A DNA stretch of 64,000 nucleotides, taken from the NCBI GenBank assembly GCA_036265205.1, contig DATAPL010000054.1, positions 1,223 to 65,222 on the forward strand, read 5' to 3'. The notes beneath the pieces were generated by a model, which made no database searches, was not told the origin of the DNA, and worked only from the letters and a program-made list of their open reading frames with translations. This DNA comes from Terriglobales bacterium. Lineage in GTDB: Bacteria > Acidobacteriota > Terriglobia > Terriglobales > Acidobacteriaceae. Below are positions 1-64,000 of this stretch, one piece after another; positions within the stretch are counted from its first letter, which is position 1; the number at the start of each line of letters is the position of its first letter. The position numbers were made by a program, and so were the translations under genes.

Positions 1-779
1 AGCACCGAAGTCCCGTAGGAACGCTGGCCGCCGTAAATCGTGTTGGCGACGTTCTGCGTCCAGGACAAGCTCGAAGGATCGAAAATGGCGGAACTGGTCC
101 CCTGGCCGGAATAAAAAACTTTGCCGCTGGGCAGCAGGTGCATACGCGGGTAGAGCGGCGGCGTCCAGCCTGCTGAATCGGGCTGGTTCCAACCCGAACC
201 GACGGTGTAAATCTCCACCGTAGTATTGGTGTTGCCGTTTTCGTCGGTTCCGGAAAAAGTCATGACGCGGCCGTCTCCCAGCGTGGTGACGGTCGGGTAC
301 CAGCGGCCATGGGCCATGCTCTGAACGTTGGTGAAAGTATTGGTCGAGGGATCGAAAATTGCGGATTTAGGCGAACCGTAAAATGGATCGTACTGAATGC
401 TGCCGCCGTTAACCAACACTCTCCCGTCCGGGAGATTCACCATGCCGTTGCAAAACATGTCCCAGGAGAGCGTGAAGGCGGTGAAAGTACCCGCCACCGG
501 ATCATAGATCTCGGCGCCGGAGGCATTCGATGGACCGTAAGGCGGCCCCGAGGGGCATCCGGACTGTGAAGGCGGACAGTTTCCAGAGCCTGCGACGATC
601 AGAATCTTGCCGTTTTTCATCAACGCCGCGTGGATGGGATTGATCGGCGTAGTCTGACTCAACGTGGTCCATTGCCCCTTCACATTCGCCTGTCCCATGG
701 CAGCGGGAACGATGACACCAAGCAGCAACAGGAGGGCAAGCAAAATGCCACGCGGGGGGGAGTAGTTGTCCGGGCTCAT
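1..779 (-). CDS. Copper radical oxidase (glyoxal/galactose oxidase-like), N-terminal 259 codons; 3' end lies beyond the window edge
   Basis: Absent from the ORF track because it runs off the edge. Reverse complement from the ATG at 779-777 reads MSPDNYSPPRGILLALLLLLGVIVPAAMGQ (signal peptide) ...SWDMFCNGMVNLPDGR...AHGRWYPT... It is colinear with the N-terminus of the 51633..54761 protein. My by-eye alignment counted about 27 differences in about 223 aa. A GGAG-type RBS lies at 784-789 (rc). Confidence 0.85.
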   Translation of the reverse strand, partial: MSPDNYSPPRGILLALLLLLGVIVPAAMGQANVKGQWTTLSQTTPINPIHAALMKNGKILIVAGSGNCPPSQSGCPSGPPYGPSNASGAEIYDPVAGTFTAFTLSWDMFCNGMVNLPDGRVLVNGGSIQYDPFYGSPKSAIFDPSTNTFTNVQSMAHGRWYPTVTTLGDGRVMTFSGTDENGNTNTTVEIYTVGSGWNQPDSAGWTPPLYPRMHLLPSGKVFYSGQGTSSAIFDPSSLSWTQNVANTIYGGQRSYGTSV

Positions 780-1039
780 TGACTCCTCAGCCTCTGCTGT
801 GGGTAGCGCAGAGGTAGGGTTAACCAGAATTTGGGGGGAGGGGTGTTACTTTCGGCCAGAGAAGCGGCATTCCAGAAGGAACACGCACTCGTGTAACCAA
901 AGTAACTTTATGCTTTTTGGTTAAATTCTGTCAAGCGGTCCGGATAGGAAAATGCTGCACTTACGGTTGGGGAGCGGGCCTTGCGGGGGTGAGAAAGGCG
1001 GACAGGTGGTGCGACCTTAACTTGCTGAAACCACGTAAC

Positions 1040-1927
1040 CTAGGTGAATTTTTGCAAGGACGCCGCAGTTAACTCTCCGGCCAGATGTCGGCGCCGCGAA
1101 ACCATGCTGCGGAGCAACGATCCGCCCAAAGAAATCTTCTCCCAGGCGCTCAGGCTCGACCGCATGATGGTCATCCAATGATCGCGGCTGCGGCTCCAGA
1201 AAGGCATCGAGGTTCCGCCGCTTCCGGTCCAGAATCGCACCCTCCAGCTGGCATCGCTGGTGTTCTGGCTGGAAGCCGCGGGATGCAGCCGCCGCAGCAG
1301 CAAAGGTTCAGGCACTTCAAAAAATTTGCCTGCTACCGCCAGCTCTCCCAACAAAGCATAATCGGCTCCCGGATAGCTGGGCAGCAGCGAGGTTCTGGCC
1401 AGGACCTGCTTGCGAATGAGGCCAAAGATGGCGTTCACCCAATGTTCGGCAAAGATCACGTAACGGAGCCGCTCCGGGGCTGCGTCGGAGCGCAAATCAA
1501 AACCCGGATCGGTGTTGCTGAGCGGCCCGCCATTCTCGTCGATGAATCGCGTCTTCCCGTACGCCAGCACCACGCCTGGGTCCCGCTCCAGCACCTCGAG
1601 ACATCGGGCGAGGTACTCAGGTTCATGAATATCGTCGGCGGCGGCCCACTTGAAATAATCTCCCTCAGCCCGCGCGAACAGAGAGTTGTAGTTGTTGGCC
1701 AGGCCGACGTCCTGAGGACTGCGATAGTACCGGACTCTCGGATCCCTGGCGGCGTACTCGCGGCAGATTGCCTCGGTGTTGTCGGTCGATGCGTTGTCCG
1801 AAATGATCAGCTCAAAGCCGGTATAGGTTTGCCCTAACAGCGAGTCCAGAGTTTCGACAAGAAAGCGCTCCCCGTTCCTGACCGGAACGCCCACGCTCAC
1901 CCGAGGCTTGCCTGATTTCACGGACAT
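1040..1927 (-). CDS. Glycosyltransferase family 2
   Basis: Frame of track ORF 1040..2077. The ATG at 1927 (MSVKSGKPRVSVGVPVRNGERFL...) avoids overlap with the upstream gene ending at 1950. GT-A signatures: VGVPVRNGERFLVETLDSLLGQTY, ISDNASTDNT, AAADD. Confidence 0.85.
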   Translation of the reverse strand: MSVKSGKPRVSVGVPVRNGERFLVETLDSLLGQTYTGFELIISDNASTDNTEAICREYAARDPRVRYYRSPQDVGLANNYNSLFARAEGDYFKWAAADDIHEPEYLARCLEVLERDPGVVLAYGKTRFIDENGGPLSNTDPGFDLRSDAAPERLRYVIFAEHWVNAIFGLIRKQVLARTSLLPSYPGADYALLGELAVAGKFFEVPEPLLLRRLHPAASSQNTSDASWRVRFWTGSGGTSMPFWSRSRDHWMTIMRSSLSAWEKISLGGSLLRSMVSRRRHLAGELTAASLQKFT

Positions 1928-1949
1928 CGATTCACCACAGATAGCGAAA

Positions 1950-2663
1950 CTACCGTCTCTTGCCCGCCCGCCGGGGATAAGTTTTACCTTTGGCCAGGTC
2001 GTCCTGCATGGGCAAAATAAGTTTGCGGCAGTAGAACGCCTCGGCAAACTTGTCGGGGGCGCTGCATTCCACTCCACGCAATCTCAGAATCGCCTGGAAA
2101 GTGTCCTCGGTCAGCCATGCCTTGTTGCTCTGCGTCTGAAAGACATCGCAGATGTGCTTGATCTTGCGCTCGCAGACTTCCCTGTTTAGCGGAATAAAGC
2201 AGTTTGGAGAACCCAGGTCGCCGTCGTATTTAGGAATCTCGTATTCCAGAATCAGGTGCCGCCGCCAGGTATTCCAGGTCAAATCGCTGATGGTGCGATG
2301 GTCCTGGTGGCGGTCATCGCGGTAGTGGGTGAAAATCAGATCGGGATTGACCTCCCGCTTCATGGCCTCGAAGAATTCCTTGATCCTTTCCCCCTGGTAG
2401 GGGAAGAAGCCGTCACGGAAATTCTTGACCACTACCCGGCTGCGCAGGGCCTGTTTTAAAAACAGATCGGCGCTGGTGCGCGCTTCCTTCTCCCGCTCCC
2501 GTCCGGAGCTGAAGACCGTCCACTGAACTTCCACATTCGAGTAGTGAGACAGCAGCTGCAGGATAGTGCCACCGCAGCCGATCTCGATATCATCGGAGTG
2601 CGCTCCCAGACATAACACCGTGAGCGGCGCCGCCCTATCCTCGCCCAGGCTTAGCGGCAGCAT
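1950..2663 (-). CDS. PIG-L/LmbE family N-acetylglucosaminyl deacetylase
   Basis: LCLGAHSDDIEIGCGGT and HQDH motifs are typical of the PIG-L zinc deacetylase fold. 237 aa. Confidence 0.85.
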   Translation of the reverse strand: MLPLSLGEDRAAPLTVLCLGAHSDDIEIGCGGTILQLLSHYSNVEVQWTVFSSGREREKEARTSADLFLKQALRSRVVVKNFRDGFFPYQGERIKEFFEAMKREVNPDLIFTHYRDDRHQDHRTISDLTWNTWRRHLILEYEIPKYDGDLGSPNCFIPLNREVCERKIKHICDVFQTQSNKAWLTEDTFQAILRLRGVECSAPDKFAEAFYCRKLILPMQDDLAKGKTYPRRAGKRR

Positions 2664-2690
2664 GCAACTCCACCCCTCCCCACCGCTTGC

Positions 2691-3479
2691 CTAACCTCTG
2701 CCATTGCTCTTCCAGACCTCCCAGGGAGCTCTGCCGGTGGCATACATGCCTTCCAGTTGCTGCTTGTCTTTAAACGTGTCCATGCTGGCCCAGAAACCGT
2801 CGTAGGTGTAGGCCATCAGCTGCTTCTCCTGCAGCAGGCGCTGGAAGGGCTCGCTCACCAGTTCTTCCTTGTCGCGCATGTACTTGAAAATTTCTTTCTT
2901 GAAGATGAAATAGCCGCCGTTGATGCGTATGTCGCCGTTATCGATGGAATGAATGCCCTCCACCAGGCTGCCGCCCGGCTGCATCGAAACCAGGTGGTAG
3001 CTGAGACTGGGACGCACGCACAGGAAGCTGGCTATTTTGTCATGCTGGTGAAAATGCTCCAGATGCTTGGGAAGCGGCAGATCGGTCAGGCCATCGCTGT
3101 AGTTGGCCAGAAATTCCTTCTCCCCCTCCAGATGCTTCTCCACCGCTTTCAGTCTCTGCCCGATGTTGGAATTGACTCCGGTATCGGCAAACGTAATACG
3201 CCAGTCGTGGATGTCGCTGTTCAGCAGTTCGAGATTCTTGCCTCCGCTGGTCAGGATGAAATCGTTGGAGGCGCACTCGTTGTAATTGAGAAAGTAATTC
3301 TTGATGGCATCGGCGCGGTGTCCCAGGCAAAGGATGAAGTCCTTGTGCCCGAAGTGAGCGTAGTACTTCATTACATGCCAGAGGATTGGCCGGTATCCCA
3401 AATGCACCATGGGCTTGGGCAGATCTTCGGCGTCGCGAATTCGCATGCCCAGCCCACCGCAAAATAGAACGACTTTCAT
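2691..3479 (-). CDS. rfbF: Glucose-1-phosphate cytidylyltransferase
   Basis: MKVVLFCGGLGMRIRD...LPKPMVHLGYRPILWHVMKYYAHFGHKDFILCLG matches the RfbF/DdhA N-terminus. The 262-aa length is typical. Confidence 0.9.
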   Translation of the reverse strand: MKVVLFCGGLGMRIRDAEDLPKPMVHLGYRPILWHVMKYYAHFGHKDFILCLGHRADAIKNYFLNYNECASNDFILTSGGKNLELLNSDIHDWRITFADTGVNSNIGQRLKAVEKHLEGEKEFLANYSDGLTDLPLPKHLEHFHQHDKIASFLCVRPSLSYHLVSMQPGGSLVEGIHSIDNGDIRINGGYFIFKKEIFKYMRDKEELVSEPFQRLLQEKQLMAYTYDGFWASMDTFKDKQQLEGMYATGRAPWEVWKSNGRG

Positions 3480-3511
3480 GACTGCTTCATGCCTCCGCTG
3501 GCTCCAGCCAG

Positions 3512-4582
3512 TTAGCGTGTAACCGTTTTGCCCGCCGCCGCGAGTTCGCTGTCAGCCGGTTTGTTCCAGCGCAAGTCTTTGAGCCGGCCTTCGCTCATCA
3601 GCTTCTGAATGGTCTTGATGCGCTGGTAACGCGTGCCGGAAAAATCTTCGCGCGTCATGCCATATTTCTTCATGGCCGCGTAGAGTTCTTCCATTCCCTT
3701 GCGTACCGTCCACTGCGGCTGGAAGGCGGGAAGAGTCTTCGCGATCTTGTCACAATTCACCCGATAGCAGCGGGGGTCGGGCCCTCCGCCCACGGCGTAG
3801 CTGACTTTGCTTCCGGGCACGACTTCCGTAACCATTTTTGCCAGGTCGCGAACCTGGTAGTTCTCCTGGGTACGGCCCACGTTGAAAGCCTGGTTGTGCA
3901 CCAGGTTCCGCGGCGCTTCCAGAATCGCCAGAAAAGCACGGCTGATGTCCTCGATATGCACCAGCGGCCGCCAGGGCGTGCCGTCGCTTTGCACCGAAAC
4001 TTCGCCGCTCGTGAAGGCAGCGGCCACCAGATTGTTGACCACCACGTCGCCTCGCAGCCGGGGAGAAAATCCATAGGCGGTGGCGTTGCGTAGAAAAGTC
4101 GGACTGAATTTGTCGTCTGCCAGCTTGGAAACTTCCTGCTCAACTCTTACTTTGGATTCCCCATAAGGCGTGATGGGGTTGAAGGCAGCCGTTTCTGTCA
4201 GCATGTCTTCCGTCCCGGCCAGGCCGTACAGACTGCACGAGGAAGCGAACAGATAACGCGGCACGCCCACCTGCTTGGCTGCCTTGGCGATGCGGACCGA
4301 CGCCAGGTGATTGATCTGCTCCGTGCCCCCGGGATTGAGATTGCCCAGAGGGTCGTTGCACAGCGCCGCCAAATGTATGATCGCGTCGAAGCCCGCGACA
4401 TGCTCAGGGCGGACGTCGCGAATATCGACCCGGAGAGCCGGAATATCGGGCGGCGGCGGACCAAAAGTGCAGGGATCGAACAAATAAGTATCCATGCCCG
4501 TGACTTCATGGCCTCCGGCGCTTATTACGCCTGTCAGAACCGAACCGATATAACCGTTATGCCCCGTGATCAAAACCTTCAT
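3512..4582 (-). CDS. NAD-dependent sugar epimerase/dehydratase (extended SDR)
   Basis: Rossmann motif ITGHNGYIGS and catalytic YGESK (YxxxK). 356 aa. Confidence 0.8.
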   Translation of the reverse strand: MKVLITGHNGYIGSVLTGVISAGGHEVTGMDTYLFDPCTFGPPPPDIPALRVDIRDVRPEHVAGFDAIIHLAALCNDPLGNLNPGGTEQINHLASVRIAKAAKQVGVPRYLFASSCSLYGLAGTEDMLTETAAFNPITPYGESKVRVEQEVSKLADDKFSPTFLRNATAYGFSPRLRGDVVVNNLVAAAFTSGEVSVQSDGTPWRPLVHIEDISRAFLAILEAPRNLVHNQAFNVGRTQENYQVRDLAKMVTEVVPGSKVSYAVGGGPDPRCYRVNCDKIAKTLPAFQPQWTVRKGMEELYAAMKKYGMTREDFSGTRYQRIKTIQKLMSEGRLKDLRWNKPADSELAAAGKTVTR

Positions 4583-4638
4583 CTCATTCTCCCAAAGTAT
4601 TCGAAATAATTGCTTTCCTGCCGGACTCTATCTGGTGC

Positions 4639-5574
4639 TCACCTGATTTGTGCAACCCCTGAGTGGTGCTGCTGGTACCAACTCACGGTTGCCGCCAAAC
4701 CCTCGCGCAATGAAGTGCGCGGAAACCAGTTCAGTCTTTCCCGTAAAAAAACTGTGTCGGCGGCGCGTTCCTGTTCCATGGGCCGGTCCGGCAAAGCTCC
4801 GAATTCCGGCTCGACCCGGCTTTCGGTTAGCTGAACGATGTGGCCGACCACGTCCCGGACAGAGGATAGCAAGCCCGAACCCAGGTCAAAAGTACACCCT
4901 TCGATTCCAGAGACGGCGGCCGCCCGCATGAGGCCTTCGACCACGTCGTCCACATAAACCCAGTCTGCCCGGCGGCGGCCGCTGCTTAACTTCGGCGCCT
5001 CACCCGCCAGCAGCTTCAGGGTAACGAACGGCACCAGTTTTTGCAGATCCTTCTGGTCAGGACCGTAAGTCATGAAGATGCGCGGGATGACCACCGGCGT
5101 GTCATATAACTCGTGGAACATGCGGGCGTAAGCGCCGCTCGCCCACTTGGCCACGGCATACGGTGAGCACGGTACCGTGCCATCCAACCCTTGCGGCTCT
5201 TCCGAGGAATTGGCCAGCACCATCCGCCGGCACCCGGTCTCGGCTGCCGTGGTCAACAAGTACACCGTGCTGGCCAGATTGTCGTGAAAAGTCGGCAGAA
5301 CTTTGGCTAAATCGCGGGCGCCGGCAACGTGGCTGGCCAGATGAAAAACGAAATCCGGACGAGTGTTATGAAAAAGCTCGCGGACGGCGGCCTGGTCATT
5401 CATGTCCGCCTGCCAGCAGCGCAGGTTCTCGCGTTCGGAACTCTGCCGCTGCCGCGAGACCGCATGCACCGTGACTCCGGATTCCAGCAGCCGCCGGGCA
5501 AGGTGTGAACCGATGAAGCCGCTCGCTCCGGTCAGCAGCGCCGTTGATCCCGACAGTTGTTCTGCTTGATTCAA
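4639..5574 (-). CDS. NAD-dependent sugar epimerase/dehydratase/reductase (extended SDR)
   Basis: LTGASGFIGSHL Rossmann motif and YAVAK catalytic motif. The only in-frame start ahead of the Rossmann motif is the TTG at 5574, which overlaps the upstream stop (TTGA). Confidence 0.8.
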   Translation of the reverse strand: MNQAEQLSGSTALLTGASGFIGSHLARRLLESGVTVHAVSRQRQSSERENLRCWQADMNDQAAVRELFHNTRPDFVFHLASHVAGARDLAKVLPTFHDNLASTVYLLTTAAETGCRRMVLANSSEEPQGLDGTVPCSPYAVAKWASGAYARMFHELYDTPVVIPRIFMTYGPDQKDLQKLVPFVTLKLLAGEAPKLSSGRRRADWVYVDDVVEGLMRAAAVSGIEGCTFDLGSGLLSSVRDVVGHIVQLTESRVEPEFGALPDRPMEQERAADTVFLRERLNWFPRTSLREGLAATVSWYQQHHSGVAQIR

Positions 5575-6929
5575 CGCTGCACTCCCTCGCTGTCGCCGGG
5601 GTGGGCTTCCTGAAGAAGATCGTGCTTGCGCAGCATGTCTGCCGCGTCCTTGATGATGTCGAAAGCCAGCTTGGAGCGCTCCGCGATGTCAAGCAGGCTA
5701 TGCGTGCCGTCGGCCTGGTTGAGCACCCACAGCATGGCGGTTTCCTGCAGTTTCTCATCGCGATGGCCGCCCATGGCGCGGTAGAGCCCGCGCCGTCCCA
5801 GTTGCGGCTCGCAGTGCGGATTGCGGTTGAGATAAACCCGGTCGTTATCCACAATGTAAAGCGCCGCCAGGCACTTGGACAAAGAGTCGGCCAGGCTGGC
5901 CGGGTGCATCAGCTCCAGATTGTCGGCGGAGCTGTGATACTGGGGGAATTTTCCGTGCGGCGTCCGCATAAAACAACCCACCGGCAGGTTGAATCCGGGC
6001 GAGCAGTATTGCCGTTCGTCATAACCGTACGGGGAAAATTCGTGGATGTCATAAGCGTGGCCGGAATGTTTCAGCACCTGGCCCATGGCCCGGTCGATCA
6101 CCGCGTCGCCGCGCCGGCTCTTCTTATAGTTCACGTGGCCGCGGTCGCCGACGCAGGTAAGCACCAGGCCGTGGCGAATGTTCTGCGCCCGATCCTGGTT
6201 CAGGCTGAGCCAGGTGATCGATCCGATGGTTCCCGGAATAAACAGGAACCGGTAGGAGTAATGAAGCGGCACCTGCGCCAGCGACTTGGCCAGAAAAGTG
6301 GCCACCCCGACTCCGGAAAGATTGTCATTGCAGAGTGAAGGATGGCAGGCGTGGCAGGAAATCAGAACTTCTTCTTCCGACTCGCCCTTCAGCAGGCACT
6401 CGCCGTAGGTCAAGTGCCCATCCTGCAGCGTGGAATCAATACAGACTTCGTATTCATCCTCGGGCATCTGCTCCAGCTGTCGTTGCGGCAGGCAGAATCC
6501 CCAGGCTTCCTTGTAGTAAGACGTGCGGTAGGGAATCAAGTCCGGCTGCTCCGGCAGGGTGTGCAGGTGAGGCCGTAGCTGGGCCAGCGACATCCTGGCC
6601 TGCACCGGAATGCTGTAGTTCACTACGTGCAGGTTGTGGCGGCGAAAATCGATGACTCGTTCGCCTTTGGAATTTTTCACATAAGCATCGCGGATGTTCC
6701 ATTCCCGCGGCACCGTCCAGTCAAAGACCTTAGTGCCGCTGGGGACTTCGCGCACTTCCAGCGGAATCTCTTTCTTCAGCCGGGCCAGGGTCTGGCGGAA
6801 ACCGTCGCCGGTGATGCTGCGGCAAATCGGGTAAAGCTCCCGCATCAGAGCGTAAATATCGCGGCCGGCGGCCAGCGGGTCGAACCCGGCTCGAAGCTCG
6901 GCAAAATCCGTGGTCTGGGTCGGTGTCAT
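5571..6929 (-). CDS. Aminopeptidase-like domain protein (DUF4910/COG4310-type), function unknown, typical of sugar-modification cassettes
   Basis: 452 aa. The N-terminal pattern ...YPICRSITGDGFRQTL...FDWTVPREWNI... matches my recollection of the M28-like polysaccharide-locus family. The gene is embedded in the CDP-sugar operon. Confidence 0.65.
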   Translation of the reverse strand: MTPTQTTDFAELRAGFDPLAAGRDIYALMRELYPICRSITGDGFRQTLARLKKEIPLEVREVPSGTKVFDWTVPREWNIRDAYVKNSKGERVIDFRRHNLHVVNYSIPVQARMSLAQLRPHLHTLPEQPDLIPYRTSYYKEAWGFCLPQRQLEQMPEDEYEVCIDSTLQDGHLTYGECLLKGESEEEVLISCHACHPSLCNDNLSGVGVATFLAKSLAQVPLHYSYRFLFIPGTIGSITWLSLNQDRAQNIRHGLVLTCVGDRGHVNYKKSRRGDAVIDRAMGQVLKHSGHAYDIHEFSPYGYDERQYCSPGFNLPVGCFMRTPHGKFPQYHSSADNLELMHPASLADSLSKCLAALYIVDNDRVYLNRNPHCEPQLGRRGLYRAMGGHRDEKLQETAMLWVLNQADGTHSLLDIAERSKLAFDIIKDAADMLRKHDLLQEAHPGDSEGVQR

Positions 6930-6941
6930 GAAAGGCTCAGC

Positions 6942-7472
6942 CTAGCCGGCAAAGTCAGGATAGTTCCGGTCGCGATCCGCCATGGTGGGGTTTTCGATCA
7001 TCCACTTTATGCCAAAGGCCGGATCGTTGTAACGCGCCCCGCGGGCATGTTGCGGTGAATAGAACTCCGACATCTGGTAGAAGATCTCGGTGTTGTCTTC
7101 GAGCGTCTGAAAACCGTGCGCAAAACCCTCGGGAACGTACAACATTTTATAGTTGGCGGCGCTGAGCACCTCTCCCACGTGCTGCTTGTAGGTGGGAGAA
7201 CCGGGCCGCAGGTCGACGATGACGTCGTAAAGCGAACCTCCGGTACAGCGCACCAACTTGGCCTCGGCATACGGCGAGGCCTGGTAGTGCATGCCGCGCA
7301 GCGTGCCTTTCGTCCGGTTGAACGAAATGTTGCACTGCACCAGCCGCGGATTCAGGTTGTGGGCTTCAGCTTCTTTCTGGCACCAGGAGCGGGCAAAAAA
7401 GCCCCGCTCGTCTTCACGTTTTTCCAGTTCGACGACGAAAGCTCCCTTCAGCCTGGTCTCAGTGAAGATCAC
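6942..7472 (-). CDS. dTDP-4-dehydrorhamnose 3,5-epimerase-like (RmlC/RfbC cupin) NDP-sugar epimerase
   Basis: DERGFFARSW...GTLRGMHYQ...KLVRCTGGSLYDVIVDLR...YVPEGFAHGF are RmlC hallmarks. The likely GTG start at 7472 overlaps the upstream TAG (TAGTG) and follows GGAGGTGGAGG. The track ORF extends to 7520. Confidence 0.85.
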   Translation of the reverse strand: MIFTETRLKGAFVVELEKREDERGFFARSWCQKEAEAHNLNPRLVQCNISFNRTKGTLRGMHYQASPYAEAKLVRCTGGSLYDVIVDLRPGSPTYKQHVGEVLSAANYKMLYVPEGFAHGFQTLEDNTEIFYQMSEFYSPQHARGARYNDPAFGIKWMIENPTMADRDRNYPDFAG

Positions 7473-8755
7473 TAGAAGACCTCCACCTCCGGAATCGGAA
7501 CCACGAATTTGCCGCCCCACTCGCGGATGTAAGCGAGCTGCTCCCGGATTTCATTCTTCAGATTCCAGGGCAGGATGAACACGTAGTCCGGCTTGGTCTG
7601 GCGAATCTTGTCGGGAGGAAAAATCGGAATGTGCGTGCCCGGCAGAAATTTTCCATGCTTGTAAGGATTGCGGTCCACCGTGTAATCCAGGAAATCGGTG
7701 CGGATGGCGCAATAATTCAGCAGGGTGTTGCCCTTGCCGGGCGCGCCGTATCCGGCAATCGACTTGCCCGCGCGCTTGGCCTCGATCAGGAAGCTCATGA
7801 TCTTGCGCTTGGTCTCTTTGACCTTTTCGTCAAACGAGAAATAGGTTTCGAGGCGGGTGAACCCGGCTTTTTCCTCGCGTTCAGCCAGCTCCCGGGCGCG
7901 GTCGGTCACGGGATGCGACTTGTCGTCGGCGTGGCGGGCATACACTCGCAACGAGCCCCCGTGCGTGGAAAGTTCCTCGACGTCAAAAACCGTCAGGCCG
8001 AACTTGGCCATGATCTTCATGGTGGCGAGGAAAGAAAAATAGGAAAAGTGTTCGTGGTAGATGGTGTCGAACTGGTTGCCTTCCATCAGCCGCATCAGGT
8101 GAGGAAACTCCAGAGTGATCACGCCCTGCGGCTTGAGCAGGGTCTTCATGCCTGCGACGAAGCTGCAGACATCCGGCACCTGCGCTAACACGTTATTGCC
8201 CAGGATCAGGTCAGCCTGGGTGCCGTCATTCACCATTTCCGCCGCCAGCTCGCGGCCGAAAAACTTGACCAGGGTGGGAATTCCCTTCTTGGTGGCTTCC
8301 TTAGCCACGTTTACAGCCGGCTCGATGCCCAGCACCGGGACGCCTTTCTCCACAAAGTACTGCAGCAGATAGCCGTCGTTGCTGGCCAACTCAACCACCA
8401 GGCTGTCGTGGTCGAGCTGGAAGCGCTTGACCATCAGGTCGGTGTAGGCCTTGGAATGCGCCAGCCAGCTGTCGGAAAAGGAAGAGAAATAGGCGTACTC
8501 GGTGAAGATATTTTCCGGGGTTACGTACTCCTCCAGCTGCACCAGAAAGCACTTCTCGCACACCAGCACATGCAATGGATAAAACGGCTCCATCTGGTTG
8601 AGCTGATCCGCCGACAGGTTGCTCTCGCAGGGCGGAGACATTCCCAGATCGGTGAAAGTGTGGTGCAACGCCGCTCCGCAGAATCTGCAGGGAGCATGCT
8701 TCACGGCATTTTCGGTTTTTGGCATCGCTCGGTCGAGAGTCAGATTGTCAGTCAT
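7472..8755 (-). CDS. NDP-hexose C-methyltransferase-type SAM-dependent methyltransferase
   Basis: N-terminal Cys4 zinc ribbon (CRFCG...CEKC), class I SAM fold (VVELASNDGYLL) and a long C-terminal domain, as in TylCIII-type sugar C-methyltransferases. 427 aa. Confidence 0.75.
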   Translation of the reverse strand: MTDNLTLDRAMPKTENAVKHAPCRFCGAALHHTFTDLGMSPPCESNLSADQLNQMEPFYPLHVLVCEKCFLVQLEEYVTPENIFTEYAYFSSFSDSWLAHSKAYTDLMVKRFQLDHDSLVVELASNDGYLLQYFVEKGVPVLGIEPAVNVAKEATKKGIPTLVKFFGRELAAEMVNDGTQADLILGNNVLAQVPDVCSFVAGMKTLLKPQGVITLEFPHLMRLMEGNQFDTIYHEHFSYFSFLATMKIMAKFGLTVFDVEELSTHGGSLRVYARHADDKSHPVTDRARELAEREEKAGFTRLETYFSFDEKVKETKRKIMSFLIEAKRAGKSIAGYGAPGKGNTLLNYCAIRTDFLDYTVDRNPYKHGKFLPGTHIPIFPPDKIRQTKPDYVFILPWNLKNEIREQLAYIREWGGKFVVPIPEVEVF

Positions 8756-8974
8756 GATTGTAAAAGCTTTACGCTTCCCTAACGTTAGATTTGAATATCC
8801 ACTTCACGGAGAACAGGTTGGCCCGGAGAACCGCCACTCAAGGGGAAGCGTTTCGCAGGCTTTGATCGTACGTTATCGAATACCCTCGAATAAGAACATC
8901 TTATTCGACTTGCCGGCCATGCCCGAAGTCACCTAAGTACAGGGCAATAAGGCACTTTCTCTTCATTGCAGTCG

Positions 8975-10549
8975 CTATTGCTCGGATGCGGCATGCAGTG
9001 CTGCCTGGCTCTCTTCGAGTGTCGCCCCCAGGGTCTGGGGGACACTGCGCCGCTTTCTCCAGGCGCGCCACTGAACCGTGATTTCCTCGCGGAATATCAG
9101 CGCCAGGGTCAGCGGAACCAGAGGCAGCAGAACCCCGATTTGCAGGAAGAAAATCAACAGATTGCGGGGATGCCAGTAATGTTCGGAGAAGGCGCAGGCC
9201 AGCGCAAAAGGAATCGCGCCCAGCCCGGTTCGAATCCAGGTTTGCCAGAGATAAGTCCGCACCGGGATCGCCACCAGCTTCGAGACATAAGCCGGCCACA
9301 AAACCACTTCGCAGAATACGCTGGGGATCGCCGAACCCCAGGCCACGCCGTAAATCCCGATCCGGCGAACCAGAATGATGCTCAGGACAAGGTTGGCAAT
9401 GGCTTCGCCGATGCCCCAGAAAGCAATGCGCTTGTGTTTCCCCATGCCGAACACGATGCCCACGCTGGTGGTGTTGGCCGAAGCAAACAGCACCGAGAGC
9501 AGAAGGATCTGCATGACGGTTCCAGAGGTTTCAGCATACTGCGGCCCCATCCATAAATTGATGAAGGTATGGCCGCGAAAGAACAGGGCCGCTTCGATAG
9601 GCAACGCGATCACCAGCGCTGCCCTGGTGCCGTGGATCACCAGACGGCGCAGGTTGTCGAAGTTGCCGACCGCGTCGAAGTTGCTGGCCAGCGGCGTGAA
9701 GGTCGCGGTCATCGAGGTGATGATCACCCGCGCATACGAGATCAACATTCCGCCGATCGCGTACATCGTGACCGCGGCGGGAGACAGAAAGGCGCCCACT
9801 ACCAGGTTGTCCGAATAGTAGGCCACCTGCACCGCGATGTTGATCAGGAAGGCATAGAAGCTGTAGTTCCAAAGCTTGCTCAACGTGGGACGGTCGGGAC
9901 GCCCGAAAGCCAGCTTGAGCTGGGGGAAAACCCGGATGCAAAGAAATATGGTCGCGCCGTTCGCCACCAGAGAGGTGCACAGTTCCCAGAATGCCAGGGC
10001 CCGAATGCCGTGGCCGGAGCGCAGCAACAGCACGATGCCTCCCGCCCGGAAACAGGTTTGCAGGATGGAAACGGCGCTGCTCAGATCGAAACGATGAAGC
10101 GCTACCAGGACGCTGCCGAAAACTCCCGACCACAGCGTGATGGCGACGCTGACGCAAGTCAGAAGGATGGCGATTCTGGCATCGTTCTGGAGTTCCGGCG
10201 GGATGACAAATATGCGATGGAAGACAACCGACAGAGTGAACCCCGCGACCACGATTGCCAGACTGATCCACAGCCTGATCCATAACGCCGCCGAGACCGC
10301 CCGGCTTGCATCTTCGTTGTTTCCCTCGGCGGTTCCTTTCGAAACAAACCGGGTTACCGCTCCCCGCAAGCCCAGATCCAGCAGGTTCATGTAGGAGACG
10401 AAGGAGAGCGTAATCACCCACACGCCGTAGGTCAGGTTTCCCAGGTGGTGCACCACGAACGGCGATATGAAAAAGCCGACGCCGGTCGAAACCGCCAGGG
10501 AAAACCAGTTGGAAAATATGTTCTGAACTATGCGGCGAGCGCGAGGCAT
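8975..10549 (-). CDS. wzx: Oligosaccharide/polysaccharide flippase (Wzx, MOP superfamily)
   Basis: 524 aa and polytopic. The N-terminus ...NIFSNWFSLAVSTGVGFFISPFVVHHLGNLTYGVWVI... is typical of Wzx-like polysaccharide biosynthesis proteins. Confidence 0.8.
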   Translation of the reverse strand: MPRARRIVQNIFSNWFSLAVSTGVGFFISPFVVHHLGNLTYGVWVITLSFVSYMNLLDLGLRGAVTRFVSKGTAEGNNEDASRAVSAALWIRLWISLAIVVAGFTLSVVFHRIFVIPPELQNDARIAILLTCVSVAITLWSGVFGSVLVALHRFDLSSAVSILQTCFRAGGIVLLLRSGHGIRALAFWELCTSLVANGATIFLCIRVFPQLKLAFGRPDRPTLSKLWNYSFYAFLINIAVQVAYYSDNLVVGAFLSPAAVTMYAIGGMLISYARVIITSMTATFTPLASNFDAVGNFDNLRRLVIHGTRAALVIALPIEAALFFRGHTFINLWMGPQYAETSGTVMQILLLSVLFASANTTSVGIVFGMGKHKRIAFWGIGEAIANLVLSIILVRRIGIYGVAWGSAIPSVFCEVVLWPAYVSKLVAIPVRTYLWQTWIRTGLGAIPFALACAFSEHYWHPRNLLIFFLQIGVLLPLVPLTLALIFREEITVQWRAWRKRRSVPQTLGATLEESQAALHAASEQ

Positions 10550-10576
10550 GAAAAGCAGGTCTCCAATTGCTGCAGA

Positions 10577-11926
10577 TTAACGGACCGGACCGCCCGACTG
10601 ACCGGCGGGCGTCATTACTACATTCTTGTCCTCAATCGTCTGGGGAGACGCACCACTGACCAGGTTCAGCACTTCCGAAAACTGGCGAGCCATGTGGAAA
10701 TGAGTGTAGCGTTCAATGGCCGCCTTGATGCCATGGTAAGAAACTCGGCCCCGGGTTTTGAATTCCTGATAGCTGTCCTTCAGGAACGTGCGCACGTCAT
10801 CCCGGGAGAAGGCGTGAATTCCAGCGCCGGTTTCGTTCAGGGTCTCGGTGAGCACGCTGGGCCCGCCGCCCACCGCCAGAATCGGCCGGCCGGCGCCGAG
10901 ATATTCGAACAATTTGCCGCTGTGCTGGCCGGTTTCACGAGGATCGGTCCAACCCAGCATAAGCAGTATCTGTGATTCCGCCTGGCGCTGCAGAGCTTCA
11001 GCCCGGGCAATCAGTCCAGGAAGCTGTACCACGCCGCCCAGCCCGTATTGTTGCACTTGCGCCTCTACCCAGGGTTCGACCTTGCCGTAGAATCGCACCT
11101 CGACGTCCTCGGGAGATATCAGCTTCTGGTCAAAGAGTTCACGCAGCGCCTCGAACAGCATCGCCGGGTCGCGGCGTCCCTGGTAAAGCAGGCCGGCGTA
11201 GGTGATGGTGAATTTTGAGGTCAGCTCTCCTGACAGGGATGCGAACTGGTCAGGATCGAAGCCGTTCGTAATGGCAAAAATTCGCTTCGATGGATAGCTG
11301 CGCTGCAGCCGCTCCGCCCAGGGTTGCGAAACCGTCACCAGGGCGTCGGCATCCTTGAGCGTGCGCCTTTCCAGTCCAGTCTGCATGGCTTCGAGCCTGG
11401 GGTGCGGGTTGGACATGTTCTGGGTCCATAGATCACGAAAATCGGCCACCCAGGGACAACCCAGAATCTTCCTGGCCTTACGCCCAATGAGGTGGCTCGA
11501 AATCGGCGGCGACGTGGTCAAAATGGCGTCAAACTTCAAACCCTGATCAGCCATCTTCTCCAGCGCCCGCAAAGCAAATGGAACCCAGCCTTTGGCTTCG
11601 TCAGGATAGGTAATAAAGTAGCGGGCCATTTCGAGCGCGCGGGTGTGCCACAGCTCGGAGCGTGGCTTGGAGGATACGGCAAGCCCGAGCTGTTGATGCA
11701 CGCTGCGTTTGCCGTCCATCCCCAGCCGCTTTTTCCAGGTCGCAACTACATCCCGGTATTCGGTTTCGACGATCGACGGATCGGCCGGGGAACGTTGGAC
11801 TTGAGGGGTAAGGACGATCGAATCCCAGCCGAACCGGGACAGGTATTTCACCAGGCCGGCCGGCCGCACCGACCCAATCACTTGCGTCGGAGGGTAGCAA
11901 AACGTAATTAGCAGGACACGAGGCAT
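10577..11926 (-). CDS. Glycosyltransferase, GT-B fold (GT4-like)
   Basis: MPRVLLITFCYPP... N-terminus and a C-terminal ...GKLFEYLGAGRPILAV... (EX7E region). 449 aa. Confidence 0.75.
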   Translation of the reverse strand: MPRVLLITFCYPPTQVIGSVRPAGLVKYLSRFGWDSIVLTPQVQRSPADPSIVETEYRDVVATWKKRLGMDGKRSVHQQLGLAVSSKPRSELWHTRALEMARYFITYPDEAKGWVPFALRALEKMADQGLKFDAILTTSPPISSHLIGRKARKILGCPWVADFRDLWTQNMSNPHPRLEAMQTGLERRTLKDADALVTVSQPWAERLQRSYPSKRIFAITNGFDPDQFASLSGELTSKFTITYAGLLYQGRRDPAMLFEALRELFDQKLISPEDVEVRFYGKVEPWVEAQVQQYGLGGVVQLPGLIARAEALQRQAESQILLMLGWTDPRETGQHSGKLFEYLGAGRPILAVGGGPSVLTETLNETGAGIHAFSRDDVRTFLKDSYQEFKTRGRVSYHGIKAAIERYTHFHMARQFSEVLNLVSGASPQTIEDKNVVMTPAGQSGGPVR

Positions 11927-11975
11927 TTTTGGATTTGAAAACCAAAATCGGCGCCCACGGAAGCGCGGCGCGGAA

Positions 11976-13760
11976 TCAGGAGTTCACAGGTTGTGGTTCG
12001 GCCGGTTGCCTTACTCCGTTCGTCTGGGAATTTTCCGTCAGCTCGTCGCGCAAAGTCTGCCGGCTTTCGCCGCTGACGAGCAATCGCTTCAGCAAGGCGT
12101 AGTTCAACAACGACCACAGCGTCATGGCCTTTCGCGGATCGGCGCCCTGCAGGGAGCGCAACTGCTTGACATCGACGACTTTGGCGGCCAGCGCAATCAA
12201 CGGCTCCAGGGTGCCGCCGGGCTCCGCCCAGCGGTTGGAAACGATACCAAAACTCTGCTTGGGACGATTGCGGATGAAATCCGGAACCCCCAATTTTTGC
12301 GCGACCTGGCGAAGAATGTGCTTGGGAGATTTCAATTTCGTCTCCCACGAAGTAGAGAAGGCCGCATCCAGCAATTCTCTTCTCACGAAGGGATAGTAGG
12401 CCGTCTTGCCCTGGCCTTCGGCCAGCTTCGACCAGATGGAAGTGGTGCCCACCACCTCCGAATAGTTCAGCAGGTATAACGACAACACATCCTCAAAGCG
12501 CTGCTTTTCGAAGGCATGCAGGGAACGATGACGGATGGCGACAATCTCTTCGCGGGACGCTCCATAATTGGACTCGACCCAGGCGAAATCTCCATACGCG
12601 CCGCAATCCCACATGGGGTTTAGGGGATGGGCAATTGGCAGGCGCGAGTTCTTCATTCTGGCGATGCGTTGGGTCCGCGCCTGCACCCTCTTCCACTTGC
12701 GCCCCAGCATTTTCAAACCGCCATACACCGGCCCGAAGGAGGAAATTCGCTGCGGCAGCTCGAGCGCGCGGCGCACCATGAAATGGTCATCGATACCAAA
12801 GGCGCAGTCGGCCGCTTCTCCGATGATGACCTTGTTGAAATTCTTCGGAATGGCGTGCCGGAAAAGCAGGTGCAGCAAAGTAGATTGCAGGTGATGCAGC
12901 GGGGCTTCGGCATCGGCCACGGCATCGACCACGCCGGCCACGAAATCGGAGCCATGCGGGGTAAACAGAGTGTGCCGGGTGGAGAGAGCGGCCGCAGCGG
13001 AAAGCGCATACTTTTGTTCGAAGTTGACTTCCGGTTCGTCAAACGGATACGAGCTTGAAAACGTGTCATGCGCCCCAATCTGGTCGCGCGCAACCGCGCT
13101 GAGCAGGGATGAATCGAGACCGCCGCTGAGCAGGGTTGTAACCTGCGACGAAACCGGCTTGAGGGCGCGCACCGAATCGATCAAAACCCCGGCCACAGTG
13201 TCGACCGCCTGCGCCTCGCTCAGCCGCGGATCGGGAGGAGGCTGCCGGTAGCCGCTGTCTTCGCCGCTCAGCGTCCAGCGCCCGCTCTTCCAGCGGATGT
13301 CCAGTTCGCCCGCGATCTTCATCCGCCGGATACCCCGGTAGAAAGAGCGCGGAGGAGCCACGGTCCGGTAGATCAGCAACTCGGGCAGGGACTGCGGATC
13401 TTCTTCGATCGTGACCCCCGCCTGGCGCAACAAGGCTATATGGGTTGAAACGAAAAAGTTACCGTGCGCATCCTGAGTGTAATAAACCGGCCGTCCGGCG
13501 GAAGTGGACTTGGAAATTCGCAGCCAGCGGTCCTGCAGCAGGAAGCGCGCGGAAAAAAAGATGACATCGTTCCTGCGATCTTCGCAGGAAGCCAGCAGCG
13601 ACTCCGTAGCTGTAATTTCGTTCTCTGCCACTTCCAGCCGCGACATAAAACCGTCGGTGATCCAGGTCAGGAAGCAATCCGGAGCGATGGAAAACTGCCG
13701 CGGGGAATAGGCTTGCAGACGATCGGCGATATGGGACTGGGTGAGGGCTACGAATAACAT
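11976..13760 (-). CDS. Asparagine synthetase (AsnB)-like amidotransferase homolog lacking the N-terminal Cys nucleophile
   Basis: PP-loop LLSGGLDSSLLSAVA. 594 aa. The N-terminus is MLFVALTQ..., not MCG.... Confidence 0.75.
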   Translation of the reverse strand: MLFVALTQSHIADRLQAYSPRQFSIAPDCFLTWITDGFMSRLEVAENEITATESLLASCEDRRNDVIFFSARFLLQDRWLRISKSTSAGRPVYYTQDAHGNFFVSTHIALLRQAGVTIEEDPQSLPELLIYRTVAPPRSFYRGIRRMKIAGELDIRWKSGRWTLSGEDSGYRQPPPDPRLSEAQAVDTVAGVLIDSVRALKPVSSQVTTLLSGGLDSSLLSAVARDQIGAHDTFSSSYPFDEPEVNFEQKYALSAAAALSTRHTLFTPHGSDFVAGVVDAVADAEAPLHHLQSTLLHLLFRHAIPKNFNKVIIGEAADCAFGIDDHFMVRRALELPQRISSFGPVYGGLKMLGRKWKRVQARTQRIARMKNSRLPIAHPLNPMWDCGAYGDFAWVESNYGASREEIVAIRHRSLHAFEKQRFEDVLSLYLLNYSEVVGTTSIWSKLAEGQGKTAYYPFVRRELLDAAFSTSWETKLKSPKHILRQVAQKLGVPDFIRNRPKQSFGIVSNRWAEPGGTLEPLIALAAKVVDVKQLRSLQGADPRKAMTLWSLLNYALLKRLLVSGESRQTLRDELTENSQTNGVRQPAEPQPVNS

Positions 13761-13941
13761 GGCTTGCCAACTGACTGCACGAACCTGGAAGTTTGCAGCT
13801 CGGCGCGAAAGTCAGTCACGGCCCGGCCACCAACGATCCAATCTGCTACCACTAAAATCGAAGCTTGAGGAAACTCCCTGCTGAGAGATTTGCCGGCGCC
13901 CGACGGCACCGCTCGTCGAAATCATCCCAGGCCTGAGGCCC

Positions 13942-14550
13942 TCATCGCGGCCTCGCAGGCACTCCAATCACGGTCGTGTGGGGAGCGACATCCCGGGTAA
14001 CCACCGCACCAGCCCCTATCATCGCGTGATCCCCGACGCGCAGGTATTCCAGAACTCGGGCCCCGGTTCCGACTAGTACACCCTCTCCCAGGCAAACCCC
14101 GCCGCTGATGTTGGCGCCGGGATTGATCAGGCAGCCCTCGCCGACCTGGGTTTCATGCCCGATGGCACAGCCAAAGTTACATTGCGCAAAAGCTGCGATC
14201 TGCACATTTTCGGTGAGAATGGCACCCACACCCACGATGGCGCCGGGCGCCAGTTTTGAAGTCCGTCCGACGTAGGCTGTGGGATGCACCAGGGCCGGCC
14301 ACTCGATCTGGGGATACTGTGTTTTCAGCCGCCGGCCAACCGCAAGCTTGGACTGGGGATTGCCGATGCCCATGGCCAAACAATCGATGGCGTGGCTTTG
14401 CAGCCAATCGAATCCACCCAGCAGCGGACTATCATGGGCGCCCGCCCGGTCGGCGAGAAATCCGACAAACTCGTATTGGCCGAGATCGCGGATCAGGCCT
14501 GCCACTTCCCTGCCATTCCCGCCGGCTCCGACGACTGCGATGGTCTTCAT
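13942..14550 (-). CDS. NeuD/PglD-family sugar N-acetyltransferase (left-handed beta-helix)
   Basis: MKTIAVVGAGGNGREVAGLI Rossmann-like N-domain followed by hexapeptide repeats. 202 aa. Confidence 0.8.
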   Translation of the reverse strand: MKTIAVVGAGGNGREVAGLIRDLGQYEFVGFLADRAGAHDSPLLGGFDWLQSHAIDCLAMGIGNPQSKLAVGRRLKTQYPQIEWPALVHPTAYVGRTSKLAPGAIVGVGAILTENVQIAAFAQCNFGCAIGHETQVGEGCLINPGANISGGVCLGEGVLVGTGARVLEYLRVGDHAMIGAGAVVTRDVAPHTTVIGVPARPR

Positions 14551-14649
14551 GCAGATGGTAAATCCGTCCTGGCCGCAATCGGAGTCGACGCGGAATTTCC
14601 GGAGACGTTCTCCGGCGGCGCAGGGAAAACGGCCCGCAAACGCGCCATT

Positions 14650-14820
14650 TCAGGATGGCTCGGTGACGGCCTCATCGACCAACAGGATGGGAATGCCGTC
14701 CCGAACCGGGTACACGCGATGGCACTTACCGCACTTCAAGGCTTGGCTTTCCTCTTTTAGGGCAAGCGGCTGCTTGCAGACCGGACAAACCAGGATGTCG
14801 AGCAGATCTTGAGAAATCAT
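14650..14820 (-). CDS. Trm112/YcaR-like small zinc-ribbon protein (56 aa)
   Basis: Below the ORF-track size cut-off. Hand translation: MISQDLLDILVCPVCKQPLALKEESQALKCGKCHRVYPVRDGIPILLVDEAVTEPS. This has the CPxC...CxxC...YPxxDGIPxLL signature of the Trm112p-like family. Confidence 0.75.
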   Translation of the reverse strand: MISQDLLDILVCPVCKQPLALKEESQALKCGKCHRVYPVRDGIPILLVDEAVTEPS

Positions 14821-15158
14821 GAGATTTGGACTCTAACTCTTGCTGCCAGCGGGGCGAAACTGAAATGCAGCCCGGAGGCGGAAGCATCATTGCGACGGCA
14901 AAGCCGGTCGAAACTTAGGGTGACTCGCCGTATTCTGGAGCTTACCATGGGCCGGTATCGGAAGGCGGAGGCAAGCGCCGAAACATCCGTCAGACGGGCG
15001 TGTCCTTCTGGCATCTATCCGCGATTCCCAGGGTTTTGGCAAACTCATATTGAGAGGTTTGCCCGCGCCGGATGAGTGGATCCTCCGCTCTGCCCGGTGT
15101 CACAATCCTCGAAATCCCCCGCCGTGCAGATCAAGTACGGCATTAACGAGGTCGGCCT

Positions 15159-16430
15159 GTGAGAGTCTTCAGTCCCCGTTGGATCCAGCTTGGTATTCTT
15201 TGCTTCAGCCTTCTAGGTTTTTCAGCCGCAGCTTCTGCCAATGACTTTTATGTTTCGGCTTCTGGCAGCGATTCCAACGACGGTTCCCAGGCTCGTCCCT
15301 GGAAGACGATTTCTCATGCTCTCGGTTCGTTCAGTTTGGGCTCGGGCGGCACCACCATTCACGTGGGCAACGGAAGTTATGCCAGTCTCGACATTACCCG
15401 GGGCGGATCGTCCGGTGCGCGCCTGGTTCTGCAATGTGACAATGGAACTGATTCGGCAACCGCAGCCAGTAACCAGTGCACGATCAGCAGCGGCGGCGCC
15501 GGCATTCTGGTAGAAGCCAACAACATCGACATCGTCGGTTTCGATATCGGGAACAATGCCAACATGGGCACCGGAATCGACGTCGTGGCCAACGGCGGAT
15601 CAAGCGGTAACAGCGTCCACCTGATCGGCAATTACATTCACGACCTGGGCGGAAACGTCTCGCCGTCCGCGGGCGACGCCGGCGGTCCGGGATGCCCGGA
15701 GAGCGGCGCGATTCTTTACCAGAGCGGTCCTACCGATGCGCAAGCCATTCGCAATTTCGTGACCCGCTACGGCAATGTCGCCAACCGCGGCAACTGCAAC
15801 TTTGCCCAGGGGATTTATTTCAGCGGCAGTCCGGGGGCGATTGCGCAAGATAACATTGTGGTGCAGCCGGTCGTGGGCGGAATCGTTTTCGGAGCATCCT
15901 GCGGAGTCACGGTGGCGAACAACACGGTGCTCAACACTGTGGATGCGATCATCTTCGGCGACCATGACAACTTCCGCTGCCCCGGCAGCGCCAGTGGACA
16001 AAACACGGTTACCAACAACTACCTGGCCGCGTACACCAATGCGGTCTTCAACGTGAGTTCAACTCCTGATTGCACCAGCTCTGCTCCTACTTTATTCAGC
16101 CACAATATCTCGGATGGCGCGGGAACCGATTTCAAGCCGGCCCGCTCGTCCTGCGATACCGTAAGCACCTGGAGCCACCAGGCTCCGACAGCGTTTCTGG
16201 TGAACTACCAGGCCAACGGAACCGGCGACTATCACCTTAAGAGCGGCAGCATGGGAATCGCTGCAGGCGCTATCGCTTGCGTGTCTGGCGGCGTTTCGCC
16301 CTGCACTCCGACTTCGGATTTCGAAGGAACTGCGCGAGTGGTTCCCATCTCGGTTGGAGCGTTCGAGGTAGTTCAATCGGCCAGCGGCCTTCCCAGCCCG
16401 CCCAGCGGGCTGGCAGCCGTGGTTCAGTAA
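15159..16430 (+). CDS. Secreted right-handed parallel beta-helix protein (pectate-lyase-fold; candidate polysaccharide lyase, depolymerase or epimerase)
   Basis: Signal peptide MRVFSPRWIQLGILCFSLLGFSAAASA, then DFYVSASGSDSNDGSQARPWKTISHAL, then PbH1-like repeats (NNIDIVGFDIGNN..., GNYIHDLGG...). GTG start. Confidence 0.7.
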   Translation: MRVFSPRWIQLGILCFSLLGFSAAASANDFYVSASGSDSNDGSQARPWKTISHALGSFSLGSGGTTIHVGNGSYASLDITRGGSSGARLVLQCDNGTDSATAASNQCTISSGGAGILVEANNIDIVGFDIGNNANMGTGIDVVANGGSSGNSVHLIGNYIHDLGGNVSPSAGDAGGPGCPESGAILYQSGPTDAQAIRNFVTRYGNVANRGNCNFAQGIYFSGSPGAIAQDNIVVQPVVGGIVFGASCGVTVANNTVLNTVDAIIFGDHDNFRCPGSASGQNTVTNNYLAAYTNAVFNVSSTPDCTSSAPTLFSHNISDGAGTDFKPARSSCDTVSTWSHQAPTAFLVNYQANGTGDYHLKSGSMGIAAGAIACVSGGVSPCTPTSDFEGTARVVPISVGAFEVVQSASGLPSPPSGLAAVVQ

Positions 16431-16502
16431 CCACGACGACATACAGGCTCGAAGCACGGATCGCGTAAGGCTCGATCAAGTAAACAAAACGGAAAGTAGT
16501 TA

Positions 16503-16548
16503 AAAACGGCGAATCGAATGCGCCCAGCGCAGATCGGTTCGCCGTTTT
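16503..16548. terminator. Bidirectional intrinsic terminator between convergent genes
   Basis: Perfect 11-bp arms AAAACGGCGAA (16503-16513) and TTCGCCGTTTT (16538-16548), extendable by about 4 bp. The A-run and T-run provide U-tracts on both strands. Confidence 0.8.
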
Positions 16549-16605
16549 GCCGTCTGCCATCCTATCGTCTGCCAGGCCGGCCCCAGTGAACCGCCGGCCG
16601 TGCCC

Positions 16606-17391
16606 TTATTCTGTCTTCTGGATTCTGATGGCCGCGTACGCGCCTACCCACAGCATGGCGTGGGGAAACTTTCGCTCCAGGAAGGAGAACATCCGCAGAG
16701 CAGGATCGAGTAGACCGAGTTTGCGGAGCACATGACTCTCTACCCGCGAGAGAGTACGCAGGCAAGTGATATCGACCGAGGGAAAGCCGCGGCTCAGCCG
16801 AAATGGACTTTGCGAATAGAAGTCTGGAGGAGGCAAGGACTCGCTCCCTGCGGGACGACGCTTGGGGAGAACTTTTAATACCGCTTTGGCCACTCTGTGG
16901 GCAACCGAGATTACGCTGTTTTTCGCAACGTAGAACACGATCACCATCTTGTTCTTTCGCGCCACTCGATAGAATTCCTTGACTGCCGAGACCTGGGCAT
17001 CATTTTCCAGCTGGTAGAGACAGTAGGAGGCGATCACGCCGTCGAACACCTGTTCCTTGAAGGGAAGGGCCGACAGGTCGGCCACAACGTAGTACCCCTG
17101 ATCTCCAACTTTCCGCCGGGCTTCGGTCAAGCCGGTGAAAGAGAGATCCACACAAACGTGGCGTTGAAACTTGTGCCCGATCTGGGTGATGGGCTTGGCA
17201 CCGCAGCCGGCGTCGAGAAAAAGCTTCCCGCCATCGTCAAAGTAGCTCCAGTAGCGGGCCTCACAGCCCTTCTCGTCTTTGAAAGTCGCTTCGGGAGGGC
17301 CGTAGCGCTTGTCGTTCAGATACTGACCGCAGCCCGTTTCGCTTTTCCAGCCGTACGTGTCATAAAACTTCCGGACATTTTTACCAGCCAT
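16606..17391 (-). CDS. Class I SAM-dependent methyltransferase
   Basis: Motif I FLDAGCGAKP. The ATG at 17391 (MAGKNVRKFYDTYGW) follows GGAGAAAAC. The track ORF extends to 17436. Confidence 0.8.
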   Translation of the reverse strand: MAGKNVRKFYDTYGWKSETGCGQYLNDKRYGPPEATFKDEKGCEARYWSYFDDGGKLFLDAGCGAKPITQIGHKFQRHVCVDLSFTGLTEARRKVGDQGYYVVADLSALPFKEQVFDGVIASYCLYQLENDAQVSAVKEFYRVARKNKMVIVFYVAKNSVISVAHRVAKAVLKVLPKRRPAGSESLPPPDFYSQSPFRLSRGFPSVDITCLRTLSRVESHVLRKLGLLDPALRMFSFLERKFPHAMLWVGAYAAIRIQKTE

Positions 17392-17673
17392 GTTTTCTCC
17401 GAGTCTAATTTCCGCAGAATGATGCAGCCATTGCAAAATCCAAAGTCAGCGAATTCGTCAGTTACGCAAAACCGGCTAGGCCGTTGAGAGACCGCAATCG
17501 GCACAGCCCGAGCCTGCGACGCTCCTGAGAACGTCATGCGCGAAGGCCAATCGCGATGCCAAATGCTTTGGGGAGGAACCGGTTAGCGAGAGGAGAACAG
17601 CAGGGAAAACAACCAGCTTGGGCCCAGGACGCCTCCACAGGAATCGAGCAGGTTTCCGACAATCTGTTTTCGT

Positions 17674-18948
17674 TTACTGCGCCAGCTTGGCGACGTCTTC
17701 GCCGACCATCGATGTCTCGCAAGCATCTTCGGGCACCGCAGGCTCGCGCGCCGGGGCTTGCGCGCCGCCTGGCGTGCCGCGCAGCACATCCTCATAGCAA
17801 CCTCGAGTTTGCCGCGCGATGACCTGCCACGACATTTCCGCTTCCTGCCGGGCAGTAGGGTTAGCCAGCCGGTCGCGCTCTCTCTCGTCGACGATGAGCC
17901 TGACCAGCAGCTGCGAAAACCCGTTTACGTCTCCGTACTCGACGCAGACCGCGCCCTGATAGTCTTCCAAAGCCTCGCGGAAGCCAGGCAAGGTAGTGGC
18001 AACGATGGGCTTGCCGAAAGCGATTCCGGTCAGCAGCGCGCCACTCTGCGTGATTTCACGGTGAGGATAAACCGCGATGTCGGCGGCCTGATAATAAATC
18101 GGCAGCTCCAGCGATGTGATGTAGCGCAAATCCAGCCGGACCGAGGATTGGCCGGCAATGGCTTCCACCTTGGCTTTGACCGTGTCCATGTGGCACTGTT
18201 CGCCGCGGCCGGCGATCACCAGGCGCGCGTTCGGCTGTTGCGACTGAACCTGCGCCCAGGCGTCCAGCAAAAAGTCGATCCCTTTGTAAGGCCTGACCAG
18301 GCCTTGATAAAGAACCAGGCACTGTTCCGGAGAAAAGCCCAGTTGGCGCTTCGCCTCGGACTTGTCGAGCGGCCGATAGTCATAGAACAAAGGTCCATGC
18401 GGGATAACCCAGATATTCCGCCCGTCCAGCCCGAATTCCTCAATCAGCCGGTCTTTGGTCTCCTGGGTGTGGCAGATCAGCGCGTCCATGAGGTTGTAGA
18501 CTTCGGCAAAAATCTTGTGCAGACCTGGGTCCGAGTCGTGAGGCAGCAGGTTATGCACCGTGTACACCAGTTTCGAGCCCCGCCGCTTGGCTAACTTCAG
18601 GAACCACATTTCGAGCGGCACACCCTCGGCCACCAGCGGAATCCACTGCACATGAATGATGTCGGGCGGCTTGACCAGAAAACGCAGAGACAGGGCTGAC
18701 AGGTTGCCGCAAAATTCCAGGAAGCGAAGGCTGCGGCGAACTTTCGGACTGCCGATCTTCAGGCCGGATGCCAGGCTGCTTAGCCCCGGATCATTTTTCA
18801 GGCCGCGCCGCTGGAAGTAGTCCGGCTCAAGATGAAAAGTGGTCGAGCCTAAGACAGAGTGAACGCCCTCGGCTTGCAGCGCCTGGCACAGATACGCGTC
18901 GTAAAACGGCACCTGGCACCAGAGGTCCAGCATGTACACATTGGTCAT
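17674..18948 (-). CDS. Glycosyltransferase family 4 (GT-B)
   Basis: 424 aa. C-terminal domain ...VYPHREITQSGALLTGIAFGKPIVATTLPGFREAL... is typical of GT4. Confidence 0.8.
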   Translation of the reverse strand: MTNVYMLDLWCQVPFYDAYLCQALQAEGVHSVLGSTTFHLEPDYFQRRGLKNDPGLSSLASGLKIGSPKVRRSLRFLEFCGNLSALSLRFLVKPPDIIHVQWIPLVAEGVPLEMWFLKLAKRRGSKLVYTVHNLLPHDSDPGLHKIFAEVYNLMDALICHTQETKDRLIEEFGLDGRNIWVIPHGPLFYDYRPLDKSEAKRQLGFSPEQCLVLYQGLVRPYKGIDFLLDAWAQVQSQQPNARLVIAGRGEQCHMDTVKAKVEAIAGQSSVRLDLRYITSLELPIYYQAADIAVYPHREITQSGALLTGIAFGKPIVATTLPGFREALEDYQGAVCVEYGDVNGFSQLLVRLIVDERERDRLANPTARQEAEMSWQVIARQTRGCYEDVLRGTPGGAQAPAREPAVPEDACETSMVGEDVAKLAQ

Positions 18949-19020
18949 TTATATCGCGATCTTTAATTTGTTATTTGTTGCTGTCTCGAATTGATTGCGG
19001 CCGTCGCCGCCGAGGTTTGC

Positions 19021-20244
19021 TTAGACGGAAGCTACTTCCATCACCTTCTCGACCGCGGCACAAGTATCGGCCATATCGGCCTCGGAGAGTGTGGGATGGA
19101 TCATGAACATCAGACTGGTTTCGCCCAGTTCCTTGGCGTTCTGGAGACGGGCCTGGGGACGCATATTTTCAAAGGCCTTTTCCAGATAGATTTCACTGCA
19201 GCTGCCGGCAAAACAGGGAATGCCCTCGGCGTTGATGGCCTGCAGTACCCTGGCCTGGTCCCACCCCTGGCGCAGCCGTTCGGGGCGCAGGAAAACATAA
19301 TATTTGTAGCAGGAGTGTCCGATCTCGCGGGGATGAGCCGTAACCCGCAGGGCGGAAATCTGTGAGAAGTGCCGGCTCAGCGTTGCCGCAAAACGGCGGC
19401 GTTTTTCGACCATCTCGGGGACTTTACGCAGCAGGGTGCGGCCAACTGCAGACTGCACCTCGGTCATGCGCCAGTTGGTGCCAATGCTGTCATGCACCCA
19501 GCGAAAAGTGGGGGAGGGCTGGGCGGCGGCCATGGCGGCATAGTTTTTGCCGTGGTCCTTAAAGCTCCAGGCCAGTTGCCACAGAGCGGTCTGGTTGGTG
19601 GTCAGCATTCCACCTTCGCCGCAGGTGGTCATGATTTTGTCCTGGCAGAAGGAGAACGCTGCAACATCGCCGAAGGAGCCTACCGGCAGCTTTTTGTAAG
19701 TCGCTCCCTGCGCCTGGGCGCAATCTTCGATAACTTTTAGGCCGTGCTGGCGGGCCAGCGCCAAAATTGGGTCCATGTCGCAAGGCCAGCCTGCCAGGTG
19801 GACCACGATCATAGCTTTGGTGCGAGGGGAGAGGGCTCGAGCAATGCTTTCGGCGGTGATGTTCTGGCTGTCGCGGTCCACGTCGGCAAAAACCGGAGTG
19901 GCTCCGCGCATGGCCACGCAACTGGCGGAGGCCATGAAGCTGCGGCTGGGAACGATGACTTCATCGCCCGACTGAATGCCGAGCGCATAGAGCGCCAGCT
20001 CCAATGCCAGACTTCCATTGGCCAAGGCGACCGCGTGCTTGCAGCCCGCGGTAGCGGCGAATTCGTTCTCGAACAGCCGGCCTTCCTGGCCCGTCCAGTA
20101 ATTGACTTTACCGGATTGTAACACTGCGGTTGCGGCGTCAATTTCAGCTTGGCCAAATGACGGCCAGGGGGCAAAGCGGGCGGTGCGGACCGGAGATCCG
20201 CCTGCCACTGCCAGCTTGGTCCCAATCACGTTGCCCACACTCAT
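19021..20244 (-). CDS. DegT/DnrJ/EryC1/StrS-family PLP-dependent sugar aminotransferase (PglE-like)
   Basis: ...FENEFAATAGCKHAVALANGSLALELALYALGIQSGDEVIVPSRSF... is the family signature. 407 aa. Adjacent to a PglF-like dehydratase. Confidence 0.85.
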   Translation of the reverse strand: MSVGNVIGTKLAVAGGSPVRTARFAPWPSFGQAEIDAATAVLQSGKVNYWTGQEGRLFENEFAATAGCKHAVALANGSLALELALYALGIQSGDEVIVPSRSFMASASCVAMRGATPVFADVDRDSQNITAESIARALSPRTKAMIVVHLAGWPCDMDPILALARQHGLKVIEDCAQAQGATYKKLPVGSFGDVAAFSFCQDKIMTTCGEGGMLTTNQTALWQLAWSFKDHGKNYAAMAAAQPSPTFRWVHDSIGTNWRMTEVQSAVGRTLLRKVPEMVEKRRRFAATLSRHFSQISALRVTAHPREIGHSCYKYYVFLRPERLRQGWDQARVLQAINAEGIPCFAGSCSEIYLEKAFENMRPQARLQNAKELGETSLMFMIHPTLSEADMADTCAAVEKVMEVASV

Positions 20245-20300
20245 TGCTTACTCCCCTTTGCTTCTTTTGTTCGGCTCGGTATGACCTGGTTCAGAGACAT

Positions 20301-22280
20301 TCAGGCCGCGCCTTCGGCCGGGGCGGACAGATGCTTGCGCTCCCAGCTGTAGGCCAGAGCCAGATCGTGGCGGTCGACTTCCGCCAGCGAAACCAATTCT
20401 TCGCTAGGGCTGTATTCGGGGACGATGGACACCAGCTTCGAAATCAAGCCGTGGACATTGCGATCCTCAACCAGCATGGAAAGATGTTCCAGCCACTTGC
20501 GGACGTCCTCGAATTCGACCTTGCTGCCTTCCAACATCCAGATCTTGTCGTGGGTGGTGGGCTTGATGCCTTCGGCGTCCAGGCGAAGTTCCTCGAAAAG
20601 TTTTTCGCCGGGCCGCAATCCCGTGAACACGATTTTTATGTCGCGTTCGGGCTCGTATCCGGAGAGCCGGATCATGCGGCGCGCCAGGTCGACGACTTTG
20701 ACCGGCTCGCCCATATCCAGCACGAAAATTTCTCCGCCCTTGCCCATGCTGGAGGCTTGCAGCACCAGTTGCACCGCCTCGGAGGTAGTCATGAAATAGC
20801 GGGTAATGTCGCGATGAGTCACGGTGACCGGACCGCCTTTGCGAATCTGATCTTCGAAGATGGGCAAGACGCTTCCGTTGCTGCCGAGGACGTTGCCGAA
20901 GCGGACTGCCATGAAACGCGTCCGGCTCTGCTGATGAAGTCCCAGGATGATCATCTCCGCCACCCGCTTGGTGACGCCCATCATGTTGGTCGGGTTGACC
21001 GCCTTGTCGGAGGAGATCATGACAAAGTTGTCGGCGTTGAACTGCTTGGCCACCAGAGCCACGTTGTAGGTGCCGAAGATGTTATTGGTGATGGCCTGGA
21101 AACAGTTTCGCTCCATCATGGGCACGTGTTTGTAAGCTGCGGCGTGAAAGACCGAATTGGGCCGGTGCAGGGCAAATACGTCCTTGAGCAGTTTGACGTC
21201 GAGAACATCGCCCACCACCGGGGCAAAGTCGAGGTCGGGAGCAAGCGCAGAAAGCTCTCGAGCAATTTTGAACAGGTCGTTCTCCGAGCGCTCCAGCAGG
21301 ACCAGCTTGCGCGGATTGAACGTGGCCACCTGCCGCACCAGCTCGGAACCGATGGAGCCGCCGGCTCCGGTCACCAGCAGCACCCGGTCTTCAATGCGGG
21401 TGCGGATGCGATCGAGGTCGGGACGGACCACTTGCCGGCTGAGCAGGTCTTCGATGCGAAGCTTGCGCGCCTGCGTCACCGAGGCTTGCCGGTTAAAGAG
21501 CTCGCTGATGGAAGGCAGGATCTTAAAACTCACTTTGCACTCGCGGCACTTGTCCACGATGCGTTCGATGTCTGAGCCCTTGGCCGAGGGGATCGCGATC
21601 AGTACACACTCCACCGCGTGACGAGTGATCAGAGCGGGCAGGGCGTCAGTGTTGCCGAGGACCTTCACTCCATTGATCTTGAGCCCCAGCTTGTAAGGTT
21701 CGTCATCCACGAAGCCGACCGGGCAGTATTCCAGGGCTGAGTTGAGCTTCAATTCGCGCACCACGGAAGCACCGGCGTTGCCCGCTCCCACTACCAGGGT
21801 TTTCTTCTGCCATTCGTACTTGTGAGCCCGTTCGGTATAGGCGCGCACCACGAACCGGGTGCCTCCCACCAGCATGATGTTCAAGACCATGTCGATAGGA
21901 ATGACCGAGCGCGGGTATCCCTGGAAGTGAAACATCAGTTCGATGAGCAGGAAAATCACGGTAGAGCTCACGAACGAGGCGATGCCGATGTTGGCGATGT
22001 CGCTCATGCCGACATAGCGCCACCAGCCATGCAGCAGCCCGAAGCGGTAAAACGCCAGTAGCTTCACCACCAGGATCAGGGGCAGCGTTTCCCAGAACAG
22101 GGCGCGCTGTACCGGGGTCAGGGCGGCATCCAGCCGGAGCAGGAAGCTGGCATAGTAACTGACCACAATGAGCACGATCTGCGAAGCCAGAATCAGCACC
22201 TTACGGTACTTGATGAAACTCTGGGCGCTTGGCGTCTCGGTAAATCTCTTCAATTGAACACTTGTAGCTGACATATGCAT
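20301..22280 (-). CDS. Membrane-anchored UDP-sugar 4,6-dehydratase (CapD/WbpM/PglF family)
   Basis: 659 aa. Four N-terminal TM segments, two Rossmann motifs (LVVGAGNAGASV; VTGAGGSIGSEL), and YKHVPMMERN and VRFGNVLGSNGSV boxes typical of Polysacc_synt_2. Confidence 0.88.
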   Translation of the reverse strand: MHMSATSVQLKRFTETPSAQSFIKYRKVLILASQIVLIVVSYYASFLLRLDAALTPVQRALFWETLPLILVVKLLAFYRFGLLHGWWRYVGMSDIANIGIASFVSSTVIFLLIELMFHFQGYPRSVIPIDMVLNIMLVGGTRFVVRAYTERAHKYEWQKKTLVVGAGNAGASVVRELKLNSALEYCPVGFVDDEPYKLGLKINGVKVLGNTDALPALITRHAVECVLIAIPSAKGSDIERIVDKCRECKVSFKILPSISELFNRQASVTQARKLRIEDLLSRQVVRPDLDRIRTRIEDRVLLVTGAGGSIGSELVRQVATFNPRKLVLLERSENDLFKIARELSALAPDLDFAPVVGDVLDVKLLKDVFALHRPNSVFHAAAYKHVPMMERNCFQAITNNIFGTYNVALVAKQFNADNFVMISSDKAVNPTNMMGVTKRVAEMIILGLHQQSRTRFMAVRFGNVLGSNGSVLPIFEDQIRKGGPVTVTHRDITRYFMTTSEAVQLVLQASSMGKGGEIFVLDMGEPVKVVDLARRMIRLSGYEPERDIKIVFTGLRPGEKLFEELRLDAEGIKPTTHDKIWMLEGSKVEFEDVRKWLEHLSMLVEDRNVHGLISKLVSIVPEYSPSEELVSLAEVDRHDLALAYSWERKHLSAPAEGAA

Positions 22281-22428
22281 TCGCCTTACTTGGGCACAGC
22301 GTCGTTGGAAACGCGGCCGGCTTGGAATGTAACGCTATTCGAGTTCACAAAAGAGTTGAAGCCGTTTGCCAAAGTCGGACGTGACTCAGGTAAGGGGGGC
22401 ACGGCCCAGCGGAAATCAGAAATGTTAC

Positions 22429-23859
22429 TCAAAACCCGTGAACACTGCGCACGACTCGCAACTGGTTGCGCGCCGCTTGCTCGGGAACAACCCGCGAGGA
22501 AGCGCTGGCCAGCGAGCCTTGAGCAGCAGTTACAGCGGCCGACATGAGCATCCACGGCAGCCAGAAGGCCTTCGACCACAAATTGTTTCCGAAGAGCCCG
22601 AAGACCAGCAAGGCCCAACAAGCGGCTTCGCTGGCAGTCAGCAAGTTAAACAAACTGGCCTGGTCTTTCAAATGTCTTGCAGCCCGGAACTGCGACCGCA
22701 GGCTGAAGGCAAACAATGCGATACCGATAACCCCGGTTTCCACCGCCACCGCCAGATAGATGTTGTGCGGATCGCGGTAGGCTCCGCGATAGTGCGGGGC
22801 TTCTCCCATGTAATTGGTGTAGGCAAAGGGGAAGTTGCTGAGCCCGGCGCCCACTAATCCGTAATGCTGGAAGGCTTTCAGTCCGACGGTCCAGATATCG
22901 GTACGGCCCGAACCGCCATCCCCGCGGGCATCCTGAAAGCGGGTAAAAAATACGGAAGGCATTAAGGTCAGGCAAATGGCCAGGATGATCGCCGGCCCGA
23001 TAATGCGCTTCCCCAGCCGCAGCCGGATGACATAAACCACCAGTAAAGCCAGCAGCGCCAGAGCGGCGCCGCGGGACATGGTCAGCAGCAAGCCCAGAGA
23101 GCTGAGTCCCATGGCTACGAGCATGCTGATTTTCACCATCCGCTTTTTGCTGATCAGAAAGCAGCCAAAGGCCAGCGAGATCGGCAACAGCAGGGTCATG
23201 CCCAGGCCATCGGGATTGGTGTGGGTATGCCCCACGATCAGGGAAGCCCGGGTCTCAGGTCCGGCTTCGTAGAAGCTGCCCTGCATGAAAAGGTAAACCG
23301 TCCAGACCGCGGCGATGGAGCCACCCAGAATGGAAAAAAAGATGATGGCTTTGAGTTCCTTCTCGTTATAGCGAAAACAACTCGATACCAGATACAGGCC
23401 GAGCAGAGCCACGATCGTAGGTATCATTTCAAAAGAAGCGTCAAAATTCAGCGCCCAAGCCGAGGTTCCCAAAGACCACAAGGTAAATAGTGTCCACCAC
23501 ATGGCGCCCGAGGGCAGCGATCGAAGCCGCCGTGTGGCCAAACCAACTGCGATCAGCACAGCCGCAGTGCCTGCGCCGGCCAGAGCCGTGACCGTGGTTC
23601 CCTTTTCGCCTTGCCCCATGGGGATGGCGTCAAAAGGAAGCAGCAGCACAAACAACCCAAACGCGACCTGCACCGGATAAAGAATGAGCAGGGGAATGAG
23701 TACGGCGGCGATGCCGAAAACCCACAGCCCTTGTCCAATGCCGATGCCCAGTACCACCGCGGCCAGAGCAACCACCACGGGAATTACATAGGGGGCCGCG
23801 GGCAATTGGGAAAATGCCCCGGCGAGACCGAGCGCGTTCGATCTGTTCTTTAAGTTCAA
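22429..23859 (-). CDS. O-antigen polymerase/ligase family membrane protein (Wzy_C domain)
   Basis: 476 aa and polytopic. LLLTMSRGAALALLALLVVY block followed by a large loop. A possible TTG start overlaps the upstream stop (TTGA). Confidence 0.75.
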   Translation of the reverse strand: MNLKNRSNALGLAGAFSQLPAAPYVIPVVVALAAVVLGIGIGQGLWVFGIAAVLIPLLILYPVQVAFGLFVLLLPFDAIPMGQGEKGTTVTALAGAGTAAVLIAVGLATRRLRSLPSGAMWWTLFTLWSLGTSAWALNFDASFEMIPTIVALLGLYLVSSCFRYNEKELKAIIFFSILGGSIAAVWTVYLFMQGSFYEAGPETRASLIVGHTHTNPDGLGMTLLLPISLAFGCFLISKKRMVKISMLVAMGLSSLGLLLTMSRGAALALLALLVVYVIRLRLGKRIIGPAIILAICLTLMPSVFFTRFQDARGDGGSGRTDIWTVGLKAFQHYGLVGAGLSNFPFAYTNYMGEAPHYRGAYRDPHNIYLAVAVETGVIGIALFAFSLRSQFRAARHLKDQASLFNLLTASEAACWALLVFGLFGNNLWSKAFWLPWMLMSAAVTAAQGSLASASSRVVPEQAARNQLRVVRSVHGF

Positions 23860-25211
23860 AACTTGTGACTCTCGTTAGGCTGGGCCAGATTAGATTGAAT
23901 CAGGTTAAGCGAGCGGCCATTTCCGCCGTCAGCCGCTGGAATGCTGCGCGAAACGTCGACGGCCCGCGGTTCGGTTCGCGGCGTAACTCCGGAAGACAGA
24001 CAGATCCGCTGGTACAGGCTTACCAGAGTCTTAACCCGTGACAGCGGCGAGTACTGGGTGTGGACTACGTGGCGCGCCCGGTTGGCCATGTGCTGGGCCA
24101 GAACTTGATCGGACAAGACCTGCTCCATCGCCTGGGCCAGAGCCACCGGATTGCGCGGCGACACCAGAAATGCGCTTTCGCGATGAGTCACGATTTCAGG
24201 AATGCCGCCAACCGCGGTGCTCACCACCGGAACTCCTGCCGCCATAGCTTCGAGCAGCGCGTTCGGCGAACCCTCGCTGAGCGAGGAAATCGCCAGCAGA
24301 TCGGCGGCGCGATAGTAGGGGCGCACGTCGCGCACATGTCCCATGATAAAAACCTGTTCCTGCAGAGAGTGGCTGCGAACCGCCTCCTCCAGATGGGCGC
24401 GCTCGAGGCCGTCGCCCACAATCACCAGTCGCACCGGCAGGTCGGGCCGGGTCTGTTTGAGGTGACGCACTGCGGCGATCAGGTCGATAAATCCCTTCTC
24501 TTTGGAAAGACGTCCCACCGCCAGCAGCAGCTTCTCTGCCTGCGACGATTTCGCCGGAACTTCACTTAGAGCCGGATCCTGGCCTTGCGGTTGCTGCGAC
24601 AGCCAGCCGGAATCGATCGCGTTATGCAAGACCATGATGCGATGGCTGGGTACACCGTGCGAAGCAAGCTGCCGTGAGAACGCCTGGCTGACCGTAACCA
24701 CCTGGGTAGGCGTCCGCAGCGACCAGCGGTCGAGTTGCGCCAGCAGATCACGCTTCAGGGTGGAACGGGTGTAGCCGTGGTGGAAAGCCACCCAGGCCCG
24801 GCCAGTGTGGGCTCCGCAGGCCCGCACCAGGAAATGCGACTTGAACATGTGGGTCTGGAGAATGTCCGGAGCCACCTGGTCGACTACCTGCTTCAAAGTG
24901 CCCATAACGCGCCGGTCGAACGCAAACCGTTCGGCGATGCGATGCACCGGAATTCCATCCTGCGTCGCCTGCTCAATCAGGTCATTGGAAGCAGGAAGCG
25001 CTCCCGTAGCCGGGTTGGGACGCTCGAAAACTACCAGCGAGGTTTCGACGATTGGCCCATCTTCAAGAGCTCTTGAAATCCGGCAAAATTCGAACAGGTT
25101 TTTCGCCGGCCCGCTGACCGTGCTGCCTTCCATGATGGCGAGCAGGCGGATCCGTTGCCGTGACGATGACGCCGTCATCGAGGACCGCCCGGTAGCGCGC
25201 TGATTTCCCAT
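23856..25211 (-). CDS. Glycosyltransferase family 4
   Basis: 451 aa. ...ISSLSEGSPNALLEAMAAGVPVVSTAVGGIPEIV... is the GT4 C-domain signature. Confidence 0.85.
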   Translation of the reverse strand: MGNQRATGRSSMTASSSRQRIRLLAIMEGSTVSGPAKNLFEFCRISRALEDGPIVETSLVVFERPNPATGALPASNDLIEQATQDGIPVHRIAERFAFDRRVMGTLKQVVDQVAPDILQTHMFKSHFLVRACGAHTGRAWVAFHHGYTRSTLKRDLLAQLDRWSLRTPTQVVTVSQAFSRQLASHGVPSHRIMVLHNAIDSGWLSQQPQGQDPALSEVPAKSSQAEKLLLAVGRLSKEKGFIDLIAAVRHLKQTRPDLPVRLVIVGDGLERAHLEEAVRSHSLQEQVFIMGHVRDVRPYYRAADLLAISSLSEGSPNALLEAMAAGVPVVSTAVGGIPEIVTHRESAFLVSPRNPVALAQAMEQVLSDQVLAQHMANRARHVVHTQYSPLSRVKTLVSLYQRICLSSGVTPRTEPRAVDVSRSIPAADGGNGRSLNLIQSNLAQPNESHKF

Positions 25212-25233
25212 GCGAGATTGAATTTCGTGACGA

Positions 25234-26595
25234 TCAGGTAGTGGCTCCGCAGAATGCCGGAACGTCCGAACGGATAAAGCGGTGCTTACCTACCCGGGAA
25301 AGCGGAATCGCTTCCGTGGTTCGCACTTCCACGTTGATCTCTGAACTCGGTTCCAGCGCTTTCACCTTCTCCACCGCCTCCCGTATGGAGCGGTTGCGCG
25401 CGCTCGACTCTCCCGGGCCGGGCACGATCCAGAGCACGATCGAGCCAGGAGCGGTTTGATGAAACTGGAAGGAGGCGATGCCTTCGCTTCCATACATCAA
25501 GTGGGTAAAGAACTCGCCGTGCACCACCCGTCCGGCGGGCAGGACAAAATTGTCGCTGGTGCGCGCGATGTTCAGGTCCATGAGGGGAAAGTTGCTGCCG
25601 CAGTCGCAACTTCCGGCCAGCAACTGGCCGCAGTCTTCGCTGCGGTAGCGGATAAAAGGCATGACCCGGTTGCGCAGCGAGGTGACGATAAAAGGATTGG
25701 CTTCGCCCGCTCCGGCGCCGCTTCGATCTACCTCCAGCACCACATAGTCCGCACTTACGTGCATGCGGCCGTGGGAACATTCGGCAGCGATGTTGCGCAC
25801 CTCCGAACTGCCGTAGCTGTCGTACACCCGGCAGCCGAAGACGCTGGAAATGATCTGGCGTTGCGGCAAGTACAACTTCTCCGCGGTAGTGAACACTCCC
25901 TTGAGGCGGGAAAGCTTTTCACCGCGCGCCTGGACGTGCGCCGCAAAGCGCGCCACGGTGGAGGCATAGCCGATCATGACCGCGGGCTGGATGCGCTGCC
26001 ACTTTTTCAGCCAGCCATCCATTTCGGCGGGGCCGGAATAAAAAGGATCGAACTGGTAGCTGCGCTCTAGATACTGCCGCAACTCCCACTGCCAGGGCGG
26101 CATGGCATACACCCGGTCGTTTCCTCCCCACACCCAGGCGATGGTTTCTCCCGGCGTCCATCCGCATTGCAGCAGGTTGCGGAAGGTGCCCGCCTCAGAA
26201 GCGTCGTCGTAGGAGCGATCGTGGTGGAAGCTCAACGGCACTCCGGTCGAGCCTCCGCTGTGAGCCGTTCGCAGCTGATCTTTGGGGACGCTCTCGTTCA
26301 ACAGGTCCTGGCCGCGCTCGCGGATAATGTCCTTGGTCAAGATCGGGAGAGCGCTGAAGTCGCTCAGGTCCCGTATGTCCCGGCTCTGAATGCCCAGAGT
26401 GTTGAAGAGCTCGCGATAATACGGAATGTGGGTTTCGGCTTCGGCCAGCAAAGCCGAAAGCTGGGCAAACTGGTAATCCAGGATCTGTTCGCGCGACCAG
26501 GCCGCCCGGCCCCTGATTTCGCGCAGCCGCGCCAGACTCTGCGAACCACTCAAGGAGTGGTGAAGTCCCAGTAATAGTCGGCCTGACAAAGTCAT
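25234..26595 (-). CDS. CapK/PaaK-like adenylate-forming enzyme (phenylacetate-CoA ligase family)
   Basis: 453 aa. AMP-binding P-loop-like AHSGGSTGVPLSF. Overall layout resembles coenzyme F390 synthetase/CapK proteins of capsule loci. Confidence 0.75.
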   Translation of the reverse strand: MTLSGRLLLGLHHSLSGSQSLARLREIRGRAAWSREQILDYQFAQLSALLAEAETHIPYYRELFNTLGIQSRDIRDLSDFSALPILTKDIIRERGQDLLNESVPKDQLRTAHSGGSTGVPLSFHHDRSYDDASEAGTFRNLLQCGWTPGETIAWVWGGNDRVYAMPPWQWELRQYLERSYQFDPFYSGPAEMDGWLKKWQRIQPAVMIGYASTVARFAAHVQARGEKLSRLKGVFTTAEKLYLPQRQIISSVFGCRVYDSYGSSEVRNIAAECSHGRMHVSADYVVLEVDRSGAGAGEANPFIVTSLRNRVMPFIRYRSEDCGQLLAGSCDCGSNFPLMDLNIARTSDNFVLPAGRVVHGEFFTHLMYGSEGIASFQFHQTAPGSIVLWIVPGPGESSARNRSIREAVEKVKALEPSSEINVEVRTTEAIPLSRVGKHRFIRSDVPAFCGATT

Positions 26596-26684
26596 ATTTC
26601 GGTCCGGACTGAAATCATCTTCATGCTGAAACAGTGATCGGTATTCCCGGGTTATGCTTGGAACTCAATTCTTTAACCACTTCT

Positions 26685-27269
26685 TCATCCCCTGAATTCT
26701 TCCATGGTGGCATGGTTGGGATGGCTGATGCCCTCCTGCCGCAGGATCTTCCAGGCGGTGAGGGCGATGATTTTCAGGTCCAGCCAAAAACTCTGGTGAT
26801 CGACATACCAAACGTCCAAAGTGAATTTTTGCGGCCAGCTCAAAGCATTGCGGCCGTTGATCTGGACCCATCCGGTGAGGCCGGGTTTGACATCGGTGCG
26901 GCGGCGCTGTTCGGGAGAGTAACGCTCCCAGTACTGCAGCAACAGCGGCCGCGGTCCCACCAGGCTCATCTCGCCTTTGAGCACGTTGATCAGTTCCGGC
27001 AACTCGTCCAGGCTAGTGCGGCGCAGGAAACGTCCCAAAGCGGTGAGGCGGGCCTGGTCGGGCAACAGATTTCCTTCCGCGTCGCGGGCATCGTTCATGG
27101 TGCGAAATTTTATGACGGTGAAGGGTTTGCCATGCAGTCCCAGGCGCGGCTGCAGAAACAACGCCCGCCCCGAAGTCAGGCGGATGATGATCGTAATCAC
27201 GCCCAATGGCAGGGCCAGGATCAGCAGCGCCAGCAGCGCAACCACGAAATCGAATGCCCGCTTCAACAC
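26685..27269 (-). CDS. Undecaprenyl-phosphate sugar phosphotransferase (small monotopic PglC/WbaP-C type)
   Basis: LKRAFDFVVALLALLIL...KPFTVIKFRTM...DELPELINVLKGEMSLVGPRP is the Bac_transf signature. GTG start at 27269 with GGAG 8 nt upstream. The longer track ORF (to 27557) would overlap the upstream GT. Confidence 0.88.
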   Translation of the reverse strand: MLKRAFDFVVALLALLILALPLGVITIIIRLTSGRALFLQPRLGLHGKPFTVIKFRTMNDARDAEGNLLPDQARLTALGRFLRRTSLDELPELINVLKGEMSLVGPRPLLLQYWERYSPEQRRRTDVKPGLTGWVQINGRNALSWPQKFTLDVWYVDHQSFWLDLKIIALTAWKILRQEGISHPNHATMEEFRG

Positions 27270-27300
27270 GACGAGGTCTCCGCCATCGCCTGGTAAACCA

Positions 27301-28614
27301 TCACTGGGTCTGCACCATCGACGGCAAGACCTGCGACTGCTTGCTCGTCGCCGAACAGATGGCGCTGCGAAACTCCACCGCCTTGTGCTCCCAGCTGAAG
27401 CAAGTCTCGGCCAGGCGGCGAGCGTTGCCTGCCATGGCATGGGCTCGCTCCGGAGAAGATGCCAGCTCCCGTATGGCCTGGGCGCAAGCGGCCGGGTTGT
27501 CGGGCGGCGTGTAAATGCCCGCGTTAGCCTGTTCCAGGTGCTGCCGGGCTTCCCCATCGAAGTTCACCATCACCGGCAAGCCGCAGGCCAGGTAATCGAA
27601 GAACTTGTTGGGCAAAAAGATGTAGGTCAAAGGGCTTGGCCGGAAGGCGGCGATGCCCAGCTGCACGCTGCGCAGAAATCCCGGCACCTGGGTCTTCGGC
27701 ACCGCTTGCAGAAAATGCACCGCGCGCAATTCGCGTCTGTCGGCTTCAGCAACCAGCCAGGCTTTCTGCGGGCCTGCCCCCAGAATGATGAAATGGATAC
27801 GGGGAACGTCTTTCAGCTCTTCGGCGACATCCAGGAGGAACTCCACACAATTGGAAAAACCCAGCGACCCGGAGTGGATACAAACGAAGGCATCGGATGG
27901 AACCTCGGCCAGCGCAGCCAAATCGGCGCGGGCGCCACTGGGGGTGAATAGCTCGATGTCGCTGGCGTTGGTGATGACACTGACTTTTTCAGGGGCAATT
28001 CCCTTGCGCAACAGCTCCTGACGAATCCCCTCGGTCACCGCTAGAATTTTCTGCGCTTTGCGGTAGAGGAAGGCTTCTAGCCAATATCCTGCGCGGATCA
28101 GGAGTTTGTCGCGGACTACATCCCAGGCCACTACGCAGTCAGGCCACAGGTCGCGCAGCTCCAGCACAAACGGCACGCGCCGCAGACGGCTGAGCAGATA
28201 TCCCGGAATACCGATGGTCAGAGGCGTCGAAGTCGCCACCACAACTTCAGGCGCATCCGCGAAACAGCCCGCCAGCAGCCCCATGGGAATGAACCACAGG
28301 AAGCCGATAATCCGCGGCAGGATGCGGCGCGATCCCCCGAACGGGATATGCACCCGCACCACGTCGATGCCTTCCACTTTTTCGCGGCTCCAGAAACCCT
28401 TGCCTTGCGAAGTCTTCTTGCCTGAAAAGTAGCTGGCGTTGCCGGTAACGATGGTGACCGAATCGCCACGGCGCACCAGGCGACGGCCCAGTTCATAAGT
28501 ACGGGTTCCCCCGCCGGCGTCCTGGCTGGTGCCAAAGTACTGATGAAAAATCAAGACTTTCAACGCGCTGTCCTTTTTGCTTCCGGCTGATTTGCGGGGG
28601 AGGGCCTGCGACAA
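27301..28614 (-). CDS. Glycosyltransferase family 4 (WbuB-like)
   Basis: LKVLIFHQYFGTSQDAGGGTRTYELGRRLVRRGDSVTIVTG is typical of WbuB-type GT4. The start is uncertain: TTG at 28614, or TTG at 28563 preceded by AAGGA. Confidence 0.82.
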   Translation of the reverse strand: MSQALPRKSAGSKKDSALKVLIFHQYFGTSQDAGGGTRTYELGRRLVRRGDSVTIVTGNASYFSGKKTSQGKGFWSREKVEGIDVVRVHIPFGGSRRILPRIIGFLWFIPMGLLAGCFADAPEVVVATSTPLTIGIPGYLLSRLRRVPFVLELRDLWPDCVVAWDVVRDKLLIRAGYWLEAFLYRKAQKILAVTEGIRQELLRKGIAPEKVSVITNASDIELFTPSGARADLAALAEVPSDAFVCIHSGSLGFSNCVEFLLDVAEELKDVPRIHFIILGAGPQKAWLVAEADRRELRAVHFLQAVPKTQVPGFLRSVQLGIAAFRPSPLTYIFLPNKFFDYLACGLPVMVNFDGEARQHLEQANAGIYTPPDNPAACAQAIRELASSPERAHAMAGNARRLAETCFSWEHKAVEFRSAICSATSKQSQVLPSMVQTQ

Positions 28615-28615
28615 C

Positions 28616-29740
28616 TCAGTTGATAAAATCCAGCAGGGTGCGCGCCACGTGCCCGATCTGATCCTGACTCAGTTCGGGATACATGGGCAGCGACAGAATC
28701 TCGCTGGCTAGTTTTTCCGTGACCGGCATGCTGCCCGCCCCGGGATGACCCAGATCCTGATAAGCCCCGGTCAGATGTAAGGGGACGGGGTAGTGGATCC
28801 CGCTTTGAATCCCGCACTGCTGCAGGTGGTCTTTCACAGAATCGCGGCGGCCGACCCTTACCACGAATAAATGGAAGTTATGTTCGCCGTCGGCGGGAAT
28901 TGCAGGCGCCACCACCTTTGAGCCGGCGAAAGCCGCGGCATAGCGCTTGGCGTGCCGCACCCGCAGGCTGTTCCAGCCTTCGAGATAGGGCAATTTGACC
29001 GACAGAATTGCGGCCTGAACCGCATCCAGGCGAGCATTGGTCCCCACCACCGAATGCTGATATTTCGCCGGGCTGCCGTGTTCGCGCAGAATGCGTAGCT
29101 GGCGAACCCGCTCCAGGTCGTTACAGGTTACCGCCCCGGCGTCGCCGTAAGCGCCCAGATTCTTGCCCGGATAAAAGCTGAAACAGGTTAACCGCCCGGC
29201 CGCGCCTACCCGGGTTCCATTGCGTCCGACGCCGTGCGCCTGGGCGGCGTCTTCGATCAGCTCCAGGCGATGGCGCTCGCAGATTTGCTCCAGCTGGGTC
29301 AAATCCATGGCGTAGCCGTACAAATGCACCGGGATGACGGCCCGGGTCTTTTTCGAGATACGGCGCTCGACCGCGGAAATATCGAGATGAAAAGTTTTGG
29401 GATCGACGTCGGCAAATACCGGGACCGCGCCTACGTTGCTGACCGCTTCAGCGGTAGCGAAGAAGCTGTTGGCGGGAACGATGACCTCGTCCCCGGGGGC
29501 GACGTTGGCGGCTTTGAGGGCCAGTTCCAGGGCTGAGGTCCCGGAGCTGACTCCGACTGCGTATTTCGCGCCGGCGAAGCGGGCAAATTCTTCCTCGAAT
29601 TTTTCCACATATTCGCCGCCCACAAAGTGGCCGGAATCAAACACCCGGCGCACGCTATCCAGTACTTCTTCCTTGATCGAGTTGTACTGAGCTTTTAGAT
29701 CGACAAAAGGCACTTCGAGCCGAACCGCAGAAGTAGTCAT
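28616..29740 (-). CDS. DegT-family sugar aminotransferase (WbpE-like)
   Basis: ATG at 29740 (MTTSAVRLEVPFVDLKAQYNSIKEE...) follows GAGGAGAA. DegT-family blocks are present. Sits next to WbpB- and WbpD-like genes. Confidence 0.85.
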   Translation of the reverse strand: MTTSAVRLEVPFVDLKAQYNSIKEEVLDSVRRVFDSGHFVGGEYVEKFEEEFARFAGAKYAVGVSSGTSALELALKAANVAPGDEVIVPANSFFATAEAVSNVGAVPVFADVDPKTFHLDISAVERRISKKTRAVIPVHLYGYAMDLTQLEQICERHRLELIEDAAQAHGVGRNGTRVGAAGRLTCFSFYPGKNLGAYGDAGAVTCNDLERVRQLRILREHGSPAKYQHSVVGTNARLDAVQAAILSVKLPYLEGWNSLRVRHAKRYAAAFAGSKVVAPAIPADGEHNFHLFVVRVGRRDSVKDHLQQCGIQSGIHYPVPLHLTGAYQDLGHPGAGSMPVTEKLASEILSLPMYPELSQDQIGHVARTLLDFIN

Positions 29741-29747
29741 ATTCTCC

Positions 29748-30365
29748 TCAGAGGCTATTCTTGAGAACCAGTTTGCCGGCGGATGCCAGCGCGAACGAAC
29801 TGCCACAGGACGAACAGGTCAAAGGGGAGTCAGACTTGGGTACAACCGGAGTCGGTAACTTGGTGGCGCAAACGCACATCCAGCCAATTTGACGGGCGGG
29901 GTTGCCGACCATCATGGCGAAATCGGGAACATCGCGAATAACCACGGTGCCGGCGCCGATAAAAGCGTATTGCCCGATAGTGATGCCGCACACGATAGTG
30001 GCGTTGGCGCCGATGGTGGCGCGGGTGCGAACCCGGGTGGAAACCAGGCTGTCGCCGGTTTTCTTGATGTAAGCCCGGGGATTGGGATCGTTGGTGAAAA
30101 CACAATTGGGTCCCAGAAAAACGTCGTCTTCGACTTCCACTCCCTGCCAGATGGAGACCCCGTTTTTCACCGTCACGTTGTTGCCCAGATGCACCCCGGC
30201 TTCGACGAAGGCGTGATCTCCGATATTGCAGTCGGCGCCGATGCGGGCGCCGTTCATCACGTGAGCAAAGGCCCAGACCCGGGTGTGGTCGCCGATATCC
30301 TCGGACTCGACCAGCGCCTTGGGATGCACGAAGAATTTCTTTTCCAGCATGGTTGAAGTGGACAT
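29748..30365 (-). CDS. Hexapeptide-repeat N-acetyltransferase (WbpD/WlbB-like)
   Basis: [36 protein letters not shown]... followed by LbH repeats. The ATG overlaps the upstream TAA (TAATG). Confidence 0.82.
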
Positions 30366-31393
30366 TACGACTTCCCCTCTTGCGCCAGGACCGGTTCGGG
30401 GACAGAGTCGGCATGGACTTGTTTGTGGTTGGCCGCCATTTCGACCGCGCGTACCACCGAGGCGCCGAATTGCCCGTCGGTGCGCGGAGTTTCGCCGGTC
30501 TCGATGCATTCCAGGAAATGCTCGATTTCGGTGAGCAGGGGCTCGGTGTTTTCCAGGCTGGGAGCCACCATGTCGCCGGAGCGGTAAGTCAGCTGAAATT
30601 CGCCAAAGGTTCCCGGCGGATGCAGGGTAACGCCGCGATCGTAAACTTTGATCTTCTCGCTGGGCTCAGTGTCGTCATACACCACCATGCGCTCGGAACC
30701 GACCAGGCAGGTGCGCCGCATCTTCTGCGGCGACAACCAGCTCACTTCGATGGAAGCAATCACTCCACTGCGGAAGCGGAAGGAGAGGAAGGCCACGTCG
30801 TATTTGGATTGCTGGATGCAGGAGCGCCCAAAGGAGAATCCCTGCACCGGCTCTTCCCCCAGCCAGTAAAGCAGGATGGAAACGTCGTGCACCGCCAAGT
30901 CCCAGATTACGTCGACATCTTTCTGGTACAAGCCGAGATTGACCCGGGAAAAGCTGATGTAGCGCAGGTCGCCCATGGCGCCCGAGGTGATCAGATTTTT
31001 TACCTTCACCACCGGCGGGCTGTAAATAAAAGTGTGTCCGGTCATCAAGACAAGGCCAAGATCTTTGGCCATGGCTGCCAGCTCCAGCGCTTTCTCGGTG
31101 TTGTCGGTCAGCGGCTTTTCCACAAAAACGTGTTTCCCGCTGAGCAGGGCTTGCCGCGCCAGCTCGTAGTGGGTGGAGATGCTGGTGGCAATGGCCACGG
31201 CGTCCACGTCGGAGTCGAACAGGTCTTTGGCCTGGTTAAAAGTCCGTATCTGCGGGTATTGCCGCGCCGCTTTCTGCAGCTTCTTGGCATCGAGATCGCA
31301 GCAGGCCACGAACTCGCACTTCGGGGTTTGCTGAAACACCCGGGCCAGGTTCGGCCCCCAGTAGCCCAGTCCAATTAATCCAACTTTAGTCAT
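30365..31393 (-). CDS. Gfo/Idh/MocA-family NAD-dependent sugar oxidoreductase (WbpB-like)
   Basis: [20 protein letters not shown] Rossmann N-terminus. 342 aa. Operon context with an aminotransferase and an acetyltransferase. Confidence 0.82.
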
Positions 31394-32138
31394 TGAGCGT
31401 TTGCTCCACCTTGGGTTCGGTCATGGTCGCTTTGGTCTTGGATTCGTTGGAGTGGACCACTGCCTCCAGAAACTCCGATTGAATATGTTGCCGCAATATG
31501 GCGATGTTCGGCATCACGCAGTGGCCGCCGATCACCCCGGGGAAAATATGGGAAGGCAGAAAATCAACCTCCCTGATGAACGAGACTACGTCTTCGTAGT
31601 TGCCGTCATACTGTGCCGCCAGCCGCTCCACCTCCTGCGCCCATCCGATCAGAACGCCGAAGTAGGTGGTCTCCAGCAGTTTGCTGAGTTCCGCGATGTC
31701 TGGGGTGGGAAAGGTGTCGGTCTGAAATCCGGCGCCGCGCAAGTGGCGCTGCGCCGCCTCAACCGTGGCGGCATCGAAGCCAGCCACAAATTTCTTGTAA
31801 CGCAGCATGTCGGCTTCCATGCGCGCATGCTTGCCCCGCACCGGGCTATACACCAGCGGCCGATGGGGCGCGGCTTGCTGAACCTTGCGCGTGGTTCCGG
31901 GCGCGACCGTGCTGTGAATCATGGTCAGGCGGGGATCGTATTTCTCCATGTACCGGGCGGTGATTCCGACAAAGTCAGGAACCTGGAAGGGATAGCAGAT
32001 GTGCAGCACCTCGCAGCCTTCGTTGATCTCCACCGGCTTGATGTCGACCGGCCGGGTGTCGAACGATCGTGCCAGGATCCGGAACAGCGGTTGCCCGACT
32101 TCACCCATCCCCACCACAATGACTACGCCGTTATTCAA
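31386..32138 (-). CDS. Short UDP-glucose/GDP-mannose dehydrogenase-like protein (NAD-binding and central domains only)
   Basis: VVIVVGMGEVGQP Rossmann motif. AELSKLLETTYFGVLIGWAQEVERLAAQYDGNYEDV resembles the UDPGDH central helix and GGHCVMPNI resembles the catalytic-Cys box. Only 250 aa, and there is no room for a UDP-binding domain. TTG start after GGGGAGGA. Confidence 0.45.
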   Translation of the reverse strand: MNNGVVIVVGMGEVGQPLFRILARSFDTRPVDIKPVEINEGCEVLHICYPFQVPDFVGITARYMEKYDPRLTMIHSTVAPGTTRKVQQAAPHRPLVYSPVRGKHARMEADMLRYKKFVAGFDAATVEAAQRHLRGAGFQTDTFPTPDIAELSKLLETTYFGVLIGWAQEVERLAAQYDGNYEDVVSFIREVDFLPSHIFPGVIGGHCVMPNIAILRQHIQSEFLEAVVHSNESKTKATMTEPKVEQTLND

Positions 32139-32165
32139 CTGTCCTCCCCTTCAATGGCAAATCGG

Positions 32166-33758
32166 TCAATTGCAAATCTGTGATTGCACCGCCGGGATAC
32201 CATCCGGCTGGGCGTCGAACTCAAACCGCTGCGCGTTCCCGCCGCTGGCCCATTCGTGCGGCAGCCCGGCTGCTGGTTTCGTTCCCATCTCCTGCAACAA
32301 CCCGGCCTGCTGGTAGCGCGAGAGGCTGAGCTCCATGAATTTTTCCGCGCTCAGCCAGCGCTCCTGATGGCGTTCCTTCGCCTTTACCAGCTGCCAGAAA
32401 ATCTCATTCACTTCGCGGCATGCGCTTAAAGGCTCGACCGGGTTATGCCATAGCACCGAAACTCCGCCCCAACCCCAGCGACGGCTTTCCGCCAGCACCC
32501 CTTCCGCCAGCTTGGCCGGAGCTTCAGCGGACCGGTCGTGCGCCACCTGCAAACCCCGATCCATGATGACCAGGGGGATCAGCAGAAAGTTGTAAGGCGC
32601 CTCGGCCGCGAAGTTATAAGGCGGGAAGGCGAATGCGGCGCCATGACGAAATCCCAGTTGTTCCGCCCATCCCCAGCTGGAGTCATACTGCAATCCGGCT
32701 TTCTCGATGTTCGAAAACAGTTTGGCGGGATGATCAAAACGCAGCCAGTGCTGGCGGCTTCCCCGGGGGCGCTCGCCGGTGGAGGCTGCCAGGGTCTCGA
32801 CCTCCGCCGCCAAATCAGAATTTTCCACGATGCTGCGATAGGAGCCATGAAGCGCCAGCGCTGATCCTGCCGCCGGAATCTCACGCAGACGCTGAACCAT
32901 CTGCTCGAGCCTGTAGTTGCCGTCGCGGCGATGCTGGTGCTCGGCCAGGATGAAGAAAGTGGAAGAAAAGCCATCTTCCCGCGAGCGCCGCAGCAGCTCT
33001 CCCAGGTAGTCTCCTACACGCCGCCCGCGCGCCAGCTGGAGCAATTGCCCGGCGTTGTCTTTAAAGAAGGCAAAACTGCGAGCCAGCAGAACCGCAATGC
33101 CCAGATTCTTTACCACCCGGACCAGGCTTCCCCATCTTCCCGCGAAATAGAAATCAATGTCATGGGACGCGATCACCAGGTGGCACGCCGCGGGTAGAGG
33201 CGATGGCGCCGCCGGCAGGTCCTCGACTACTTTCTCCGCCTGTTTCTCTAACTGCGGACCGCCGCGGATGAAGTTTTCAAACCACGCCATCATCAACGAG
33301 GCGTGCGGGCGCAAGGGAGAGATTCCATAACTGCCAAAGACGGTCTGCGCGTATGGAATCCTGCCAATCGCATCCCGCGCCTCCACGCTCATCTCATGCG
33401 CTGCAGACAGCCATTCGAAAATCTCCCCCAGCCAGTCTGGATTTCCCGAAACCTGGTCGCGGCCATGAAAGAGGTGGAACTCCTGCTTTGCGTAGGTTGC
33501 TGCCTGCGGCTTTGGAGCGGGCCCTTCAGGCCGCCGCGGGACGTAGCGTGGCGCAATCCGCCGCGCCCCGGCGTTGCCGCCGCCGGCACCGTAAAAGCAG
33601 TTCAGACTGCCGCTGCTGCGATCATGTTTTGCCTCTATCACCGCATGCCCGTAAATCGCGGCAAAGACCCGGAAGGCATAAGACATCCGGGCGCGCACCA
33701 CGGACGGCACTTCATCGCCAAACTCAAGGCATAGAGGACGCGGAATGCAATGGCTCAT
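32166..33758 (-). CDS. Polysaccharide deacetylase-like protein (CE4-related, capsule-locus type)
   Basis: 530 aa. ...ALHGSYRSIVE...GSRQHWLRFDHPAKLFSNIEKAGLQYDSSWGWAEQLGFRHGAAFAFPPYNF resembles the deacetylase family common in EPS loci. Assigned from memory only. Confidence 0.5.
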   Translation of the reverse strand: MSHCIPRPLCLEFGDEVPSVVRARMSYAFRVFAAIYGHAVIEAKHDRSSGSLNCFYGAGGGNAGARRIAPRYVPRRPEGPAPKPQAATYAKQEFHLFHGRDQVSGNPDWLGEIFEWLSAAHEMSVEARDAIGRIPYAQTVFGSYGISPLRPHASLMMAWFENFIRGGPQLEKQAEKVVEDLPAAPSPLPAACHLVIASHDIDFYFAGRWGSLVRVVKNLGIAVLLARSFAFFKDNAGQLLQLARGRRVGDYLGELLRRSREDGFSSTFFILAEHQHRRDGNYRLEQMVQRLREIPAAGSALALHGSYRSIVENSDLAAEVETLAASTGERPRGSRQHWLRFDHPAKLFSNIEKAGLQYDSSWGWAEQLGFRHGAAFAFPPYNFAAEAPYNFLLIPLVIMDRGLQVAHDRSAEAPAKLAEGVLAESRRWGWGGVSVLWHNPVEPLSACREVNEIFWQLVKAKERHQERWLSAEKFMELSLSRYQQAGLLQEMGTKPAAGLPHEWASGGNAQRFEFDAQPDGIPAVQSQICN

Positions 33759-33857
33759 GCGAGGGCGGTCTTGGCTTTGCAGCGACTCGAGGTTGCCTGT
33801 GGTTCCGCGCCCGCGCGGCGGGAAGCCATACCGCGCAGGCGCACAGCGTTTGCGGAC

Positions 33858-36161
33858 TTACTTGTGGGACATGGGAGTGTAGTAGTCGTACCCCAGCTTG
33901 TAGTACTGATACTCCGACGAGTTCACATCGGTGCCATTGAGCACGAACTGCACAATGGGCGCGGAGCGAACCTGCTGCAGCAATTCCAGGCTGCGGCTAA
34001 CCGCATCGCGCGTGGTAATGCCGGACCGTCCCACAAACACCAGGCCGTCGGCGATGGTCGAAAGCGCCTGACCGTCGGCGAAGGGAAGCAGCGGGGCGGA
34101 ATCGACGATCACGAACTGGAAGCGCTGCCGCAGATCCCGGATCACCTGCCGCATCGCCTCCGAACACACCAACTGCCCGGCATTCACGTTGCCGGCATGG
34201 GATGGAATTGCGGTTAACTGCGGAATTGCGGTCTCGATCAGAGCATGCTCCAGCGGGATCCCGCCATCCAGCACATCGGTGAGACCAAGCTTGCCGGAGA
34301 GTCCGAACGCGCTGGCGACGTGACCGCGGCGCAGGTCGGCGTCCACGATACAGGTGCTTCCCTGCCGTGCCATGGCAATCGCCAGGTTCATCGCTACGGT
34401 GGTCTTGCCTTCGCCGGGGAAGGAGGAAACCACCAGCACCACCTGGGGCGGATTGTCGGCATTCGACAGCATCATCGAAGTGCACAGAGCCCGCAACGCC
34501 TCCGCCTCGGGCGAACTGGGCGCATCCAGGAAGAACCTGGGTTCGTCCCCCGACCGCTTGGTCACCACCTGGCCCTCCGCCAGCACGCCCGCGGATGCGA
34601 CCCCGAAGCGATGATCGGCGTGGTCGGAAACCTGCGGCAGAATGGCGACATTCGACGTGCCGGTGCAGGCTTTGATGTCTTCCAGGGTAAAGATGCGGCT
34701 ATCGGTATGTTCGCGTAGAAACGCAATGGCAATTCCGCCCAGCAGACCCGCCATGATGCCGACCGCCATGTTCAGCAGCCGGTTGGGACGGGTGGGTGAG
34801 CCCAGCACCCGGGCCTGATCGACCACCCGCAGGTTGCTGGAGCGCGAAGCTGCCGCGATTCCCGCTTCCTTAATTTTCGCGTACAGAGTGTTGTAAAGCT
34901 CGGTATTGGCTTGCGCTTCCTTTTTCAGCGCGTTGTACCGGCCCATCTCATTGAGCTGCGCGGTGGTGCCCTTGATCTGGGAGTTCATGAGTTGCTCCCG
35001 GGCATGGGCCGCGGCGTAGCTGCTGTTGATCGAACTGAGGATGGCGATCTTTTGCGCGCTCAACTGCGATTCCAGTTCGGTGACCTGGCTTTGCAGCTTC
35101 TTCACCGTGGGATGATTGCTGCCATATACCACCATGGCCTGCGAAAGTTGGGCTTTGACGTCTCCCAACTTCGCACTCATCTGCTGCACCACGGGATTGT
35201 TCTGCACTTCCGGCAGGGAATCGGGGCTGCCGCGTTTTACGTTTTCCAGCAGGGCTTGCATCTGGATGCGATCGGCCTGCACCTGGGTCAGCTGCCGGCT
35301 CAACTCGCCCAGCTGTTCCGCGAAGGTGTTCTTGCCGTCATCGAGATCGGCCACGCCAATCTGCTTCTGGTAATCCGCCAGCACCCGGTTCGACTCTTCC
35401 ATGCGCAGGCGAATATCGTCCAGCTGTTTGGACAGCCACTGAGTGGATTTCGAGACGCTTTCGTTGCGGTCTTCGAAGGCCTGCTGAATGAACATCTCCA
35501 GCACGGCGTTGGTTACGCGGGCGGATAGCTCCGGATCGTGGCTGGCAAAACTCACTGTGATCAGGCGGCTGGCGCTGTCGCGCTTGGCGGTCAGGTGTCC
35601 CTGAAACGCGCCCAGCGCCGCGCTCTCGGCGCGGGTCATCTGCGAACCGTTTGCTCCACCCGGAACCACCACTGCCAAATCGTTGCTGGCCGCGCGCACC
35701 TGCGGGTCGGGAACTAACTCGGGATTCTGATCGAGTCGAAGTTTTCGGACGACCGCCAATGCCAGCTTGCTGCTCTTCAGGTTCTGTGCCTGGGTTTCCA
35801 GGTATTCGGCATCGGTCGCGCCCGAGCTTCCATTGAGGGAAAAGCTTTCGCCCGGGGGATCGACTTCGATTTGCGCCGAGGGCTCATAGACCGGCTTCAT
35901 GCTGAAGGTCACCAGCCCCACGGTCACAATCACCACCGCGGCGAAGGCAGCCGACAGGCGCCAGTGCTTGATCACGATGGCCACGGCCTGGATCCACTCA
36001 GGAGTCTTCTCCTGGCCGCCTCCACTGCGCCCGGTTCGGTCGGTAGGGACTTCAATTGCCATCACCGGCGGAATCTGCCCCGGCGTATTACGCAGGTTCA
36101 TGCCTGCGCGGCTCATTAATTCAAAGTTTTTGCTCACTCTGGTCTCCAGGTTTCTCGGCAA
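33858..36161 (-). CDS. wzc: Polysaccharide co-polymerase fused to a BY-type tyrosine autokinase (Wzc/EpsG-like)
   Basis: Two TM segments flank a long coiled-coil periplasmic domain. Walker A SSFPGEGKTTVAMNLA. Tyr-rich tail SSEYQYYKLGYDYYTP. The start is uncertain: TTG at 36161 or ATG at 36116. Confidence 0.88.
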   Translation of the reverse strand: MPRNLETRVSKNFELMSRAGMNLRNTPGQIPPVMAIEVPTDRTGRSGGGQEKTPEWIQAVAIVIKHWRLSAAFAAVVIVTVGLVTFSMKPVYEPSAQIEVDPPGESFSLNGSSGATDAEYLETQAQNLKSSKLALAVVRKLRLDQNPELVPDPQVRAASNDLAVVVPGGANGSQMTRAESAALGAFQGHLTAKRDSASRLITVSFASHDPELSARVTNAVLEMFIQQAFEDRNESVSKSTQWLSKQLDDIRLRMEESNRVLADYQKQIGVADLDDGKNTFAEQLGELSRQLTQVQADRIQMQALLENVKRGSPDSLPEVQNNPVVQQMSAKLGDVKAQLSQAMVVYGSNHPTVKKLQSQVTELESQLSAQKIAILSSINSSYAAAHAREQLMNSQIKGTTAQLNEMGRYNALKKEAQANTELYNTLYAKIKEAGIAAASRSSNLRVVDQARVLGSPTRPNRLLNMAVGIMAGLLGGIAIAFLREHTDSRIFTLEDIKACTGTSNVAILPQVSDHADHRFGVASAGVLAEGQVVTKRSGDEPRFFLDAPSSPEAEALRALCTSMMLSNADNPPQVVLVVSSFPGEGKTTVAMNLAIAMARQGSTCIVDADLRRGHVASAFGLSGKLGLTDVLDGGIPLEHALIETAIPQLTAIPSHAGNVNAGQLVCSEAMRQVIRDLRQRFQFVIVDSAPLLPFADGQALSTIADGLVFVGRSGITTRDAVSRSLELLQQVRSAPIVQFVLNGTDVNSSEYQYYKLGYDYYTPMSHK

Positions 36162-36172
36162 CTCGACGACGA

Positions 36173-37207
36173 TTACGGCCGATAAATAGCCAGCCCGGTG
36201 GCGGCTTGAATAATCGCTTCCAGGCTGCGCTTGGTCGCGCTCTTGGCTGCACTGTTCGGAACAAAGATGATGTCTTCGGCTTCCAGGTGGACATCCGGGG
36301 CCTTGGCCGAAAGCATGTCCTTGAGAGGCAATTGAATCTCTTTCGGTCCGGTGGGAGTTTTCCGGATCAGCTTGGCCTTGTTGAGGGCGGCGGTTGGATT
36401 GGTGCCCTCAGCCATGGCAATGGCCTGCAGAACCGTCATGTCGGTGCCATTTTCCATCAGCACCCCGCTGGGTCGGTGGACATCGCCCGTGACATAGACC
36501 AACCCGGCCTTCGATACCACCACCGTGTCTCCCGGGTAGATCGGGATATTGGCGTGGACCGATTCGGCGGCGTCGTTCGACATGGTCACGCTCGTCGGTT
36601 TCTGCGGGGTATCGCGATGGGTGACGCTGACCACTCTGCCGGCTTTGGGGGTGGTGCCGCCGGCCAGCGACAGCACATCAAAAAGGTTGCGGGCTCCGAG
36701 CAGGGGATAAACTCCGGGTCGTTGCACCTCGCCCAGAACCGAAACTCCCTGCGTGGCGTATTCCTTGGCAAAAACTGAAACTTGAGGATCGGTGTAGAAG
36801 CCGCCAGCCGCCAGCTTCTTGGCGATAACGTCCTGCGCCTTCTCGGTGGTGAGGCCGGCAACGTGCACCGGACCGATGTAATTCACAAAAGCGTTGCCAT
36901 CAGCTCCCACCCGCACTTCCTGATCGGAATCAGGGGCGCCGAGCACGCTGACCTTCAGCAGATCGCCCGCACCAATCGCGGGGACGGTCTGTCTTGCCTC
37001 CGGGGTCTCGGCGGCGGGGGCTGAAGGCGCTGGGGTTTGGGTTACCGGGGTTTTCGTGGCTGCGTCCGAATGGTCGAGCATGGGCTGCGCCGGACTGGCC
37101 GGGCTGCTCTGCGCCCAGACAATGGATGACAGAATTGAAAGAGTTAGAACCACAACCGCCCAGTTTCGAGCGCCGATTTTTACTGTTCTCCGCATAATGG
37201 ATCCCAT
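36173..37207 (-). CDS. wza: Outer-membrane polysaccharide export protein (Wza family: Poly_export plus SLBB domains)
   Basis: GAGDLLKVSVLG...DGNAFVNYIGPVHVAGLTTEKAQDVIAKKL...QVSVFAKEY...VSVLGEVQRPGVYPL. Signal-like MRRTVKIGARNWAVVVLTLSILSSIVWA. The start is ATG 37207 or ATG 37195. Confidence 0.85.
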   Translation of the reverse strand: MGSIMRRTVKIGARNWAVVVLTLSILSSIVWAQSSPASPAQPMLDHSDAATKTPVTQTPAPSAPAAETPEARQTVPAIGAGDLLKVSVLGAPDSDQEVRVGADGNAFVNYIGPVHVAGLTTEKAQDVIAKKLAAGGFYTDPQVSVFAKEYATQGVSVLGEVQRPGVYPLLGARNLFDVLSLAGGTTPKAGRVVSVTHRDTPQKPTSVTMSNDAAESVHANIPIYPGDTVVVSKAGLVYVTGDVHRPSGVLMENGTDMTVLQAIAMAEGTNPTAALNKAKLIRKTPTGPKEIQLPLKDMLSAKAPDVHLEAEDIIFVPNSAAKSATKRSLEAIIQAATGLAIYRP

Positions 37208-37306
37208 ACGTCGCGCCGACCCTTGCTGCAAACTACCAAACCTGAAATTTTGCCGCTTCCCCCGCAGATTAGGATGCTCTCCCGGTCCGCGAGGGTGGCA
37301 CGCCAA

Positions 37307-38797
37307 CTAGCCTTTGTGATAGAGGCTGCGCTCTCGCAGTGCTCCGTTCCCATAACCGGACAAGTGACTGGTGGGAGGGCTCATGTGGTACTGCTCGATC
37401 TTGTACAGCAAAGTGCGGTAACTGACCTTCAGCAGCCGGGCTGCAGCCTTGCGATTCCAGCGAGCCTGATCGAGCGCATTGGCGATGGCATTACGCTCGG
37501 CTTCGCCTTTCACGCTCTGCACCAGCGATTTCAAACCCGAAGTACCGCTGGAAGCTTTGCCAGCTTCGAGCATGGGGTCGCCGCTTTCCGCGCTGTGCGG
37601 CAAATACCAGTTCCAGAACGCCGCGTCGCCCTCTCCGTCGAGGTGGTCATTCCCCGGCCCGCGATCCCCCATCACCAGGTAGTTCTTCACGAACTTTTCC
37701 AGTTCCCGAAGATTTCCCGGCCAGGAATGACGCTGACAAGCATCCAGCGCCGCCGCGGAAAAGATGCGGGTAGGCAGGTTGTAGCGCCGCGCCAGCTGGT
37801 TCATGAAATGGCCGAGCAGCAGCGGGATTTCCTCTTTACGCTGCCGCAGCGCGGGCACGTGCACGGTGAATGCGCTCAGGCGGTAGTAAAGATCCTCCCG
37901 CAATTTCCGGTCGGCGATGGCTTGTTCCACGTTCATCTGCGTAGCCGCCAGAATCCGCACATCCATCTCGATGGGCCTTTCGCCGCCCAGTTCGAGAAAG
38001 TAGCCTTCCCGCAAAACGTGCAACAGCTTGGCCTGCAGGCTGAGCGGCATTTCGGTGATTTCGTCAAGAAACAGCGTGCCCCGCTGGCAAAGCTCGAGTT
38101 TGCCGGGCTTGCTGCGCCCGTTGCCGGTTGCCACCCCGAACAGCTCGCTCTCCAGAACATCGCCCGGCAAGGTGGCGCAATTCAGTTTGAGAAAGCGGAA
38201 ACCGGAGCGGACAGAAAGTTTGTGGATGAGGCATGCCGCCAGATCCTTGCCGCTGCCGTTTTCTCCCAGAATGACCACCGGCGCACTGACCTGGGCCAGC
38301 AACTCTGCCTGGGCCCGCAACTTCCGCATGGTGGGGCTGGCCGCGACGAAGAACATGTCGCCGCCAATCTGTTCAATCTCGTCGGACACCATTTCGCTTT
38401 CCAGGCTCTCGTAGGAATGAAACAGGCAGCGCTGCACCGCGGCTTCCAACTGGCGCGGGTTCCAGGGGCGAATCAGAAAATCCTGCGCTCCCAGGCGAAG
38501 CGCTTCCAGCTTCTGATCCGAGTCGTCGGAGTTGGCCAGCAACAGCACCGGAAGATCGGGACGCACCCGCCGCAGCCAGCGCAGCATATGCAAGCCATCG
38601 CCGTCTCCCGAAGGCAGGTGAAGCATGAGCAGATCCGGTCCCGGTCCGGCCTGGACCCGCTCCAGCGCCTCCCAGCCACTGGCGGCTGTTTCCAGCTCCC
38701 AGTCGGGATTCTCGCCGCCGGTCCAAGGCAGATCGAGCAGCGATCTTTCCTTGCTTACAAGCAGAATTTGGGCCGATTTGATTGAGTGTTCCAGCAA
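37307..38797 (-). CDS. Sigma54-EBP-type AAA+ transcriptional regulator with a degenerate receiver domain and a degenerate GAFTGA loop
   Basis: Walker A GENGSGK, Walker B GTLFLDEI, RxDLYYRL, WPGNLRELE, and a C-terminal Fis-type HTH (AAARLLKVSYRTLLYKI). TTG start after GGAG. See findings for the atypical residues. Confidence 0.85.
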   Translation of the reverse strand: MLEHSIKSAQILLVSKERSLLDLPWTGGENPDWELETAASGWEALERVQAGPGPDLLMLHLPSGDGDGLHMLRWLRRVRPDLPVLLLANSDDSDQKLEALRLGAQDFLIRPWNPRQLEAAVQRCLFHSYESLESEMVSDEIEQIGGDMFFVAASPTMRKLRAQAELLAQVSAPVVILGENGSGKDLAACLIHKLSVRSGFRFLKLNCATLPGDVLESELFGVATGNGRSKPGKLELCQRGTLFLDEITEMPLSLQAKLLHVLREGYFLELGGERPIEMDVRILAATQMNVEQAIADRKLREDLYYRLSAFTVHVPALRQRKEEIPLLLGHFMNQLARRYNLPTRIFSAAALDACQRHSWPGNLRELEKFVKNYLVMGDRGPGNDHLDGEGDAAFWNWYLPHSAESGDPMLEAGKASSGTSGLKSLVQSVKGEAERNAIANALDQARWNRKAAARLLKVSYRTLLYKIEQYHMSPPTSHLSGYGNGALRERSLYHKG

Positions 38798-38861
38798 GGG
38801 GCTCCTGACAGGTTGGGCCTTACAGCGGGGGGAGAGTACTCGATTTTAGAGAGCTGAAACT

Positions 38862-39374
38862 TCAGAGTGCTTCAACATCGTAGCCTTCGACGCGCACCGC
38901 TAAGGACCGTTGAATCGCATCCACCGAGATAATCAGAGTGCGGTCTCCGTTGCGCGACAGCAACACGCCTTCCACGCCCTCGAGCGAACCGCTGCGGATG
39001 CGCACTCGTTGTCCAACTTTTAAAAAGGGATGTTCTGACCAGGGAACTTGTTCGGACACGATCATGCGCAGCGCGTCGATCTGCTCGTCAGGAATGGGAA
39101 TGGCTTCCCCGTGCATGCTGACGATGCGAAACACCCCGTTGGTGCGGTAGACGCGCAGGCGTTCGTCATTGTTGCTGGCTGTGAGCTTCACGAAAACATA
39201 GCAACTGAATAATGGGAGCTCTACTTTCTTCTTGCGATCGCTCCAACGCCTCACTTCGGTGATCAGCGGCAGGAAAGTATTCAAGCCTTGTTCCTGCAGC
39301 CGCTCGGCAATCACTTTTTCGCTTCGGGCACGAGTCTGCACCGCGTACCACTTTGCCGCTTCCTGGTTCATCAT
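38862..39374 (-). CDS. NusG-paralog transcription antiterminator (RfaH/UpxY/LoaP-like)
   Basis: NGN domain WYAVQTRARSEKVIAERLQEQGLNTFLPL...LFSCYVFVKL plus KOW KVGQRVRIRSGSLEGVEGVLL. ATG-ATG at 39374. The track ORF extends to a TTG at 39512. Confidence 0.82.
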   Translation of the reverse strand: MMNQEAAKWYAVQTRARSEKVIAERLQEQGLNTFLPLITEVRRWSDRKKKVELPLFSCYVFVKLTASNNDERLRVYRTNGVFRIVSMHGEAIPIPDEQIDALRMIVSEQVPWSEHPFLKVGQRVRIRSGSLEGVEGVLLSRNGDRTLIISVDAIQRSLAVRVEGYDVEAL

Positions 39375-40070
39375 GGGATGCGCAACCGAAGATTGCAGAA
39401 TGTGATGATCGGTAATTATGGCTTCGCCCTCTGAGTCACAGACAGCTGACCCTTGGTCGCACAAGATGGTTTGATTCTGGGACACAGCAGGGGGGAGGGC
39501 CTGATCAATCAAAAATTACATTGTTAGAGTACTGGCAGATGCAAGGAACTGCAAGAGGCACCTCAACTCGGTAGTATTAGACTCCTCGCTATAGAAACTA
39601 AAGTACTGCCCAACTGAGCTTAGCTACCTGAGAATATCGCCCCTAATGTGGCTTTCGCACGAGGATTGTCGGCAGCGGTTCACCAGACTCGCTAAAAAGC
39701 TCATTATCAGTTACGTACACCGTCAGTTACCCGAGCTGAAATGGTCGAAATCGGGGTTTTACGCCTGGGACCTAATTTTCGTATCATTATGAGATATCGA
39801 CGCCGTTCTGAGGTAATGGTCATGGTTGCAAAGTGGTTCAACTTTTTTAATTGATTACAATTATCTGCTTACGCTAGACTCGCTTTAGATGCAGTCCGAT
39901 GCGCTTACTTGGCATCACGTTCGGCGGTCTCCCCCTTCGAACTTTTGTATCTCCCCTGCGTTCCGGAGAGTAATTTCTCCGCTTGCAAGAAACTTTGTTC
40001 TCTAAGGCTGCTTGCCGTCTGAAATCCTAGACTTGAAGTAGTCGACATGAATTTCCGCACGGAGGGATGA
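39375..40070. promoter_or_regulatory. Divergent, visibly AT-richer control region between the NusG-paralog operon (-) and the LuxR-type regulator operon (+)
   Basis: About 700 bp with no convincing ORF and noticeably lower GC than the flanks. One possible sigma70-like pair for the plus strand: TTGATT (39851-39856), 18 nt, TAGACT (39875-39880). No promoter was confirmed. Confidence 0.5.
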
Positions 40071-40883
40071 ATGCAATCCACGCAAGGCACCGGGGGAGAA
40101 ACGATTCGCGTCCTGGTTGCCGACGACACCCAGATACACACCCAGTTGCTGGCCGAGGCGTTGCGCCGCGATGGCCAGCTGGAGGTGATCAACTCTCCGC
40201 TACGGTCGCGAGATTTAGTGGAAACGGTAAAGGCGCAGCGCGTCAACGTCGTGCTGCTCAGCTCCAATCTGGACGAGGAACCACTGCGCGGCTTCCAGCT
40301 CCTGCGCGAGTTGCGTGCCTCCGATCCTGGGATTCTCGCCGTCATGTTGCTCGATTCCTCCAAGCGGGAGACAATTCTGCAAGCCTTCCGAGCCGGCGCC
40401 AGGGGTATTTTCAGCCGGCACGATTCCGTGGAGACCCTATCGAAATGCATTCGCAGCGTCTACGAGGGACAGATCTGGGCGAATAGTCAGCAGATGTCGT
40501 TCGCCGTGGAGGAGTTAGCGACTTCTCCGGTGGTGCGCGCGGTCGATTCGAACGGGTTGAGCCTTCTTTCCAAGCGGGAAATGGATGTGGTTCGCAGCCT
40601 GGCAGAAGGTCTTACCAACCGCGAGATTGCTGAACGGTTAGGATTAAGCCAGCACACTATCAAGAATTACCTCTTTCGGATTTACGACAAGCTAGGAGTA
40701 TCGAGCCGGTTGGAACTCCTGTTTATGACCCTCACCCAGTCCGGCGCCCCTCTGGGAGTAACGGCGTTAGGTAAACCCTGCGCATCGAGCGACGGATATT
40801 CCAAGGATCGCCAGTCGAACGCCGGCAAAAGCGCCAAGGAACCTCGGCTCCAGCCGACCGGAACGGTCAATAACCTGAATTAA
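40071..40883 (+). CDS. LuxR/NarL-family response-regulator-like transcription factor with an atypical receiver
   Basis: REC-like domain (IRVLVADD...) plus C-terminal LuxR HTH (LSKREMDVVRSLAEGLTNREIAERLGLSQHTIKNYLFRIYDKLGV). ATG after GGAGGG. Confidence 0.88.
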   Translation: MQSTQGTGGETIRVLVADDTQIHTQLLAEALRRDGQLEVINSPLRSRDLVETVKAQRVNVVLLSSNLDEEPLRGFQLLRELRASDPGILAVMLLDSSKRETILQAFRAGARGIFSRHDSVETLSKCIRSVYEGQIWANSQQMSFAVEELATSPVVRAVDSNGLSLLSKREMDVVRSLAEGLTNREIAERLGLSQHTIKNYLFRIYDKLGVSSRLELLFMTLTQSGAPLGVTALGKPCASSDGYSKDRQSNAGKSAKEPRLQPTGTVNNLN

Positions 40884-41131
40884 GCGCCGCTCTCGCGGTA
40901 AATCTCGAAAAAATTGGATCTTTCAAAATACTTTTGGCGGCGGTCGCCCTGCATGCACCGATCTGAGAGCAAATGCACGGATGTTATAATTTCGCATCCC
41001 CCCGAGGAGCTTGACATGCAAATTTCCAGATACCTTACTGGCTGGGACAGATGTGCCCAGTGAGGCTCCGGTCGCTGCCAAAGGCTGTTCTAAGGGGTGC
41101 CGCCGATCGGCTTTCCCAGCAATGGGATCGG

Positions 41132-42262
41132 ATGAAGTTGTCTGGGCTTTACACACGGCCTCACACCAACCTCGATCCGGATCTGCATCTTCAAGAGTCC
41201 ATCAACTGGCTTAAGCGCGCGCAGGATTCCGGAACCGACCGGGGAGTTTCCTACGGCACCCGCTTCGGGCAGAAGTTTCAGCCCAGCTATCCCGAAACCA
41301 CTGGCTACATCATTTGCACCTTTCTCGAACTCTCGAGAACCCTGAAGATTCCCGAATATCTTGACCGCGCCATCGAGATGGGCCTTTGGGAAATCGCCGT
41401 CCAGATGGAGAGCGGCGCGGTAATGGGCGGCCAAGTCAACCGCAATCCTAGTCCAGCCGTATTCAATACCGGACAGGTCCTGCTGGGCTGGGCGTCTTTA
41501 TACAGGGCGACGGGTGACGAGCGCTTTGCCCGGGCGGGTGAACGCGCGTGCGCCTGGCTGATGTCGGTGCAGGAGCCCAGCGGCCACTGGATTCGCGGCA
41601 ATTCCAATTACGCCGCCAAGGGCGCCACCCTCTATAACGTCAAGGCCGCGTGGGGGCTGGGAGAGCTGGCGCAAGCTATCGGCAGTGATGAAGGGGTGCA
41701 GGCGGCCGTGCGCAATGCCGAGTACACTCAGGCTCAACAGGCTGAGAATGGGTGGTTCCCCAATTGCTGTCTATCCGATCCCGAAAGACCGCTGCTTCAC
41801 ACGATCGCGTACACGATGCAGGGCCTTATGGGTATCGGTTTGCTTAGCGACCGGCAGGATTTCATCGACTCCGCGGCGCGCATGGCGGACCAGCTCTTGC
41901 GCCTGATGGATGGGCAAGGATTTATTCCTGGCCGCATCAACCGTTCGATGGCCGGAACCGTAAGTTGGTGTTGCCTGACCGGAACCGCGCAAACTTCCAT
42001 CGTCTGGTCGCAGCTGTACGAGCGCACCGGGGGGGATAAATATCGCGAGGCGGTGCAACGGGCTAACCGTTATCTGATGGCACGCCACGACATTGCCAGT
42101 CCCGATCCCGCGATTCGAGGCGGCCTGGCGGGATCCTGGCCAGTCTGGGGCGGTTATTGCCCGTTCATGATTCCCAACTGGGCAACCAAGTTTTTTGTCG
42201 ACGCACTGCTCGCGGAGCAGCGGACCACCGCCCCCACCACGGCAGGCCGGATCAATGCTTGA
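41132..42262 (+). CDS. Alpha/alpha-toroid protein with squalene-cyclase/prenyltransferase-type QW repeats, function unknown
   Basis: RACAWLMSVQEPSGHW fits the QW motif [KR][AG]xx[FYW][LIV]xxxQxxxGxW. Weaker copies: INWLKRAQDSG, AEYTQAQQAENGW. The ATG at 41132 is preferred over the track start at 41051. Confidence 0.6.
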   Translation: MKLSGLYTRPHTNLDPDLHLQESINWLKRAQDSGTDRGVSYGTRFGQKFQPSYPETTGYIICTFLELSRTLKIPEYLDRAIEMGLWEIAVQMESGAVMGGQVNRNPSPAVFNTGQVLLGWASLYRATGDERFARAGERACAWLMSVQEPSGHWIRGNSNYAAKGATLYNVKAAWGLGELAQAIGSDEGVQAAVRNAEYTQAQQAENGWFPNCCLSDPERPLLHTIAYTMQGLMGIGLLSDRQDFIDSAARMADQLLRLMDGQGFIPGRINRSMAGTVSWCCLTGTAQTSIVWSQLYERTGGDKYREAVQRANRYLMARHDIASPDPAIRGGLAGSWPVWGGYCPFMIPNWATKFFVDALLAEQRTTAPTTAGRINA

Positions 42263-43121
42263 CTGGTTACCCAAAAATGTAAAGTCCCGGCTGCGCCAAT
42301 ACTATTACGGGACCAGGTCCGCCTACCTGCGCTGGCGTCATCCCTTTTCCGCGGACGACTTGCTTTCGGCTCTGCGCAGGCTTGGCGTCGCTGAAGGCGA
42401 TGTAATCCTGGTGCACAGCGCGTTTGCCGAGTTCGTAGGTTTCGAAGGCGGCGCGCCGGATGTAATCCGGGTGCTGAAAGATGCGGTCGGTGCCAGCGGA
42501 ACGGTCATGATGCCGACCCTGTCGTTTTCAGGAACCGCAGTAGCCTACGCCCGCGAGGCAAAAGTATTTGATCCCAGGAAGACTCCGTCGCAGGTCGGGT
42601 TGCTGACCGAAGTGTTTCGCCGCTCGAAAGGCGTAACCCGCAGCCTGCATCCCACGCACTCGGTCGCTATATTCAGCACGGAGGCTGATTACTTTGTGAA
42701 AGATCACCATCTCGCCGGCACGCCTTGCGGAAAAGGAACACCTTTCTTTCGTCTTTTCGAAAAGAATGGAAAAGTCTTGCTGCTGGGGGTGGGAGTGGCT
42801 GCAGTCACATTTTTCCATTGTGTGGAAGAACTGGTCGAGCCCGATCTTCCCTTTTCACCCTTCACGTCCGAGGTGTTCAGCATGCAGTGCATCGTGGATG
42901 GAAAAATTGTTGAGACCGCGCCGATGCGCTTGTACGATCCCGGCGTGTCCGGGCGGCGAGACCTGAGTATCCTCGAAAACGCGCTGCGGAAAAAGGGCGT
43001 GTGGCACCAGGAAAAGGTAGGCAATCTAAAACTTATTGCGCTGAAAGCCGCAGACATCTTGTCCACCACCAGAGAATTGGCGAAGCAGGGAGTTTACTGC
43101 TACCGCAAAGCCGATGCGTGA
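42255..43121 (+). CDS. AAC(3)-fold (Antibiotic_NAT family) N-acyltransferase
   Basis: LRRLGVAEGDVILVHSAF...GTVMMPTLSF...FDPRKTPSQVGLLTEVFR...RSLHPTHSVA...LLLGVG...TFFHCVEE are family blocks. The ATG overlaps the upstream stop by 8 nt. Confidence 0.8.
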   Translation: MLDWLPKNVKSRLRQYYYGTRSAYLRWRHPFSADDLLSALRRLGVAEGDVILVHSAFAEFVGFEGGAPDVIRVLKDAVGASGTVMMPTLSFSGTAVAYAREAKVFDPRKTPSQVGLLTEVFRRSKGVTRSLHPTHSVAIFSTEADYFVKDHHLAGTPCGKGTPFFRLFEKNGKVLLLGVGVAAVTFFHCVEELVEPDLPFSPFTSEVFSMQCIVDGKIVETAPMRLYDPGVSGRRDLSILENALRKKGVWHQEKVGNLKLIALKAADILSTTRELAKQGVYCYRKADA

Positions 43122-43127
43122 GCCTCC

Positions 43128-44849
43128 ATGAAACTGATTGAAGCTCTGCAAATTGCGAACACTGAGGCAGCGTCCCCGGATGGCTCCTGCGTTGCGGCTC
43201 TCTGCTGCGGCTTCACTCCGCTGCATCTCAAGACATTTGTGGCCGCCTACTTTCGTCGATCTTTTCCCGCGCGGGCGGTCAAGGTCAAGACCGGGTTGTA
43301 CGGCGATCTGGCGGGAACCATTGAAAACTTAGATACGAAAGTCGATTTTGTGCTGGTTGCTATCGAATGGCCCGACCTGGACGCGCGTTTAGGTTTGCGC
43401 ACCACCGGGAACTGGGGACCTGCGAGTCTGGCGCAGATCGTCACCGACGCGCAGGCGCAGTTGCTCAGGCTGCAATCAGCCATCGAAGCCGTGGCATCGC
43501 GGCCGGTTCCAGTCGTGATCTGCCCGCCGACGCTGCCTTTTCCTCCTGTATTTTTTAGCCGTCCCAACGAAGCAGACTCTCTGCAGCTGAATCTGAGAAG
43601 ATTATGGAATAATTTTGCGGCGCAACTGTCCGATCACGCCTCGATTGCATTGGTAAATCCGCAGGAACTGGATCGCATTTCTCCGCCCGCCGCACGGCAC
43701 GATGCTCGCGCCGAGCTGGCCAGCGGCTTTCCTTACCAACTACCCCATACTGATGTGGTTGCGCGTCTGCTGGTTGAGTTGGCGGTTCCCAGGCTTCCCA
43801 AGAAAGGCTTGATCACCGACCTCGACGATACCGTTTGGCTCGGAATTCTCGGGGATGATGGCGTACAGGGCATTTCGTGGGATCTGGATCATCAAAGCCA
43901 GCTCCATGCCACTTACCAGCAGCTGCTGAATGCATTGGTGGAATCGGGCGTGTTGCTAGCCGTCGCGTCCAACAATGATCCGTCCCTGGTGGCAGAAGCG
44001 TTCGCGCGCGCCGACCTGGTGTTGAATCCAAAATACGTGTACCCGGTTGAGGCTTCTCGCGGTCCTAAGTCGGAAGCCATCAAGCGAATCCTGCAAGCCT
44101 GGAACGTCGCTCCGGATAGCCTGGTCTTCGTCGATGATAACCCGCTGGAACTGGCTGAGGTAGGAGCTGCCTACCCGGGCGTCGAAGGCATCCTGTTTCC
44201 CAAGCATGATCCGGCGGCGATCCTAGAATTTTTCCGCACCCTCAGAGACCGCTTCGGGAAAAGGCGCATCCACGATGAGGATCGAGAGCGTCTTGCCAGC
44301 CTGCGTCAATCGCGGGAATTTCACGAAACCGTTCACGGCGCGGGAACCCTGGACAGCGTATTGCAAGGCGCCGAAGGGCGGATCAAATTTACCTACGACA
44401 AAATCCCGGTCGATTCCCGAGCGCTCGAGCTCATCAACAAGACCAACCAGTTCAACCTGAATGCCAGGCGCTACACCGAAGCGTCGTGGTCGTCCCTACT
44501 TTCCCAGGACAATTGTTGGCTGCAAATTGCGGAATATGAAGACCGCTTCGCGCGCCTGGGAAAAATATCGGTGATTGGCGGCTACCGCGAAGGAAACCGG
44601 CTGGCCGTCAGCACCTGGGTCATGAGTTGCCGTGCTTTTTCGCGGCGCATCGAATATCACTGCCTGCGCGAGCTGCTGGAACACTTCGACGCAACTGAAA
44701 TCGAATTCGACTTTATTCCAACCGAGCGCAACGGCCCGGTGCGAGATTTCCTGGCTGCGCTGACCGGCAAGCTTCCCGAATCCGCGACGGCGATAACCGC
44801 CGAGCTCTTTCGGGAAAAGTGTCCGCCCCTTTATCATCAGAAAAAATAA
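43128..44849 (+). CDS. FkbH-like HAD-IIIC family protein (candidate glyceryl-ACP loader)
   Basis: HAD motif I ITDLDDTVWLG, then LLAVASNN and VFVDDNPLE blocks, and a C-terminal GNAT-like region. The 573-aa length is typical of stand-alone FkbH-like proteins. Confidence 0.8.
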   Translation: MKLIEALQIANTEAASPDGSCVAALCCGFTPLHLKTFVAAYFRRSFPARAVKVKTGLYGDLAGTIENLDTKVDFVLVAIEWPDLDARLGLRTTGNWGPASLAQIVTDAQAQLLRLQSAIEAVASRPVPVVICPPTLPFPPVFFSRPNEADSLQLNLRRLWNNFAAQLSDHASIALVNPQELDRISPPAARHDARAELASGFPYQLPHTDVVARLLVELAVPRLPKKGLITDLDDTVWLGILGDDGVQGISWDLDHQSQLHATYQQLLNALVESGVLLAVASNNDPSLVAEAFARADLVLNPKYVYPVEASRGPKSEAIKRILQAWNVAPDSLVFVDDNPLELAEVGAAYPGVEGILFPKHDPAAILEFFRTLRDRFGKRRIHDEDRERLASLRQSREFHETVHGAGTLDSVLQGAEGRIKFTYDKIPVDSRALELINKTNQFNLNARRYTEASWSSLLSQDNCWLQIAEYEDRFARLGKISVIGGYREGNRLAVSTWVMSCRAFSRRIEYHCLRELLEHFDATEIEFDFIPTERNGPVRDFLAALTGKLPESATAITAELFREKCPPLYHQKK

Positions 44850-44855
44850 AAAACT

Positions 44856-45095
44856 ATGGATGACAACCAGGAACGACTTGCTCGCTGCTTTCTCGCAGTT
44901 TTTCCGCGCCTTGCCAAAGCCGATGTGTTGCAGGCTTCCCAGACGTCGGTGTCAGGTTGGGACTCCGTGGCAACGGTGACGTTGCTGACGACCGTAGAAG
45001 AGGAATTCGGAATTCAAGTCGATCTCGAGAACCTGGATCAACTTACTTCATTCGACTCAATACTCAGATATGTCAAGGGCGCGCTCGGACAATAG
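44856..45095 (+). CDS. Acyl carrier protein
   Basis: 79 aa. Phosphopantetheine-attachment motif GWDSVATVTLL. Lies 6 nt after the FkbH-like gene. Confidence 0.8.
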   Translation: MDDNQERLARCFLAVFPRLAKADVLQASQTSVSGWDSVATVTLLTTVEEEFGIQVDLENLDQLTSFDSILRYVKGALGQ

Positions 45096-45139
45096 TCGCC
45101 TTGCTCAAGGCTTGAAAGCGGAACACATGACAAGACTAC

Positions 45140-45955
45140 TCATTTGCTGTGGGCGGAATATTTCCCGCTGATTGCATTCCAGCGAATCTTCAGCATCTCC
45201 AGAAACATCCTGGTACCGTCGCGCAACGGGCTGATGCGAGTGCCTTCGGCGTGCGCCCAGGCTACCGGCACTTCGACCACTTTCAGGTGGAATTTTTTTG
45301 CCAAGTAGAGCAGCTCCGGATCGAAGCCCCAACGCTCGATTCTCTGGCGGGGAAAAATTGTCTGCGCAGCCCGTCGGGTAAAGGCCTTGAATCCGCACTG
45401 TGTATCTTTAAAGCGCAAACCCAAAATGATGCGAAGCAGCAGGTTGAAGACGCGGCCGAAAAGCTGGCGATAAAGCGGCTGGCGCTGGGTTTGCAGATCG
45501 CTGCGCAGCCAGCGTGAACCGATGGCAATGTCGGCCCCGGCATGGAGGGCGGCTAGTAATTTCTCGGCTTCTTCGATGGGAGACGAAAGATCGGCGTCAC
45601 TAAAGAGCAAGGTCTCGCCGTGCGCGTGCAGCATCCCGTTGCGCACGCTGTATCCTTTGCCCCGGTTGCCGGGGTTTTCCAGAAGATGCAGTCGCGGGTT
45701 CTTCTCGGCGTAGCCGCGGATGATGTCAGATGTGTTATCCCGCGAACCGTCGTTTACCGCGATGACTTCAGCGTCCCAGCCGCGCTCCGCGACGTAGGCG
45801 AGAACTCTTTCCAGAGTGGCGCCCACTCGGGCGCCTTCGTTGTAAGCGGGAATGACGATGCTGTAGGCCGGTTTGCGGTCTGGAGGCGTCAGTCTTTGTT
45901 CCGCCAATCCTGGCTCCGCCAGTCGCTGCTCGCTCAGTTTTTGGTCCAAGGACAT
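45140..45955 (-). CDS. GT2 polyprenyl-phosphate hexose synthase (dolichyl-phosphate beta-glucosyltransferase/GtrB-like)
   Basis: YSIVIPAYNEGARVGATLERVL...VIAVNDGSRDNT...NRGKGYSVRNG...LFSDADLSSP is typical of the Dol-P-Glc/Und-P-Glc synthase subgroup. 271 aa, soluble-size. Confidence 0.8.
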   Translation of the reverse strand: MSLDQKLSEQRLAEPGLAEQRLTPPDRKPAYSIVIPAYNEGARVGATLERVLAYVAERGWDAEVIAVNDGSRDNTSDIIRGYAEKNPRLHLLENPGNRGKGYSVRNGMLHAHGETLLFSDADLSSPIEEAEKLLAALHAGADIAIGSRWLRSDLQTQRQPLYRQLFGRVFNLLLRIILGLRFKDTQCGFKAFTRRAAQTIFPRQRIERWGFDPELLYLAKKFHLKVVEVPVAWAHAEGTRISPLRDGTRMFLEMLKIRWNAISGKYSAHSK

Positions 45956-46007
45956 GCGTTTCGATTAGAGCCCGCAGCAATACGCCGTCCCCGGTCGCCC
46001 CCGAGTG

Positions 46008-49000
46008 TTACTGAACGGTGAGCGTTAGCCCAGCAGTGTGGGTCAGCGATGCCGACGTTCCGGTGACCGTGACAGTGTATGCTCCGGCCGGCGTGCCAGG
46101 AACTGTCGTGCCACCCCCGCCCGAGGACGAGCTGCCACCGCATGCCGCCATGAAGATCAGCCCTGAAAACAGCAGGCATCCCAGCAGGAAGCCCAGCCAT
46201 CGTTTCTTGCGGGATGTGAATCCGGCTCCTACCAAAGCCAGCCCGCCCACCGGCAGCCACATTGCATAGAAAACACCTTTGAAGTGGGGCACGAGCGAAG
46301 CAGTGGTTGAAGCCGTAGTCTTTACCGTCAGGGTGGACGTGCCCGACCCGCCGGCCACAGAAGTGGGACTGAAGGTACATGTTGGCTGCTTCGCCGCGGC
46401 TGGAGTCACGGTGCAGGACAAGCTCACGGCGCTGTTGAATCCGTTGGCCGGGGTGATCGTGATTGTAGACGTGGCCATTCCGCCCTTTGCAACTGAAGCC
46501 GGCGTGAGGGCGGTGGCAGCAATCGTAAAATCAGGAACGGGAGCCGGCGTAACCGTTACATGGACTGTGGTGCTGTGGTTCGTCGAGCCTGCGCCCGCGA
46601 CCGTCACGGTGTAGGCGTTGGCCGGTGTAGTCGCAGAAGTGGTGACTGTCAGGACCGATGTGCCCGAACCTCCCGCAACCGAAGGCGGAACAAAGGCGCA
46701 CGTCGGAGCCGGCGTTACTACAGGAGTAATGCTGCTGCAGGACAGCGCGACTGTGCCGGTGAAGCTGTTGAGAGGAGCGATGGTGATGGTTGAAGTAGCG
46801 GTTCCGCCCGCTACAATCGAAGCCGGTGCAAGGGCAGAGGCCGCGATAGTGAAATCCGGCGCCGGAGGAGGCGCATTCACGGTCAGCCCGACCGAGGTGT
46901 TATGGGTTAACAGTCCGGCTGTGCCGGTCACAGTCACACTGGAAGTGGCTGCCGGAGTTGTAGTGTCAGTGTTGATAGTCAGCGTTGATGGAGTTCCGGG
47001 CGTCACCGACGCGGGGACAAAGTCACACGTGGCGCCGCTGGGCAGACTGGCTCCGTTGCAGGTCAGGGTCACTGAGCCGGTGAAGCCGTTCAGCGCGCTG
47101 ACTGACACGGTATAAGATGCCGGGCTCCCGGCAGTCACGGTCCGGCTGGCCGGGAGCGCGCTGATGCCGAAATCCTGCGTCAGCTTGAAAGCTGCGACCT
47201 GCATTACATAGTTAGCGCTGCCGAAAATAGGAGTAGTGGCTTCGCAACTACCCGCCACCGTTGTGATCTGGTGCTCAGCGTTATCGCCGTTAGGCTGGGT
47301 CAATGCCAGCAGGTTGAAGCCTGATCCGGCGCCAGTGACATGCGTCCCCACAGTTGCGCCGGCCACGATCAGTTCTACCGGCGTGGCGGTGGTGCAAGCG
47401 CCGGTGTCAGCCAGGCTTCCGCTGCCCGCATTCCCCGCTGTGGCGTCCAGAGGACTGATGGGATCGAGCCCGCTGTATTCCAGAATCCTCATATCGGGCG
47501 CAAGCGCCGGCTGATTGAAGGTGGCTGTGATCTGGTTGGGAGTGGTGGTGTCACCCACGATGTTCTTGGCGTAGTAAATCACCTGCGTAAATCCCGTTCC
47601 GGCTAGCGCAGTGCCGGCAACGGTATAAGTATTTCCCTCGGTGTCGGTGACTGCTGTGACGTTTGCAGTAGCATCCGCCCAGCCGATAATGACCACATTC
47701 AGATTGCCCGCATGCTGCAGGCTGGTCATCTGCTGGGACGCAGTTCCCACTAGGTTAGGCGTAGCCGAGACCGCGCCTTGAATGTAGTTGATCGGCCCGG
47801 TTCCCAGGGCAAACGTATAAGCGCCCGGACCGCTCACCGTGCCTCCGTCGGGATTAGTGACAGTAACATCGGCCGGTCCCACCGGAAGTCCGGGAGTGAT
47901 GGCGGTGATGGTGGTGGCATTCTGTACTACTACGTTATTGGCAGGAAGTCCCCCGACCGCGACCGTGGCTCCGTTTTGAAAGTTGGTGCCGGTAACTGTG
48001 ATGGCCGCGCCGTTGGTCGGACCTGTCGTCGGATTCACCGCAGTAAAGGTGGGCGGGATCACTGGCACGAATGTGTACGCCCCAGCAGCTGAGGATAACT
48101 GGCCATCCACGTTGACTACCGTGACGTCCACGGCGCCGTCGCTGTCAGGCGGCGTGAGACAGGTGATGGTGGCTCCGGCGGCCTCTGTGCAATTCACGCC
48201 GGAAATACCTCCGGGAGCGGTGCCAAACAAAACCACCGCGCCCGGCTGAAAATTGGTTCCGGTGATGGTAACTGGGGTGCCGCCGCTATCTGGTCCGGAA
48301 GCAGGCGCAATCGGAGTAACCGTGTCAATAACTGGCGCGGTGAACGTGACTGGAGTGGTGCTGAACGCCGCGACCTGCATTACCCAGTTCCCGTCGGTTA
48401 ATACGCCGGTCGCATTGTACGTGCCTGCGACCTGCGCTGCGTTGGAATCTTCCACAATGTCGCCGAACGGAAGCGTAATCGAGCGCGAGGTGAATCCGCT
48501 ACCAGCCGCCGTGAAATGCGCGTCGGTTGTTCCGGCTCCCACCAGCAGATCGCTGGCGGTTGTGGTTACGGAACCGCTGTCAGCGAGAGTAGAAGCACCG
48601 ACACCTCCGCCCCAAATATCGAGCGGCGAGGTAGCACTCAGCCCGCTGTATTCGAGGATGCGAACATCGGGATGGGCTGCGGCCTGGTTGAAATTGACCG
48701 TAACTACGGGCGTGGTGCTGTTAGGCAGAACAATATTGCGGGCGTAGTAGATCGCCTGCTTCACGCCATTACCGGCGGTCGTGCCAGCCAGCACGTAAAC
48801 GTTGGTATTGTCATCCACCACCGAAGTCACCGACGCCGTGGTATCGCTCCAACCGACGATCACAACGTTCAAATCTCCGGCCGTCTCAGCGGTCGGGTAA
48901 GTCACGTTCATGGTGGCAGTAACTGCATCGACGGTGTTGTTGTTTACCTGGACAAAGGTCTGGGCCTGTGACAGTGCAGACAAGAGCAGCAGGGCCGCCA

Positions 49001-49088
49001 ACGGCGCAACCCTCCGAAGAAAGCTGGTCAGACAGGAAGAAACCGACTTCAGGGCCTGGGGCAACACCGAACTACTGGTCATCACCAA
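46008..49088 (-). CDS. Large Thr/Ser-rich secreted surface protein: duplicated about 200-aa unknown domain, two IPT/TIG domains, three Ig-like repeats, C-terminal hairpin module
   Basis: Signal peptide ...RRVAPLAALLLLSALSQA. Two IPT-like units (SGPDSGGTPVTITGTNF..., TGPTNGAAITVTGTNF...). Three repeats of the pattern DF-I-A...C...C-F-P-SV...LTV-T...YTVTV-G...H-T-V-VTV. See findings. Confidence 0.85.
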   Translation of the reverse strand: MVMTSSSVLPQALKSVSSCLTSFLRRVAPLAALLLLSALSQAQTFVQVNNNTVDAVTATMNVTYPTAETAGDLNVVIVGWSDTTASVTSVVDDNTNVYVLAGTTAGNGVKQAIYYARNIVLPNSTTPVVTVNFNQAAAHPDVRILEYSGLSATSPLDIWGGGVGASTLADSGSVTTTASDLLVGAGTTDAHFTAAGSGFTSRSITLPFGDIVEDSNAAQVAGTYNATGVLTDGNWVMQVAAFSTTPVTFTAPVIDTVTPIAPASGPDSGGTPVTITGTNFQPGAVVLFGTAPGGISGVNCTEAAGATITCLTPPDSDGAVDVTVVNVDGQLSSAAGAYTFVPVIPPTFTAVNPTTGPTNGAAITVTGTNFQNGATVAVGGLPANNVVVQNATTITAITPGLPVGPADVTVTNPDGGTVSGPGAYTFALGTGPINYIQGAVSATPNLVGTASQQMTSLQHAGNLNVVIIGWADATANVTAVTDTEGNTYTVAGTALAGTGFTQVIYYAKNIVGDTTTPNQITATFNQPALAPDMRILEYSGLDPISPLDATAGNAGSGSLADTGACTTATPVELIVAGATVGTHVTGAGSGFNLLALTQPNGDNAEHQITTVAGSCEATTPIFGSANYVMQVAAFKLTQDFGISALPASRTVTAGSPASYTVSVSALNGFTGSVTLTCNGASLPSGATCDFVPASVTPGTPSTLTINTDTTTPAATSSVTVTGTAGLLTHNTSVGLTVNAPPPAPDFTIAASALAPASIVAGGTATSTITIAPLNSFTGTVALSCSSITPVVTPAPTCAFVPPSVAGGSGTSVLTVTTSATTPANAYTVTVAGAGSTNHSTTVHVTVTPAPVPDFTIAATALTPASVAKGGMATSTITITPANGFNSAVSLSCTVTPAAAKQPTCTFSPTSVAGGSGTSTLTVKTTASTTASLVPHFKGVFYAMWLPVGGLALVGAGFTSRKKRWLGFLLGCLLFSGLIFMAACGGSSSSGGGGTTVPGTPAGAYTVTVTGTSASLTHTAGLTLTVQ

Positions 49089-49564
49089 AATCCTCCGGGG
49101 CTCAGCTGCGCGGGCAAATAAGGCGGCGGCAGCGCCTTTGTTCGTAAAGTTTTGTCAGGAACAGTGCCATCTAAGCCGTGGCGCTGGTTCAATATATCAG
49201 CAGGTTGGTTTCGCAGTTAAAACGAAATCTTCATCTTCAGTGTCACTTTAGTGTCTGTCTCTTACTCATACTCGCAGCACACTCTGCCCGCATGTCCACG
49301 AACAAATCAAAGCCGGACTTGAACCTGGTTGGTTAACCACCTGCTCCCGCCCTGCCTATCCGCCTTTGTCAGCTAGGTATTCACGGCTGCTTCTTAAGCT
49401 GCTCCTTCGTGTGATCGGTGGGAACCGAGGTTAGCCGCCCTGACGAATACGCGGAAGTACAAGTCCGTCTGCCGCATTCCATATAGCTTTCGGTCAATCT
49501 AGGTGCTGGCCTTCAGTTTTCGGATCGATCTGGGGTCACCGGCCATTCTGTCGATTGCTTTGGT

Positions 49565-51226
49565 ATGTCACAAATAAATTGCGCACCTCCCCCACCGGAT
49601 CGCTTTTCGATTCGGAACCGCAGCATTGCGGACATCCTGCTCTTCCTCGTGGCTTTCGCCACCGGCGGCTCGTTTGCGCAGAACACGGTAAATGTTTTCG
49701 GCGCCAGTACTCCTGTAGTGGTCGACAGCGGAAATCCCAGTTCCATTCTGCTGGGCGTCAGAGTTTTCTCCGACGTTGCGGGACAGGTCGTAGGCTGCAC
49801 CTTCTACAAAGCATCGACCAACATCGGGCCGCACGTGGTCAGCCTGTGGGACTCAGCTGGAAAATTATTGGCCAGCCAAACCACTACGACCGAGACTGAC
49901 TCGGGAGTGCAAGCGGTGCGATTTGCAACACCCATCCCGATGGCTGCAAACCAAACCTTTACCTGCGGGTACTACACGGCTCACGGTCACTATTCGAATG
50001 ACCGGAATGTCTTCACCGTGCAAAAGAATGTCCCTCCCCTGCACGTTCCGATCAATGGTGGAGTATATCTGTACGGCACCTCTGCCACCGCCTTCCCGAG
50101 CACGATCTATCTGGCGAGTAATTACTGGGTCGACGTGTTGTTCGCTCCCGCTGGCGGATCAACCTCGGCAACCTGGATCAGCGGCACCAGCGCCAGCGCG
50201 ACTGGAAGCACCGCCAACATCAGCTGGAATACGGTGGTGCCATCCGATTCGCAAGTCGAATATGGATCGAACACGTCGTACGGCAGCAGCACGACGCTGG
50301 CGGCGACGAGAGTCACCGCGCACTCCGTCGCAATCACTGGCTTGTCGGAGGGAGCTACGTATCACTTCCGGGTGCGATCGAGCGATTCAGACGCCGCATT
50401 GGCAACCGGCGCGGACCATACTCTCACTACAGTCGCTGCAGTTTTGCCGGTAAGCATCTCGACCTCCCCCACAACCGCGAGCATCGCATCGGGCGCTACT
50501 CAGCAATTTATGGCGATGGTAAGCAACGCTGCGAACGCGGCGGTCACCTGGTCGGCGACTGCTGGAACCATCAATGCGTCGGGCCTGTTCACTGCGCCAA
50601 ATGTTTCCGTTCAAACCTCGGTGACCGTGACTGCCGTCAGCCAGGCTGACACCACCAAAAGCGCCTCCGCCATGCTGACCGTGAGCCCCGCGGCCGCGAT
50701 CAGCGTCAGCCCTACCAGCTTGAGCTTTGCCGGAAAAACCGGCACATCCAGTCTCACGCCGGCCAGCGTGAGCATCACAAACACCGGGGCTGGAGCGCTC
50801 ACTTTCACGGGAGTCAGCGACCAGTCCTGGCTGATGCTCTCGCCAGCGTCTGGTACGGCTCCCTCCAGCCTGCAGGTGACTCCGGCCATCACCGGGATGA
50901 AGGCTGGAACTTACACCGGACATGTCACTCTGACCGGCGGTGGCGTGTCGAAGACTGTGACTGTTGCGCTCAGCTTGACCGCGCCTGTGGTCCAGCATTC
51001 GGTGGCATTATCGTGGAAGGCCAGCACCAATACCCACGTCATCAGCTATAGCATGTACCGCTCGACCATCTCAGGCTCTTCTTACGGACTCTCAGCCAGC
51101 GCCATCAGCGGAGTCGCTTACAGCGATGCCAGCGTGCAGTCCGGAACAACCTATTATTACGTTGTTACCGCAGTGGACGAGCAGTGGACGATCAGGGACG
51201 GGAGAGCGGCTATTCGAACCAGGTAA
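49565..51226 (+). CDS. Secreted DUF4082-domain protein with Fn3/Ig-like domains; 3' end frameshifted by an 11-bp tandem duplication
   Basis: Signal peptide ...ADILLFLVAFATGGSFA. DUF4082-like block LGVRVFSDVAGQVVGCTFYK...GPHVVSLWDS...NYWVDVLF. PAP-N/Fn3-like ISWNTVVPSDSQVEYG...YHFRVRS. A terminal Fn3 ends aberrantly (see the repeat at 51170..51191). Confidence 0.8.
   Translation: MSQINCAPPPPDRFSIRNRSIADILLFLVAFATGGSFAQNTVNVFGASTPVVVDSGNPSSILLGVRVFSDVAGQVVGCTFYKASTNIGPHVVSLWDSAGKLLASQTTTTETDSGVQAVRFATPIPMAANQTFTCGYYTAHGHYSNDRNVFTVQKNVPPLHVPINGGVYLYGTSATAFPSTIYLASNYWVDVLFAPAGGSTSATWISGTSASATGSTANISWNTVVPSDSQVEYGSNTSYGSSTTLAATRVTAHSVAITGLSEGATYHFRVRSSDSDAALATGADHTLTTVAAVLPVSISTSPTTASIASGATQQFMAMVSNAANAAVTWSATAGTINASGLFTAPNVSVQTSVTVTAVSQADTTKSASAMLTVSPAAAISVSPTSLSFAGKTGTSSLTPASVSITNTGAGALTFTGVSDQSWLMLSPASGTAPSSLQVTPAITGMKAGTYTGHVTLTGGGVSKTVTVALSLTAPVVQHSVALSWKASTNTHVISYSMYRSTISGSSYGLSASAISGVAYSDASVQSGTTYYYVVTAVDEQWTIRDGRAAIRTR
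51170..51191 (+). repeat. Perfect 11-bp tandem duplication GCAGTGGACGA x2
   Basis: Bases 51170-51180 and 51181-51191 are identical. Removing one copy restores ...VVTAVDDQGRESGYSNQVTAIIP, with a stop (TAG) at 51241-51243. Confidence 0.95.
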
Positions 51227-51260
51227 CCGCGATCATCCCGTAGGCCCTACCAAGTCGCAG

Positions 51261-51287
51261 GAGCGGGCAATTGAATCTTGCCCGCTC
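51261..51287 (+). terminator. Stem-loop just after the restored stop (terminator-like, no U-tract)
   Basis: Perfect 9-bp arms GAGCGGGCA (51261-51269) and TGCCCGCTC (51279-51287). Confidence 0.4.
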
Positions 51288-51525
51288 GAAACTCTCCCCG
51301 GGTGATGTCCGGATACACAGCTACCCATCCGCCGCGAGGCGGGATCCGACCGACCCGCCCCCTCCCCGCGACCGGTCGAGTTTTCAGGCCGGCGGTTCCG
51401 AGACTTTCCTAGCATTTTCAGTAGTTTGCGTGGACCCACCTGCCACGCATGGCCCGATAGTGCCATTCCAGTGCCGTTGCCCAACGACTAGCATAAAGCG
51501 TCTTGGGGAGAGGCATATCCAATAG

Positions 51526-51563
51526 GCGTCCCATGGCTTGAGTCATGGGCGTTTTTTGTTTTT
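51526..51563 (+). terminator. Intrinsic terminator (plus strand)
   Basis: GCG(t)CCCATG-gcttgagt-CATGGGCG followed by TTTTTTGTTTTT. The orientation is plus only. Confidence 0.7.
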
Positions 51564-51632
51564 AACCGCAGTCATCCTGGAAGTGAAACTGTCCGCCTTG
51601 GATTGGGGCGTCCTTGGGCGGGAGGAGTGAGT

Positions 51633-54600
51633 GTGAAAGTCACGCAATTTGTGTCTTTCAAGCGGCATCCTCTCCTGCTTCTGCTGCTTGTAGGAATTTC
51701 GACACCTGGGCTGTTGGGCCAATCGCAGACGATCGGTAAATGGACAACCATGTCCAATACCACACCGATCAACCCCATTCATGCTGCATTGATGAAGAAC
51801 GGCAAGATTCTGATTGTTGCAGGTTCGGGAAACTGCCCGCCCTCGCAATCCGGATGTCCACTGGGACCGCCATACGGCCCTTCGAACAATTCCGGCGCCG
51901 AGATCTATGATCCCGTGGCCGGTACCTTCACCCAGCTCACGGTTTCCTGGGACATGTTTTGTAACGACATGATCTCGTTGCCTGACGGGCGTATGTTCAT
52001 CAACGGCGGCAGCATCCAGTACGACCCATTTTATGGATCGCCGCAGTCGGCAATCTTCGATCCTTCAACCAATACTTTTACCAACGTTCAGAACATGGCG
52101 CACGGCCGTTGGTATCCGACGCTGGTAACGCTTGGGGACGGCCGCATCATGACTTTCTCCGGCACCGACGAAAACGGCAACACCAATACCACTGTCGAGA
52201 TTTACACCGTCGGTTCGGGTTGGGGCCAGCCTGATTCAGCCGGCTGGACGCCGCCGCTGTATCCGCGCATGCACCTCCTGCCCAATGGAAAAGTGTTCTA
52301 TTCAGGATCGGATACCAGTTCCAACATCTTCGACCCATCTTCCATGTCGTGGAACCTGAATGTGGCGAATACCATCTACGGTGGCCAGCGCACCTATGGG
52401 ACTTCGGTGCTGCTCCCTCTGACCCCGGCCAACAACTATGACCCGCAGGTCATGATTATGGGCGGGAACAATCCCGCCACCGCCACCACCGAAATAATCG
52501 ATCTGAATGCTTCGCCGCTGAAGTGGAAGTCCGGGCCCAGCATGTCGCAGCCGCGTACCCAGATGAATGCCGTGATCCTGCCGAGCGGCAAGGTTCTGGC
52601 CCTGGGGGGATCGGCGAATGATGAGGACACGGGATCGCTCAGCCTGAATGCGGACCTTTACGATCCAGCGACCAAGACATTTTCATCTGCGGGGCAGAAT
52701 GTTTATGAGCGGCTGTACCACTCGGTGGCTCTGCTTTTGCCCGATGCGACGGTATGGTTGACCGGCGGAAACCCTTCGCGCGGCACTTTCGAGCCACACA
52801 TAGAAATTTACCAGCCGGCTTATTTATTTAATTCCGGCGGTGGACTGGCTACACGCCCGACCATCAGCGGCGCACCCAGTTCGATTTCGTGGGGCAACGC
52901 GTTCACGGTCACAACACCCGATGCCGCTAACATTTCTTCGGTGGTGCTGATACGGGACGGCGCAGTAACCCACTCGTTCGGCATCGATCAGCGCATGGTC
53001 GGCATGTTGTTCACCCCAGGCAGCGGATCTCTGACAGTAACCGCGCCGCCGACCGCGAACATCGCTCCGCCCGGCTATTACATGCTGTTTATCCTCAACA
53101 ATAACGGCGTGCCCTCTGTAGCCAAGTTTGTCCAGCTAACCGCGGGGGGCGGCGGCAATCCCGCTCCGACCCTGTCCGGCGTATCGCCCGCCTCAGGCAC
53201 GACGGCGGGTGGGACTGCGGTGACCGTAAGCGGCACCGGTTTTCTGGCTGGAGCTACGCTGACATTCGGTGGCAACGCGGCGACCAATGTGACGGTAAAT
53301 AGCGGCACCAGCATCACGGCAACCACGCCGGCGCACTCGGCGGGCGCGGTGAATGTGGTAGTAACCAATACTGACAGCCAGAACGCAACCTTGTCGCAGG
53401 GCTTTACCTATACTGCAATATCGAATCCGCCGCCCACGGTAACTGCAATTTCGCCCAACTCCGCATCGACCAGTGGCGGCACCGCGGTGACCGTAACCGG
53501 CACGGGCTTCCTCTCCGGAGCGACGCTGACTCTGGGCGGCACGGCGGCGACCAATGTGACCGTGGCAAACAGCACTACCATCACCGCCATGACCCCCGCG
53601 CATTCGGCTGGGACGGTGAACGTGGTGGTGACTAACAGCGACACTCAGAGCGGCTCTTTGCCGCAAGGTTTTACCTATACGTCGGTCTCCAATCCGCCTC
53701 CAACCGTGACTGCAATCTCGCCGATCTCAGGAACCACTGCCGGCGGGACCGCGGTAACCATCACCGGCACCGGCTTCCTGGCAGGGGACATGGTGAATCT
53801 CGGCGGGACGCTCGCCACGAATACAGCGGTAATCAGCAGCACCACGATGACAGCCACAACTCCGGCGCACTCCGCCGGCGCGGTGAGCGTAGTTGTCACC
53901 AACGCAGAAGAACAAAACGGCACGTTGCCGAACGGCTTCACCTATATCCAGCCCACTCCTGCGCCTGCGATCGCTTCCATCGCGCCCAACAGCGGAACTT
54001 CGAGCGGCGGCACAGCCGTTACCGTGACCGGCACCGGCTTCCTGACGGGAGCGGCTTTGACGATGGGTGGCACTGCGGCCAGTGGTGTAACCGTCCTGAA
54101 CAGCACCACGATCACAGCAACAACCCCGGCACACGCCGCTGGCGTCGTAAGTGTGACGGTGACTAACACCGACAACCAGAGCGGAAATCTGGCCAACGGC
54201 TATACCTATACTTCCACTCCGCCTCCAGGGCTGGGCTTCGGCGTGCCATCGGGGGATCCCAGCGCGGCGACTGTGAGTGCGGGGCAAACCGCGTCTTACA
54301 TTCTTTCTATTGGCGGCGCGGGACTGAGCGGAACCGCTACGTTCAGCTGTACCGGTGCGCCCTTAGGGTCAAAGTGCACGGTGCCGGCCACCCAGCAATT
54401 TAGCGCAACCGCCGCGTCGACCCTCAATGTCAGCGTGACCACCACGTCACGAACCATAGGGGCGCTCCAAATACCGGCTTTCACCCCGGCGACCTGGCTG
54501 TGGACGTTCACCATCGTAGGAATGACATTGCTCCCTGGAGTGCGCGTTTCCCGGCGGTCAGCGCGGCGATTTCTGTGGCTTGCCCCTCTGGCTCTGACGT

Positions 54601-54761
54601 TCTTCCTGGTTTCGTGCGGCGGCGGCGCAAGCAGCGGGAGCGGTGGCGGCAGTCAGCAGCCCAATCCGAACGGAACTCCGGCCGGAACTTATACTCTCAA
54701 CGTGCAGGCGACAGCAGGCGGCGCGACGCAAAATACCTCGCTTACACTAAACGTGCAGTAA
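51633..54761 (+). CDS. Copper radical oxidase (glyoxal/galactose oxidase-like) fused to four IPT/TIG domains, a split Ig-like domain and a membrane hairpin
   Basis: The GTG at 51633 follows GGAGGAG and gives the same N-terminal length as the paralog at 1..779. Putative Cu/cofactor residues lie in MFCND, GRWYPT, LYHS and VTHSF. Four repeats of about 89 aa are SP-SG-T-GGTAVT-TGTGF... The track ORF starts at a TTG at 51603. Confidence 0.85.
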   Translation: MKVTQFVSFKRHPLLLLLLVGISTPGLLGQSQTIGKWTTMSNTTPINPIHAALMKNGKILIVAGSGNCPPSQSGCPLGPPYGPSNNSGAEIYDPVAGTFTQLTVSWDMFCNDMISLPDGRMFINGGSIQYDPFYGSPQSAIFDPSTNTFTNVQNMAHGRWYPTLVTLGDGRIMTFSGTDENGNTNTTVEIYTVGSGWGQPDSAGWTPPLYPRMHLLPNGKVFYSGSDTSSNIFDPSSMSWNLNVANTIYGGQRTYGTSVLLPLTPANNYDPQVMIMGGNNPATATTEIIDLNASPLKWKSGPSMSQPRTQMNAVILPSGKVLALGGSANDEDTGSLSLNADLYDPATKTFSSAGQNVYERLYHSVALLLPDATVWLTGGNPSRGTFEPHIEIYQPAYLFNSGGGLATRPTISGAPSSISWGNAFTVTTPDAANISSVVLIRDGAVTHSFGIDQRMVGMLFTPGSGSLTVTAPPTANIAPPGYYMLFILNNNGVPSVAKFVQLTAGGGGNPAPTLSGVSPASGTTAGGTAVTVSGTGFLAGATLTFGGNAATNVTVNSGTSITATTPAHSAGAVNVVVTNTDSQNATLSQGFTYTAISNPPPTVTAISPNSASTSGGTAVTVTGTGFLSGATLTLGGTAATNVTVANSTTITAMTPAHSAGTVNVVVTNSDTQSGSLPQGFTYTSVSNPPPTVTAISPISGTTAGGTAVTITGTGFLAGDMVNLGGTLATNTAVISSTTMTATTPAHSAGAVSVVVTNAEEQNGTLPNGFTYIQPTPAPAIASIAPNSGTSSGGTAVTVTGTGFLTGAALTMGGTAASGVTVLNSTTITATTPAHAAGVVSVTVTNTDNQSGNLANGYTYTSTPPPGLGFGVPSGDPSAATVSAGQTASYILSIGGAGLSGTATFSCTGAPLGSKCTVPATQQFSATAASTLNVSVTTTSRTIGALQIPAFTPATWLWTFTIVGMTLLPGVRVSRRSARRFLWLAPLALTFFLVSCGGGASSGSGGGSQQPNPNGTPAGTYTLNVQATAGGATQNTSLTLNVQ
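53158..54225 (+). repeat. Four tandem 267-nt (89-codon) IPT/TIG-encoding repeats
   Basis: Repeat units start near 53158, 53427, 53694 and 53958. Both protein and DNA similarity are visible by eye. Confidence 0.85.
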
Positions 54762-54770
54762 TACGGAAGC

Positions 54771-54809
54771 GAAGACTGGTTGACACTGAATCGGGATTTG
54801 CCAGTCTTC
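54771..54809 (+). terminator. Stem-loop downstream of the oxidase gene
   Basis: 9-bp arms GAAGACTGG (54771-54779) and CCAGTCTTC (54801-54809). Large loop and a weak T-tract. Confidence 0.4.
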
Positions 54810-54926
54810 CTTCGGCGGTTATTCGCTCGGCGATCAGACTTCGGCCTTCCCAGCTACGCGACCGACTTTTTTATCCTTAACCTCCGCGCCTCGCCGCGTT
54901 TCAAATCGCGCTGTTAGAATCGGAGC

Positions 54927-55664
54927 ATGTTTTATCGCTCTGATAATCGCTCGCCGGACCAGATGCGTCCGGTCAATATCGTTCCCAATTTTATAAGCAC
55001 GGCTGAAGGGTCGGTGCTGATCGAGTTGGGCAACACCCGCGTAATCTGTACCGCATCGGTCGAAGAAACTGTGCCCGCGTTCATGCGCAACCGCGGCAAG
55101 GGATGGATTTCCAGCGAGTACAGCATGTTGCCGCGGGCGACGCTGACGCGCACGGCGCGCGAGGTCAACAAGGGCCGTCCCAGTGGCCGCACGCACGAAA
55201 TCCAGCGTCTGATCGGGCGCTCGTTACGCGCGGTTACCGACATGGAGCGCATGGGTGAGCGCACCATCTGGGTGGACTGCGACGTCATCCAGGCCGACGG
55301 CGGCACGCGTACCGCGTCCATCACGGGAGCGTTCGTGGCGCTGGGCCTGGCGCTGGAAAAACTGGTTGAAGCCGGAACCCTGACCTCGGTTCCCTTCCGC
55401 GATTTTGTAGCGGCGGTCAGTGTTGGAATTGTGGATGGCGAAATCCTGCTTGATCTTTGTTACGAAGAGGACTCACGCGCCGATGTCGATATGAACTTCG
55501 TAATGACCGCCGGGCATAAGCTGGTCGAAGTCCAGGCCACCGCCGAACATCAGGTATTTGACGAAGAACAACTGGGCAGGATGATCGGCCTGGCGAGCCA
55601 GGGAGTGCAGTCGCTGATTGCCAAGCAGCAGGCGGTCCTGGGAACTCTTACGCTGCGGCAATAG
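54927..55664 (+). CDS. rph: Ribonuclease PH
   Basis: [13 protein letters not shown]...[19 protein letters not shown]...[16 protein letters not shown]...[17 protein letters not shown]...[23 protein letters not shown] matches the canonical RNase PH sequence. Confidence 0.95.
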
Positions 55665-55670
55665 GGATAG

Positions 55671-55690
55671 GGCGGACACTCTTGTCCGCC
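55671..55690. terminator. GC-rich hairpin between convergent rph and the cupin gene
   Basis: GGCGGACA-ctct-TGTCCGCC, a perfect 8-bp stem 7 nt after the rph stop. Confidence 0.5.
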
Positions 55691-55733
55691 GCCTTTGACT
55701 TCAGTTGTCTGAAAAGAAGACCGCACAACTCAA

Positions 55734-56177
55734 TCATTTTCCGGAAGCAACCGGCGCGACCACATAGACGTATTCGAGCACTTCAGTCCCCGTATTTGTG
55801 ACATTGTGCTTCGACCGGGGAGGAATATAGGCCAGCATGCGGGAGGAGATGGACAACGCTTCCCTGCCCTCGATCTCAGCCTTACCCTGTCCCTGCAGAA
55901 CCACCAGCGCTTCCTCGTCCTCCAGAGTTGAATGTTCGCCTACCGATTGACCCGGCTGGAGGCGTACAAATCCGCTGCGCATACCCGTGGTCTGCGGGGC
56001 GCCGCGCAGCAATGCACAATCGCTGCTCGAGCATTCCAGGTGAAACGACAAAGGCGAGTAGGACTGCTGCTGTGAAGAAATCGCTGTCGCGGCAAAACCC
56101 AGAACAACAGCGGCCATGAACCATGATTGGTTGAAGCAGAGTTTGCTGAGCCAGAATTTGATGGGCGATGATTTCAT
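55734..56177 (-). CDS. Secreted cupin-domain protein
   Basis: Signal-like N-terminus plus a cupin core GQSVGEHSTLEDEEALVVLQGQG...YIPPRSKHNVTNTG. The start is ATG 56177 or GTG 56198. Confidence 0.7.
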   Translation of the reverse strand: MKSSPIKFWLSKLCFNQSWFMAAVVLGFAATAISSQQQSYSPLSFHLECSSSDCALLRGAPQTTGMRSGFVRLQPGQSVGEHSTLEDEEALVVLQGQGKAEIEGREALSISSRMLAYIPPRSKHNVTNTGTEVLEYVYVVAPVASGK

Positions 56178-56224
56178 GGGAGTTCCCGGGAATTTCACTT
56201 TCGGTTAGTGAGTAATAGGTTCGG

Positions 56225-58708
56225 TCAGCGCGTAACTTGAGATCTCTCCGCGAGAAAGTTGTTCTGGCACTCTTTTGCCGCGGAAAGCAACTGATTGAAT
56301 TCGGGAGCGCTCCGAAGCTTCGCTATCAGGGGATCAGTCTGGAGGGCAGTATAGGCGCAGTAGTGCCCGGCGATGGCGCTCTTGATCAGAGGTATGGCGA
56401 TATCCGGCTTGCCGCAGGCAGCCATGAGAGCGGCATCCCAGTATCGATTTTCGGGATCGGCATCGGCAAGAAACACGGGGGAAACAGCGCGCACTTCTCT
56501 GTCGATCGCGGCCGACGACGACGGATCCAGGCAGGCGACAATGACCCCTCTGGCGGGATCGGAGGAAGATATTTTCCCCGCGCTTTCTGCTGCTTCCGAC
56601 GGTTTTCCCGCCCGTGCGAAATGGAGAGGCAGGTTCGAGATCACCCAGTCCGAGCCCGGGTCCAGGCGCAGAAAGTCCATGCCTCGCTCGGTGTTTCCCA
56701 TCAGATCAAACACGAAAGAGCATGATCGAAACTGATAGTTCCCAGGATCAAGCGACACAGCCGTGTCGCACTCCTGCCCTGCCTCCTGCAGGACACCGCC
56801 GTAGCGCAGGACATAACTCAGGGCAAAGTGCGCCATGGCATTTTCCGGATGTCGCGCCACCAGGGCTTTCGCATCCTGATAAGCCTTGCCCAGTTCGCCT
56901 CGTTCGACCCGGTTGCTGATCAGCAGGCCGGCCGCGTCACTGTAGTCCGGATCCAGACCCAGGGCGCGCTCCTGGGCGGCGGTGGAGCGCTGGAACATGG
57001 CTTCGCCGCCGTTCGAGTAGTGGGATTCATAGTAGTAGCGTTCTCCCACGGCGCGCCACGCCGGCGCATAAGTGGAGTCGAGGCCAACCGAGCGTTCCAG
57101 CATAGCGATGGCTTCTTTATTAGGAGCTCCATCATGGGGCATCGAAACGCTGCGCAAGTACAGATCGTAGGCCTCTTCGTTTTTGGGATGAGTCCGGGCA
57201 TCGGCTGCGTTATCGCTGGCGCCCAGTGCAGGAACCAGTCCCTGACGAACCCTGGTCGCGATCTGTCCCCGCATGGCAATCATGTCCAGAGCTCCCACGC
57301 TGATCGTGTCCCGCCACACCGAGCGATTGTTGGCGACATCGACCGCCTCGAGAGTGATCTGCAACTGATCGCCTTCCTTCAGATAGTGGCCGGTGACGAT
57401 ATTCGCCACTCGCATCTCGCGCCCCGCCTGCTCGAGATCCAGGGTGGCGGCGTTGTATTTGCTGGTAGTGGCGAAGGGACGAATGGACAGCGAGCGCACG
57501 TAGCTGAGCGCAGTGGCGATCTCATCGGGCAAGGCCAGGCGCAGGAAATCAACATCCTTGTCGGAACTCATGTTCTGAAAAGGAAGAACGGCGACGGTGG
57601 TTGCGCCGGCGGAGGTTGAAAGAGAAGGACGAGGCTTGAGTTGCCAAAAAAGAATCGCGCCGATCGCGATCGCGGCGGCGGCAACCAGGGCAATGATTTT
57701 CGCGTACGACCGAGTGTTCCCGGACGCAAACGCCACGTCTTGACCGCTAGCGAAGCGCCGGTTGGAACCGGATGATTGGCTAGCGGTCCCTGCCCCCTCA
57801 CCTTGGGCGGATACCGGCAGCACGATCCTCCCGGTGTCAGTATCGCGCTTCAGCCGCTTCAGGTCGCTCGCCATCTCTGAGGCGTGCTGGTAGCGCAGGG
57901 AGCGATCTTTTTCCAGCGCCTTGTCGATGATGTCTTCCAGCTTGGCGGGGATGTCGGGATTGAGACGAAGCGCAGGCGTTGGTCCTGAATCGAGGATGGC
58001 TTTAAAGATCAATGCGGACGTGTCGCCGCGGAACGGCAAGGTACCGGTGGCCATCTCGTACAGCACCGCACCGAAAGAAAAAAGATCGGTGCGGGCATCG
58101 AGTTCTTTCCCTCTCGCCTGTTCCGGCGACATGTAGGCCACCGTTCCTACCATGGTGCCTGGACTGGTCAAATGCTGATCGTTGATGGTGCCGGTCATGG
58201 TGTTGGCTGAGGCCACCTGGCTGGACGAACCCCCCGTGGTCGCGACTTTCGCCAGCCCAAAATCCAGAATCTTGGCGTGGCCGCGTTTGGTGACGAAGAT
58301 GTTTGCCGGCTTGATATCGCGGTGGACAATGCCCTCTGAATGAGCGGCGTCAAGAGCGTCGGAAATTTCGATGGCGAGCGACAGTAGCGTGTCGTTTTCC
58401 AGCGGACGACCGGCGACCATATGCTTCAGGGTCAGGCCATCCAAAAATTCCATTGCGATAAAGCGCTTGCCTTCATGTTCCCCAATCTCGTAAATGGTGC
58501 AGATGTTGGGATGGTTGAGAGCGGAAGCGGCTCGCGCCTCACGCCGGAAGCGTTCCAGAGCCTGCGGGTCCTGGGCGACGTCGTCGGGAAGGAACTTGAG
58601 CGCCACGAAGCGGCCGAGCGAAGTGTCCTCGGCCTTGTACACCACGCCCATCCCCCCACCGCCCAACTTCTCGATGACGCGGTAATGCGAAATGGTTTGG
58701 CCGATCAT
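56225..58708 (-). CDS. Ser/Thr protein kinase with a TM segment and an extracytoplasmic TPR-like sensor region
   Basis: Hanks kinase motifs [33 protein letters not shown] and [26 protein letters not shown]. Long C-terminal repeat region. Confidence 0.9.
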
Positions 58709-58849
58709 GCCTGGGCGCTCACGGAGTCGGCCAATGTTAGGTGGAATAGCGGCGGCGCGTCAATCAACGTAGTGGTCAGTCCTCACGCTCTGTCATCCTG
58801 AGGAAGCGGGGTCCTTCGCAAGGCGAAGGGCTCCCGGTCATCTGCGCTA

Positions 58850-59410
58850 CTAATCCGCAGCCCTGCTCTTGATCAGAGCACGGAATAGAGGAGCTCCCCA
58901 GGTACTGATCGCGAGCAGCGAGCCGAACAGGATCACCGCATCGATGCTGGATCGTCCTTCACGCACGAAGTAAACATCTTTCAGATTGAGCCAGAGCGCG
59001 AACTCGTCGAGGGTGAGTGCCGCGCCGAGCCCATACAGCACCGCCATGAGGCGGCTGGCAAAGACCGACGAAGAGTCGCTGCCGTTGCCGATCTCGCACA
59101 ACCAGCCATATCCCACAAAGAGCAAAATCAGGATGCCAAAGACAAGGTGGTGAACGTGCCGGCCTTCCAGAATGATGTAGTGGAAAGGAGGGATGTGATG
59201 AGTGATCGCGAAAACCATGCCTCGCACCGTGGCAAAAGTCAGAAAGAAGCTGACGGAGGCCACAAACAGCCGCCGCCGGGGGCGGTCCACGATCTGCTCG
59301 CGCAGAAGAGAACCCAGGCGCGTGCTGCGCAGGAGCAGGAGCAGCCCTGCCGTCATCGCCAGAAGAAGCGGAAACAGAATCCAATCGATATGCAGCATCG
59401 GTCGACTCAT
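58850..59410 (-). CDS. Integral membrane protein of unknown function
   Basis: About 186 aa with 4-5 hydrophobic segments. No recognisable motif. Confidence 0.55.
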   Translation of the reverse strand: MSRPMLHIDWILFPLLLAMTAGLLLLLRSTRLGSLLREQIVDRPRRRLFVASVSFFLTFATVRGMVFAITHHIPPFHYIILEGRHVHHLVFGILILLFVGYGWLCEIGNGSDSSSVFASRLMAVLYGLGAALTLDEFALWLNLKDVYFVREGRSSIDAVILFGSLLAISTWGAPLFRALIKSRAAD

Positions 59411-59615
59411 CACGGGTCTACTCGGCCTGGATCATCTGGGTGGCGCCGGTCTCTTTACCCTTGCCGAAGAAAGGGAAAGGTATCACCGCGAATAAAGAAT
59501 GTAAATTTGCGACAGTCGCCTCTGCGATATGGGCTCTTGACTGAATCCACGTACCGGGACAAGCTCGCCTCGCTCTCGAACCAGAAGTGCGATATTTTGT
59601 TACGACGGAGGGATC

Positions 59616-61220
59616 ATGGAAGCGGGCAGCATTCAGGCTCTCGAGATCGTATTTCTTTTGCTGCTGCTTTTTGTGGTTGTTTTTGGCGCCCTGGCGCGGA
59701 AACTCGAGACCCCGTATCCGATCGTGCTGGTAGTGGCCGGATTGCTGTTGAGCTTTGTTCCGGGCATTCCCAGAATCAAGCTGGATCCGGACGTTATCTT
59801 TTTCGCGGTCTTGCCTCCGTTGCTTTACAGCGCGTCCTGGCTCACCTCGTGGCGCGAGTTCTCTTACAACCTGGTCAGCATTCTCTTCCTGGCATTCGGG
59901 CTGGTGCTGTTCACCGTGTTGGGCGTCGCAGGCTTCGCGCCGTGGTTTTTCTCCGGCTTCGACTGGCGTATCGGATTCGTGCTGGGCGCGGTGGTGGCGC
60001 CTACGGATGCGATTGCCGCCACTTCAATTGCCCGGCGCGTGGAGCTGCCGAAGCGCATCGTCGATATTCTCGAAGGCGAGAGCCTGGTGAACGACGCCAG
60101 CGGATTGCTGGCCCTCGAGTTCGGCATCGCCATGCTGGTGCGGGGCGAGACTGCGACCATTTCCACTGGCCTGTTGCGCCTCGTTTACCTGACCGCCGCC
60201 GGCCTGGCGGTGGGCTTGCTGATCGGAGTAATCGTGAACTGGGTGGAGCGGCAGGTCGATCACGCCCCGATCGAGATCGCACTCAGCATTATGGTGCCTT
60301 ACGTCGCCTATCTCGCCGCCGATTCGGTTCGCGCGTCCGGCGTGCTGGCGGTGGTGGCCTGCGGACTCTATCTGAGCCGCAAGAGTTCGACCTTTTTCTC
60401 GCCTAGCGTGCGCCTGCAAGCTTGGGCGGTCTGGGACTCGCTGACTTTTATCCTGAATGGACTGGTCTTTGTGCTCATTGGCTTGCAATTGCCCAACGTC
60501 CTGCGGGGAATTCGAGATCACAGTCTTGGCGAGTTGCTGCTGTACGGCATCGCCTTCAGCGCCCTCCTGATCGCGTTGCGCGTCGTCTGGCTCTTCCCTG
60601 GTGCATACATGGCGAACCAGATACGCAGGCGCATTTTTCATCAGAAGGAGCCGCTGCCGGAGGCCCGGCAGATCTTTATCGTGGGCTGGACTGGAATGCG
60701 AGGAGTGGTCTCACTGGCGGCTGCGATTGCTCTGCCCGCAACGTTGGCAAATGGCGCACCCTTCACCCAGCGCAATCTCATCGTCTTTCTTACCTTCAGC
60801 GTGATTCTGGTGACCCTGGTGTTGCAGGGGTTGACGCTGCCACCACTCGTGAGGGCGCTTGGCCTGGCCGGCACCGCCGGCCGCAACACCGAAGAGGAAG
60901 AAGCCCGGCGCACGATCATTGAAGCGGCGCTCAACTACCTGCAAAACGTTCGCGACCAGGATGGCGATGGTCTGGACGAGGTTTATGACGATTTGCAGCA
61001 GCACTACCAGCACCGCCTGGCGACTCTGAAGGGCGACGCCAGCGACGTTCATAGTGGCCATTACACCGGTTACGTCAAGCTCTCGCGCGACCTGCTGCGG
61101 ATAGAGCGGCAGACCGCAGTCCGCCTTCGCAACGAGGGGCGCATCAATGACGAACTGCTGCGCGATCTGGAGCGCGAGTTGGATTTGAGCGAGACCCGTT
61201 TTCTGACCGGCGCCAGGTGA
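59616..61220 (+). CDS. Na+/H+ antiporter (CPA1/NhaP type) with a cytoplasmic C-terminal domain
   Basis: 534 aa and polytopic. ATDAIAATSIARR and ESLVNDASGL blocks are typical of NhaP-type exchangers. ATG after GGAGGG. Confidence 0.85.
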   Translation: MEAGSIQALEIVFLLLLLFVVVFGALARKLETPYPIVLVVAGLLLSFVPGIPRIKLDPDVIFFAVLPPLLYSASWLTSWREFSYNLVSILFLAFGLVLFTVLGVAGFAPWFFSGFDWRIGFVLGAVVAPTDAIAATSIARRVELPKRIVDILEGESLVNDASGLLALEFGIAMLVRGETATISTGLLRLVYLTAAGLAVGLLIGVIVNWVERQVDHAPIEIALSIMVPYVAYLAADSVRASGVLAVVACGLYLSRKSSTFFSPSVRLQAWAVWDSLTFILNGLVFVLIGLQLPNVLRGIRDHSLGELLLYGIAFSALLIALRVVWLFPGAYMANQIRRRIFHQKEPLPEARQIFIVGWTGMRGVVSLAAAIALPATLANGAPFTQRNLIVFLTFSVILVTLVLQGLTLPPLVRALGLAGTAGRNTEEEEARRTIIEAALNYLQNVRDQDGDGLDEVYDDLQQHYQHRLATLKGDASDVHSGHYTGYVKLSRDLLRIERQTAVRLRNEGRINDELLRDLERELDLSETRFLTGAR

Positions 61221-61338
61221 GCCGACGGCGCTGCCCATCGAATTAAAGGAATCTCGCGAAAGTGCCGATTAGCTGCCCAGGCGCAATATCCAGCCGCAAC
61301 CCTTTCTTGCGACTGCAGGCGCCATACCCACGTCGCCC

Positions 61339-62154
61339 ATGCCCGGTCCCATGCCCGAAAAAGCTGAAATCGTGAGCGCCTTAGTCTCGTCGCCCGGCCT
61401 CCTGGCGCGCCGTCTCTTCAAACGCCGTCAGGAAGTAGTGCCCTGTACCGATCCGCGACATTCCGACGTGCCGCTGCTGCGTGGCGCCGAACTGGCAGCC
61501 GTCTATTACAACCTGCGGGTGGCTGGCGATTTCTATGAATTTCTGCGGGTAGGCCCGGCCCGGGTATTGTTCGGCCTGCTCGACCTGGCCGGACGCAGGC
61601 AGGACACTCGCGATATTCTCATTGCCGCCCAGAGCGCTTTCAGAACGAGCGCTCCCCTGCTCTTTGCCGGCGAGGATTTTAATGAGGCCGAAGCCATCAT
61701 CGAGCTCTGCCATGAGGTCAATCGCACTATCCTGCAATGTGCCGGAGGAGTACGCAGCTGTCCCGCCTTCATGGGCTGCTACAACGAGGATCTGGGCACA
61801 GTGTGTTACACCAATGCCGGACATACCCCGGGACTGCTTCACGACCACGGTGGCATCACGCCCCTGGAAGCAACCGGCCTGCCCCTTGGGCTGTTCTCGC
61901 ATGCTACGCATAGCGCTTCAACATGCGCCCTGATGCCGGGCGCAGCGCTCCTAATTGTTTCCCGCGGAATCGTGGAGGCCGAATTCGGCGGCGAAGAGTT
62001 CGGACTGGAAGGTGTTAAGCAAACTCTGCAGGACGCCCACGTCATTAGCGCCCAGGATTTATGCCTGGCCGTGCTTCATCATGCCCAGGAATTCATGCGG
62101 GTTCCGCCCACCCACAACGACGTGACCACGCTCGCGCTTCTCCGGAACCGGTAG
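61339..62154 (+). CDS. SpoIIE/PP2C-like phosphatase-domain protein (possibly catalytically degenerate)
   Basis: GDFYEF, NAGHTPGLL and NDVTTLALLR align with the GDxYD, NAGHxP and DDxTxxxx blocks of the SpoIIE domain. Confidence 0.6.
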   Translation: MPGPMPEKAEIVSALVSSPGLLARRLFKRRQEVVPCTDPRHSDVPLLRGAELAAVYYNLRVAGDFYEFLRVGPARVLFGLLDLAGRRQDTRDILIAAQSAFRTSAPLLFAGEDFNEAEAIIELCHEVNRTILQCAGGVRSCPAFMGCYNEDLGTVCYTNAGHTPGLLHDHGGITPLEATGLPLGLFSHATHSASTCALMPGAALLIVSRGIVEAEFGGEEFGLEGVKQTLQDAHVISAQDLCLAVLHHAQEFMRVPPTHNDVTTLALLRNR

Positions 62155-62209
62155 CCCACTACCACAGGTCTGGCGGCGGCCGCTACGAAGCGTCATCAGC
62201 GGGAGCGTT

Positions 62210-62237
62210 ATCCTGAGGGACTTTTAGTCCCAAGGAT
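62210..62237. repeat. Intergenic extended hairpin
   Basis: ATCCT-gag-GGACT-ttt-AGTCC-ca-AGGAT, located downstream of the SpoIIE-like gene. Confidence 0.5.
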
Positions 62238-62378
62238 CTGCCGAGCGGAGGCATGCCGCGGCATCCACCTGACGCCCGCCCGCTCGGACCTTGCGGACTC
62301 ACGACAATCGCGAATCAGCAGCACACCATAAGACTGGTTTACAATTGAAGCGATTTAACGCACTCATTGGAGGGATCT

Positions 62379-63386
62379 ATGAAACTTACGCCGGGAAAAC
62401 TGGCTGGGCTGAGGAAAGTCTCGAACGAACGCGGCGTGATTGCCGCGGCCGCCATGGACCAGCGTGGTTCGCTGCAGAAGTCATTGGCTAAGGAAAAAGG
62501 CGGCGAAGTGGGCGATGCGATGATGGAAGAGTTCAAGACGCTGGTCACCGAAGTGCTCACCCCGCACGCCAGCGCCATTCTGCTCGATCCCGAATGGGGC
62601 CTGCCCGCGTCCAAGCGGCGCGCGAAGAATGCCGGATTGCTGCTGGCTTACGAGAAAACCGGGTATGACAAGACCGGGCCCGGCCGCCTGGGCGACTTGC
62701 TCGAACACTGGTCGGTTCGCCGGCTGAAGGAAGCGGGCGCGGACTGCCTGAAGATTCTGCTCTACTACACACCCTTCGACCCCAAAGATGTGAATGACAA
62801 AAAGCACGCATGGGTGGAGCGGATTGGCGATGAGTGCCGCGCCAACGATATTCCGTTTTTCCTCGAATTCGTCGGCTACGAAGAGGGCGCGGACGAGAAG
62901 GGTCCTGACTATGCCAAGAAAAAGCCGGAGATCGTGGCCCAGAGCATGAAGGAGTTCAGCAAAGACCGCTACGGCGTGGACGTGCTCAAGGTCGAAGTGC
63001 CGGTGAACATGAAATATGTGGAAGGCGCCAAGGCTTACGCCGGACAAAAAGCTTACAGCCGGACAGAGGCCGCAGGCTTGTTCCTGAAGGCAGCAACGGC
63101 CACGACTAAACCTTTCATTTATCTTTCCGCGGGCGTGAGCAACGCTGAGTTTACCGAAGCCCTTGAACTGGCGGGCGAATCGGGAGTGAAATTCAATGGC
63201 GTGTTGTGTGGTCGCGCCACCTGGAAGGACGGTATCCCGATCTATGCCAAGCAAGGCGCAAACGCCTTCCGTGAGTGGCTGCAGTCTGAAGGCGTGAAGA
63301 ACATCAACAACGTCAACGACCGCCTGAAGGCAGCCACTTCGTGGTATTCGATTTATGGCGTCGAGCCGGCTATGGTGGGCGCGTAA
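62379..63386 (+). CDS. Tagatose-1,6-bisphosphate aldolase family (LacD-like class I aldolase)
   Basis: MKLTPGKLAGLRKVSNERGVIAAAAMDQRGSL...ILLDPEWG...LKVEVPVN... resembles LacD-family aldolases. ATG at 62379 after GGAGGG. Confidence 0.75.
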   Translation: MKLTPGKLAGLRKVSNERGVIAAAAMDQRGSLQKSLAKEKGGEVGDAMMEEFKTLVTEVLTPHASAILLDPEWGLPASKRRAKNAGLLLAYEKTGYDKTGPGRLGDLLEHWSVRRLKEAGADCLKILLYYTPFDPKDVNDKKHAWVERIGDECRANDIPFFLEFVGYEEGADEKGPDYAKKKPEIVAQSMKEFSKDRYGVDVLKVEVPVNMKYVEGAKAYAGQKAYSRTEAAGLFLKAATATTKPFIYLSAGVSNAEFTEALELAGESGVKFNGVLCGRATWKDGIPIYAKQGANAFREWLQSEGVKNINNVNDRLKAATSWYSIYGVEPAMVGA

Positions 63387-63401
63387 ACCTTAAACCACCA
63401 A

Positions 63402-63452
63402 GGGCACGAAGTGACAGCAAGGAATTGGATTCCTGCACGTCATTTCGTGCCC
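63402..63452. terminator. Bidirectional terminator-like hairpin between convergent genes
   Basis: Perfect 9-bp arms GGGCACGAA (63402-63410) and TTCGTGCCC (63444-63452) with an imperfect outer extension, AAACC upstream and GGTTTT downstream. Confidence 0.6.
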
Positions 63453-63470
63453 CTGGTTTTAGGCTACGGC

Positions 63471-63920
63471 CTAGGCCGCGCGACGATCGCGCAATGCTTT
63501 GACCTTATCGTGAGCGGCGAGAATCGCTTGCGACTGTTGGCGCACAATCTCCACAGCGCTTGGCGAAAGCCTCGCCTGCAGTGCTTTCTGGTAGCTTTCC
63601 TTGGCGGCATCCTCTCCTTTTTCCACGGATTCCAGCAGGCTATGGTCGCCTCCTCCCAGGCCCTGTTTCACGTCGATCCAGCCCCGGTGCAGGGCGGCGG
63701 TGACGTGGCCGGATTCCTTCTTTGCAGTGGGCTCGCCGAGTTTCGTCAATTCGGCTTCAAGCTGGGTGGCAAAGCGGGCGCGCTCGCCGGACTGCTGGCG
63801 GAAAAACGACTTCAGGTCTGCCGCTTTGGCATGCTCGGCCGCGTCTTGGTATCCCTTCTCTCCGTCCCGGTTGGTGTTGATAAGTTCGGTTATGACATCC
63901 ACTGGGTTATTGCTGTCCAT
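63471..63920 (-). CDS. PA2169/DUF2383-family four-helix-bundle (ferritin-like) protein
   Basis: LINTNRDGEKGYQDAAEHAKAADLKSFF...RARFATQLEAEL...ALHRGWIDVK...ESVEKGEDAAKESYQKAL matches that family's repeated helical motif. Confidence 0.75.
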   Translation of the reverse strand: MDSNNPVDVITELINTNRDGEKGYQDAAEHAKAADLKSFFRQQSGERARFATQLEAELTKLGEPTAKKESGHVTAALHRGWIDVKQGLGGGDHSLLESVEKGEDAAKESYQKALQARLSPSAVEIVRQQSQAILAAHDKVKALRDRRAA

Positions 63921-64000
63921 GAGTTTCAGACTCCTTTTTTAGAATGCGATGTTTTGAATGCGATGAGAAATTTCCCGCCTTACGCGGAATGATTTTTCAC

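What the first reader, a model, noticed from the sequence alone, without database searches (positions are those of the whole stretch)
1..779. Inverted paralogous copper-radical-oxidase genes bracket the whole 50-kb polysaccharide island
The minus-strand partial gene at 1..779 and the plus-strand gene starting at 51633 both read outward from the island.
- Their signal-peptide regions are the same length.
- They are colinear from the first codon. I counted about 27 substitutions in about 223 aligned residues.
- In a stretch I aligned by eye, roughly four of five nucleotides are identical.

They therefore form an inverted repeat about 51 kb apart that encloses every EPS gene, the regulators and the accessory cassette.

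This arrangement suggests one of three things:
1. Duplication tied to acquisition or assembly of the island.
2. A substrate for recombination-mediated inversion of the island.
3. Dosage or specialisation of an extracellular oxidase acting on the polymer.
Basis: seen in the sequence. Interest (0 to 1): 0.6.

Follow-up and report, generated by a model that had tools for sequence, protein, structure and literature searches.

The report
Diverged copper-oxidase paralogs flanking EPS locus
Two old, still-functional copies of a secreted GlxA-like copper-radical oxidase sit at opposite ends of a soil acidobacterium's exopolysaccharide locus; this reflects a gene family that habitually travels with this locus in the genus, not a DNA inversion switch or a freshly acquired island.

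Summary
Window 1-697 and 51715-52411 are the only long inverted repeat in the first 56 kb. The full homology runs 1634 nt at 80% nt and 83% aa identity, extending left of the window.

Both genes encode GlxA/galactose-oxidase-type copper-radical oxidases (CROs) with all catalytic residues. L-R dS is about 1.0 and dN/dS about 0.08, so they are old, selected paralogs. The longest identical run is 27 nt and no recombinase was found, so an inversion substrate is unlikely.

- **Left copy:** it is the co-directional last gene of the EPS gene string. The same placement is seen in 9 of 11 genus genomes that carry the CDP-sugar module.
- **Family:** the genome has at least four paralogs. L, R and a third copy on contig C26 cluster together, excluding the positional orthologue in the closest relative.
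- **Gene conversion:** an L-C26 tract is significant (p<=1e-4).
- **Right copy:** it abuts rph at a junction absent from four relatives.
- **Bracketing:** glycan-related genes probably continue beyond the left copy, so "encloses every EPS gene" is overstated.

Best reading: specialised extracellular oxidases functionally linked to the polymer. The Streptomyces CslA-GlxA pair is the precedent.

The parts
1..779 (-). CRO_L: the first 259 codons (ATG at 779) of a GlxA-like copper-radical oxidase. The gene runs off the window and off contig C54 (at least 667 aa). In-window Cys110 is at nt 452-450 and Trp160-Tyr161 at nt 302-297. Tyr362-His363 and His447 lie left of the window.
1..697 (.). In-window part of the left arm of the inverted repeat. 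The full arm is contig C54:247-1875, which is window -976..653.
51715..53388. Right arm of the inverted repeat. The repeat finder reports 51715-52411. The BLASTN homology with the full left gene spans 51759-53388 at 80.4% nt identity.
905..934 (-). Sigma-70-like promoter match (TTGACA-18-TAAAGT, 10 of 12) in the 260-bp GT2 to CRO_L spacer. No terminator-like site is found there. The evidence is weak: 1 match found against 0.8 expected by chance.
1040..39512 (-). Wzx/Wzy-type EPS gene string that ends in CRO_L. It contains GT2, PIG-L, a CDP-sugar module (NTP-transferase, two SDRs, DUF4910, RmlC, C-methyltransferase), a Wzx/MATE flippase, GT4s, an AsnB-like gene, a PglD-like gene, two DegT genes, Polysacc_synt_2, Wzy_C, a Wzz/GNVR tyrosine kinase (33858-36161), Poly_export/SLBB (36176-37009), an EBP-type regulator (37307-38797) and a NusG paralog (38862-39512).
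40071..40883 (+). LuxR-type response regulator. In several relatives a CRO gene follows it directly.
45140..51226 (.). Accessory surface module that recurs next to CRO genes in relatives. It comprises a GT2 (45140-45955, -), an IPT/TIG protein with a lipo-invert tail (46008-49088, -) and a DUF4082/BACON protein (49565-51226, +).
51530..51549 (+). Terminator-like hairpin (8-bp stem followed by a T run) between the DUF4082 gene and CRO_R. It suggests CRO_R is its own transcription unit.
51633..54761 (+). CRO_R, with a GTG start preceded by GGAGGAG (an alternative TTG lies at 51603). Architecture: signal peptide, Kelch propeller, E-set domain, four IPT/TIG (CoaZ) repeats and a lipo-invert C-terminal anchor. 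Catalytic residues in the numbering from 51603: C120, W170-Y171, Y372-H373, H457.
54762..54926 (.). The 165-bp CRO_R to rph junction, a synteny breakpoint specific to this genome. In four relatives rph instead neighbours the block that lies at C48:24385 here.

Best explanation
**What the two genes are.** They are diverged, functional members of a multi-copy family of secreted GlxA/galactose-oxidase-type copper-radical oxidases. In this Terriglobia genus the family is habitually linked to one Wzx/Wzy exopolysaccharide locus.

**CRO_L.**
- It is the conserved copy.
- It is the co-directional terminal gene of the EPS string, after the CDP-sugar module, PIG-L and GT2.
- It has positional orthologues across the genus.

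**CRO_R.**
- It derives from the L lineage after the split from the closest sampled relative. The route was either duplication or gene conversion of the catalytic part.
- It has its own ribosome-binding site, signal peptide and upstream terminator-like hairpin.
- It carries a different display stalk: four IPT/TIG repeats plus a lipo-invert membrane anchor.
- It sits in the accessory surface-protein module at the regulator end of the locus.

**Inferred mechanism (not shown).**
- Both enzymes are exported, form the Cys-Tyr cofactor and bind copper.
- They then oxidise primary alcohols of the nascent or deposited polymer, or of a surface glycan, to aldehydes with release of H2O2.
- One form would be membrane-tethered (R). 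The other (L) carries a different tail that appears to lack this anchor.
- This would be a tailoring or cross-linking role analogous to GlxA with the CslA glycan.

**The inverted-repeat geometry.** It is a by-product of this family clustering around the locus. It is not a recombination device.
For: **Shown**

*Enzyme identity*
- Pfam PF07250 and PF09118 score above their cut-offs in both genes.
- The best solved homologue is S. lividans GlxA, 4unm (E = 1.6e-63). Cys, Trp-Tyr, Tyr-His and His all align, and they are invariant in 12 relatives.

*Age and selection*
- L-R dS is 0.99 and dN/dS is 0.08.

*Linkage to the EPS locus*
- A CRO lies co-directional, 2-6.3 kb downstream of the NTP-transferase gene, in 9 of 11 genus genomes that have that gene.
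- The same position is seen in 16 of 80 loci from other Terriglobia.
- The clade-B CRO and the CDP-sugar module co-occur in 19 genus genomes (Fisher p = 0.005, not corrected for phylogeny).
- A CRO lies at the LuxR end in G003, G007, G017, L045, L068 and L101.

*Phylogeny and gene conversion*
- L, R and C26 group together, excluding the positional orthologue L039. Support is 92/96 on all codon positions and 94/95 on positions 1+2.
- The L-C26 conversion tract is significant (p <= 1e-4).
- A 94.5% identical, catalytic-domain-only inverted pair exists in another genome.

*Architecture*
- R carries an invert_tail (70.5 bits against a cut-off of 37) and four CoaZ/TIG repeats.
- L's probable C-terminus, at the head of C35, has no hydrophobic tail.

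**Precedent**
- The CslA-GlxA complex makes cellulose in vitro (PMC11022532).
Against: - No experiment or transcript data link either oxidase to the polymer.
- The family is large: more than 569 stretches were found in public genomes.
- About 45 of 80 related loci show none of this window's EPS genes within 10 kb.
- The third paralog, on C26, lies in a non-EPS context.
- The closest relative has no CRO at the LuxR end, so the two-ended arrangement is not universal.
- The co-occurrence test is not phylogenetically corrected.
- Most relatives are MAGs.
- The substrate is unknown. GlxA's own substrate is also unresolved, and its role may be partly structural.
Confidence: 0.62

Rival explanations
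1. The inverted paralogs are a substrate for homologous-recombination-mediated inversion of the 51-kb island. Such inversion could act as a phase-variation-like switch or as a recurrent evolutionary flip.
For: - The geometry is right: the repeat is inverted, outward-reading, 1.6 kb long and 51 kb apart.
- Gene conversion does occur within the family, so the copies do interact by recombination.
Against: - Identity is only 80%, and the longest identical run is 27 nt.
- At this level of divergence RecA-dependent exchange is expected to be strongly suppressed (established knowledge).
- No recombinase, invertase or transposase domain appears in any of about 50 window ORFs scanned.
- A sliding comparison with the positional orthologue shows no crossover point in L or R.
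- The L end lies next to the same C35-type flank in G047 and G003, and by inference here.
- Inversion would not change the promoter-gene relationships of the island interior in any obvious way.
Confidence: 0.04
2. The duplication was created by, or at the time of, acquisition or assembly of the island. On this view the CRO copies mark the ends of a mobile or translocated unit.
For: - R is a lineage-specific relative of L.
- The CRO_R to rph junction is unique to this genome. In G003, G012, G016 and G047 rph neighbours the C48 block instead.
- Relative to G003, the accessory genes have been redistributed between contigs C35 and C54.
Against: - L-R dS is about 1, so the copies are old.
- GC content is uniform at 57-61% across island and flanks.
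- There is no integrase and there are no flanking direct repeats.
- The L end is in its ancestral context.
- The EPS locus with an L-position CRO is vertically conserved in the genus.
- The homology covers only the mature catalytic part plus the first TIG domain, not the gene ends or flanking DNA.
Confidence: 0.12
3. The oxidases have nothing specific to do with the EPS. They are general extracellular oxidases, for example for H2O2 generation or for oxidation of plant-derived alcohols and aldehydes. Their position next to the locus would reflect co-location of surface or secreted protein genes, or hitch-hiking.
For: - The family is large and patchy, and many copies lie away from EPS genes.
- The family is present in only 12 of 120 genera sampled in the bacterial family.
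- The NCBIfam GlxA equivalog score is far below its cut-off.
Against: - The co-directional position at the end of the EPS string is conserved in 9 of 11 genus genomes.
- The CRO co-occurs with the CDP-sugar module.
- A separate paralog (the C35 type) is the last gene of an operon of overlapping genes with a processive GT2 and a polysaccharide deacetylase. This echoes cslA-glxA and shows that the family's link to glycan synthesis is recurrent.
Confidence: 0.2

Closest known systems
GlxA of Streptomyces lividans/coelicolor (radical copper oxidase; PDB 4unm), which partners the cellulose-synthase-like CslA
   Same: - It is the best solved homologue (E = 1.6e-63).
- It has the same Kelch propeller plus E-set fold signature.
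- The Cys-Tyr pair, the stacking Trp, the Tyr-His pair and the distal His are all conserved.
- It is extracytoplasmic.
- It is genetically linked to an extracellular glycan pathway.
   Different: - The GlxA-specific inserted domain is absent: the alignment skips GlxA residues of about 118-229.
- The NCBIfam GlxA equivalog scores 286 bits against a cut-off of 800.
- GlxA is N-terminally membrane-anchored. Here there is a cleavable-looking signal peptide, IPT/TIG stalks and, in R, a C-terminal lipo-invert anchor.
- The partner pathway is a Wzx/Wzy heteropolysaccharide locus, not a processive GT2 synthase.
- Several paralogs occur per genome.
Fungal AA5 copper-radical oxidases (galactose oxidase 1gof; glyoxal oxidase)
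   Same: - They share the Pfam Glyoxal_oxid_N and GO-like_E_set domains.
- They have the same five active-site residues.
- They are secreted.
   Different: - The relationship is distant (E of about 1e-35 to 1e-39).
- There is no N-terminal CBM32 or F5/8 domain.
- The bacterial proteins carry surface-display modules.
- The genes are embedded in a polysaccharide locus.
Large inverted repeats that mediate chromosomal inversions (for example between rRNA operons or IS copies) and invertase-driven polysaccharide promoter switches in Bacteroides
   Same: Two inverted homologous segments flank a polysaccharide locus.
   Different: - Those systems use near-identical repeats, or short inverted repeats plus a dedicated recombinase.
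- Here identity is 80% with runs of at most 27 nt.
- No recombinase was found, and there is no evidence of alternative orientations.

Membership tests
Copper-radical oxidase family (AA5-like; Pfam Glyoxal_oxid_N + GO-like_E_set) | Kelch-type propeller (Glyoxal_oxid_N) followed by a C-terminal E-set (DUF1929) domain | tested here: met
   - PF07250 scores 43.7 and 46.4 bits against a cut-off of 37.5.
- PF09118 scores 96.4 and 99.2 bits against a cut-off of 25.
- This holds for both R and L.
Copper-radical oxidase family (AA5-like; Pfam Glyoxal_oxid_N + GO-like_E_set) | Active site: Cys and Tyr of the thioether cofactor, the axial Tyr, two His ligands and a stacking Trp | tested here: met
   - The alignment to GlxA 4unm matches the motifs FC, RWYPT, YHS and THxxxxDQR.
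- These residues are invariant in alignment A1.
- Positions are R C120/W170/Y171/Y372/H373/H457 and L C110/W160/Y161/Y362/H363/H447.
Copper-radical oxidase family (AA5-like; Pfam Glyoxal_oxid_N + GO-like_E_set) | Export to the extracytoplasmic space | tested here: inconclusive
   Both N-termini have a basic, then hydrophobic, then A/G-x-G-Q pattern that looks like a signal peptide. No signal-peptide predictor was available.
Copper-radical oxidase family (AA5-like; Pfam Glyoxal_oxid_N + GO-like_E_set) | Cu-dependent two-electron oxidation of alcohols or aldehydes with H2O2 release | not testable with these tools
   This needs an enzyme assay.
GlxA equivalog (NCBIfam NF052501) / cslA-glxA system | Full-length match above the curated equivalog cut-off, including the GlxA-specific inserted domain | tested here: not met
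   - Scores are 286 bits (R) and 283 bits (L) against a cut-off of 800.
- The PDB alignment jumps from GlxA residue ~117 to ~230.
GlxA equivalog (NCBIfam NF052501) / cslA-glxA system | Adjacent processive GT2 (CslA-like) synthase | tested here: not met
   - L follows a non-processive-type GT2, PIG-L and a CDP-sugar module in a Wzx/Wzy locus. R follows DUF4082 and TIG surface proteins.
- Only the separate C35-type paralog sits in an operon with a Glyco_trans_2_3/Chitin_synth_2-like GT2.
Recombination-driven invertible segment | Near-identical inverted repeats, or short inverted repeats with a dedicated recombinase | tested here: not met
   - Identity is 80.4% and the longest identical run is 27 nt.
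- No recombinase domain appears in the scanned ORFs.
Recombination-driven invertible segment | Both orientations observed in reads or in close relatives | not testable with these tools
- The available relatives show the L end next to the same flank.
Horizontally acquired genomic island | Compositional deviation, mobility genes, and tRNA or direct-repeat boundaries | tested here: not met
   - GC is 57-61% throughout.
- No integrase or transposase was found.
- The only tRNA prediction lies inside the locus at 33542-33619.
- The locus is conserved in the genus.
Lipo-invert C-terminal anchor (NCBIfam NF058595) | Match above the curated cut-off at the extreme C-terminus | tested here: met
   - R residues 930-1042 score 70.5 bits against a cut-off of 37.
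- It was not found in the known part of L or in the C26 paralog.

The most novel reading that the evidence does not exclude
In this Terriglobia genus, stalked and partly membrane-tethered GlxA-like copper-radical oxidases are dedicated tailoring or cross-linking enzymes of a Wzx/Wzy-made heteropolysaccharide. This would be a new partnership for bacterial copper-radical oxidases, which so far are tied only to the synthase-type CslA glycan. The copies around the locus would be kept similar within genomes by recurrent catalytic-domain gene conversion. This would explain why paralogs cluster by genome in several lineages: L/R/C26 here, the 94.5% identical pair in G032, and the sister L-position and R-position clades in the G003 group.
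Probability: 0.3. Interest if true: 0.6.

Novelty: new variant of a known kind. Interest (0 to 1): 0.36.

Why it matters
- **Bacterial CRO biology.** Bacterial copper-radical oxidases are barely studied. The only worked example, GlxA, is needed for a cellulose-like glycan in Streptomyces.
- **A testable link.** A conserved genetic link between stalked CROs and a Wzx/Wzy exopolysaccharide locus in abundant soil Acidobacteriota suggests oxidative tailoring or cross-linking of the matrix polymer. This bears on soil aggregation and on enzyme discovery, and it gives a clear knock-out and assay target.
- **The specific claim.** For the inverted repeat as an island boundary or inversion device, the result is deflationary. 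The copies are old, diverged paralogs of a clustered gene family.

Tried and rejected
- **Exact k-mer overlaps to close the gap.** I searched for overlaps between the C54 start and other contig ends. None was found at k = 21-127. The C54-C35 join therefore rests on homology and synteny only.
- **Crossover or chimera scan.** I compared L and R with the positional orthologue L039 in sliding windows. No switch point was found.
- **GENECONV-style test for L-R.** It gave only p = 0.024 uncorrected, which I treat as not significant. R-C26 gave p = 0.6.
- **Simple insertion between rph and the C48 block.** Rejected, because contig C48 continues 24 kb past the expected breakpoint.
- **Apparent interior inversion in G007.** Rejected as meaningless. 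The contig ends in outward CROs on both sides, so flipping the contig restores the G000 order.
- **Literature search.** No library paper reports CRO-EPS linkage in Acidobacteria.
- **Gene calling.** My crude ORF caller chose the wrong strand at 37223-38785 and missed 36176-37009. Both were corrected with Pfam.

Full report
**1. Observation**

- The minus-strand ORF at window 3-779 and the plus-strand ORF at 51603/51633-54761 are clear paralogs. BLASTP gives 201/240 identities with no gaps.
- The repeat finder finds exactly one inverted repeat of at least 40 nt in window 1-56000: arms 1-697 and 51715-52411, 79% complementary, 51,017 nt apart.
- The window is C54:1223-65222 of a 60-contig, 4.9-Mb genome.
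- Reading into the 1222 bases left of the window, the left ORF stays open to contig base 1 (667 aa, no stop). It remains 83% identical to the right protein over 576 aa.
- BLASTN gives 80.4% over 1634 nt. The match runs from about nt 127 of the CDS to the end of the first IPT/TIG domain. There is no similarity in the signal-peptide codons or upstream DNA.
The left ATG at 779 is preceded by GAGGAG. With these starts the pre-sequences have equal length.

**2. What the genes are**

- Both carry Pfam Glyoxal_oxid_N and GO-like_E_set above the gathering cut-offs, plus IPT/TIG domains: one so far in L and four in R.
- The best solved homologue is the Streptomyces lividans radical copper oxidase GlxA (4unm, E = 1.6e-63), followed by fungal galactose oxidases.
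- The GlxA alignment conserves the Cys of the Cys-Tyr cofactor, Trp-Tyr, Tyr-His and the distal His. These residues are invariant in 12 relatives.
- The genes are not GlxA equivalogs. NF052501 scores 286 bits against a cut-off of 800, and the GlxA-specific inserted domain is missing.
- R ends in four CoaZ/TIG repeats and an NF058595 "lipo-invert" anchor (70.5 bits against 37).
- L's region after the first TIG domain instead resembles the repeated module of a third paralog on contig C26 (91-96% identity).

**3. The surroundings**

| Window region | Content |
|---|---|
| 1040 to ~39.5 kb (minus strand) | Wzx/Wzy polysaccharide gene string: GT2, PIG-L, CDP-sugar module, flippase, GT4s, two DegT, Polysacc_synt_2, Wzy_C, Wzz-type kinase, Poly_export, an EBP-type regulator, a NusG paralog |
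| ~40-51 kb | LuxR regulator, a small cassette, a GT2, a TIG/invert-tail protein, a DUF4082 protein |
| 51633-54761 | CRO_R |
| from 54927 | Housekeeping rph |

- CRO_L lies on the same strand as the EPS string and immediately downstream of it. The spacer is 260 bp, with a weak promoter-like match and no terminator-like site.
- CRO_R follows a terminator-like hairpin.
- GC content is uniform at 57-61%.
- No recombinase, integrase or transposase domain was found in about 50 ORFs.

**4. A gene family, not a unique pair**

- The genome has at least four paralogs:
  - L and R on C54.
  - C26:9144-14396, a 1750-aa protein about 78% identical to L, in a non-EPS context.
  - C35:57667-59514, about 55% identical.
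- In the genus, 13 of 18 species representatives have 1-6 copies, often clustered within 10-70 kb.
- A public-genome scan found more than 569 related stretches, essentially all in Terriglobia/Acidobacteriota MAGs.
- At family level, 12 of 120 sampled genera carry the family.

**5. Linkage to the EPS locus**

- Synteny mapping gives the order Wzx ... CDP-sugar module, PIG-L, GT2, CRO, all co-directional. This order is seen in:
  - G003, G007, G017 and G002 (degraded in G002).
  - G047, the closest relative (it also appears under the handle G031).
  - 16 of 80 loci from other genomes.
- I searched the CDP-sugar NTP-transferase independently of the CRO. Nine of 11 genus genomes with that gene have a co-directional CRO 2-6.3 kb downstream.
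- Presence of the clade-B CRO and of the module co-occur. The 2x2 table is 9/2/1/7, with Fisher p = 0.005, not phylogenetically corrected.
- A CRO also follows the LuxR gene in G003, G007, G017, L045, L068 and L101. It often has the TIG and DUF4082 genes beside it. This is not the case in G047.
- Outward-facing CROs on both sides of the core locus therefore recur (G000, G003, G007, G017) but are not universal.

**6. Age and history of the pair**

- Nei-Gojobori estimates over the catalytic region give L-R dS = 0.99 and dN/dS = 0.08. L-C26 and R-C26 are similar.
- Protein and DNA trees place L, R, C26 and the positional orthologue of L from G047 (L039) in one fully supported clade.
- DNA trees group the three G000 copies to the exclusion of L039. 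Support is 92/96 on all positions and 94/95 on positions 1+2. L has the shortest branch.
- R and C26 are therefore lineage-specific derivatives of the L lineage, by duplication or by conversion. The split is about three-quarters as deep as the G000/G047 split.
- Gene conversion is demonstrably active in the family:
  - An L-C26 tract at codons ~354-372 reaches 96-98% nt identity against a ~75% background (permutation p <= 1e-4).
  - In G032 an inverted pair 33 kb apart is 94.5% identical over exactly the catalytic domain and 63% beyond it.
- For L-R the signal is marginal (p = 0.024).
- Elsewhere positional orthology is visible. The LuxR-adjacent copies of G007, G017 and L101 form one clade. 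The L-position and R-position copies of the G003 group form sister clades.

**7. Island boundaries**

- *Right side.* In G003, G012, G016 and G047 rph is flanked by the same right-hand genes as here. On its other side, however, it neighbours the block that lies at C48:24385 in this genome. The CRO_R to rph junction is thus a breakpoint specific to this lineage.
- *Left side.*
  - In G047 the L-position CRO is followed by homologues of C35:305-6775. In G003 the same flank is present.
  - The first 157 nt of C35 encode the C-terminal 50 residues of a C26-like module followed by a stop.
  - I infer that C54 joins C35 across a repeat-induced gap, so the L end is in its ancestral context.
- *Beyond L.* On C35 lie GT-C-like membrane proteins and a UDP-GlcNAc 2-epimerase. 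About 55 kb further on is a tightly overlapping operon of polysaccharide deacetylase, processive-type GT2, two unknown genes and the C35-type CRO.
- "Encloses every EPS gene" is therefore too strong.

**8. Inversion hypothesis**

- The arms share 80% identity with a longest identical run of 27 nt, and no recombinase is present.
- L and R show no crossover signature against the orthologue.
- The L end keeps the same flank in two relatives.
- I rate this hypothesis at about 4%.

**9. Best explanation**

- The pair represents two specialised, selected members of a CRO family that is functionally tied to this EPS locus.
- L is the conserved operon-terminal enzyme. R is a later, independently expressed, membrane-anchored derivative placed in the accessory surface-protein module.
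- That they oxidise the polymer or a surface glycan is inference. It rests on the conserved linkage and on the CslA-GlxA precedent (PMC11022532).
- It remains possible, at about 20%, that they are general extracellular oxidases.

**10. Novelty and score**

- The proteins belong to a known enzyme family.
- The variant features are the stalked or anchored architectures, the multi-copy state with concerted evolution, and the partnership with a Wzx/Wzy locus.
- The inverted-repeat "bracket" itself is ordinary.
- Interest is 0.36.

Noticed in passing
G000 contig C35:52831-59514 (locus L126:2831-9514); homologous operon in G003 (L015:4324-11013): A more distant CRO paralog (55% identical to L and R) is the last gene of an operon of overlapping genes: polysaccharide deacetylase, processive-type GT2 (Glyco_trans_2_3/Chitin_synth_2-like), a 277-aa unknown, a 664-aa M48-like protein, then the CRO. 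It is a closer analogue of Streptomyces cslA-glxA than the window genes. It occurs as one orthologue per genome in the genus.
   Followed up: partly
L040:10006-11440 and L062:9984-11437 (MAG contig CAWAYW010000005.1, about 33 kb apart, convergent): Two inverted CRO genes in another Terriglobia genome are 94.5% identical at nt level across exactly the catalytic domain but only about 63% beyond it. This looks like recent domain-confined gene conversion.
   Followed up: partly
G000 contig C26:9144-14396 (locus L123:144-5396, minus strand): The third paralog is a 1750-aa CRO with seven IPT/TIG domains in a non-EPS neighbourhood. It shares a 96-98% identical tract of about 60-180 nt with CRO_L (codons ~346-390) and 91-92% identical C-terminal repeat modules. 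These repeats probably caused the contig break inside CRO_L.
   Followed up: yes
window 33542-33619 (+): ARAGORN predicts a tRNA-Gly(GCC) inside the EPS locus. It overlaps the 5' end of the 530-aa minus-strand ORF 32166-33758, which has no Pfam hit. Either that ORF is over-called or the tRNA is a false positive.
   Followed up: no
window 55734-58708: A cupin gene and an 827-aa Ser/Thr kinase gene lie between rph and the next conserved flank gene here. They are absent from that position in G003, G012, G016 and G047, so this is a second lineage-specific insertion next to the breakpoint.
   Followed up: partly
window 36176-37009 (-) and 37307-38797 (-): A Poly_export/SLBB (Wza-like) gene and a sigma-54-activator-type regulator with a receiver domain lie on the minus strand. 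A naive longest-ORF call picks a spurious plus-strand ORF (37223-38785) here.
   Followed up: yes
G002:C6:1042056-1043751, G017:C15:428852-430343, G016:C7:21355-23060, G033:C5:680168-681908: The L-position or nearby CRO copies in several relatives carry in-frame stops or are split into two ORFs. This suggests frequent pseudogenisation and turnover within the family. These are MAG assemblies, so sequencing errors are not excluded.
   Followed up: no

What the first reader, a model, noticed from the sequence alone, without database searches (positions are those of the whole stretch)
41132..45095. Tightly coupled QW-toroid / AAC(3)-fold acyltransferase / FkbH-like loader / ACP cassette beside the EPS island
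Four plus-strand genes are joined by an 8-nt overlap and two 6-nt gaps.

In methoxymalonyl-ACP and tetronate pathways, FkbH-type enzymes take a glycolytic C3 unit (1,3-bisphosphoglycerate) and tether it as glyceryl-S-ACP. Here the loader and its dedicated ACP sit with an Antibiotic_NAT-fold N-acyltransferase, not with PKS genes, and next to amino-sugar pathways.

A reasonable hypothesis is ACP-dependent N-acylation of an amino sugar of the polymer with a glyceroyl or derived group. An acyl-ACP-using member of the AAC(3) fold would be unusual.

The role of the first gene, a QW-repeat toroid protein, is unclear.
Basis: partly seen in the sequence, partly recalled or inferred. Interest (0 to 1): 0.62.

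Follow-up and report, generated by a model that had tools for sequence, protein, structure and literature searches.

The report
Carrier-protein glyceroyl cassette for amino sugars
Four tightly joined genes beside a soil acidobacterium's surface-sugar locus most likely build a three-carbon glyceroyl group on a small carrier protein and attach it to an amino sugar, using an enzyme type known until now only for acetylating antibiotics; nobody has tested this gene set at the bench.

Summary
Four + strand genes are joined by an 8-nt overlap and two 6-nt gaps:
- an (alpha/alpha)6-barrel protein ("TOR")
- an Antibiotic_NAT/AAC(3)-fold transferase ("NAT")
- an FkbH-type loader
- an acyl carrier protein (ACP)

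Gene 1 probably starts at 41051 or 41060, not 41132.

The loader keeps every residue shared with polyketide-type FkbH domains, including DxDxT and the SCR cysteine. NAT keeps the family's catalytic Thr-His-Glu motif, and the ACP keeps its serine.

Across 80 NAT loci from many phyla:
- 52 have an ACP within 8 kb, 30 have FkbH and 36 have TOR.
- All partnered NATs fall in one well-supported clade.
- Subclades track the acyl-making genes (FkbH versus KASIII/FabG/FabA).
- Neighbours are glycosyltransferases, flippases and amidotransferases, never PKS/NRPS.

TOR is structurally closest to sugar-acting barrels, not terpene cyclases. Elsewhere it sits beside FemAB/VimA-like or formyl transferases.

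The adjacent EPS operon encodes a VimE-like CE4 deacetylase next to WbpB/D/E-like genes, but the genome has no VimA. This leaves a free amine that NAT could re-acylate.

Best reading (about 0.6): glyceroyl-ACP-dependent N-acylation of an amino sugar. This is a new variant of known chemistry, with no bench evidence yet.

The parts
40963..40990 (+). Promoter-like site (CTGAGA, 16 nt spacer, TG-TATAAT) upstream of gene 1
   Evidence: matches 10 of 12 consensus positions and has an extended -10. The number of such sites in the region is no higher than in shuffled sequence, so this is only suggestive.
41051..42262 (+). Gene 1, 'TOR': cytoplasmic (alpha/alpha)6-barrel protein of an uncharacterised family (403 aa from 41051; alternative starts at 41060 and 41132)
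   Evidence: - AF2 model: pLDDT 92.8, pTM 0.92.
- Foldseek top hits are GH88 hydrolases, AGE-type sugar 2-epimerases, GH76 and MmpH, with TM 0.62-0.74.
- HMM hits to squalene cyclase or pectate lyase are only weak and far below cut-off.
- Invariant motifs YPETTGY, FNTG, HTIxY, CLTGxAQ and W..K...D sit at the N-termini of the inner helices.
- Homologues support an upstream start.
42255..43121 (+). Gene 2, 'NAT': Antibiotic_NAT/AAC(3)-fold N-acyltransferase (288 aa), the proposed acyl-ACP:amino-sugar N-acyltransferase
   Evidence: - PF02522, E=2.3e-49.
- The best solved relative is FrbF (3sma), followed by AAC(3) enzymes.
- Scores fall below every NCBIfam AAC(3) resistance cut-off.
- The TxFHFAE catalytic motif is kept as T185-F-F-H188-C-V-E191 (motif from 10.1101/2021.09.10.459797).
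- It belongs to the ACP-linked clade.
43128..44849 (+). Gene 3: FkbH-like HAD-IIIC phosphatase/acyl loader (573 aa), with an unassigned N-terminal domain (residues 1-220), a HAD core and a C-terminal transfer domain
   Evidence: - TIGR01686: 183 bits, above the 146.65 cut-off.
- It matches PDB 3slr (BF1531) over the HAD part.
- D231xD233xT235, S281, K314, D336-D337 and S500-C501-R502 are invariant across 43 aligned FkbH domains. Fourteen of these are actinobacterial, and two of those lie inside ORFs longer than 4000 aa.
44856..45095 (+). Gene 4: dedicated acyl carrier protein (79 aa), with the phosphopantetheine serine Ser37 in a GWDS motif
   Evidence: - PF00550: 25.8 bits, above the 20.8 cut-off.
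- NCBIfam ACP models hit below cut-off.
- The WDS serine is kept in at least 90% of members in three of the four ACP clusters found beside NAT homologues; the fourth cluster keeps a serine at the same position without the WD.
32166..33758 (-). VimE-like CE4-fold deacetylase in the EPS operon; an inferred partner that could expose the amine NAT acylates
   Evidence: - NF053580 (VimE), E=2e-12, below cut-off.
- AF2 model: pLDDT 82.4.
- The 13 Foldseek hits at E <= 0.001 are all CE4 deacetylases or esterases.
- The H199-D200-x-D202, H304 and H438 positions are invariant.
- The link to the cassette is inference only.
28616..31393 (-). WbpE-like aminotransferase, WbpD-like hexapeptide acetyltransferase and WbpB-like oxidoreductase (a 2,3-diamino-sugar pathway), directly downstream of the deacetylase
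   Evidence: Pfam DegT_DnrJ_EryC1, Hexapep and GFO_IDH_MocA. Assigned from Pfam families only.
45140..45955 (-). Convergent GT2 glycosyltransferase of the polyprenyl-phosphate sugar transferase type; relation to the cassette is uncertain
   Evidence: - PF00535, E=1.7e-31.
- Weak NCBIfam hits to ArnC, PpgS, AglJ and PgfS.
- It is conserved in most genomes of the genus that lack the cassette.
- It stays next to the FkbH remnant in G047.

Best explanation
The four genes form one operon that decorates an amino sugar with a glycerate-derived N-acyl group.

**Proposed steps**
1. The FkbH-like enzyme takes a phosphorylated C3 glycolytic intermediate. By analogy with characterised FkbH enzymes this is 1,3-bisphosphoglycerate.
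2. It removes the phosphate with its HAD domain, holds the glyceryl group on Cys501, and passes it to Ser37-phosphopantetheine of the dedicated ACP.
3. The AAC(3)-fold enzyme uses its Thr185/His188/Glu191 site to move the glyceroyl group from the ACP thioester to a free amine. The acceptor is a nucleotide- or lipid-linked amino sugar.
4. The (alpha/alpha)6-barrel protein works in the same pathway on the sugar acceptor or the product. Its reaction is unknown.

**Most likely acceptor in this genome**
The best candidate is the 2-amino group exposed by the VimE-like CE4 deacetylase of the neighbouring EPS operon, acting on a WbpB/E/D-type 2,3-diamino sugar. This would parallel the Wbp/Vim pathway, with NAT plus glyceroyl-ACP taking the place of VimA.

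**What is shown**
- Gene order and the coupled junctions.
- Family memberships and intact catalytic motifs.
- The conserved association of this NAT clade with ACP-based acyl-making genes in glycan loci.

**What is inferred**
- The substrate of FkbH.
- That NAT accepts acyl-ACP.
- The acceptor sugar.
- The role of TOR.
For: **The cassette itself**
- The junctions suggest translational coupling.
- FkbH scores above its curated cut-off and keeps all shared catalytic residues.
- The ACP serine and the NAT catalytic motif are kept.
- The own genome has a single FkbH and a single PF02522 gene, and they are adjacent.
- Glyceryl-ACP has no other candidate consumer in the operon.

**NAT loci elsewhere**
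- Of 80 NAT loci, 52 carry an ACP, 30 carry FkbH and 36 carry TOR within 8 kb.
- A 62-row NAT clade (support 98/93) holds every ACP-, FkbH-, KASIII- or TOR-linked member. Its 16-row sister clade has none.
- The FkbH-type and KASIII-type subclades are each well supported. The transferase has therefore diversified together with its acyl-donor machinery.
- Genomes with KASIII-type or ligase-type loci contain no FkbH anywhere.
- Neighbours are GT4, Wzx, AsnS, Wzy and CE4 genes, with no PKS/NRPS.

**This window**
- A CE4-fold, VimE-like deacetylase lies next to WbpB/D/E-like genes.
- No VimA/TIGR03019 homologue is found in the window or the genome.

**Literature**
- The Wbp/Vim model of deacetylation followed by re-acylation (PMC7468200).
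- An ACP-dependent N-acylation has been predicted for the F. psychrophilum O-antigen (PMC6519341).
- An FkbH-domain gene, cj1302, lies in the C. jejuni flagellin-glycan locus (PMC7099621). That strain makes di-O-methylglyceroyl nonulosonic acids (PMC3068675).
Against: - There is no biochemical evidence for any step.
- Every characterised Antibiotic_NAT enzyme uses acetyl-CoA.
- The cassette lies outside the EPS operon, separated from it by three regulator genes and on the opposite strand.
- It is absent from 47 of 48 other genomes of the genus, while the flanking genes are kept.
- In some close relatives it does not sit in a glycan locus. Examples are an ECF sigma/anti-sigma pair with rhamnosidase neighbours, and a GT2 with a multi-span membrane protein.
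- Both amino-sugar routes of the EPS operon have their own hexapeptide acetyltransferases.
- A PaaK-like ligase in the operon could be the enzyme that re-acylates the freed amine.
- The VimE-like assignment scores far below the NCBIfam cut-off.
- No complete WbpA is present in the window.
- A closely related group of Magnetococcales NATs shows no partner genes within the sequence held.
Confidence: 0.6

Rival explanations
1. The chemistry is the same, but the target is different. The N-acylated sugar does not go into the Wzx/Wzy EPS. Instead, a GT2 of the ArnC/GtrB/PpgS type loads it onto a polyprenyl phosphate. It is then used outside the membrane to decorate LPS, another glycan or a surface protein.
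For: - A GT2 with weak hits to ArnC, PpgS and AglJ lies convergent to the ACP gene.
- It stays next to the FkbH remnant in G047.
- In the closest relatives (L001, L005) the cassette sits beside a GT2 and a 582-aa protein with about 7 hydrophobic spans, resembling a GT-C transferase.
- Large TIG or He_PIG surface proteins lie next to the cassette in the window, L001 and L103.
Against: - The GT2 is conserved in most genomes of the genus that lack the cassette.
- The own genome has no homologue of the 582-aa membrane protein.
- The window GT2 shows no predicted membrane span.
- In most other phyla the cassette is embedded among Wzx, Wzy and GT4 genes.
Confidence: 0.2
2. NAT is an ordinary acetyl-CoA-dependent N-acetyltransferase of an amino sugar. 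The FkbH/ACP pair feeds some other enzyme (TOR or one encoded elsewhere), for example one that O-acylates the polymer or makes a lipid.
For: - All characterised family members use acetyl-CoA.
- The catalytic motif is unchanged.
- 28 of 80 NAT loci show no ACP nearby.
Against: - NAT subclades track the type of acyl-ACP-making genes, and the ACP-free NATs form a separate clade.
- The window operon has no other transferase candidate.
- TOR occurs mostly without any ACP: an ACP lies within 4 kb in only 10 of 83 TOR loci. TOR is therefore unlikely to be the consumer of the acyl-ACP.
Confidence: 0.12
3. The cassette makes a small specialised metabolite unrelated to glycans, such as a glycerate-derived amide or a tetronate-like compound.
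For: - All characterised FkbH enzymes act in polyketide or tetronate pathways (PMC7489565).
- Some related loci combine FkbH, two ACPs, KASIII and an SDR (type C), which resembles the tetronate 'glycerate-utilisation' gene set.
- Some acidobacterial copies lack glycan neighbours.
Against: - No PKS/NRPS, ketosynthase or condensation domains occur near any of the 80 NATs.
- The window has no KASIII.
- Even type C loci begin with a GT4.
- Glycan markers lie near 43 of 80 NAT loci.
Confidence: 0.06
4. Gene 2 is an aminoglycoside-resistance AAC(3), and its neighbours are coincidental.
For: - The Pfam family name.
- JGI annotations of the homologues as 'aminoglycoside 3-N-acetyltransferase'.
Against: - It scores 56.8-105.4 bits against cut-offs of 270-675 for every NCBIfam AAC(3) model.
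- Its closest solved relative is the biosynthetic enzyme FrbF.
- It is conserved in an operon with FkbH, ACP and TOR across phyla.
Confidence: 0.02

Closest known systems
FkbH / OzmB-type glyceryl-ACP formation in methoxymalonyl-ACP and tetronate pathways (e.g. Mad7/Mad8 and Mad14/Mad12 in tetromadurin, PMC7489565)
   Same: - TIGR01686 domain scoring above cut-off.
- All HAD motifs and the invariant SCR cysteine.
- A dedicated stand-alone ACP encoded immediately downstream.
   Different: - No PKS, no FkbG/I/K-type tailoring genes and no FabH-like tetronate synthase nearby.
- It carries an extra 220-residue N-terminal domain.
- It sits in glycan rather than polyketide contexts.
Antibiotic_NAT family: AAC(3) aminoglycoside acetyltransferases and FrbF (CMP-aminopropylphosphonate N-acetyltransferase; PDB 3sma)
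   Same: The fold family and the TxFHFAE catalytic Thr/His/Glu motif. FrbF, which acts on a nucleotide-linked amine, is the closest solved relative.
   Different: - It scores below all AAC(3) resistance-model cut-offs.
- It belongs to a clade that is genomically tied to ACPs and acyl-ACP-building genes.
- The inferred donor is acyl-ACP, not acetyl-CoA.
Wbp/Vim pathway of Porphyromonas gingivalis and Tannerella forsythia (WbpA/B/E/D, VimE deacetylase, VimA aminoacyl transferase, WbpS amidotransferase; PMC7468200)
   Same: - A CE4-fold VimE-like deacetylase lies beside WbpB/D/E-like genes, with an AsnS-type gene in the same EPS operon.
- The logic is the same: remove the 2-N-acetyl group, then re-acylate the amine.
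   Different: - No VimA/FemAB-type transferase exists in the genome.
- The proposed re-acylating enzyme has an unrelated fold, and the proposed donor is glyceroyl-ACP.
- The VimE match is distant.
- No clear WbpA is present.
Predicted ACP-dependent N-acylation of UDP-Qui2NAc4N in the Flavobacterium psychrophilum O-antigen (WfpC-G; PMC6519341); also NodA/NodF and LpxD as acyl-ACP N-acyltransferases (own knowledge)
   Same: A dedicated ACP in a glycan locus supplies an unusual N-acyl group to an amino sugar. The KASIII/FabG-type sister loci (type B) resemble the wfp gene set.
   Different: - The transferase there is a PglD-like left-handed beta-helix enzyme, whereas here it has the AAC(3) fold.
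- The acyl group there is built by ketosynthases, whereas here it is captured from glycolysis by FkbH.
Campylobacter jejuni NCTC 11168 flagellin-glycan locus (FkbH-domain gene cj1302; di-O-methylglyceroyl pseudaminic/legionaminic acids) and T. forsythia Pse5Am7Gra
   Same: - An FkbH-domain gene lies in a glycan-decoration locus (PMC7099621).
- N-glyceroyl-type sugar decorations exist (PMC3068675, PMC5378307).
- Their genetic basis was described as unknown in 2017 (PMC5378307).
   Different: - No nonulosonic-acid genes are seen in the window.
- I could not test whether those organisms carry an Antibiotic_NAT or TOR homologue.
GH88 unsaturated glucuronyl hydrolases and AGE-family sugar 2-epimerases (structural neighbours of gene 1)
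   Same: The (alpha/alpha)6 barrel, with TM-scores of 0.62-0.74. The conserved residues lie at the barrel mouth, where these enzymes bind sugars.
   Different: - Only 9-16% identity, and no Pfam hit to either family.
- The conserved set is different (E55, H223, C281, K353, D357).
- The reaction is unknown.

Membership tests
FkbH (TIGR01686, HAD-IIIC glyceryl-ACP loaders) | HMM score above the curated cut-off | tested here: met
   183.1 bits against 146.65. The whole-genome search gives 185.1 bits and a single copy.
FkbH (TIGR01686, HAD-IIIC glyceryl-ACP loaders) | HAD phosphatase motifs (DxDxT, S/T, K, DD) | tested here: met
   D231, D233, T235, S281, K314 and D336-D337 are invariant across 43 aligned FkbH domains, 14 of them actinobacterial.
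FkbH (TIGR01686, HAD-IIIC glyceryl-ACP loaders) | Conserved cysteine of the C-terminal transfer domain (site of the glyceryl-S-enzyme intermediate; role known from OzmB work, own knowledge) | tested here: met
   S500-C501-R502 is invariant in 43 of 43 domains.
FkbH (TIGR01686, HAD-IIIC glyceryl-ACP loaders) | Dedicated stand-alone ACP partner | tested here: met
   The ACP gene starts 6 nt downstream. FkbH and an ACP co-occur in 28 of the 30 FkbH-containing NAT loci.
FkbH (TIGR01686, HAD-IIIC glyceryl-ACP loaders) | Forms glyceryl-S-ACP from 1,3-bisphosphoglycerate | not testable with these tools
   Needs an enzyme assay with intact-protein MS.
Antibiotic_NAT (PF02522) fold family | Pfam HMM above the gathering score | tested here: met
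   168.5 bits against 25, covering profile positions 1-229 of 232.
Antibiotic_NAT (PF02522) fold family | TxFHFAE catalytic motif (Thr, His, Glu) | tested here: met
   Present as T185-F-F-H188-C-V-E191. T185 is invariant, and H188 and E191 are kept in at least 90% of 27 homologues. The motif aligns to TSFHLAE of FrbF. Motif definition.
AAC(3) aminoglycoside-resistance enzymes (NCBIfam NF033080-NF033082, NF033180, NF033612) | Score above the curated cut-off of any AAC(3) model | tested here: not met
   The best score is 105.4 bits against a cut-off of 270; the others are 56.8-96.1 bits against 420-675. It should not be filed as a resistance AAC(3).
Acyl carrier protein (PF00550) | HMM above cut-off and a conserved phosphopantetheine serine | tested here: met
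   25.8 bits against 20.8. Ser37 lies in GWDS, and the WDS motif is kept in at least 90% of members in three of the four neighbouring-ACP clusters.
Squalene/terpene cyclase or prenyltransferase (QW-repeat) family, for gene 1 | HMM score above cut-off | tested here: not met
   TIGR01787 gives 24.2 bits against 322.7. The profile against PDB matches only single QW-like hairpins of squalene-hopene cyclase. Cyclases rank below sugar-acting barrels in Foldseek.
GH88 / AGE (alpha/alpha)6 sugar-acting barrels, for gene 1 | Shared fold | tested here: met
   TM 0.62-0.74 and probability 1.00 to 3wiw, 1vd5, 5zhb and 4z4l, from a model with pLDDT 92.8.
GH88 / AGE (alpha/alpha)6 sugar-acting barrels, for gene 1 | Family HMM match and family catalytic residues | tested here: not met
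   No Pfam GH88 or GlcNAc 2-epimerase hit at E <= 0.01. Identity is 9-16%.
Wbp/Vim-type deacetylate-and-reacylate pathway | VimE-type CE4 deacetylase next to Wbp genes | tested here: inconclusive
   NF053580 gives E=2e-12 but 46 bits against a cut-off of 440. The CE4 fold is supported by Foldseek. WbpB/D/E are assigned from Pfam only. No full WbpA is present.
Wbp/Vim-type deacetylate-and-reacylate pathway | VimA / pepcterm_femAB (TIGR03019) transferase | tested here: not met
   No match in the own genome or the window. The cassette is proposed to work like this step, not to be a member of the family.

The most novel reading that the evidence does not exclude
Two uncharacterised enzyme families are defined here.

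1. **An ACP-dependent clade of the Antibiotic_NAT fold.** This clade would take acyl groups from dedicated carrier proteins instead of acetyl-CoA. The groups would be glyceroyl from FkbH, or short hydroxyacyl chains from KASIII/FabG/FabA sets. It would be the first acyl-ACP-dependent branch of the fold, and a genetic basis for N-glyceroyl and related rare N-acyl sugars.
2. **The (alpha/alpha)6 'TOR' family.** TOR would be a general partner enzyme of amine-acylating steps in glycan loci. It pairs with three unrelated transferase families: AAC(3)-like, FemAB/VimA-like and formyltransferases. It would carry out a still unknown sugar-level reaction needed for such N-acyl exchange, such as epimerisation or a non-CE4 deacylation.
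Probability: 0.3. Interest if true: 0.75.

Novelty: new variant of a known kind. Interest (0 to 1): 0.58.

Why it matters
Rare N-acyl groups on bacterial surface sugars include glyceroyl, lactyl, hydroxybutyryl and di-O-methylglyceroyl. They shape antigenicity, phage recognition and biofilm matrix properties. For N-glyceroyl sugars the genes were stated to be unknown in 2017 (PMC5378307).

This cassette gives a compact, testable route with four small soluble proteins and one glycolytic substrate. It also suggests that the Antibiotic_NAT fold, studied almost only as an antibiotic-resistance family, has a large environmental branch with a different donor and a biosynthetic role. That matters for annotation, because these genes are now widely labelled 'aminoglycoside 3-N-acetyltransferase'.

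The work also flags a widespread uncharacterised sugar-acting barrel family that travels with three kinds of N-acyl transferases.

Tried and rejected
- **Terpene cyclase or prenyltransferase reading of gene 1.** Rejected. The HMM scores are far below cut-off, only single QW-like hairpins match, and the structural neighbours are sugar-acting barrels.
- **TOR as an obligate partner of NAT.** Rejected. Three Acidobacteriota genomes have TOR but no NAT. In 83 TOR-centred metagenome loci, NAT is adjacent in only 11.
- **TOR as the consumer of acyl-ACP.** Unlikely. An ACP lies within 4 kb of TOR in only 10 of 83 loci.
- **TOR as the N-deacetylase.** Considered, because it sits where VimE sits next to VimA-like genes. 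It was weakened because CE4 deacetylases are present alongside TOR in this window and in L105.
- **PKS/NRPS context.** Searched for and not found.
- **Resistance AAC(3).** Rejected on the curated cut-offs.
- **Literature.** Searches for FkbH with polysaccharide terms, for AAC(3) with acyl carrier protein, and for PF02522/YokD/FrbF found no description of this gene set. One search was poorly designed and gave nothing useful.
- **A GT-C-like partner in the own genome.** Not found.
- **Inspecting clustering of conserved TOR residues in 3D.** Not possible, because model coordinates are not exposed.
- **Campylobacter and Tannerella genomes.** They could not be queried for NAT or TOR, because the control genomes do not include them.

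Full report
**1. The observation**

Four + strand ORFs occupy 41051/41132-45095. The junctions, read from the sequence, are as follows.
- The gene 2 ATG at 42255 lies inside the end of gene 1, whose stop is TGA at 42260-42262. This is an 8-nt overlap.
- Six nucleotides separate gene 2 from gene 3.
- Six nucleotides separate gene 3 from gene 4.

Homologues from five or more loci align with the 24-27 codons upstream of 41132. The start is therefore probably the ATG at 41051 or the GTG at 41060. A TG-extended -10 promoter-like site lies at 40963-40990, but such sites are no more frequent here than in shuffled sequence.

**2. What each gene is**

*Gene 2 (288 aa, "NAT")*
- It is a full-length Antibiotic_NAT domain (PF02522, E=2.3e-49).
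- Its closest solved relative is the biosynthetic N-acetyltransferase FrbF, followed by AAC(3) enzymes.
- It scores far below every curated AAC(3) resistance model.
- It keeps the family's catalytic TxFHFAE motif as T185-F-F-H188-C-V-E191 (motif from 10.1101/2021.09.10.459797).

*Gene 3 (573 aa)*
- It passes the curated FkbH cut-off (TIGR01686, 183 bits against 146.65).
- I aligned its FkbH domain with 28 FkbH-like neighbours of NAT genes and 14 actinobacterial FkbH domains. Two of the actinobacterial domains lie inside ORFs of more than 4000 aa, that is, megasynthases.
- All 34 near-invariant positions were checked. The window protein keeps D231xD233xT235, S281, K314, D336-D337 and S500-C501-R502.
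- It differs only at R311 (Trp in most) and A475 (Gly in most).
- Its N-terminal 220 residues match no family.

*Gene 4 (79 aa)*
- It is an ACP (PF00550 above cut-off).
- Its serine lies in a GWDS motif. The WDS motif is kept in three of the four ACP clusters found beside NAT homologues; the fourth keeps the serine alone.

*Gene 1 ("TOR")*
- It gives only weak HMM hits.
- An AlphaFold2 model built on 26 homologues is confident (pLDDT 92.8, pTM 0.92) and shows an (alpha/alpha)6 barrel.
- Its nearest solved structures are GH88 unsaturated glucuronyl hydrolases, cellobiose and GlcNAc 2-epimerases, GH76 and MmpH (TM 0.62-0.74). Terpene cyclases rank lower.
- The sequence similarity to squalene-hopene cyclase is confined to single QW-like hairpins.
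- Invariant motifs (YPETTGY, FNTG, HTIxY, CLTGxAQ, W..K...D) sit at the N-termini of the inner helices, where such barrels have their active sites.
- It has no signal peptide, so it is probably a cytoplasmic sugar-acting enzyme.

**3. Neighbourhood conservation, centred on NAT**

Gene 2 has 231 relatives at E<=1e-10, all carrying PF02522. Contexts of three of them, at 70%, 52% and 43% identity, all show NAT-FkbH-ACP.

A scan of one genome per species returned 80 loci from many phyla. I compared them by tblastn and by clustering the neighbouring ORFs. Within 8 kb of NAT:

| Partner | Loci (of 80) | Loci with full flanks (of 48) |
|---|---|---|
| ACP | 52 | 34 |
| FkbH | 30 | 22 |
| TOR | 36 | 24 |

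Four architectures recur.
- **A:** TOR-NAT-FkbH-ACP, often with a VOC/glyoxalase gene or a MaoC-SDR gene.
- **B:** NAT-SDR-ACP-FabA-SDR-KASIII-AsnS-AMP ligase-ACP-NAD synthase-like-TOR.
- **C:** GT4-SDR-NAT-ACP-ACP-KASIII-FkbH.
- **D:** AMP ligase-NAT-unknown, in Actinomycetota.

Other recurrent neighbours are GT4 glycosyltransferases, Wzx flippases and AsnS-type amidotransferases. One acidobacterial copy lies inside a complete Wzy/Wzx/GT4/CE4 locus. The 19 largest ORFs near NATs contain no ketosynthase or condensation domains. Genomes with type B or D loci contain no FkbH anywhere. TOR/NAT junctions overlap, or are under 10 nt, in a dozen loci from several phyla.

**4. The NAT tree**

I built a maximum-likelihood tree of 78 NATs.
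- A 62-row clade (support 98/93) holds every NAT linked to ACP, FkbH, KASIII or TOR.
- A 16-row sister clade has no such partner.
- Within the first clade, one subclade of 29 rows (98/98) is mainly FkbH-linked: 22 rows with FkbH, 2 with another ACP type, and 5 with no partner in the sequence held.
- A second subclade of 32 rows (100/97) is mainly KASIII-linked or type C.
- The partner labels need 13 changes on the tree, against 42 when shuffled (0 of 200 shuffles were as low).

The transferase has therefore diversified together with the machinery that makes the acyl-ACP. This is the strongest argument available here that NAT takes its acyl group from the ACP. The tree disagrees with taxonomy. 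For example, a Chloroflexota sequence sits beside a Gemmatimonadota one, and a Mycobacteriaceae sequence lies among Proteobacteria. The cassettes therefore move horizontally.

**5. TOR is a broader glycan-locus enzyme**
- TOR is found in 7 of 301 Acidobacteriota genomes.
- Three of these have no NAT.
- In two of those three, TOR overlaps the start of a formyltransferase gene. The surrounding genes are AsnS, GT2, heparinase II/III-like, GFO/IDH/MocA and DUF354.
- In 83 TOR-centred metagenome loci, the gene within 300 nt of TOR is a FemAB/Acetyltransf_6-type transferase in 20, NAT in 11, and a formyltransferase in 2.
- Among the 37 loci with at least 1.2 kb on both sides of TOR, 21 have one of these three next to it.
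- An ACP lies within 4 kb in only 10 of the 83.

TOR therefore travels with three unrelated families that acylate amines, and it does not depend on an ACP. Its reaction is unknown. I considered a deacetylase role. CE4 deacetylases occur alongside TOR here and in L105, which weakens that idea.

**6. The window's own context and a candidate acceptor**

The minus-strand EPS operon carries, in order:
1. a NusG-like gene
2. a sigma-54 activator
3. Wza
4. Wzc
5. a 530-aa protein
6. a 250-aa dehydrogenase-like protein
7. WbpB-like, WbpD-like and WbpE-like genes
8. a GT4
9. a phosphoglycosyl transferase
10. a PaaK-like ligase
11. a GT4
12. Wzy
13. a PglF-like dehydratase
14. a second aminotransferase
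15. further genes

The 530-aa protein has no Pfam hit. It matches the NCBIfam model for VimE, a UDP-2,3-diacetamido-2,3-dideoxy-glucuronate deacetylase, at E=2e-12, which is well below the cut-off. Its model (pLDDT 82.4) matches only CE4 deacetylases at E<=0.001, and CE4-like His/Asp positions are invariant.

In P. gingivalis, VimE is proposed to remove the 2-N-acetyl group of the Wbp product. VimA, a FemAB-like enzyme, then re-acylates the amine with serine (PMC7468200). This genome has no VimA/TIGR03019 homologue. The only dedicated N-acyl transferase without an assigned substrate is NAT, which lies about 8.5 kb away (33758 to 42255). This makes the deacetylated 2,3-diamino sugar the best candidate acceptor, but the link is circumstantial. 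The PaaK-like ligase is an alternative re-acylating enzyme. No full WbpA is present in the window.

**7. Distribution**
- The genome has one FkbH and one PF02522 gene, and they are adjacent.
- In 48 other genomes of the genus, the flanking NusG-like, LuxR, GT2 and TIG genes are widely conserved, but no cassette DNA is found.
- The exception is G047. It keeps an N-terminally truncated FkbH next to the GT2 and has no NAT, so it looks like a decaying remnant.

The cassette is therefore an accessory, horizontally acquired module. This fits a strain-specific surface decoration.

**8. Mechanism: shown and inferred**

Shown:
- the coupled operon
- the family memberships
- intact catalytic motifs in FkbH, ACP and NAT
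- the clade-level association of NAT with acyl-ACP-making genes in glycan loci
- the sugar-enzyme fold of TOR

Inferred from the established chemistry of FkbH enzymes (PMC7489565):
- 1,3-bisphosphoglycerate is dephosphorylated
- the glyceryl group is held on Cys501
- it is then passed to the ACP

Inferred from context:
- NAT moves the glyceroyl group to an amine of a nucleotide- or lipid-linked sugar
- TOR acts on the same sugar

The operon has no tailoring gene (dehydratase, reductase or methyltransferase). The group is therefore most simply plain glyceroyl. Loci that add MaoC-SDR or VOC genes may make lactyl or epimeric variants instead.

**9. Rivals**

The main rival keeps the chemistry but changes the target to a polyprenyl-phosphate-linked sugar made by the adjacent GT2. 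In the closest relatives, a GT2 and a multi-span membrane protein flank the cassette. The own genome lacks that membrane protein.

Less likely readings are:
- NAT is a plain acetyl-CoA enzyme and the ACP feeds something else
- the product is a small metabolite
- the gene confers aminoglycoside resistance

**10. Novelty**
- FkbH/ACP loading is known in polyketide pathways.
- ACP-dependent N-acylation of amino sugars is known or predicted with other transferase folds (LpxD, NodA, PglD-like WfpG).
- Notes from this scan report FkbH-ACP cassettes in glycan loci with GNAT, FemAB-like or MBOAT transferases. Those are unchecked leads, not evidence.
- I found no paper describing an Antibiotic_NAT enzyme tied to an ACP, or the TOR family.

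I therefore rate this as a new variant of a known kind. It would become more interesting if acyl-ACP use by the AAC(3) fold and the TOR reaction were demonstrated.

Noticed in passing
window 32166-33758 (-): A 530-aa protein with no Pfam hit has a CE4 deacetylase fold and a distant VimE match. It sits directly upstream of WbpB/D/E-like genes, yet the genome has no VimA/TIGR03019 transferase. It has more than 500 homologues, mostly annotated as hypothetical.
   Followed up: yes
L106 9184-11267; L108 2141-4056; 20 of the loci L110-L189: The TOR family sits next to a formyltransferase (stop and start overlapping) or a FemAB/Acetyltransf_6-type gene in loci that lack NAT. One uncharacterised sugar-barrel family therefore travels with three unrelated amine-acylating families.
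   Followed up: partly
window 31386-32138 (-): A 250-aa protein carries only part of a UDP-glucose/GDP-mannose dehydrogenase (the central domain) at the place where a full WbpA would be expected. It could be a short paralogue or a truncated gene.
   Followed up: no
window 25234-26595 (-): A PaaK/F390-synthetase-like adenylating enzyme (DVU_1553 family hit, below cut-off) lies inside the EPS operon. Homologues at 27-35% identity lie near TOR in L148, L184 and L187. It may be an amide-forming ligase for a sugar amine or a uronic acid.
   Followed up: partly
L001 3747-6237 (-); L005: In the closest relatives the cassette is flanked by a GT2 and a 582-aa protein with about 7 hydrophobic spans (GT-C-like, no family hit). 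This suggests a polyprenyl-phosphate sugar route. The own genome has no homologue of the membrane protein.
   Followed up: partly
G047:C9:1321561-1324947: The only other genome of the genus with cassette DNA keeps an N-terminally truncated FkbH (a 426-aa ORF matching residues 150-572) beside the GT2, but has no NAT. It appears to be a decaying remnant.
   Followed up: partly
L001, L005, L007, L008, L010, L014, L021, L025, L030: A small VOC/glyoxalase-family gene accompanies many type A cassettes but is missing from the window. The fold family includes methylmalonyl-CoA epimerase, so it might act on the ACP-bound acyl group.
   Followed up: no
L015, L018, L022 (Magnetococcales): NATs at 44-45% identity to gene 2 nest inside the FkbH-linked subclade, but show no FkbH, ACP or TOR within the sequence held. 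L022 has full 10-kb flanks.
   Followed up: no
window 37307-38797 (-) and L169-L180: A sigma-54 activator scores close to the PEP-CTERM-box regulator model (TIGR02915, below cut-off). Similar activators and Wzc-like genes recur in TOR loci, hinting at an exosortase-type EPS system.
   Followed up: no

What the first reader, a model, noticed from the sequence alone, without database searches (positions are those of the whole stretch)
46011..46295. Last Ig-like repeat of the 1026-aa surface protein is split by a two-helix hairpin containing an in-frame lipoprotein-type signal peptide
Repeats 1 and 2 (aa 639-739 and 745-848) run without interruption: ...C...C-F-P-SV...STLTV-T-(short T-rich loop)-YTVTVTG...H-T-V-VTV.

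In repeat 3 a 66-aa insertion (46098..46295) sits exactly in that loop. It reads LVPHFKGVFYAMWLPVGGLALVGAGF-TSRKKR-WLGFLLGCLLFSGLIFMAAC-GGSSSSGGGGTTVP. The domain then resumes as GTPAGAYTVTVTGTSASLTHTAGLTLTVQ-stop.

The insertion therefore has these parts, in order:
- a hydrophobic helix
- a basic cluster
- a second hydrophobic helix ending in a lipobox-like xAAC
- a Gly/Ser linker

From RKKR onward it is indistinguishable by eye from a classical lipoprotein precursor. Three readings are possible:
1. A helical-hairpin membrane anchor that leaves both halves of the Ig domain outside the cell.
2. An undescribed C-terminal sorting or processing signal, with Lgt/Lsp cleavage releasing a tiny lipidated beta-strand tail.
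3. A nested in-frame mini-lipoprotein made from an internal start. In-frame ATG, GTG and TTG codons lie just upstream.

I do not recognise this as PEP-CTERM, LPXTG, MYXO-CTERM, GlyGly-CTERM or a T9SS signal.
Basis: partly seen in the sequence, partly recalled or inferred. Interest (0 to 1): 0.78.

Follow-up and report, generated by a model that had tools for sequence, protein, structure and literature searches.

The report
Lipo-invert C-terminal anchor splitting Ig domain
The odd tail of this acidobacterial surface protein is real and strongly conserved, but it belongs to a family NCBI has already curated as a "lipo-invert" C-terminal anchoring domain, so it is a new example of an untested known module and not a new kind of signal.

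Summary
The last Ig-like repeat of the 1026-aa protein (46008..49088, minus strand) is interrupted at 46098..46295 by a 66-aa insertion. In order it holds a hydrophobic helix, RKKR, a second hydrophobic helix ending in the lipobox MAAC, and a Gly/Ser linker. The last two beta-strands of the domain then follow, up to the stop codon.

It is not undescribed. The tail matches NCBIfam NF058595 ("invert_tail", lipo-invert putative C-terminal anchoring domain) at 96.5 bits against a cutoff of 37. A second protein in the window (51603..54761, plus strand) carries the same module at 70.5 bits.

The family is large: 5,598 cluster representatives at E<=1e-10. In the top hits examined the module sits at the C-terminus. 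Every organism named is Acidobacteriota, apart from two odd bin labels.

The lipobox Cys is invariant, and dN/dS of the module is about 0.06. AlphaFold2 places the terminal strands at pLDDT 92-98 in both window proteins.

The most likely mechanism is that helix 1 stops transfer, the basic loop stays in the cytoplasm, and helix 2 acts as an internal lipoprotein signal peptide. This gives a lipidated tail that completes the Ig fold.

The nested-gene reading is not supported. I found no paper and no experiment on the module.

The parts
46008..49088 (-). Gene W1: a 1026-aa exported protein. It has an N-terminal Sec-type signal peptide, a duplicated unknown domain, two TIG / choice-of-anchor Z repeats, two complete Ig-like repeats and a split third repeat that carries the invert_tail module.
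   Evidence: ORF list. Pfam TIG. NCBIfam NF058595 at 96.5 bits and NF058597. A 95%-identical ortholog P0123 lies in the syntenic locus L045.
46296..46544 (-). N-terminal half of Ig-like repeat 3 (aa 849-931, five strands). It includes the Cys892/Cys904 pair.
   Evidence: Alignment with repeats 1 and 2. AF2 pLDDT 96-98. Both Cys columns are at least 90% conserved.
46218..46277 (-). TM1 (aa 938-957, GVFYAMWLPVGGLALVGAGF), inferred to be a stop-transfer helix running from outside to inside.
   Evidence: Best 17-residue Kyte-Doolittle window averages 1.71. AF2 helix at aa 937-955. A hydrophobic segment is present at this place in the parsed homologs.
46200..46211 (-). Basic cluster RKKR (aa 960-963). 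It is inferred to be a cytoplasmic loop that doubles as the n-region of the internal lipoprotein signal peptide.
   Evidence: Loop net charge is +2 to +7 (mode +4) in 111 parsed modules.
46143..46199 (-). TM2, the h-region plus the lipobox residues M-A-A (aa 964-982).
   Evidence: 19 residues with mean Kyte-Doolittle value 2.15. Length is 15-25 (mode 19) across homologs. Position -1 is A, G or S in 110 of 111. AF2 helix at aa 960-982.
46140..46142 (-). Cys983, the lipobox cysteine and the predicted site of diacylglyceryl attachment and LspA cleavage.
   Evidence: It is the only invariant column in the 88-sequence alignments A1 and A4 and is invariant in A3.
46098..46139 (-). Gly/Ser-rich linker (aa 984-997).
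   Evidence: Across homologs the linker has a median of 13 residues and is 76% Gly plus Ser. Position +2 is Gly in 100 of 111.
46011..46097 (-). The last two beta-strands of the Ig-like domain (aa 998-1026), running to the stop codon.
   Evidence: They align with the last two strands of repeats 1 and 2. AF2 strands E154-164 and E167-177 have pLDDT 98. There are no nonsynonymous changes against L045.
51603..54761 (+). Gene W2: a 1052-aa glyoxal/galactose-oxidase-like protein with four TIG / choice-of-anchor Z repeats and the same split-Ig invert_tail module.
   Evidence: NCBIfam NF058595 at 70.5 bits and NF058597 at 121.6 bits. Pfam Glyoxal_oxid_N, GO-like_E_set and TIG x4.
54420..54758 (+). 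The invert_tail module of W2 (aa 940-1052). Its parts are TM1 54489-54542, basic cluster RVSRRSARR 54543-54569, TM2 54570-54614, Cys1005 54615-54617, linker 54618-54671 and tail strands 54672-54758.
   Evidence: Coordinates. AF2 gives helices 94-108 and 119-134 and tail strands at pLDDT 92-97. dN/dS is 0.073.

Best explanation
This is a member of the lipo-invert (NCBIfam NF058595, invert_tail) family of C-terminal membrane-anchoring modules of Acidobacteriota. It is built into the last Ig-like domain of an exported protein.

The proposed mechanism has six steps. All six are inferred from sequence and none has been shown experimentally.
1. The N-terminal signal peptide sends the passenger across the inner membrane through Sec.
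2. TM1 acts as a stop-transfer helix.
3. The Arg/Lys cluster stays in the cytoplasm (positive-inside rule) and also serves as the n-region of a lipoprotein signal peptide.
4. TM2 re-inserts from inside to outside and presents a canonical lipobox at the outer face. The last ~45 residues are therefore exported as well.
5. The housekeeping enzymes Lgt, LspA and Lnt lipidate the invariant Cys and probably cut in front of it.
6. The two terminal beta-strands, tethered to the lipid by a flexible Gly/Ser linker, complete the beta-sandwich begun by the five strands before TM1.

The result is a passenger held at the membrane by a lipid at its C-terminal end. That is the mirror image of an ordinary lipoprotein, with no dedicated sortase-like enzyme needed.
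For: - **Family membership.** NF058595 matches full length and ends at the C-terminus in W1 (96.5 bits), W2 (70.5 bits) and 9 of 10 diverse homologs, against a cutoff of 37.
- **Split domain.** The insertion lies exactly in one loop of a repeat that is uninterrupted twice in the same protein. An Ig N-half precedes the module in the long representatives: 64 of 106 matched the two-Cys pattern, and the non-matching ones I read carry a Cys-less variant of the same half. AF2 gives pLDDT 92-98 for the terminal strands and the N-half in two window proteins that are 34% identical.
- **Lipobox.** Cys is invariant. Position -1 is A, G or S in 110 of 111. The h-region is 15-25 residues, the loop charge is +2 to +7, and Gly follows the Cys in 100 of 111.
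- **Export of the passenger.** Both window proteins have N-terminal signal-peptide-like sequences. The Ig half has a conserved Cys pair.
- **Selection.** dN/dS of the module is 0.055 and 0.073, with dS 0.44-0.49. The reading frame is continuous in ORFs of 860-1140 aa in independent assemblies. 110 of 120 orthologs keep the module.
- **Modularity typical of anchors.** The module is attached to FG-GAP, NHL/SBBP, lipase-like, glyoxal oxidase, TIG and Big_3_5 passengers, and to choice-of-anchor D and Z domains.
- **No dedicated enzyme.** No neighbouring gene is conserved in more than 10 of 44 loci. This fits use of the housekeeping lipoprotein pathway.
Against: - Nothing is experimental. Lipidation, cleavage, topology and cellular location are all inferred.
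- I could not read the AF2 coordinates, so strand pairing rests on pLDDT and the homology alignment. Foldseek matches to Ig-like folds are weak (best E 2.4e-3).
- LspA cleavage would leave the passenger still attached to the TM1-loop-TM2 hairpin. It is therefore unclear what the lipid adds, or how a surface or outer-membrane location would be reached.
- In W1 the -3 lipobox residue is Met, which is not the canonical Leu/Val/Ile.
- No TM or signal-peptide predictor (DeepTMHMM, SignalP6) was available. TM1 of W2 is only moderately hydrophobic (Kyte-Doolittle 1.29).
Confidence: 0.7

Rival explanations
1. The module is a plain two-helix hairpin anchor in the inner membrane. The lipobox-like Cys is not lipidated or cleaved, and the hairpin merely loops out of an intact Ig domain.
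For: Two hydrophobic helices with a positive loop between them are predicted. The topology puts both Ig halves outside. A hairpin alone would be enough for anchoring.
Against: A simple hairpin does not explain several conserved features. These are the invariant Cys, A/G/S at -1 in 110 of 111, Gly-Gly after the Cys, and the constant 15-25-residue spacing from the basic cluster, all while the helices themselves diverge freely.
Confidence: 0.12
2. TM1 plus the Arg cluster is a true C-terminal sorting signal, cut by an unidentified exosortase-, rhombosortase- or CPBP-type enzyme. This cut would release the passenger from the hairpin. The separately lipidated beta-hairpin tail would then remain as the only anchor, bound in trans.
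For: Taken alone, TM1 plus the basic cluster gives sub-threshold hits to the TM/Arg-rich part of the LPXTG, MYXO-CTERM and PVV-CTERM models. Passengers look like surface or extracellular proteins. This would resolve the puzzle of why both a hairpin and a lipid are present. MYXO-CTERM is a precedent for an invariant Cys combined with an intramembrane protease (PMC11980579).
Against: No signature motif is conserved before TM1 across the family. No CTERM model reaches its cutoff. No candidate sorting enzyme recurs near the 44 loci.
Confidence: 0.13
3. A nested in-frame mini-lipoprotein is translated from an internal start inside the large gene.
For: In-frame ATG, GTG or TTG codons occur within 10 codons upstream of the basic cluster in 30 of 38 modules.
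Against: Those codons are ordinary Leu/Val/Met codons of TM1 at non-conserved positions. Eight of 38 modules have none, and only 3 of 38 have an SD-like motif. All short database gene calls start before TM1 and look like fragments. The tail strands are homologous to the end of the very domain they interrupt.
Confidence: 0.03
4. The arrangement is an assembly or annotation artefact, in which a C-terminally anchored protein gene has been fused to a downstream lipoprotein gene.
For: A few database sequences show frameshifts in this region (P0024, P0025, P0031, P0046, P0144).
Against: The frame is continuous in most independent assemblies, in 110 of 120 orthologs and in the syntenic locus L045. 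The module is under strong purifying selection across the junction.
Confidence: 0.01

Closest known systems
NCBIfam NF058595 'invert_tail' (lipo-invert putative C-terminal anchoring domain)
   Same: Both window proteins match the whole 113-position model, ending at their C-termini, well above the curated cutoff. The model spans the strand before TM1, both helices, the lipobox and the last two strands.
   Different: Nothing differs; these are members. I found no publication or experiment behind the model. I could see only the model's name, so whether its curators noted the split Ig domain is unknown.
Classical bacterial lipoprotein precursors (type II signal peptide; Lgt, LspA, Lnt)
   Same: There is a positive n-region, a 15-25-residue hydrophobic h-region, a lipobox with A/G/S at -1 and an invariant Cys, and a Gly/Ser-rich start to the mature part.
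   Different: The signal is internal, about 45 residues from the C-terminus, and follows a stop-transfer helix. The large functional part lies upstream of the cleavage site and not downstream. The 'mature lipoprotein' would be only two beta-strands.
MYXO-CTERM / myxosortase MrtX (Myxococcota; PMC11980579)
   Same: It is a lineage-restricted C-terminal tag on many surface proteins, with an invariant Cys predicted to be lipidated, a TM helix and an Arg-rich cytoplasmic stretch.
   Different: In MYXO-CTERM the Cys lies before a single TM helix and the tag ends at the Arg cluster. A dedicated CPBP protease cleaves it. Here the Cys lies after a second helix in a canonical lipobox, 43 more residues follow it, no dedicated enzyme is evident, and the MYXO-CTERM HMM is below its cutoff (16.8 against 20).
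PEP-CTERM/exosortase, LPXTG/sortase and GlyGly-CTERM/rhombosortase signals
   Same: TM1 plus the basic cluster resembles the generic 'TM helix plus Arg-rich' part of these tripartite signals. The module is attached to choice-of-anchor domains.
   Different: There is no signature motif and no HMM above its cutoff. The segment is not at the extreme C-terminus. No sorting enzyme lies nearby.
Donor-strand complementation in chaperone-usher pilins (from general knowledge)
   Same: An Ig-like fold lacking its last strand or strands is completed by a strand supplied from elsewhere.
   Different: Here the complementing strands come from the same polypeptide, or from its cleaved C-terminal fragment, and carry a lipid. 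This is an analogy only and was not tested.

Membership tests
NCBIfam NF058595 invert_tail (lipo-invert C-terminal anchoring domain) | HMM score above the curated cutoff (37 bits) | tested here: met
   W1 scores 96.5 bits. W2 scores 70.5 bits. Ortholog P0123 scores 97.8 bits.
NCBIfam NF058595 invert_tail (lipo-invert C-terminal anchoring domain) | Full-length match placed at the extreme C-terminus of the protein | tested here: met
   Profile positions 2-113 of 113 match aa 917-1026 of 1026 in W1 and aa 940-1052 of 1052 in W2.
NCBIfam NF058595 invert_tail (lipo-invert C-terminal anchoring domain) | Actual membrane anchoring through the tail | not testable with these tools
   The model name itself says 'putative'. 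I found no experimental paper.
Bacterial lipoprotein signal peptide (Lgt/LspA substrate) | Positive n-region, a hydrophobic h-region of about 7-22 residues, and a lipobox [LVI][ASTVI][GAS]C | tested here: met
   W1 reads RKKR, a 19-residue h-region and MAAC, with a non-canonical Met at -3. W2 reads RVSRRSARR, a 15-residue h-region and LVSC. Across the family, -1 is A/G/S in 110 of 111 and Cys is invariant.
Bacterial lipoprotein signal peptide (Lgt/LspA substrate) | Located at the N-terminus of the precursor | tested here: not met
   The signal is internal, at aa 960-983 of 1026, and is preceded by a passenger and a TM helix.
Bacterial lipoprotein signal peptide (Lgt/LspA substrate) | Diacylglyceryl modification of the Cys and globomycin-sensitive cleavage | not testable with these tools
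   This needs lipid labelling, mass spectrometry or globomycin treatment in a carrier strain.
PEP-CTERM, LPXTG, MYXO-CTERM, GlyGly-CTERM and other CTERM sorting signals | Signature motif and HMM score above the cutoff | tested here: not met
   Scanning the whole tail at E<=10 lists none of these models. TM1 plus the basic cluster alone gives LPXTG_anchor 14.4 (cutoff 15.9), MYXO-CTERM 16.8 (cutoff 20) and PVV-CTERM 16 (cutoff 27). These hits cover only the TM/Arg part of each model.
PEP-CTERM, LPXTG, MYXO-CTERM, GlyGly-CTERM and other CTERM sorting signals | The TM helix plus basic cluster forms the extreme C-terminus | tested here: not met
   63 residues follow the basic cluster in W1 and W2 alike.
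PEP-CTERM, LPXTG, MYXO-CTERM, GlyGly-CTERM and other CTERM sorting signals | A co-occurring dedicated sorting enzyme | tested here: inconclusive
   No neighbouring family occurs in more than 10 of 44 loci, and none looks like a sortase. Whole-genome phylogenetic profiling was not possible.
T9SS C-terminal domain | Match to a T9SS CTD model | tested here: not met
   No T9SS CTD model appears in the NCBIfam or Pfam scans of W1 or its tail.
Ig-like beta-sandwich (E-set / Big_3_5-like repeat) | A seven-strand sandwich formed from the N-half plus the two terminal strands | tested here: inconclusive
   The alignment to intact repeats is clear. AF2 predicts five plus two strands at pLDDT 92-98. Coordinates could not be inspected, and Foldseek hits to Ig-like domains are weak (E>=2.4e-3). 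PDB sequence hits are insignificant.

The most novel reading that the evidence does not exclude
After LspA cleavage the passenger and the ~45-aa triacylated peptide would be two separate chains, held together only by beta-strand complementation of the split Ig domain. A further, unidentified cut at or before TM1 would free the passenger from the hairpin. The small lipopeptide would then act as an in-trans C-terminal lipid anchor that the Lol pathway, or a surface-export route, could carry to the outer membrane with a large folded passenger attached. That would be a new way of anchoring proteins to a diderm surface without a dedicated sortase.
Probability: 0.15. Interest if true: 0.8.

Novelty: new member of a known kind. 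Interest (0 to 1): 0.4.

Why it matters
The module tags thousands of predicted extracytoplasmic proteins in soil Acidobacteriota, including oxidases, propeller proteins, lipase-like proteins and adhesin-like proteins. It appears to reuse the universal lipoprotein pathway at the wrong end of the protein.

If the mechanism holds, it would be a sortase-free route to a C-terminal lipid anchor. It would also be a natural example of a domain split by a membrane hairpin.

For annotation, it means these genes should not be split into two genes, and they should not be called plain 'Ig-like repeat proteins'.

The discovery is not new, because NCBI already curates the family. What remains open is experimental: lipidation, cleavage and localisation.

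Tried and rejected
- **Literature.** Searches for lipo-invert, invert_tail and NF058595 found nothing. Searches for internal or C-terminal lipoboxes and for acidobacterial sorting signals found nothing relevant. The hits for 'C-terminal lipobox' appear to mean the end of ordinary signal peptides.
- **Locus search.** The search for related loci with the broad alignment A1 failed for lack of a conserved stretch. The narrower A2 worked but samples only the close subfamily.
- **Exact look-up.** W1 and W2 are not in the protein collection as exact sequences. The 95%-identical P0123 was used instead.
- **Structure matches.** Foldseek against PDB gave only weak generic Ig-like matches. The PDB sequence profile gave nothing significant.
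- **Neighbour clustering.** Clustering neighbours across 44 loci found no candidate sorting enzyme.
- **Nested-gene, gene-fusion and frameshift readings.** All three were considered and rejected.
- **Membership in the CTERM families.** This was tested and not met.
- **Not possible here.** I could not inspect the AF2 coordinates for strand pairing. No TMHMM, DeepTMHMM, SignalP or LipoP was available.
Full report
**1. Observation**

The minus-strand ORF 46008..49088 encodes a 1026-aa protein. It has two Pfam TIG domains and an N-terminal signal-peptide-like sequence, RR followed by VAPLAALLLLSALS and then AQ.

I aligned its three C-terminal Ig-like repeats with MAFFT. Repeats 1 and 2 (aa 633-739 and 740-848) are uninterrupted. 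Repeat 3 (aa 849-1026) carries a 66-aa insertion, aa 932-997 = nt 46098..46295. The insertion lies exactly between the strand ...STLTVKTTAS and GTPAGAYTVTVTG...LTLTVQ-stop.

In order, the insertion holds:
- a hydrophobic helix, GVFYAMWLPVGGLALVGAGF
- the basic cluster RKKR
- a second hydrophobic stretch, WLGFLLGCLLFSGLIFMAA
- Cys983
- a Gly/Ser linker

**2. It is already curated**

Scanning NCBIfam (release 20.0) gives a full-length match of aa 917-1026 to NF058595.1 'invert_tail'. The model is described as 'lipo-invert putative C-terminal anchoring domain-containing protein'. The score is 96.5 bits against a cutoff of 37.

The protein also carries NF058597 'choice-of-anchor Z' repeats. This naming shows that NCBI's curators treat the tail as an anchor.

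I found no paper mentioning the model or its name. I found no paper on internal lipoboxes used this way. The family therefore seems to be known at the database level only.

**3. A second copy in the window**

ORF 51603..54761 (plus strand, 1052 aa) is a glyoxal/galactose-oxidase-like protein with four TIG / choice-of-anchor Z repeats. It ends in the same module, scoring 70.5 bits against NF058595:
- TM1 ATWLWTFTIVGMTLLPGV
- basic cluster RVSRRSARR
- TM2 FLWLAPLALTFFLVS
- Cys1005
- Gly/Ser linker
- GTPAGTYTLNVQ...LTLNVQ-stop

**4. Conservation**

- A search with repeat 3 returned 173 proteins. Nearly all end in the same layout.
- In an 88-sequence alignment the lipobox Cys is the only invariant column. 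The two Cys of the Ig half and the T..G.Y motif of the tail strand are at least 90% conserved.
- I parsed 111 modules:
  - The loop has a net charge of +2 to +7 (mode +4).
  - The segment from the last basic residue to the Cys is 15-25 residues (mode 19).
  - Position -1 is A, G or S in 110 of 111.
  - Position +2 is Gly in 100 of 111.
  - The predicted mature piece is 33-59 aa (median 45).
- Of 120 full-length homologs of W1, 108 match the module pattern and 2 more have it by eye.
- A profile of the module alone, searched against 1.84 billion cluster representatives, gave 15,385 hits at E<=1e-3 and 5,598 at E<=1e-10.
  - Some of these hits are driven only by repeated Ig strands.
  - Among 137 new top hits, 123 have the whole module ending at the C-terminus (2 more do by eye).
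  - Their lengths range from 94 to 2286 aa.
- An Ig N-half precedes the module in the long representatives. Of 106 tested, 64 matched the two-Cys pattern, and the non-matching ones I read carry a Cys-less variant of the same half.

**5. Reading frame and selection**

Forty-four genome loci were recovered. All are from Acidobacteriota (Terriglobia, Terriglobales, Acidobacteriaceae, Ca. Sulfotelmatobacter) apart from two oddly labelled bins. In most, the frame runs unbroken through ORFs of 860-1140 aa.

A syntenic locus with a 95%-identical ortholog (L045) gives these values:

| Region | dN/dS | dS |
|---|---|---|
| W1 module | 0.055 | 0.44 |
| W2 module | 0.073 | 0.49 |
| W1 whole protein | 0.089 | 0.30 |
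| W2 whole protein | 0.056 | 0.36 |

The tail is therefore translated in this frame and is under purifying selection. The frameshift and gene-fusion alternatives are excluded.

**6. Structure**

AlphaFold2 was run on aa 849-1026 with the 88-sequence alignment:
- Mean pLDDT is 86.
- Five strands in the N-half have pLDDT 96-98.
- Two helices (aa 937-955 and 960-982) have pLDDT 62-82.
- Two terminal strands have pLDDT 98.

The W2 tail is 34% identical to W1 and gives the same picture, with terminal strands at 92-97.

Such confidence for a terminal hairpin, together with its homology to the last two strands of the intact repeats, supports the split-domain reading. I could not open the coordinates to check strand pairing directly. 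Foldseek hits to Ig-like domains are weak, so this step remains inferred.

**7. Mechanism**

The parts fit one topology:
- The passenger is exported through the N-terminal signal peptide.
- TM1 stops transfer.
- The basic loop stays inside.
- TM2 re-inserts like a type II signal peptide.
- The lipobox Cys sits at the outer face.
- The last ~45 residues are outside, where they can complete the Ig fold.

The helices diverge freely while the Cys and the lipobox pattern stay fixed. This argues that lipidation is the selected function, and not merely a hairpin.

No neighbouring gene recurs in more than 10 of 44 loci. This fits use of the housekeeping enzymes Lgt, LspA and Lnt.

The module is attached to many kinds of extracytoplasmic passengers:
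- FG-GAP/VCBS and NHL/SBBP propellers
- lipase-like domains
- glyoxal oxidase
- TIG and Big_3_5
- choice-of-anchor D and Z domains

This is the behaviour of a sorting or anchoring tag.

One point is unexplained. LspA cleavage would leave the passenger still joined to TM1-loop-TM2, so the added value of the lipid and the final location are unclear.

**8. Rival readings**

- **Nested mini-lipoprotein.**
  - In-frame start codons before the basic cluster are ordinary Leu/Val/Met codons at varying positions.
  - They are absent in 8 of 38 modules, and an SD-like motif accompanies them in only 3 of 38.
  - All short gene calls begin before TM1 and look like fragments.
- **Known CTERM signals.**
  - None is listed for the tail at E<=10.
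  - TM1 plus the basic cluster alone gives only sub-threshold matches to the TM/Arg-rich part of LPXTG, MYXO-CTERM and PVV-CTERM.
- **Second cut by an unknown sorting enzyme.** This is not excluded, and it is the most novel reading left.

**9. Comparison with known systems**

The module works like a lipoprotein signal peptide placed after a topology-inverting helix. By HMM it is a member of NF058595.

The closest published system is MYXO-CTERM/myxosortase (PMC11980579). The two share an invariant, presumably lipidated Cys and a TM-plus-Arg layout. They differ in the order of parts, in what follows the Arg cluster, and in the need for a dedicated protease.

**10. Verdict**

The finding is real, conserved and unusual, but it was already recognised by NCBI curators. 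It is a new member of a known kind.

A cultured carrier exists: Silvibacterium dinghuense WP_129207311.1 scores 53 bits. The open questions are therefore directly testable.

Interest is moderate (0.4). The anatomy is striking and untested, but it is not a discovery.

Noticed in passing
window 51603..54761 (+): A second invert_tail protein lies about 2.5 kb from the first. It has a glyoxal/galactose-oxidase-like (GlxA-like radical copper oxidase) N-terminal domain, four TIG / choice-of-anchor Z repeats and the split-Ig tail. The pair is syntenic in locus L045.
   Followed up: yes
window 49565..51226 (+): A 553-aa protein with DUF4082, a purple-acid-phosphatase-N-like Fn3 domain and BACON_2 sits between the two invert_tail genes. 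It has no C-terminal anchor and ends abruptly after an Fn3-like 'YYYVVTAVD' motif. In the syntenic locus L045 this slot holds a methyltransferase gene instead, so the slot is variable or the gene is truncated.
   Followed up: partly
window 48350..48960 and 47170..47800 (-), aa ~45-245 and ~430-640 of W1: W1 contains a duplicated ~200-aa domain with no Pfam or NCBIfam match (motif ...NVVIVGW.D....V.SV.D..GN.Y...G.....G..Q.IYYA.NI...). The same domain forms the C-terminus of much larger glyoxal-oxidase/TIG proteins (P0208, P0218, P0221, P0238) that lack any anchor.
   Followed up: partly
window ~23800..39600 (-): The window is largely an exopolysaccharide biosynthesis and export cluster. It holds a Wza-like Poly_export/SLBB gene (36173..37306) and a Wzc-like Wzz/GNVR/P-loop kinase (33858..36161). 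It also holds a sugar transferase (26685..27557), GT4 glycosyltransferases and a DegT aminotransferase (28616..29806). A NusG paralog (38862..39512) and a sigma-54 activator (37307..38797) lie upstream.
   Followed up: partly
window 41051..45955: A small cassette lies next to W1 and is conserved in L045. It holds a squalene-cyclase/pectate-lyase-like protein, an AAC(3)-like N-acetyltransferase, an FkbH-domain HAD phosphatase, a 79-aa acyl-carrier protein and a GT2 glycosyltransferase. This suggests an acylated or glyceryl-ACP-derived sugar modification.
   Followed up: no
window 32166..33758 (-) and 25234..26595 (-): Two long ORFs (530 and 453 aa) inside the polysaccharide cluster have no Pfam match at E<=1e-6. 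They may be polymerase- or ligase-type membrane proteins.
   Followed up: no
loci L014, L020, L035: Several related loci carry two invert_tail genes within 12 kb, as the window does. This suggests local paralog clusters.
   Followed up: partly
loci L004 and L005: Two contigs carrying close relatives of the module are labelled Burkholderiales and Acidimicrobiaceae. All others are Acidobacteriota, so these are probably binning errors and not true spread outside the phylum.
   Followed up: no
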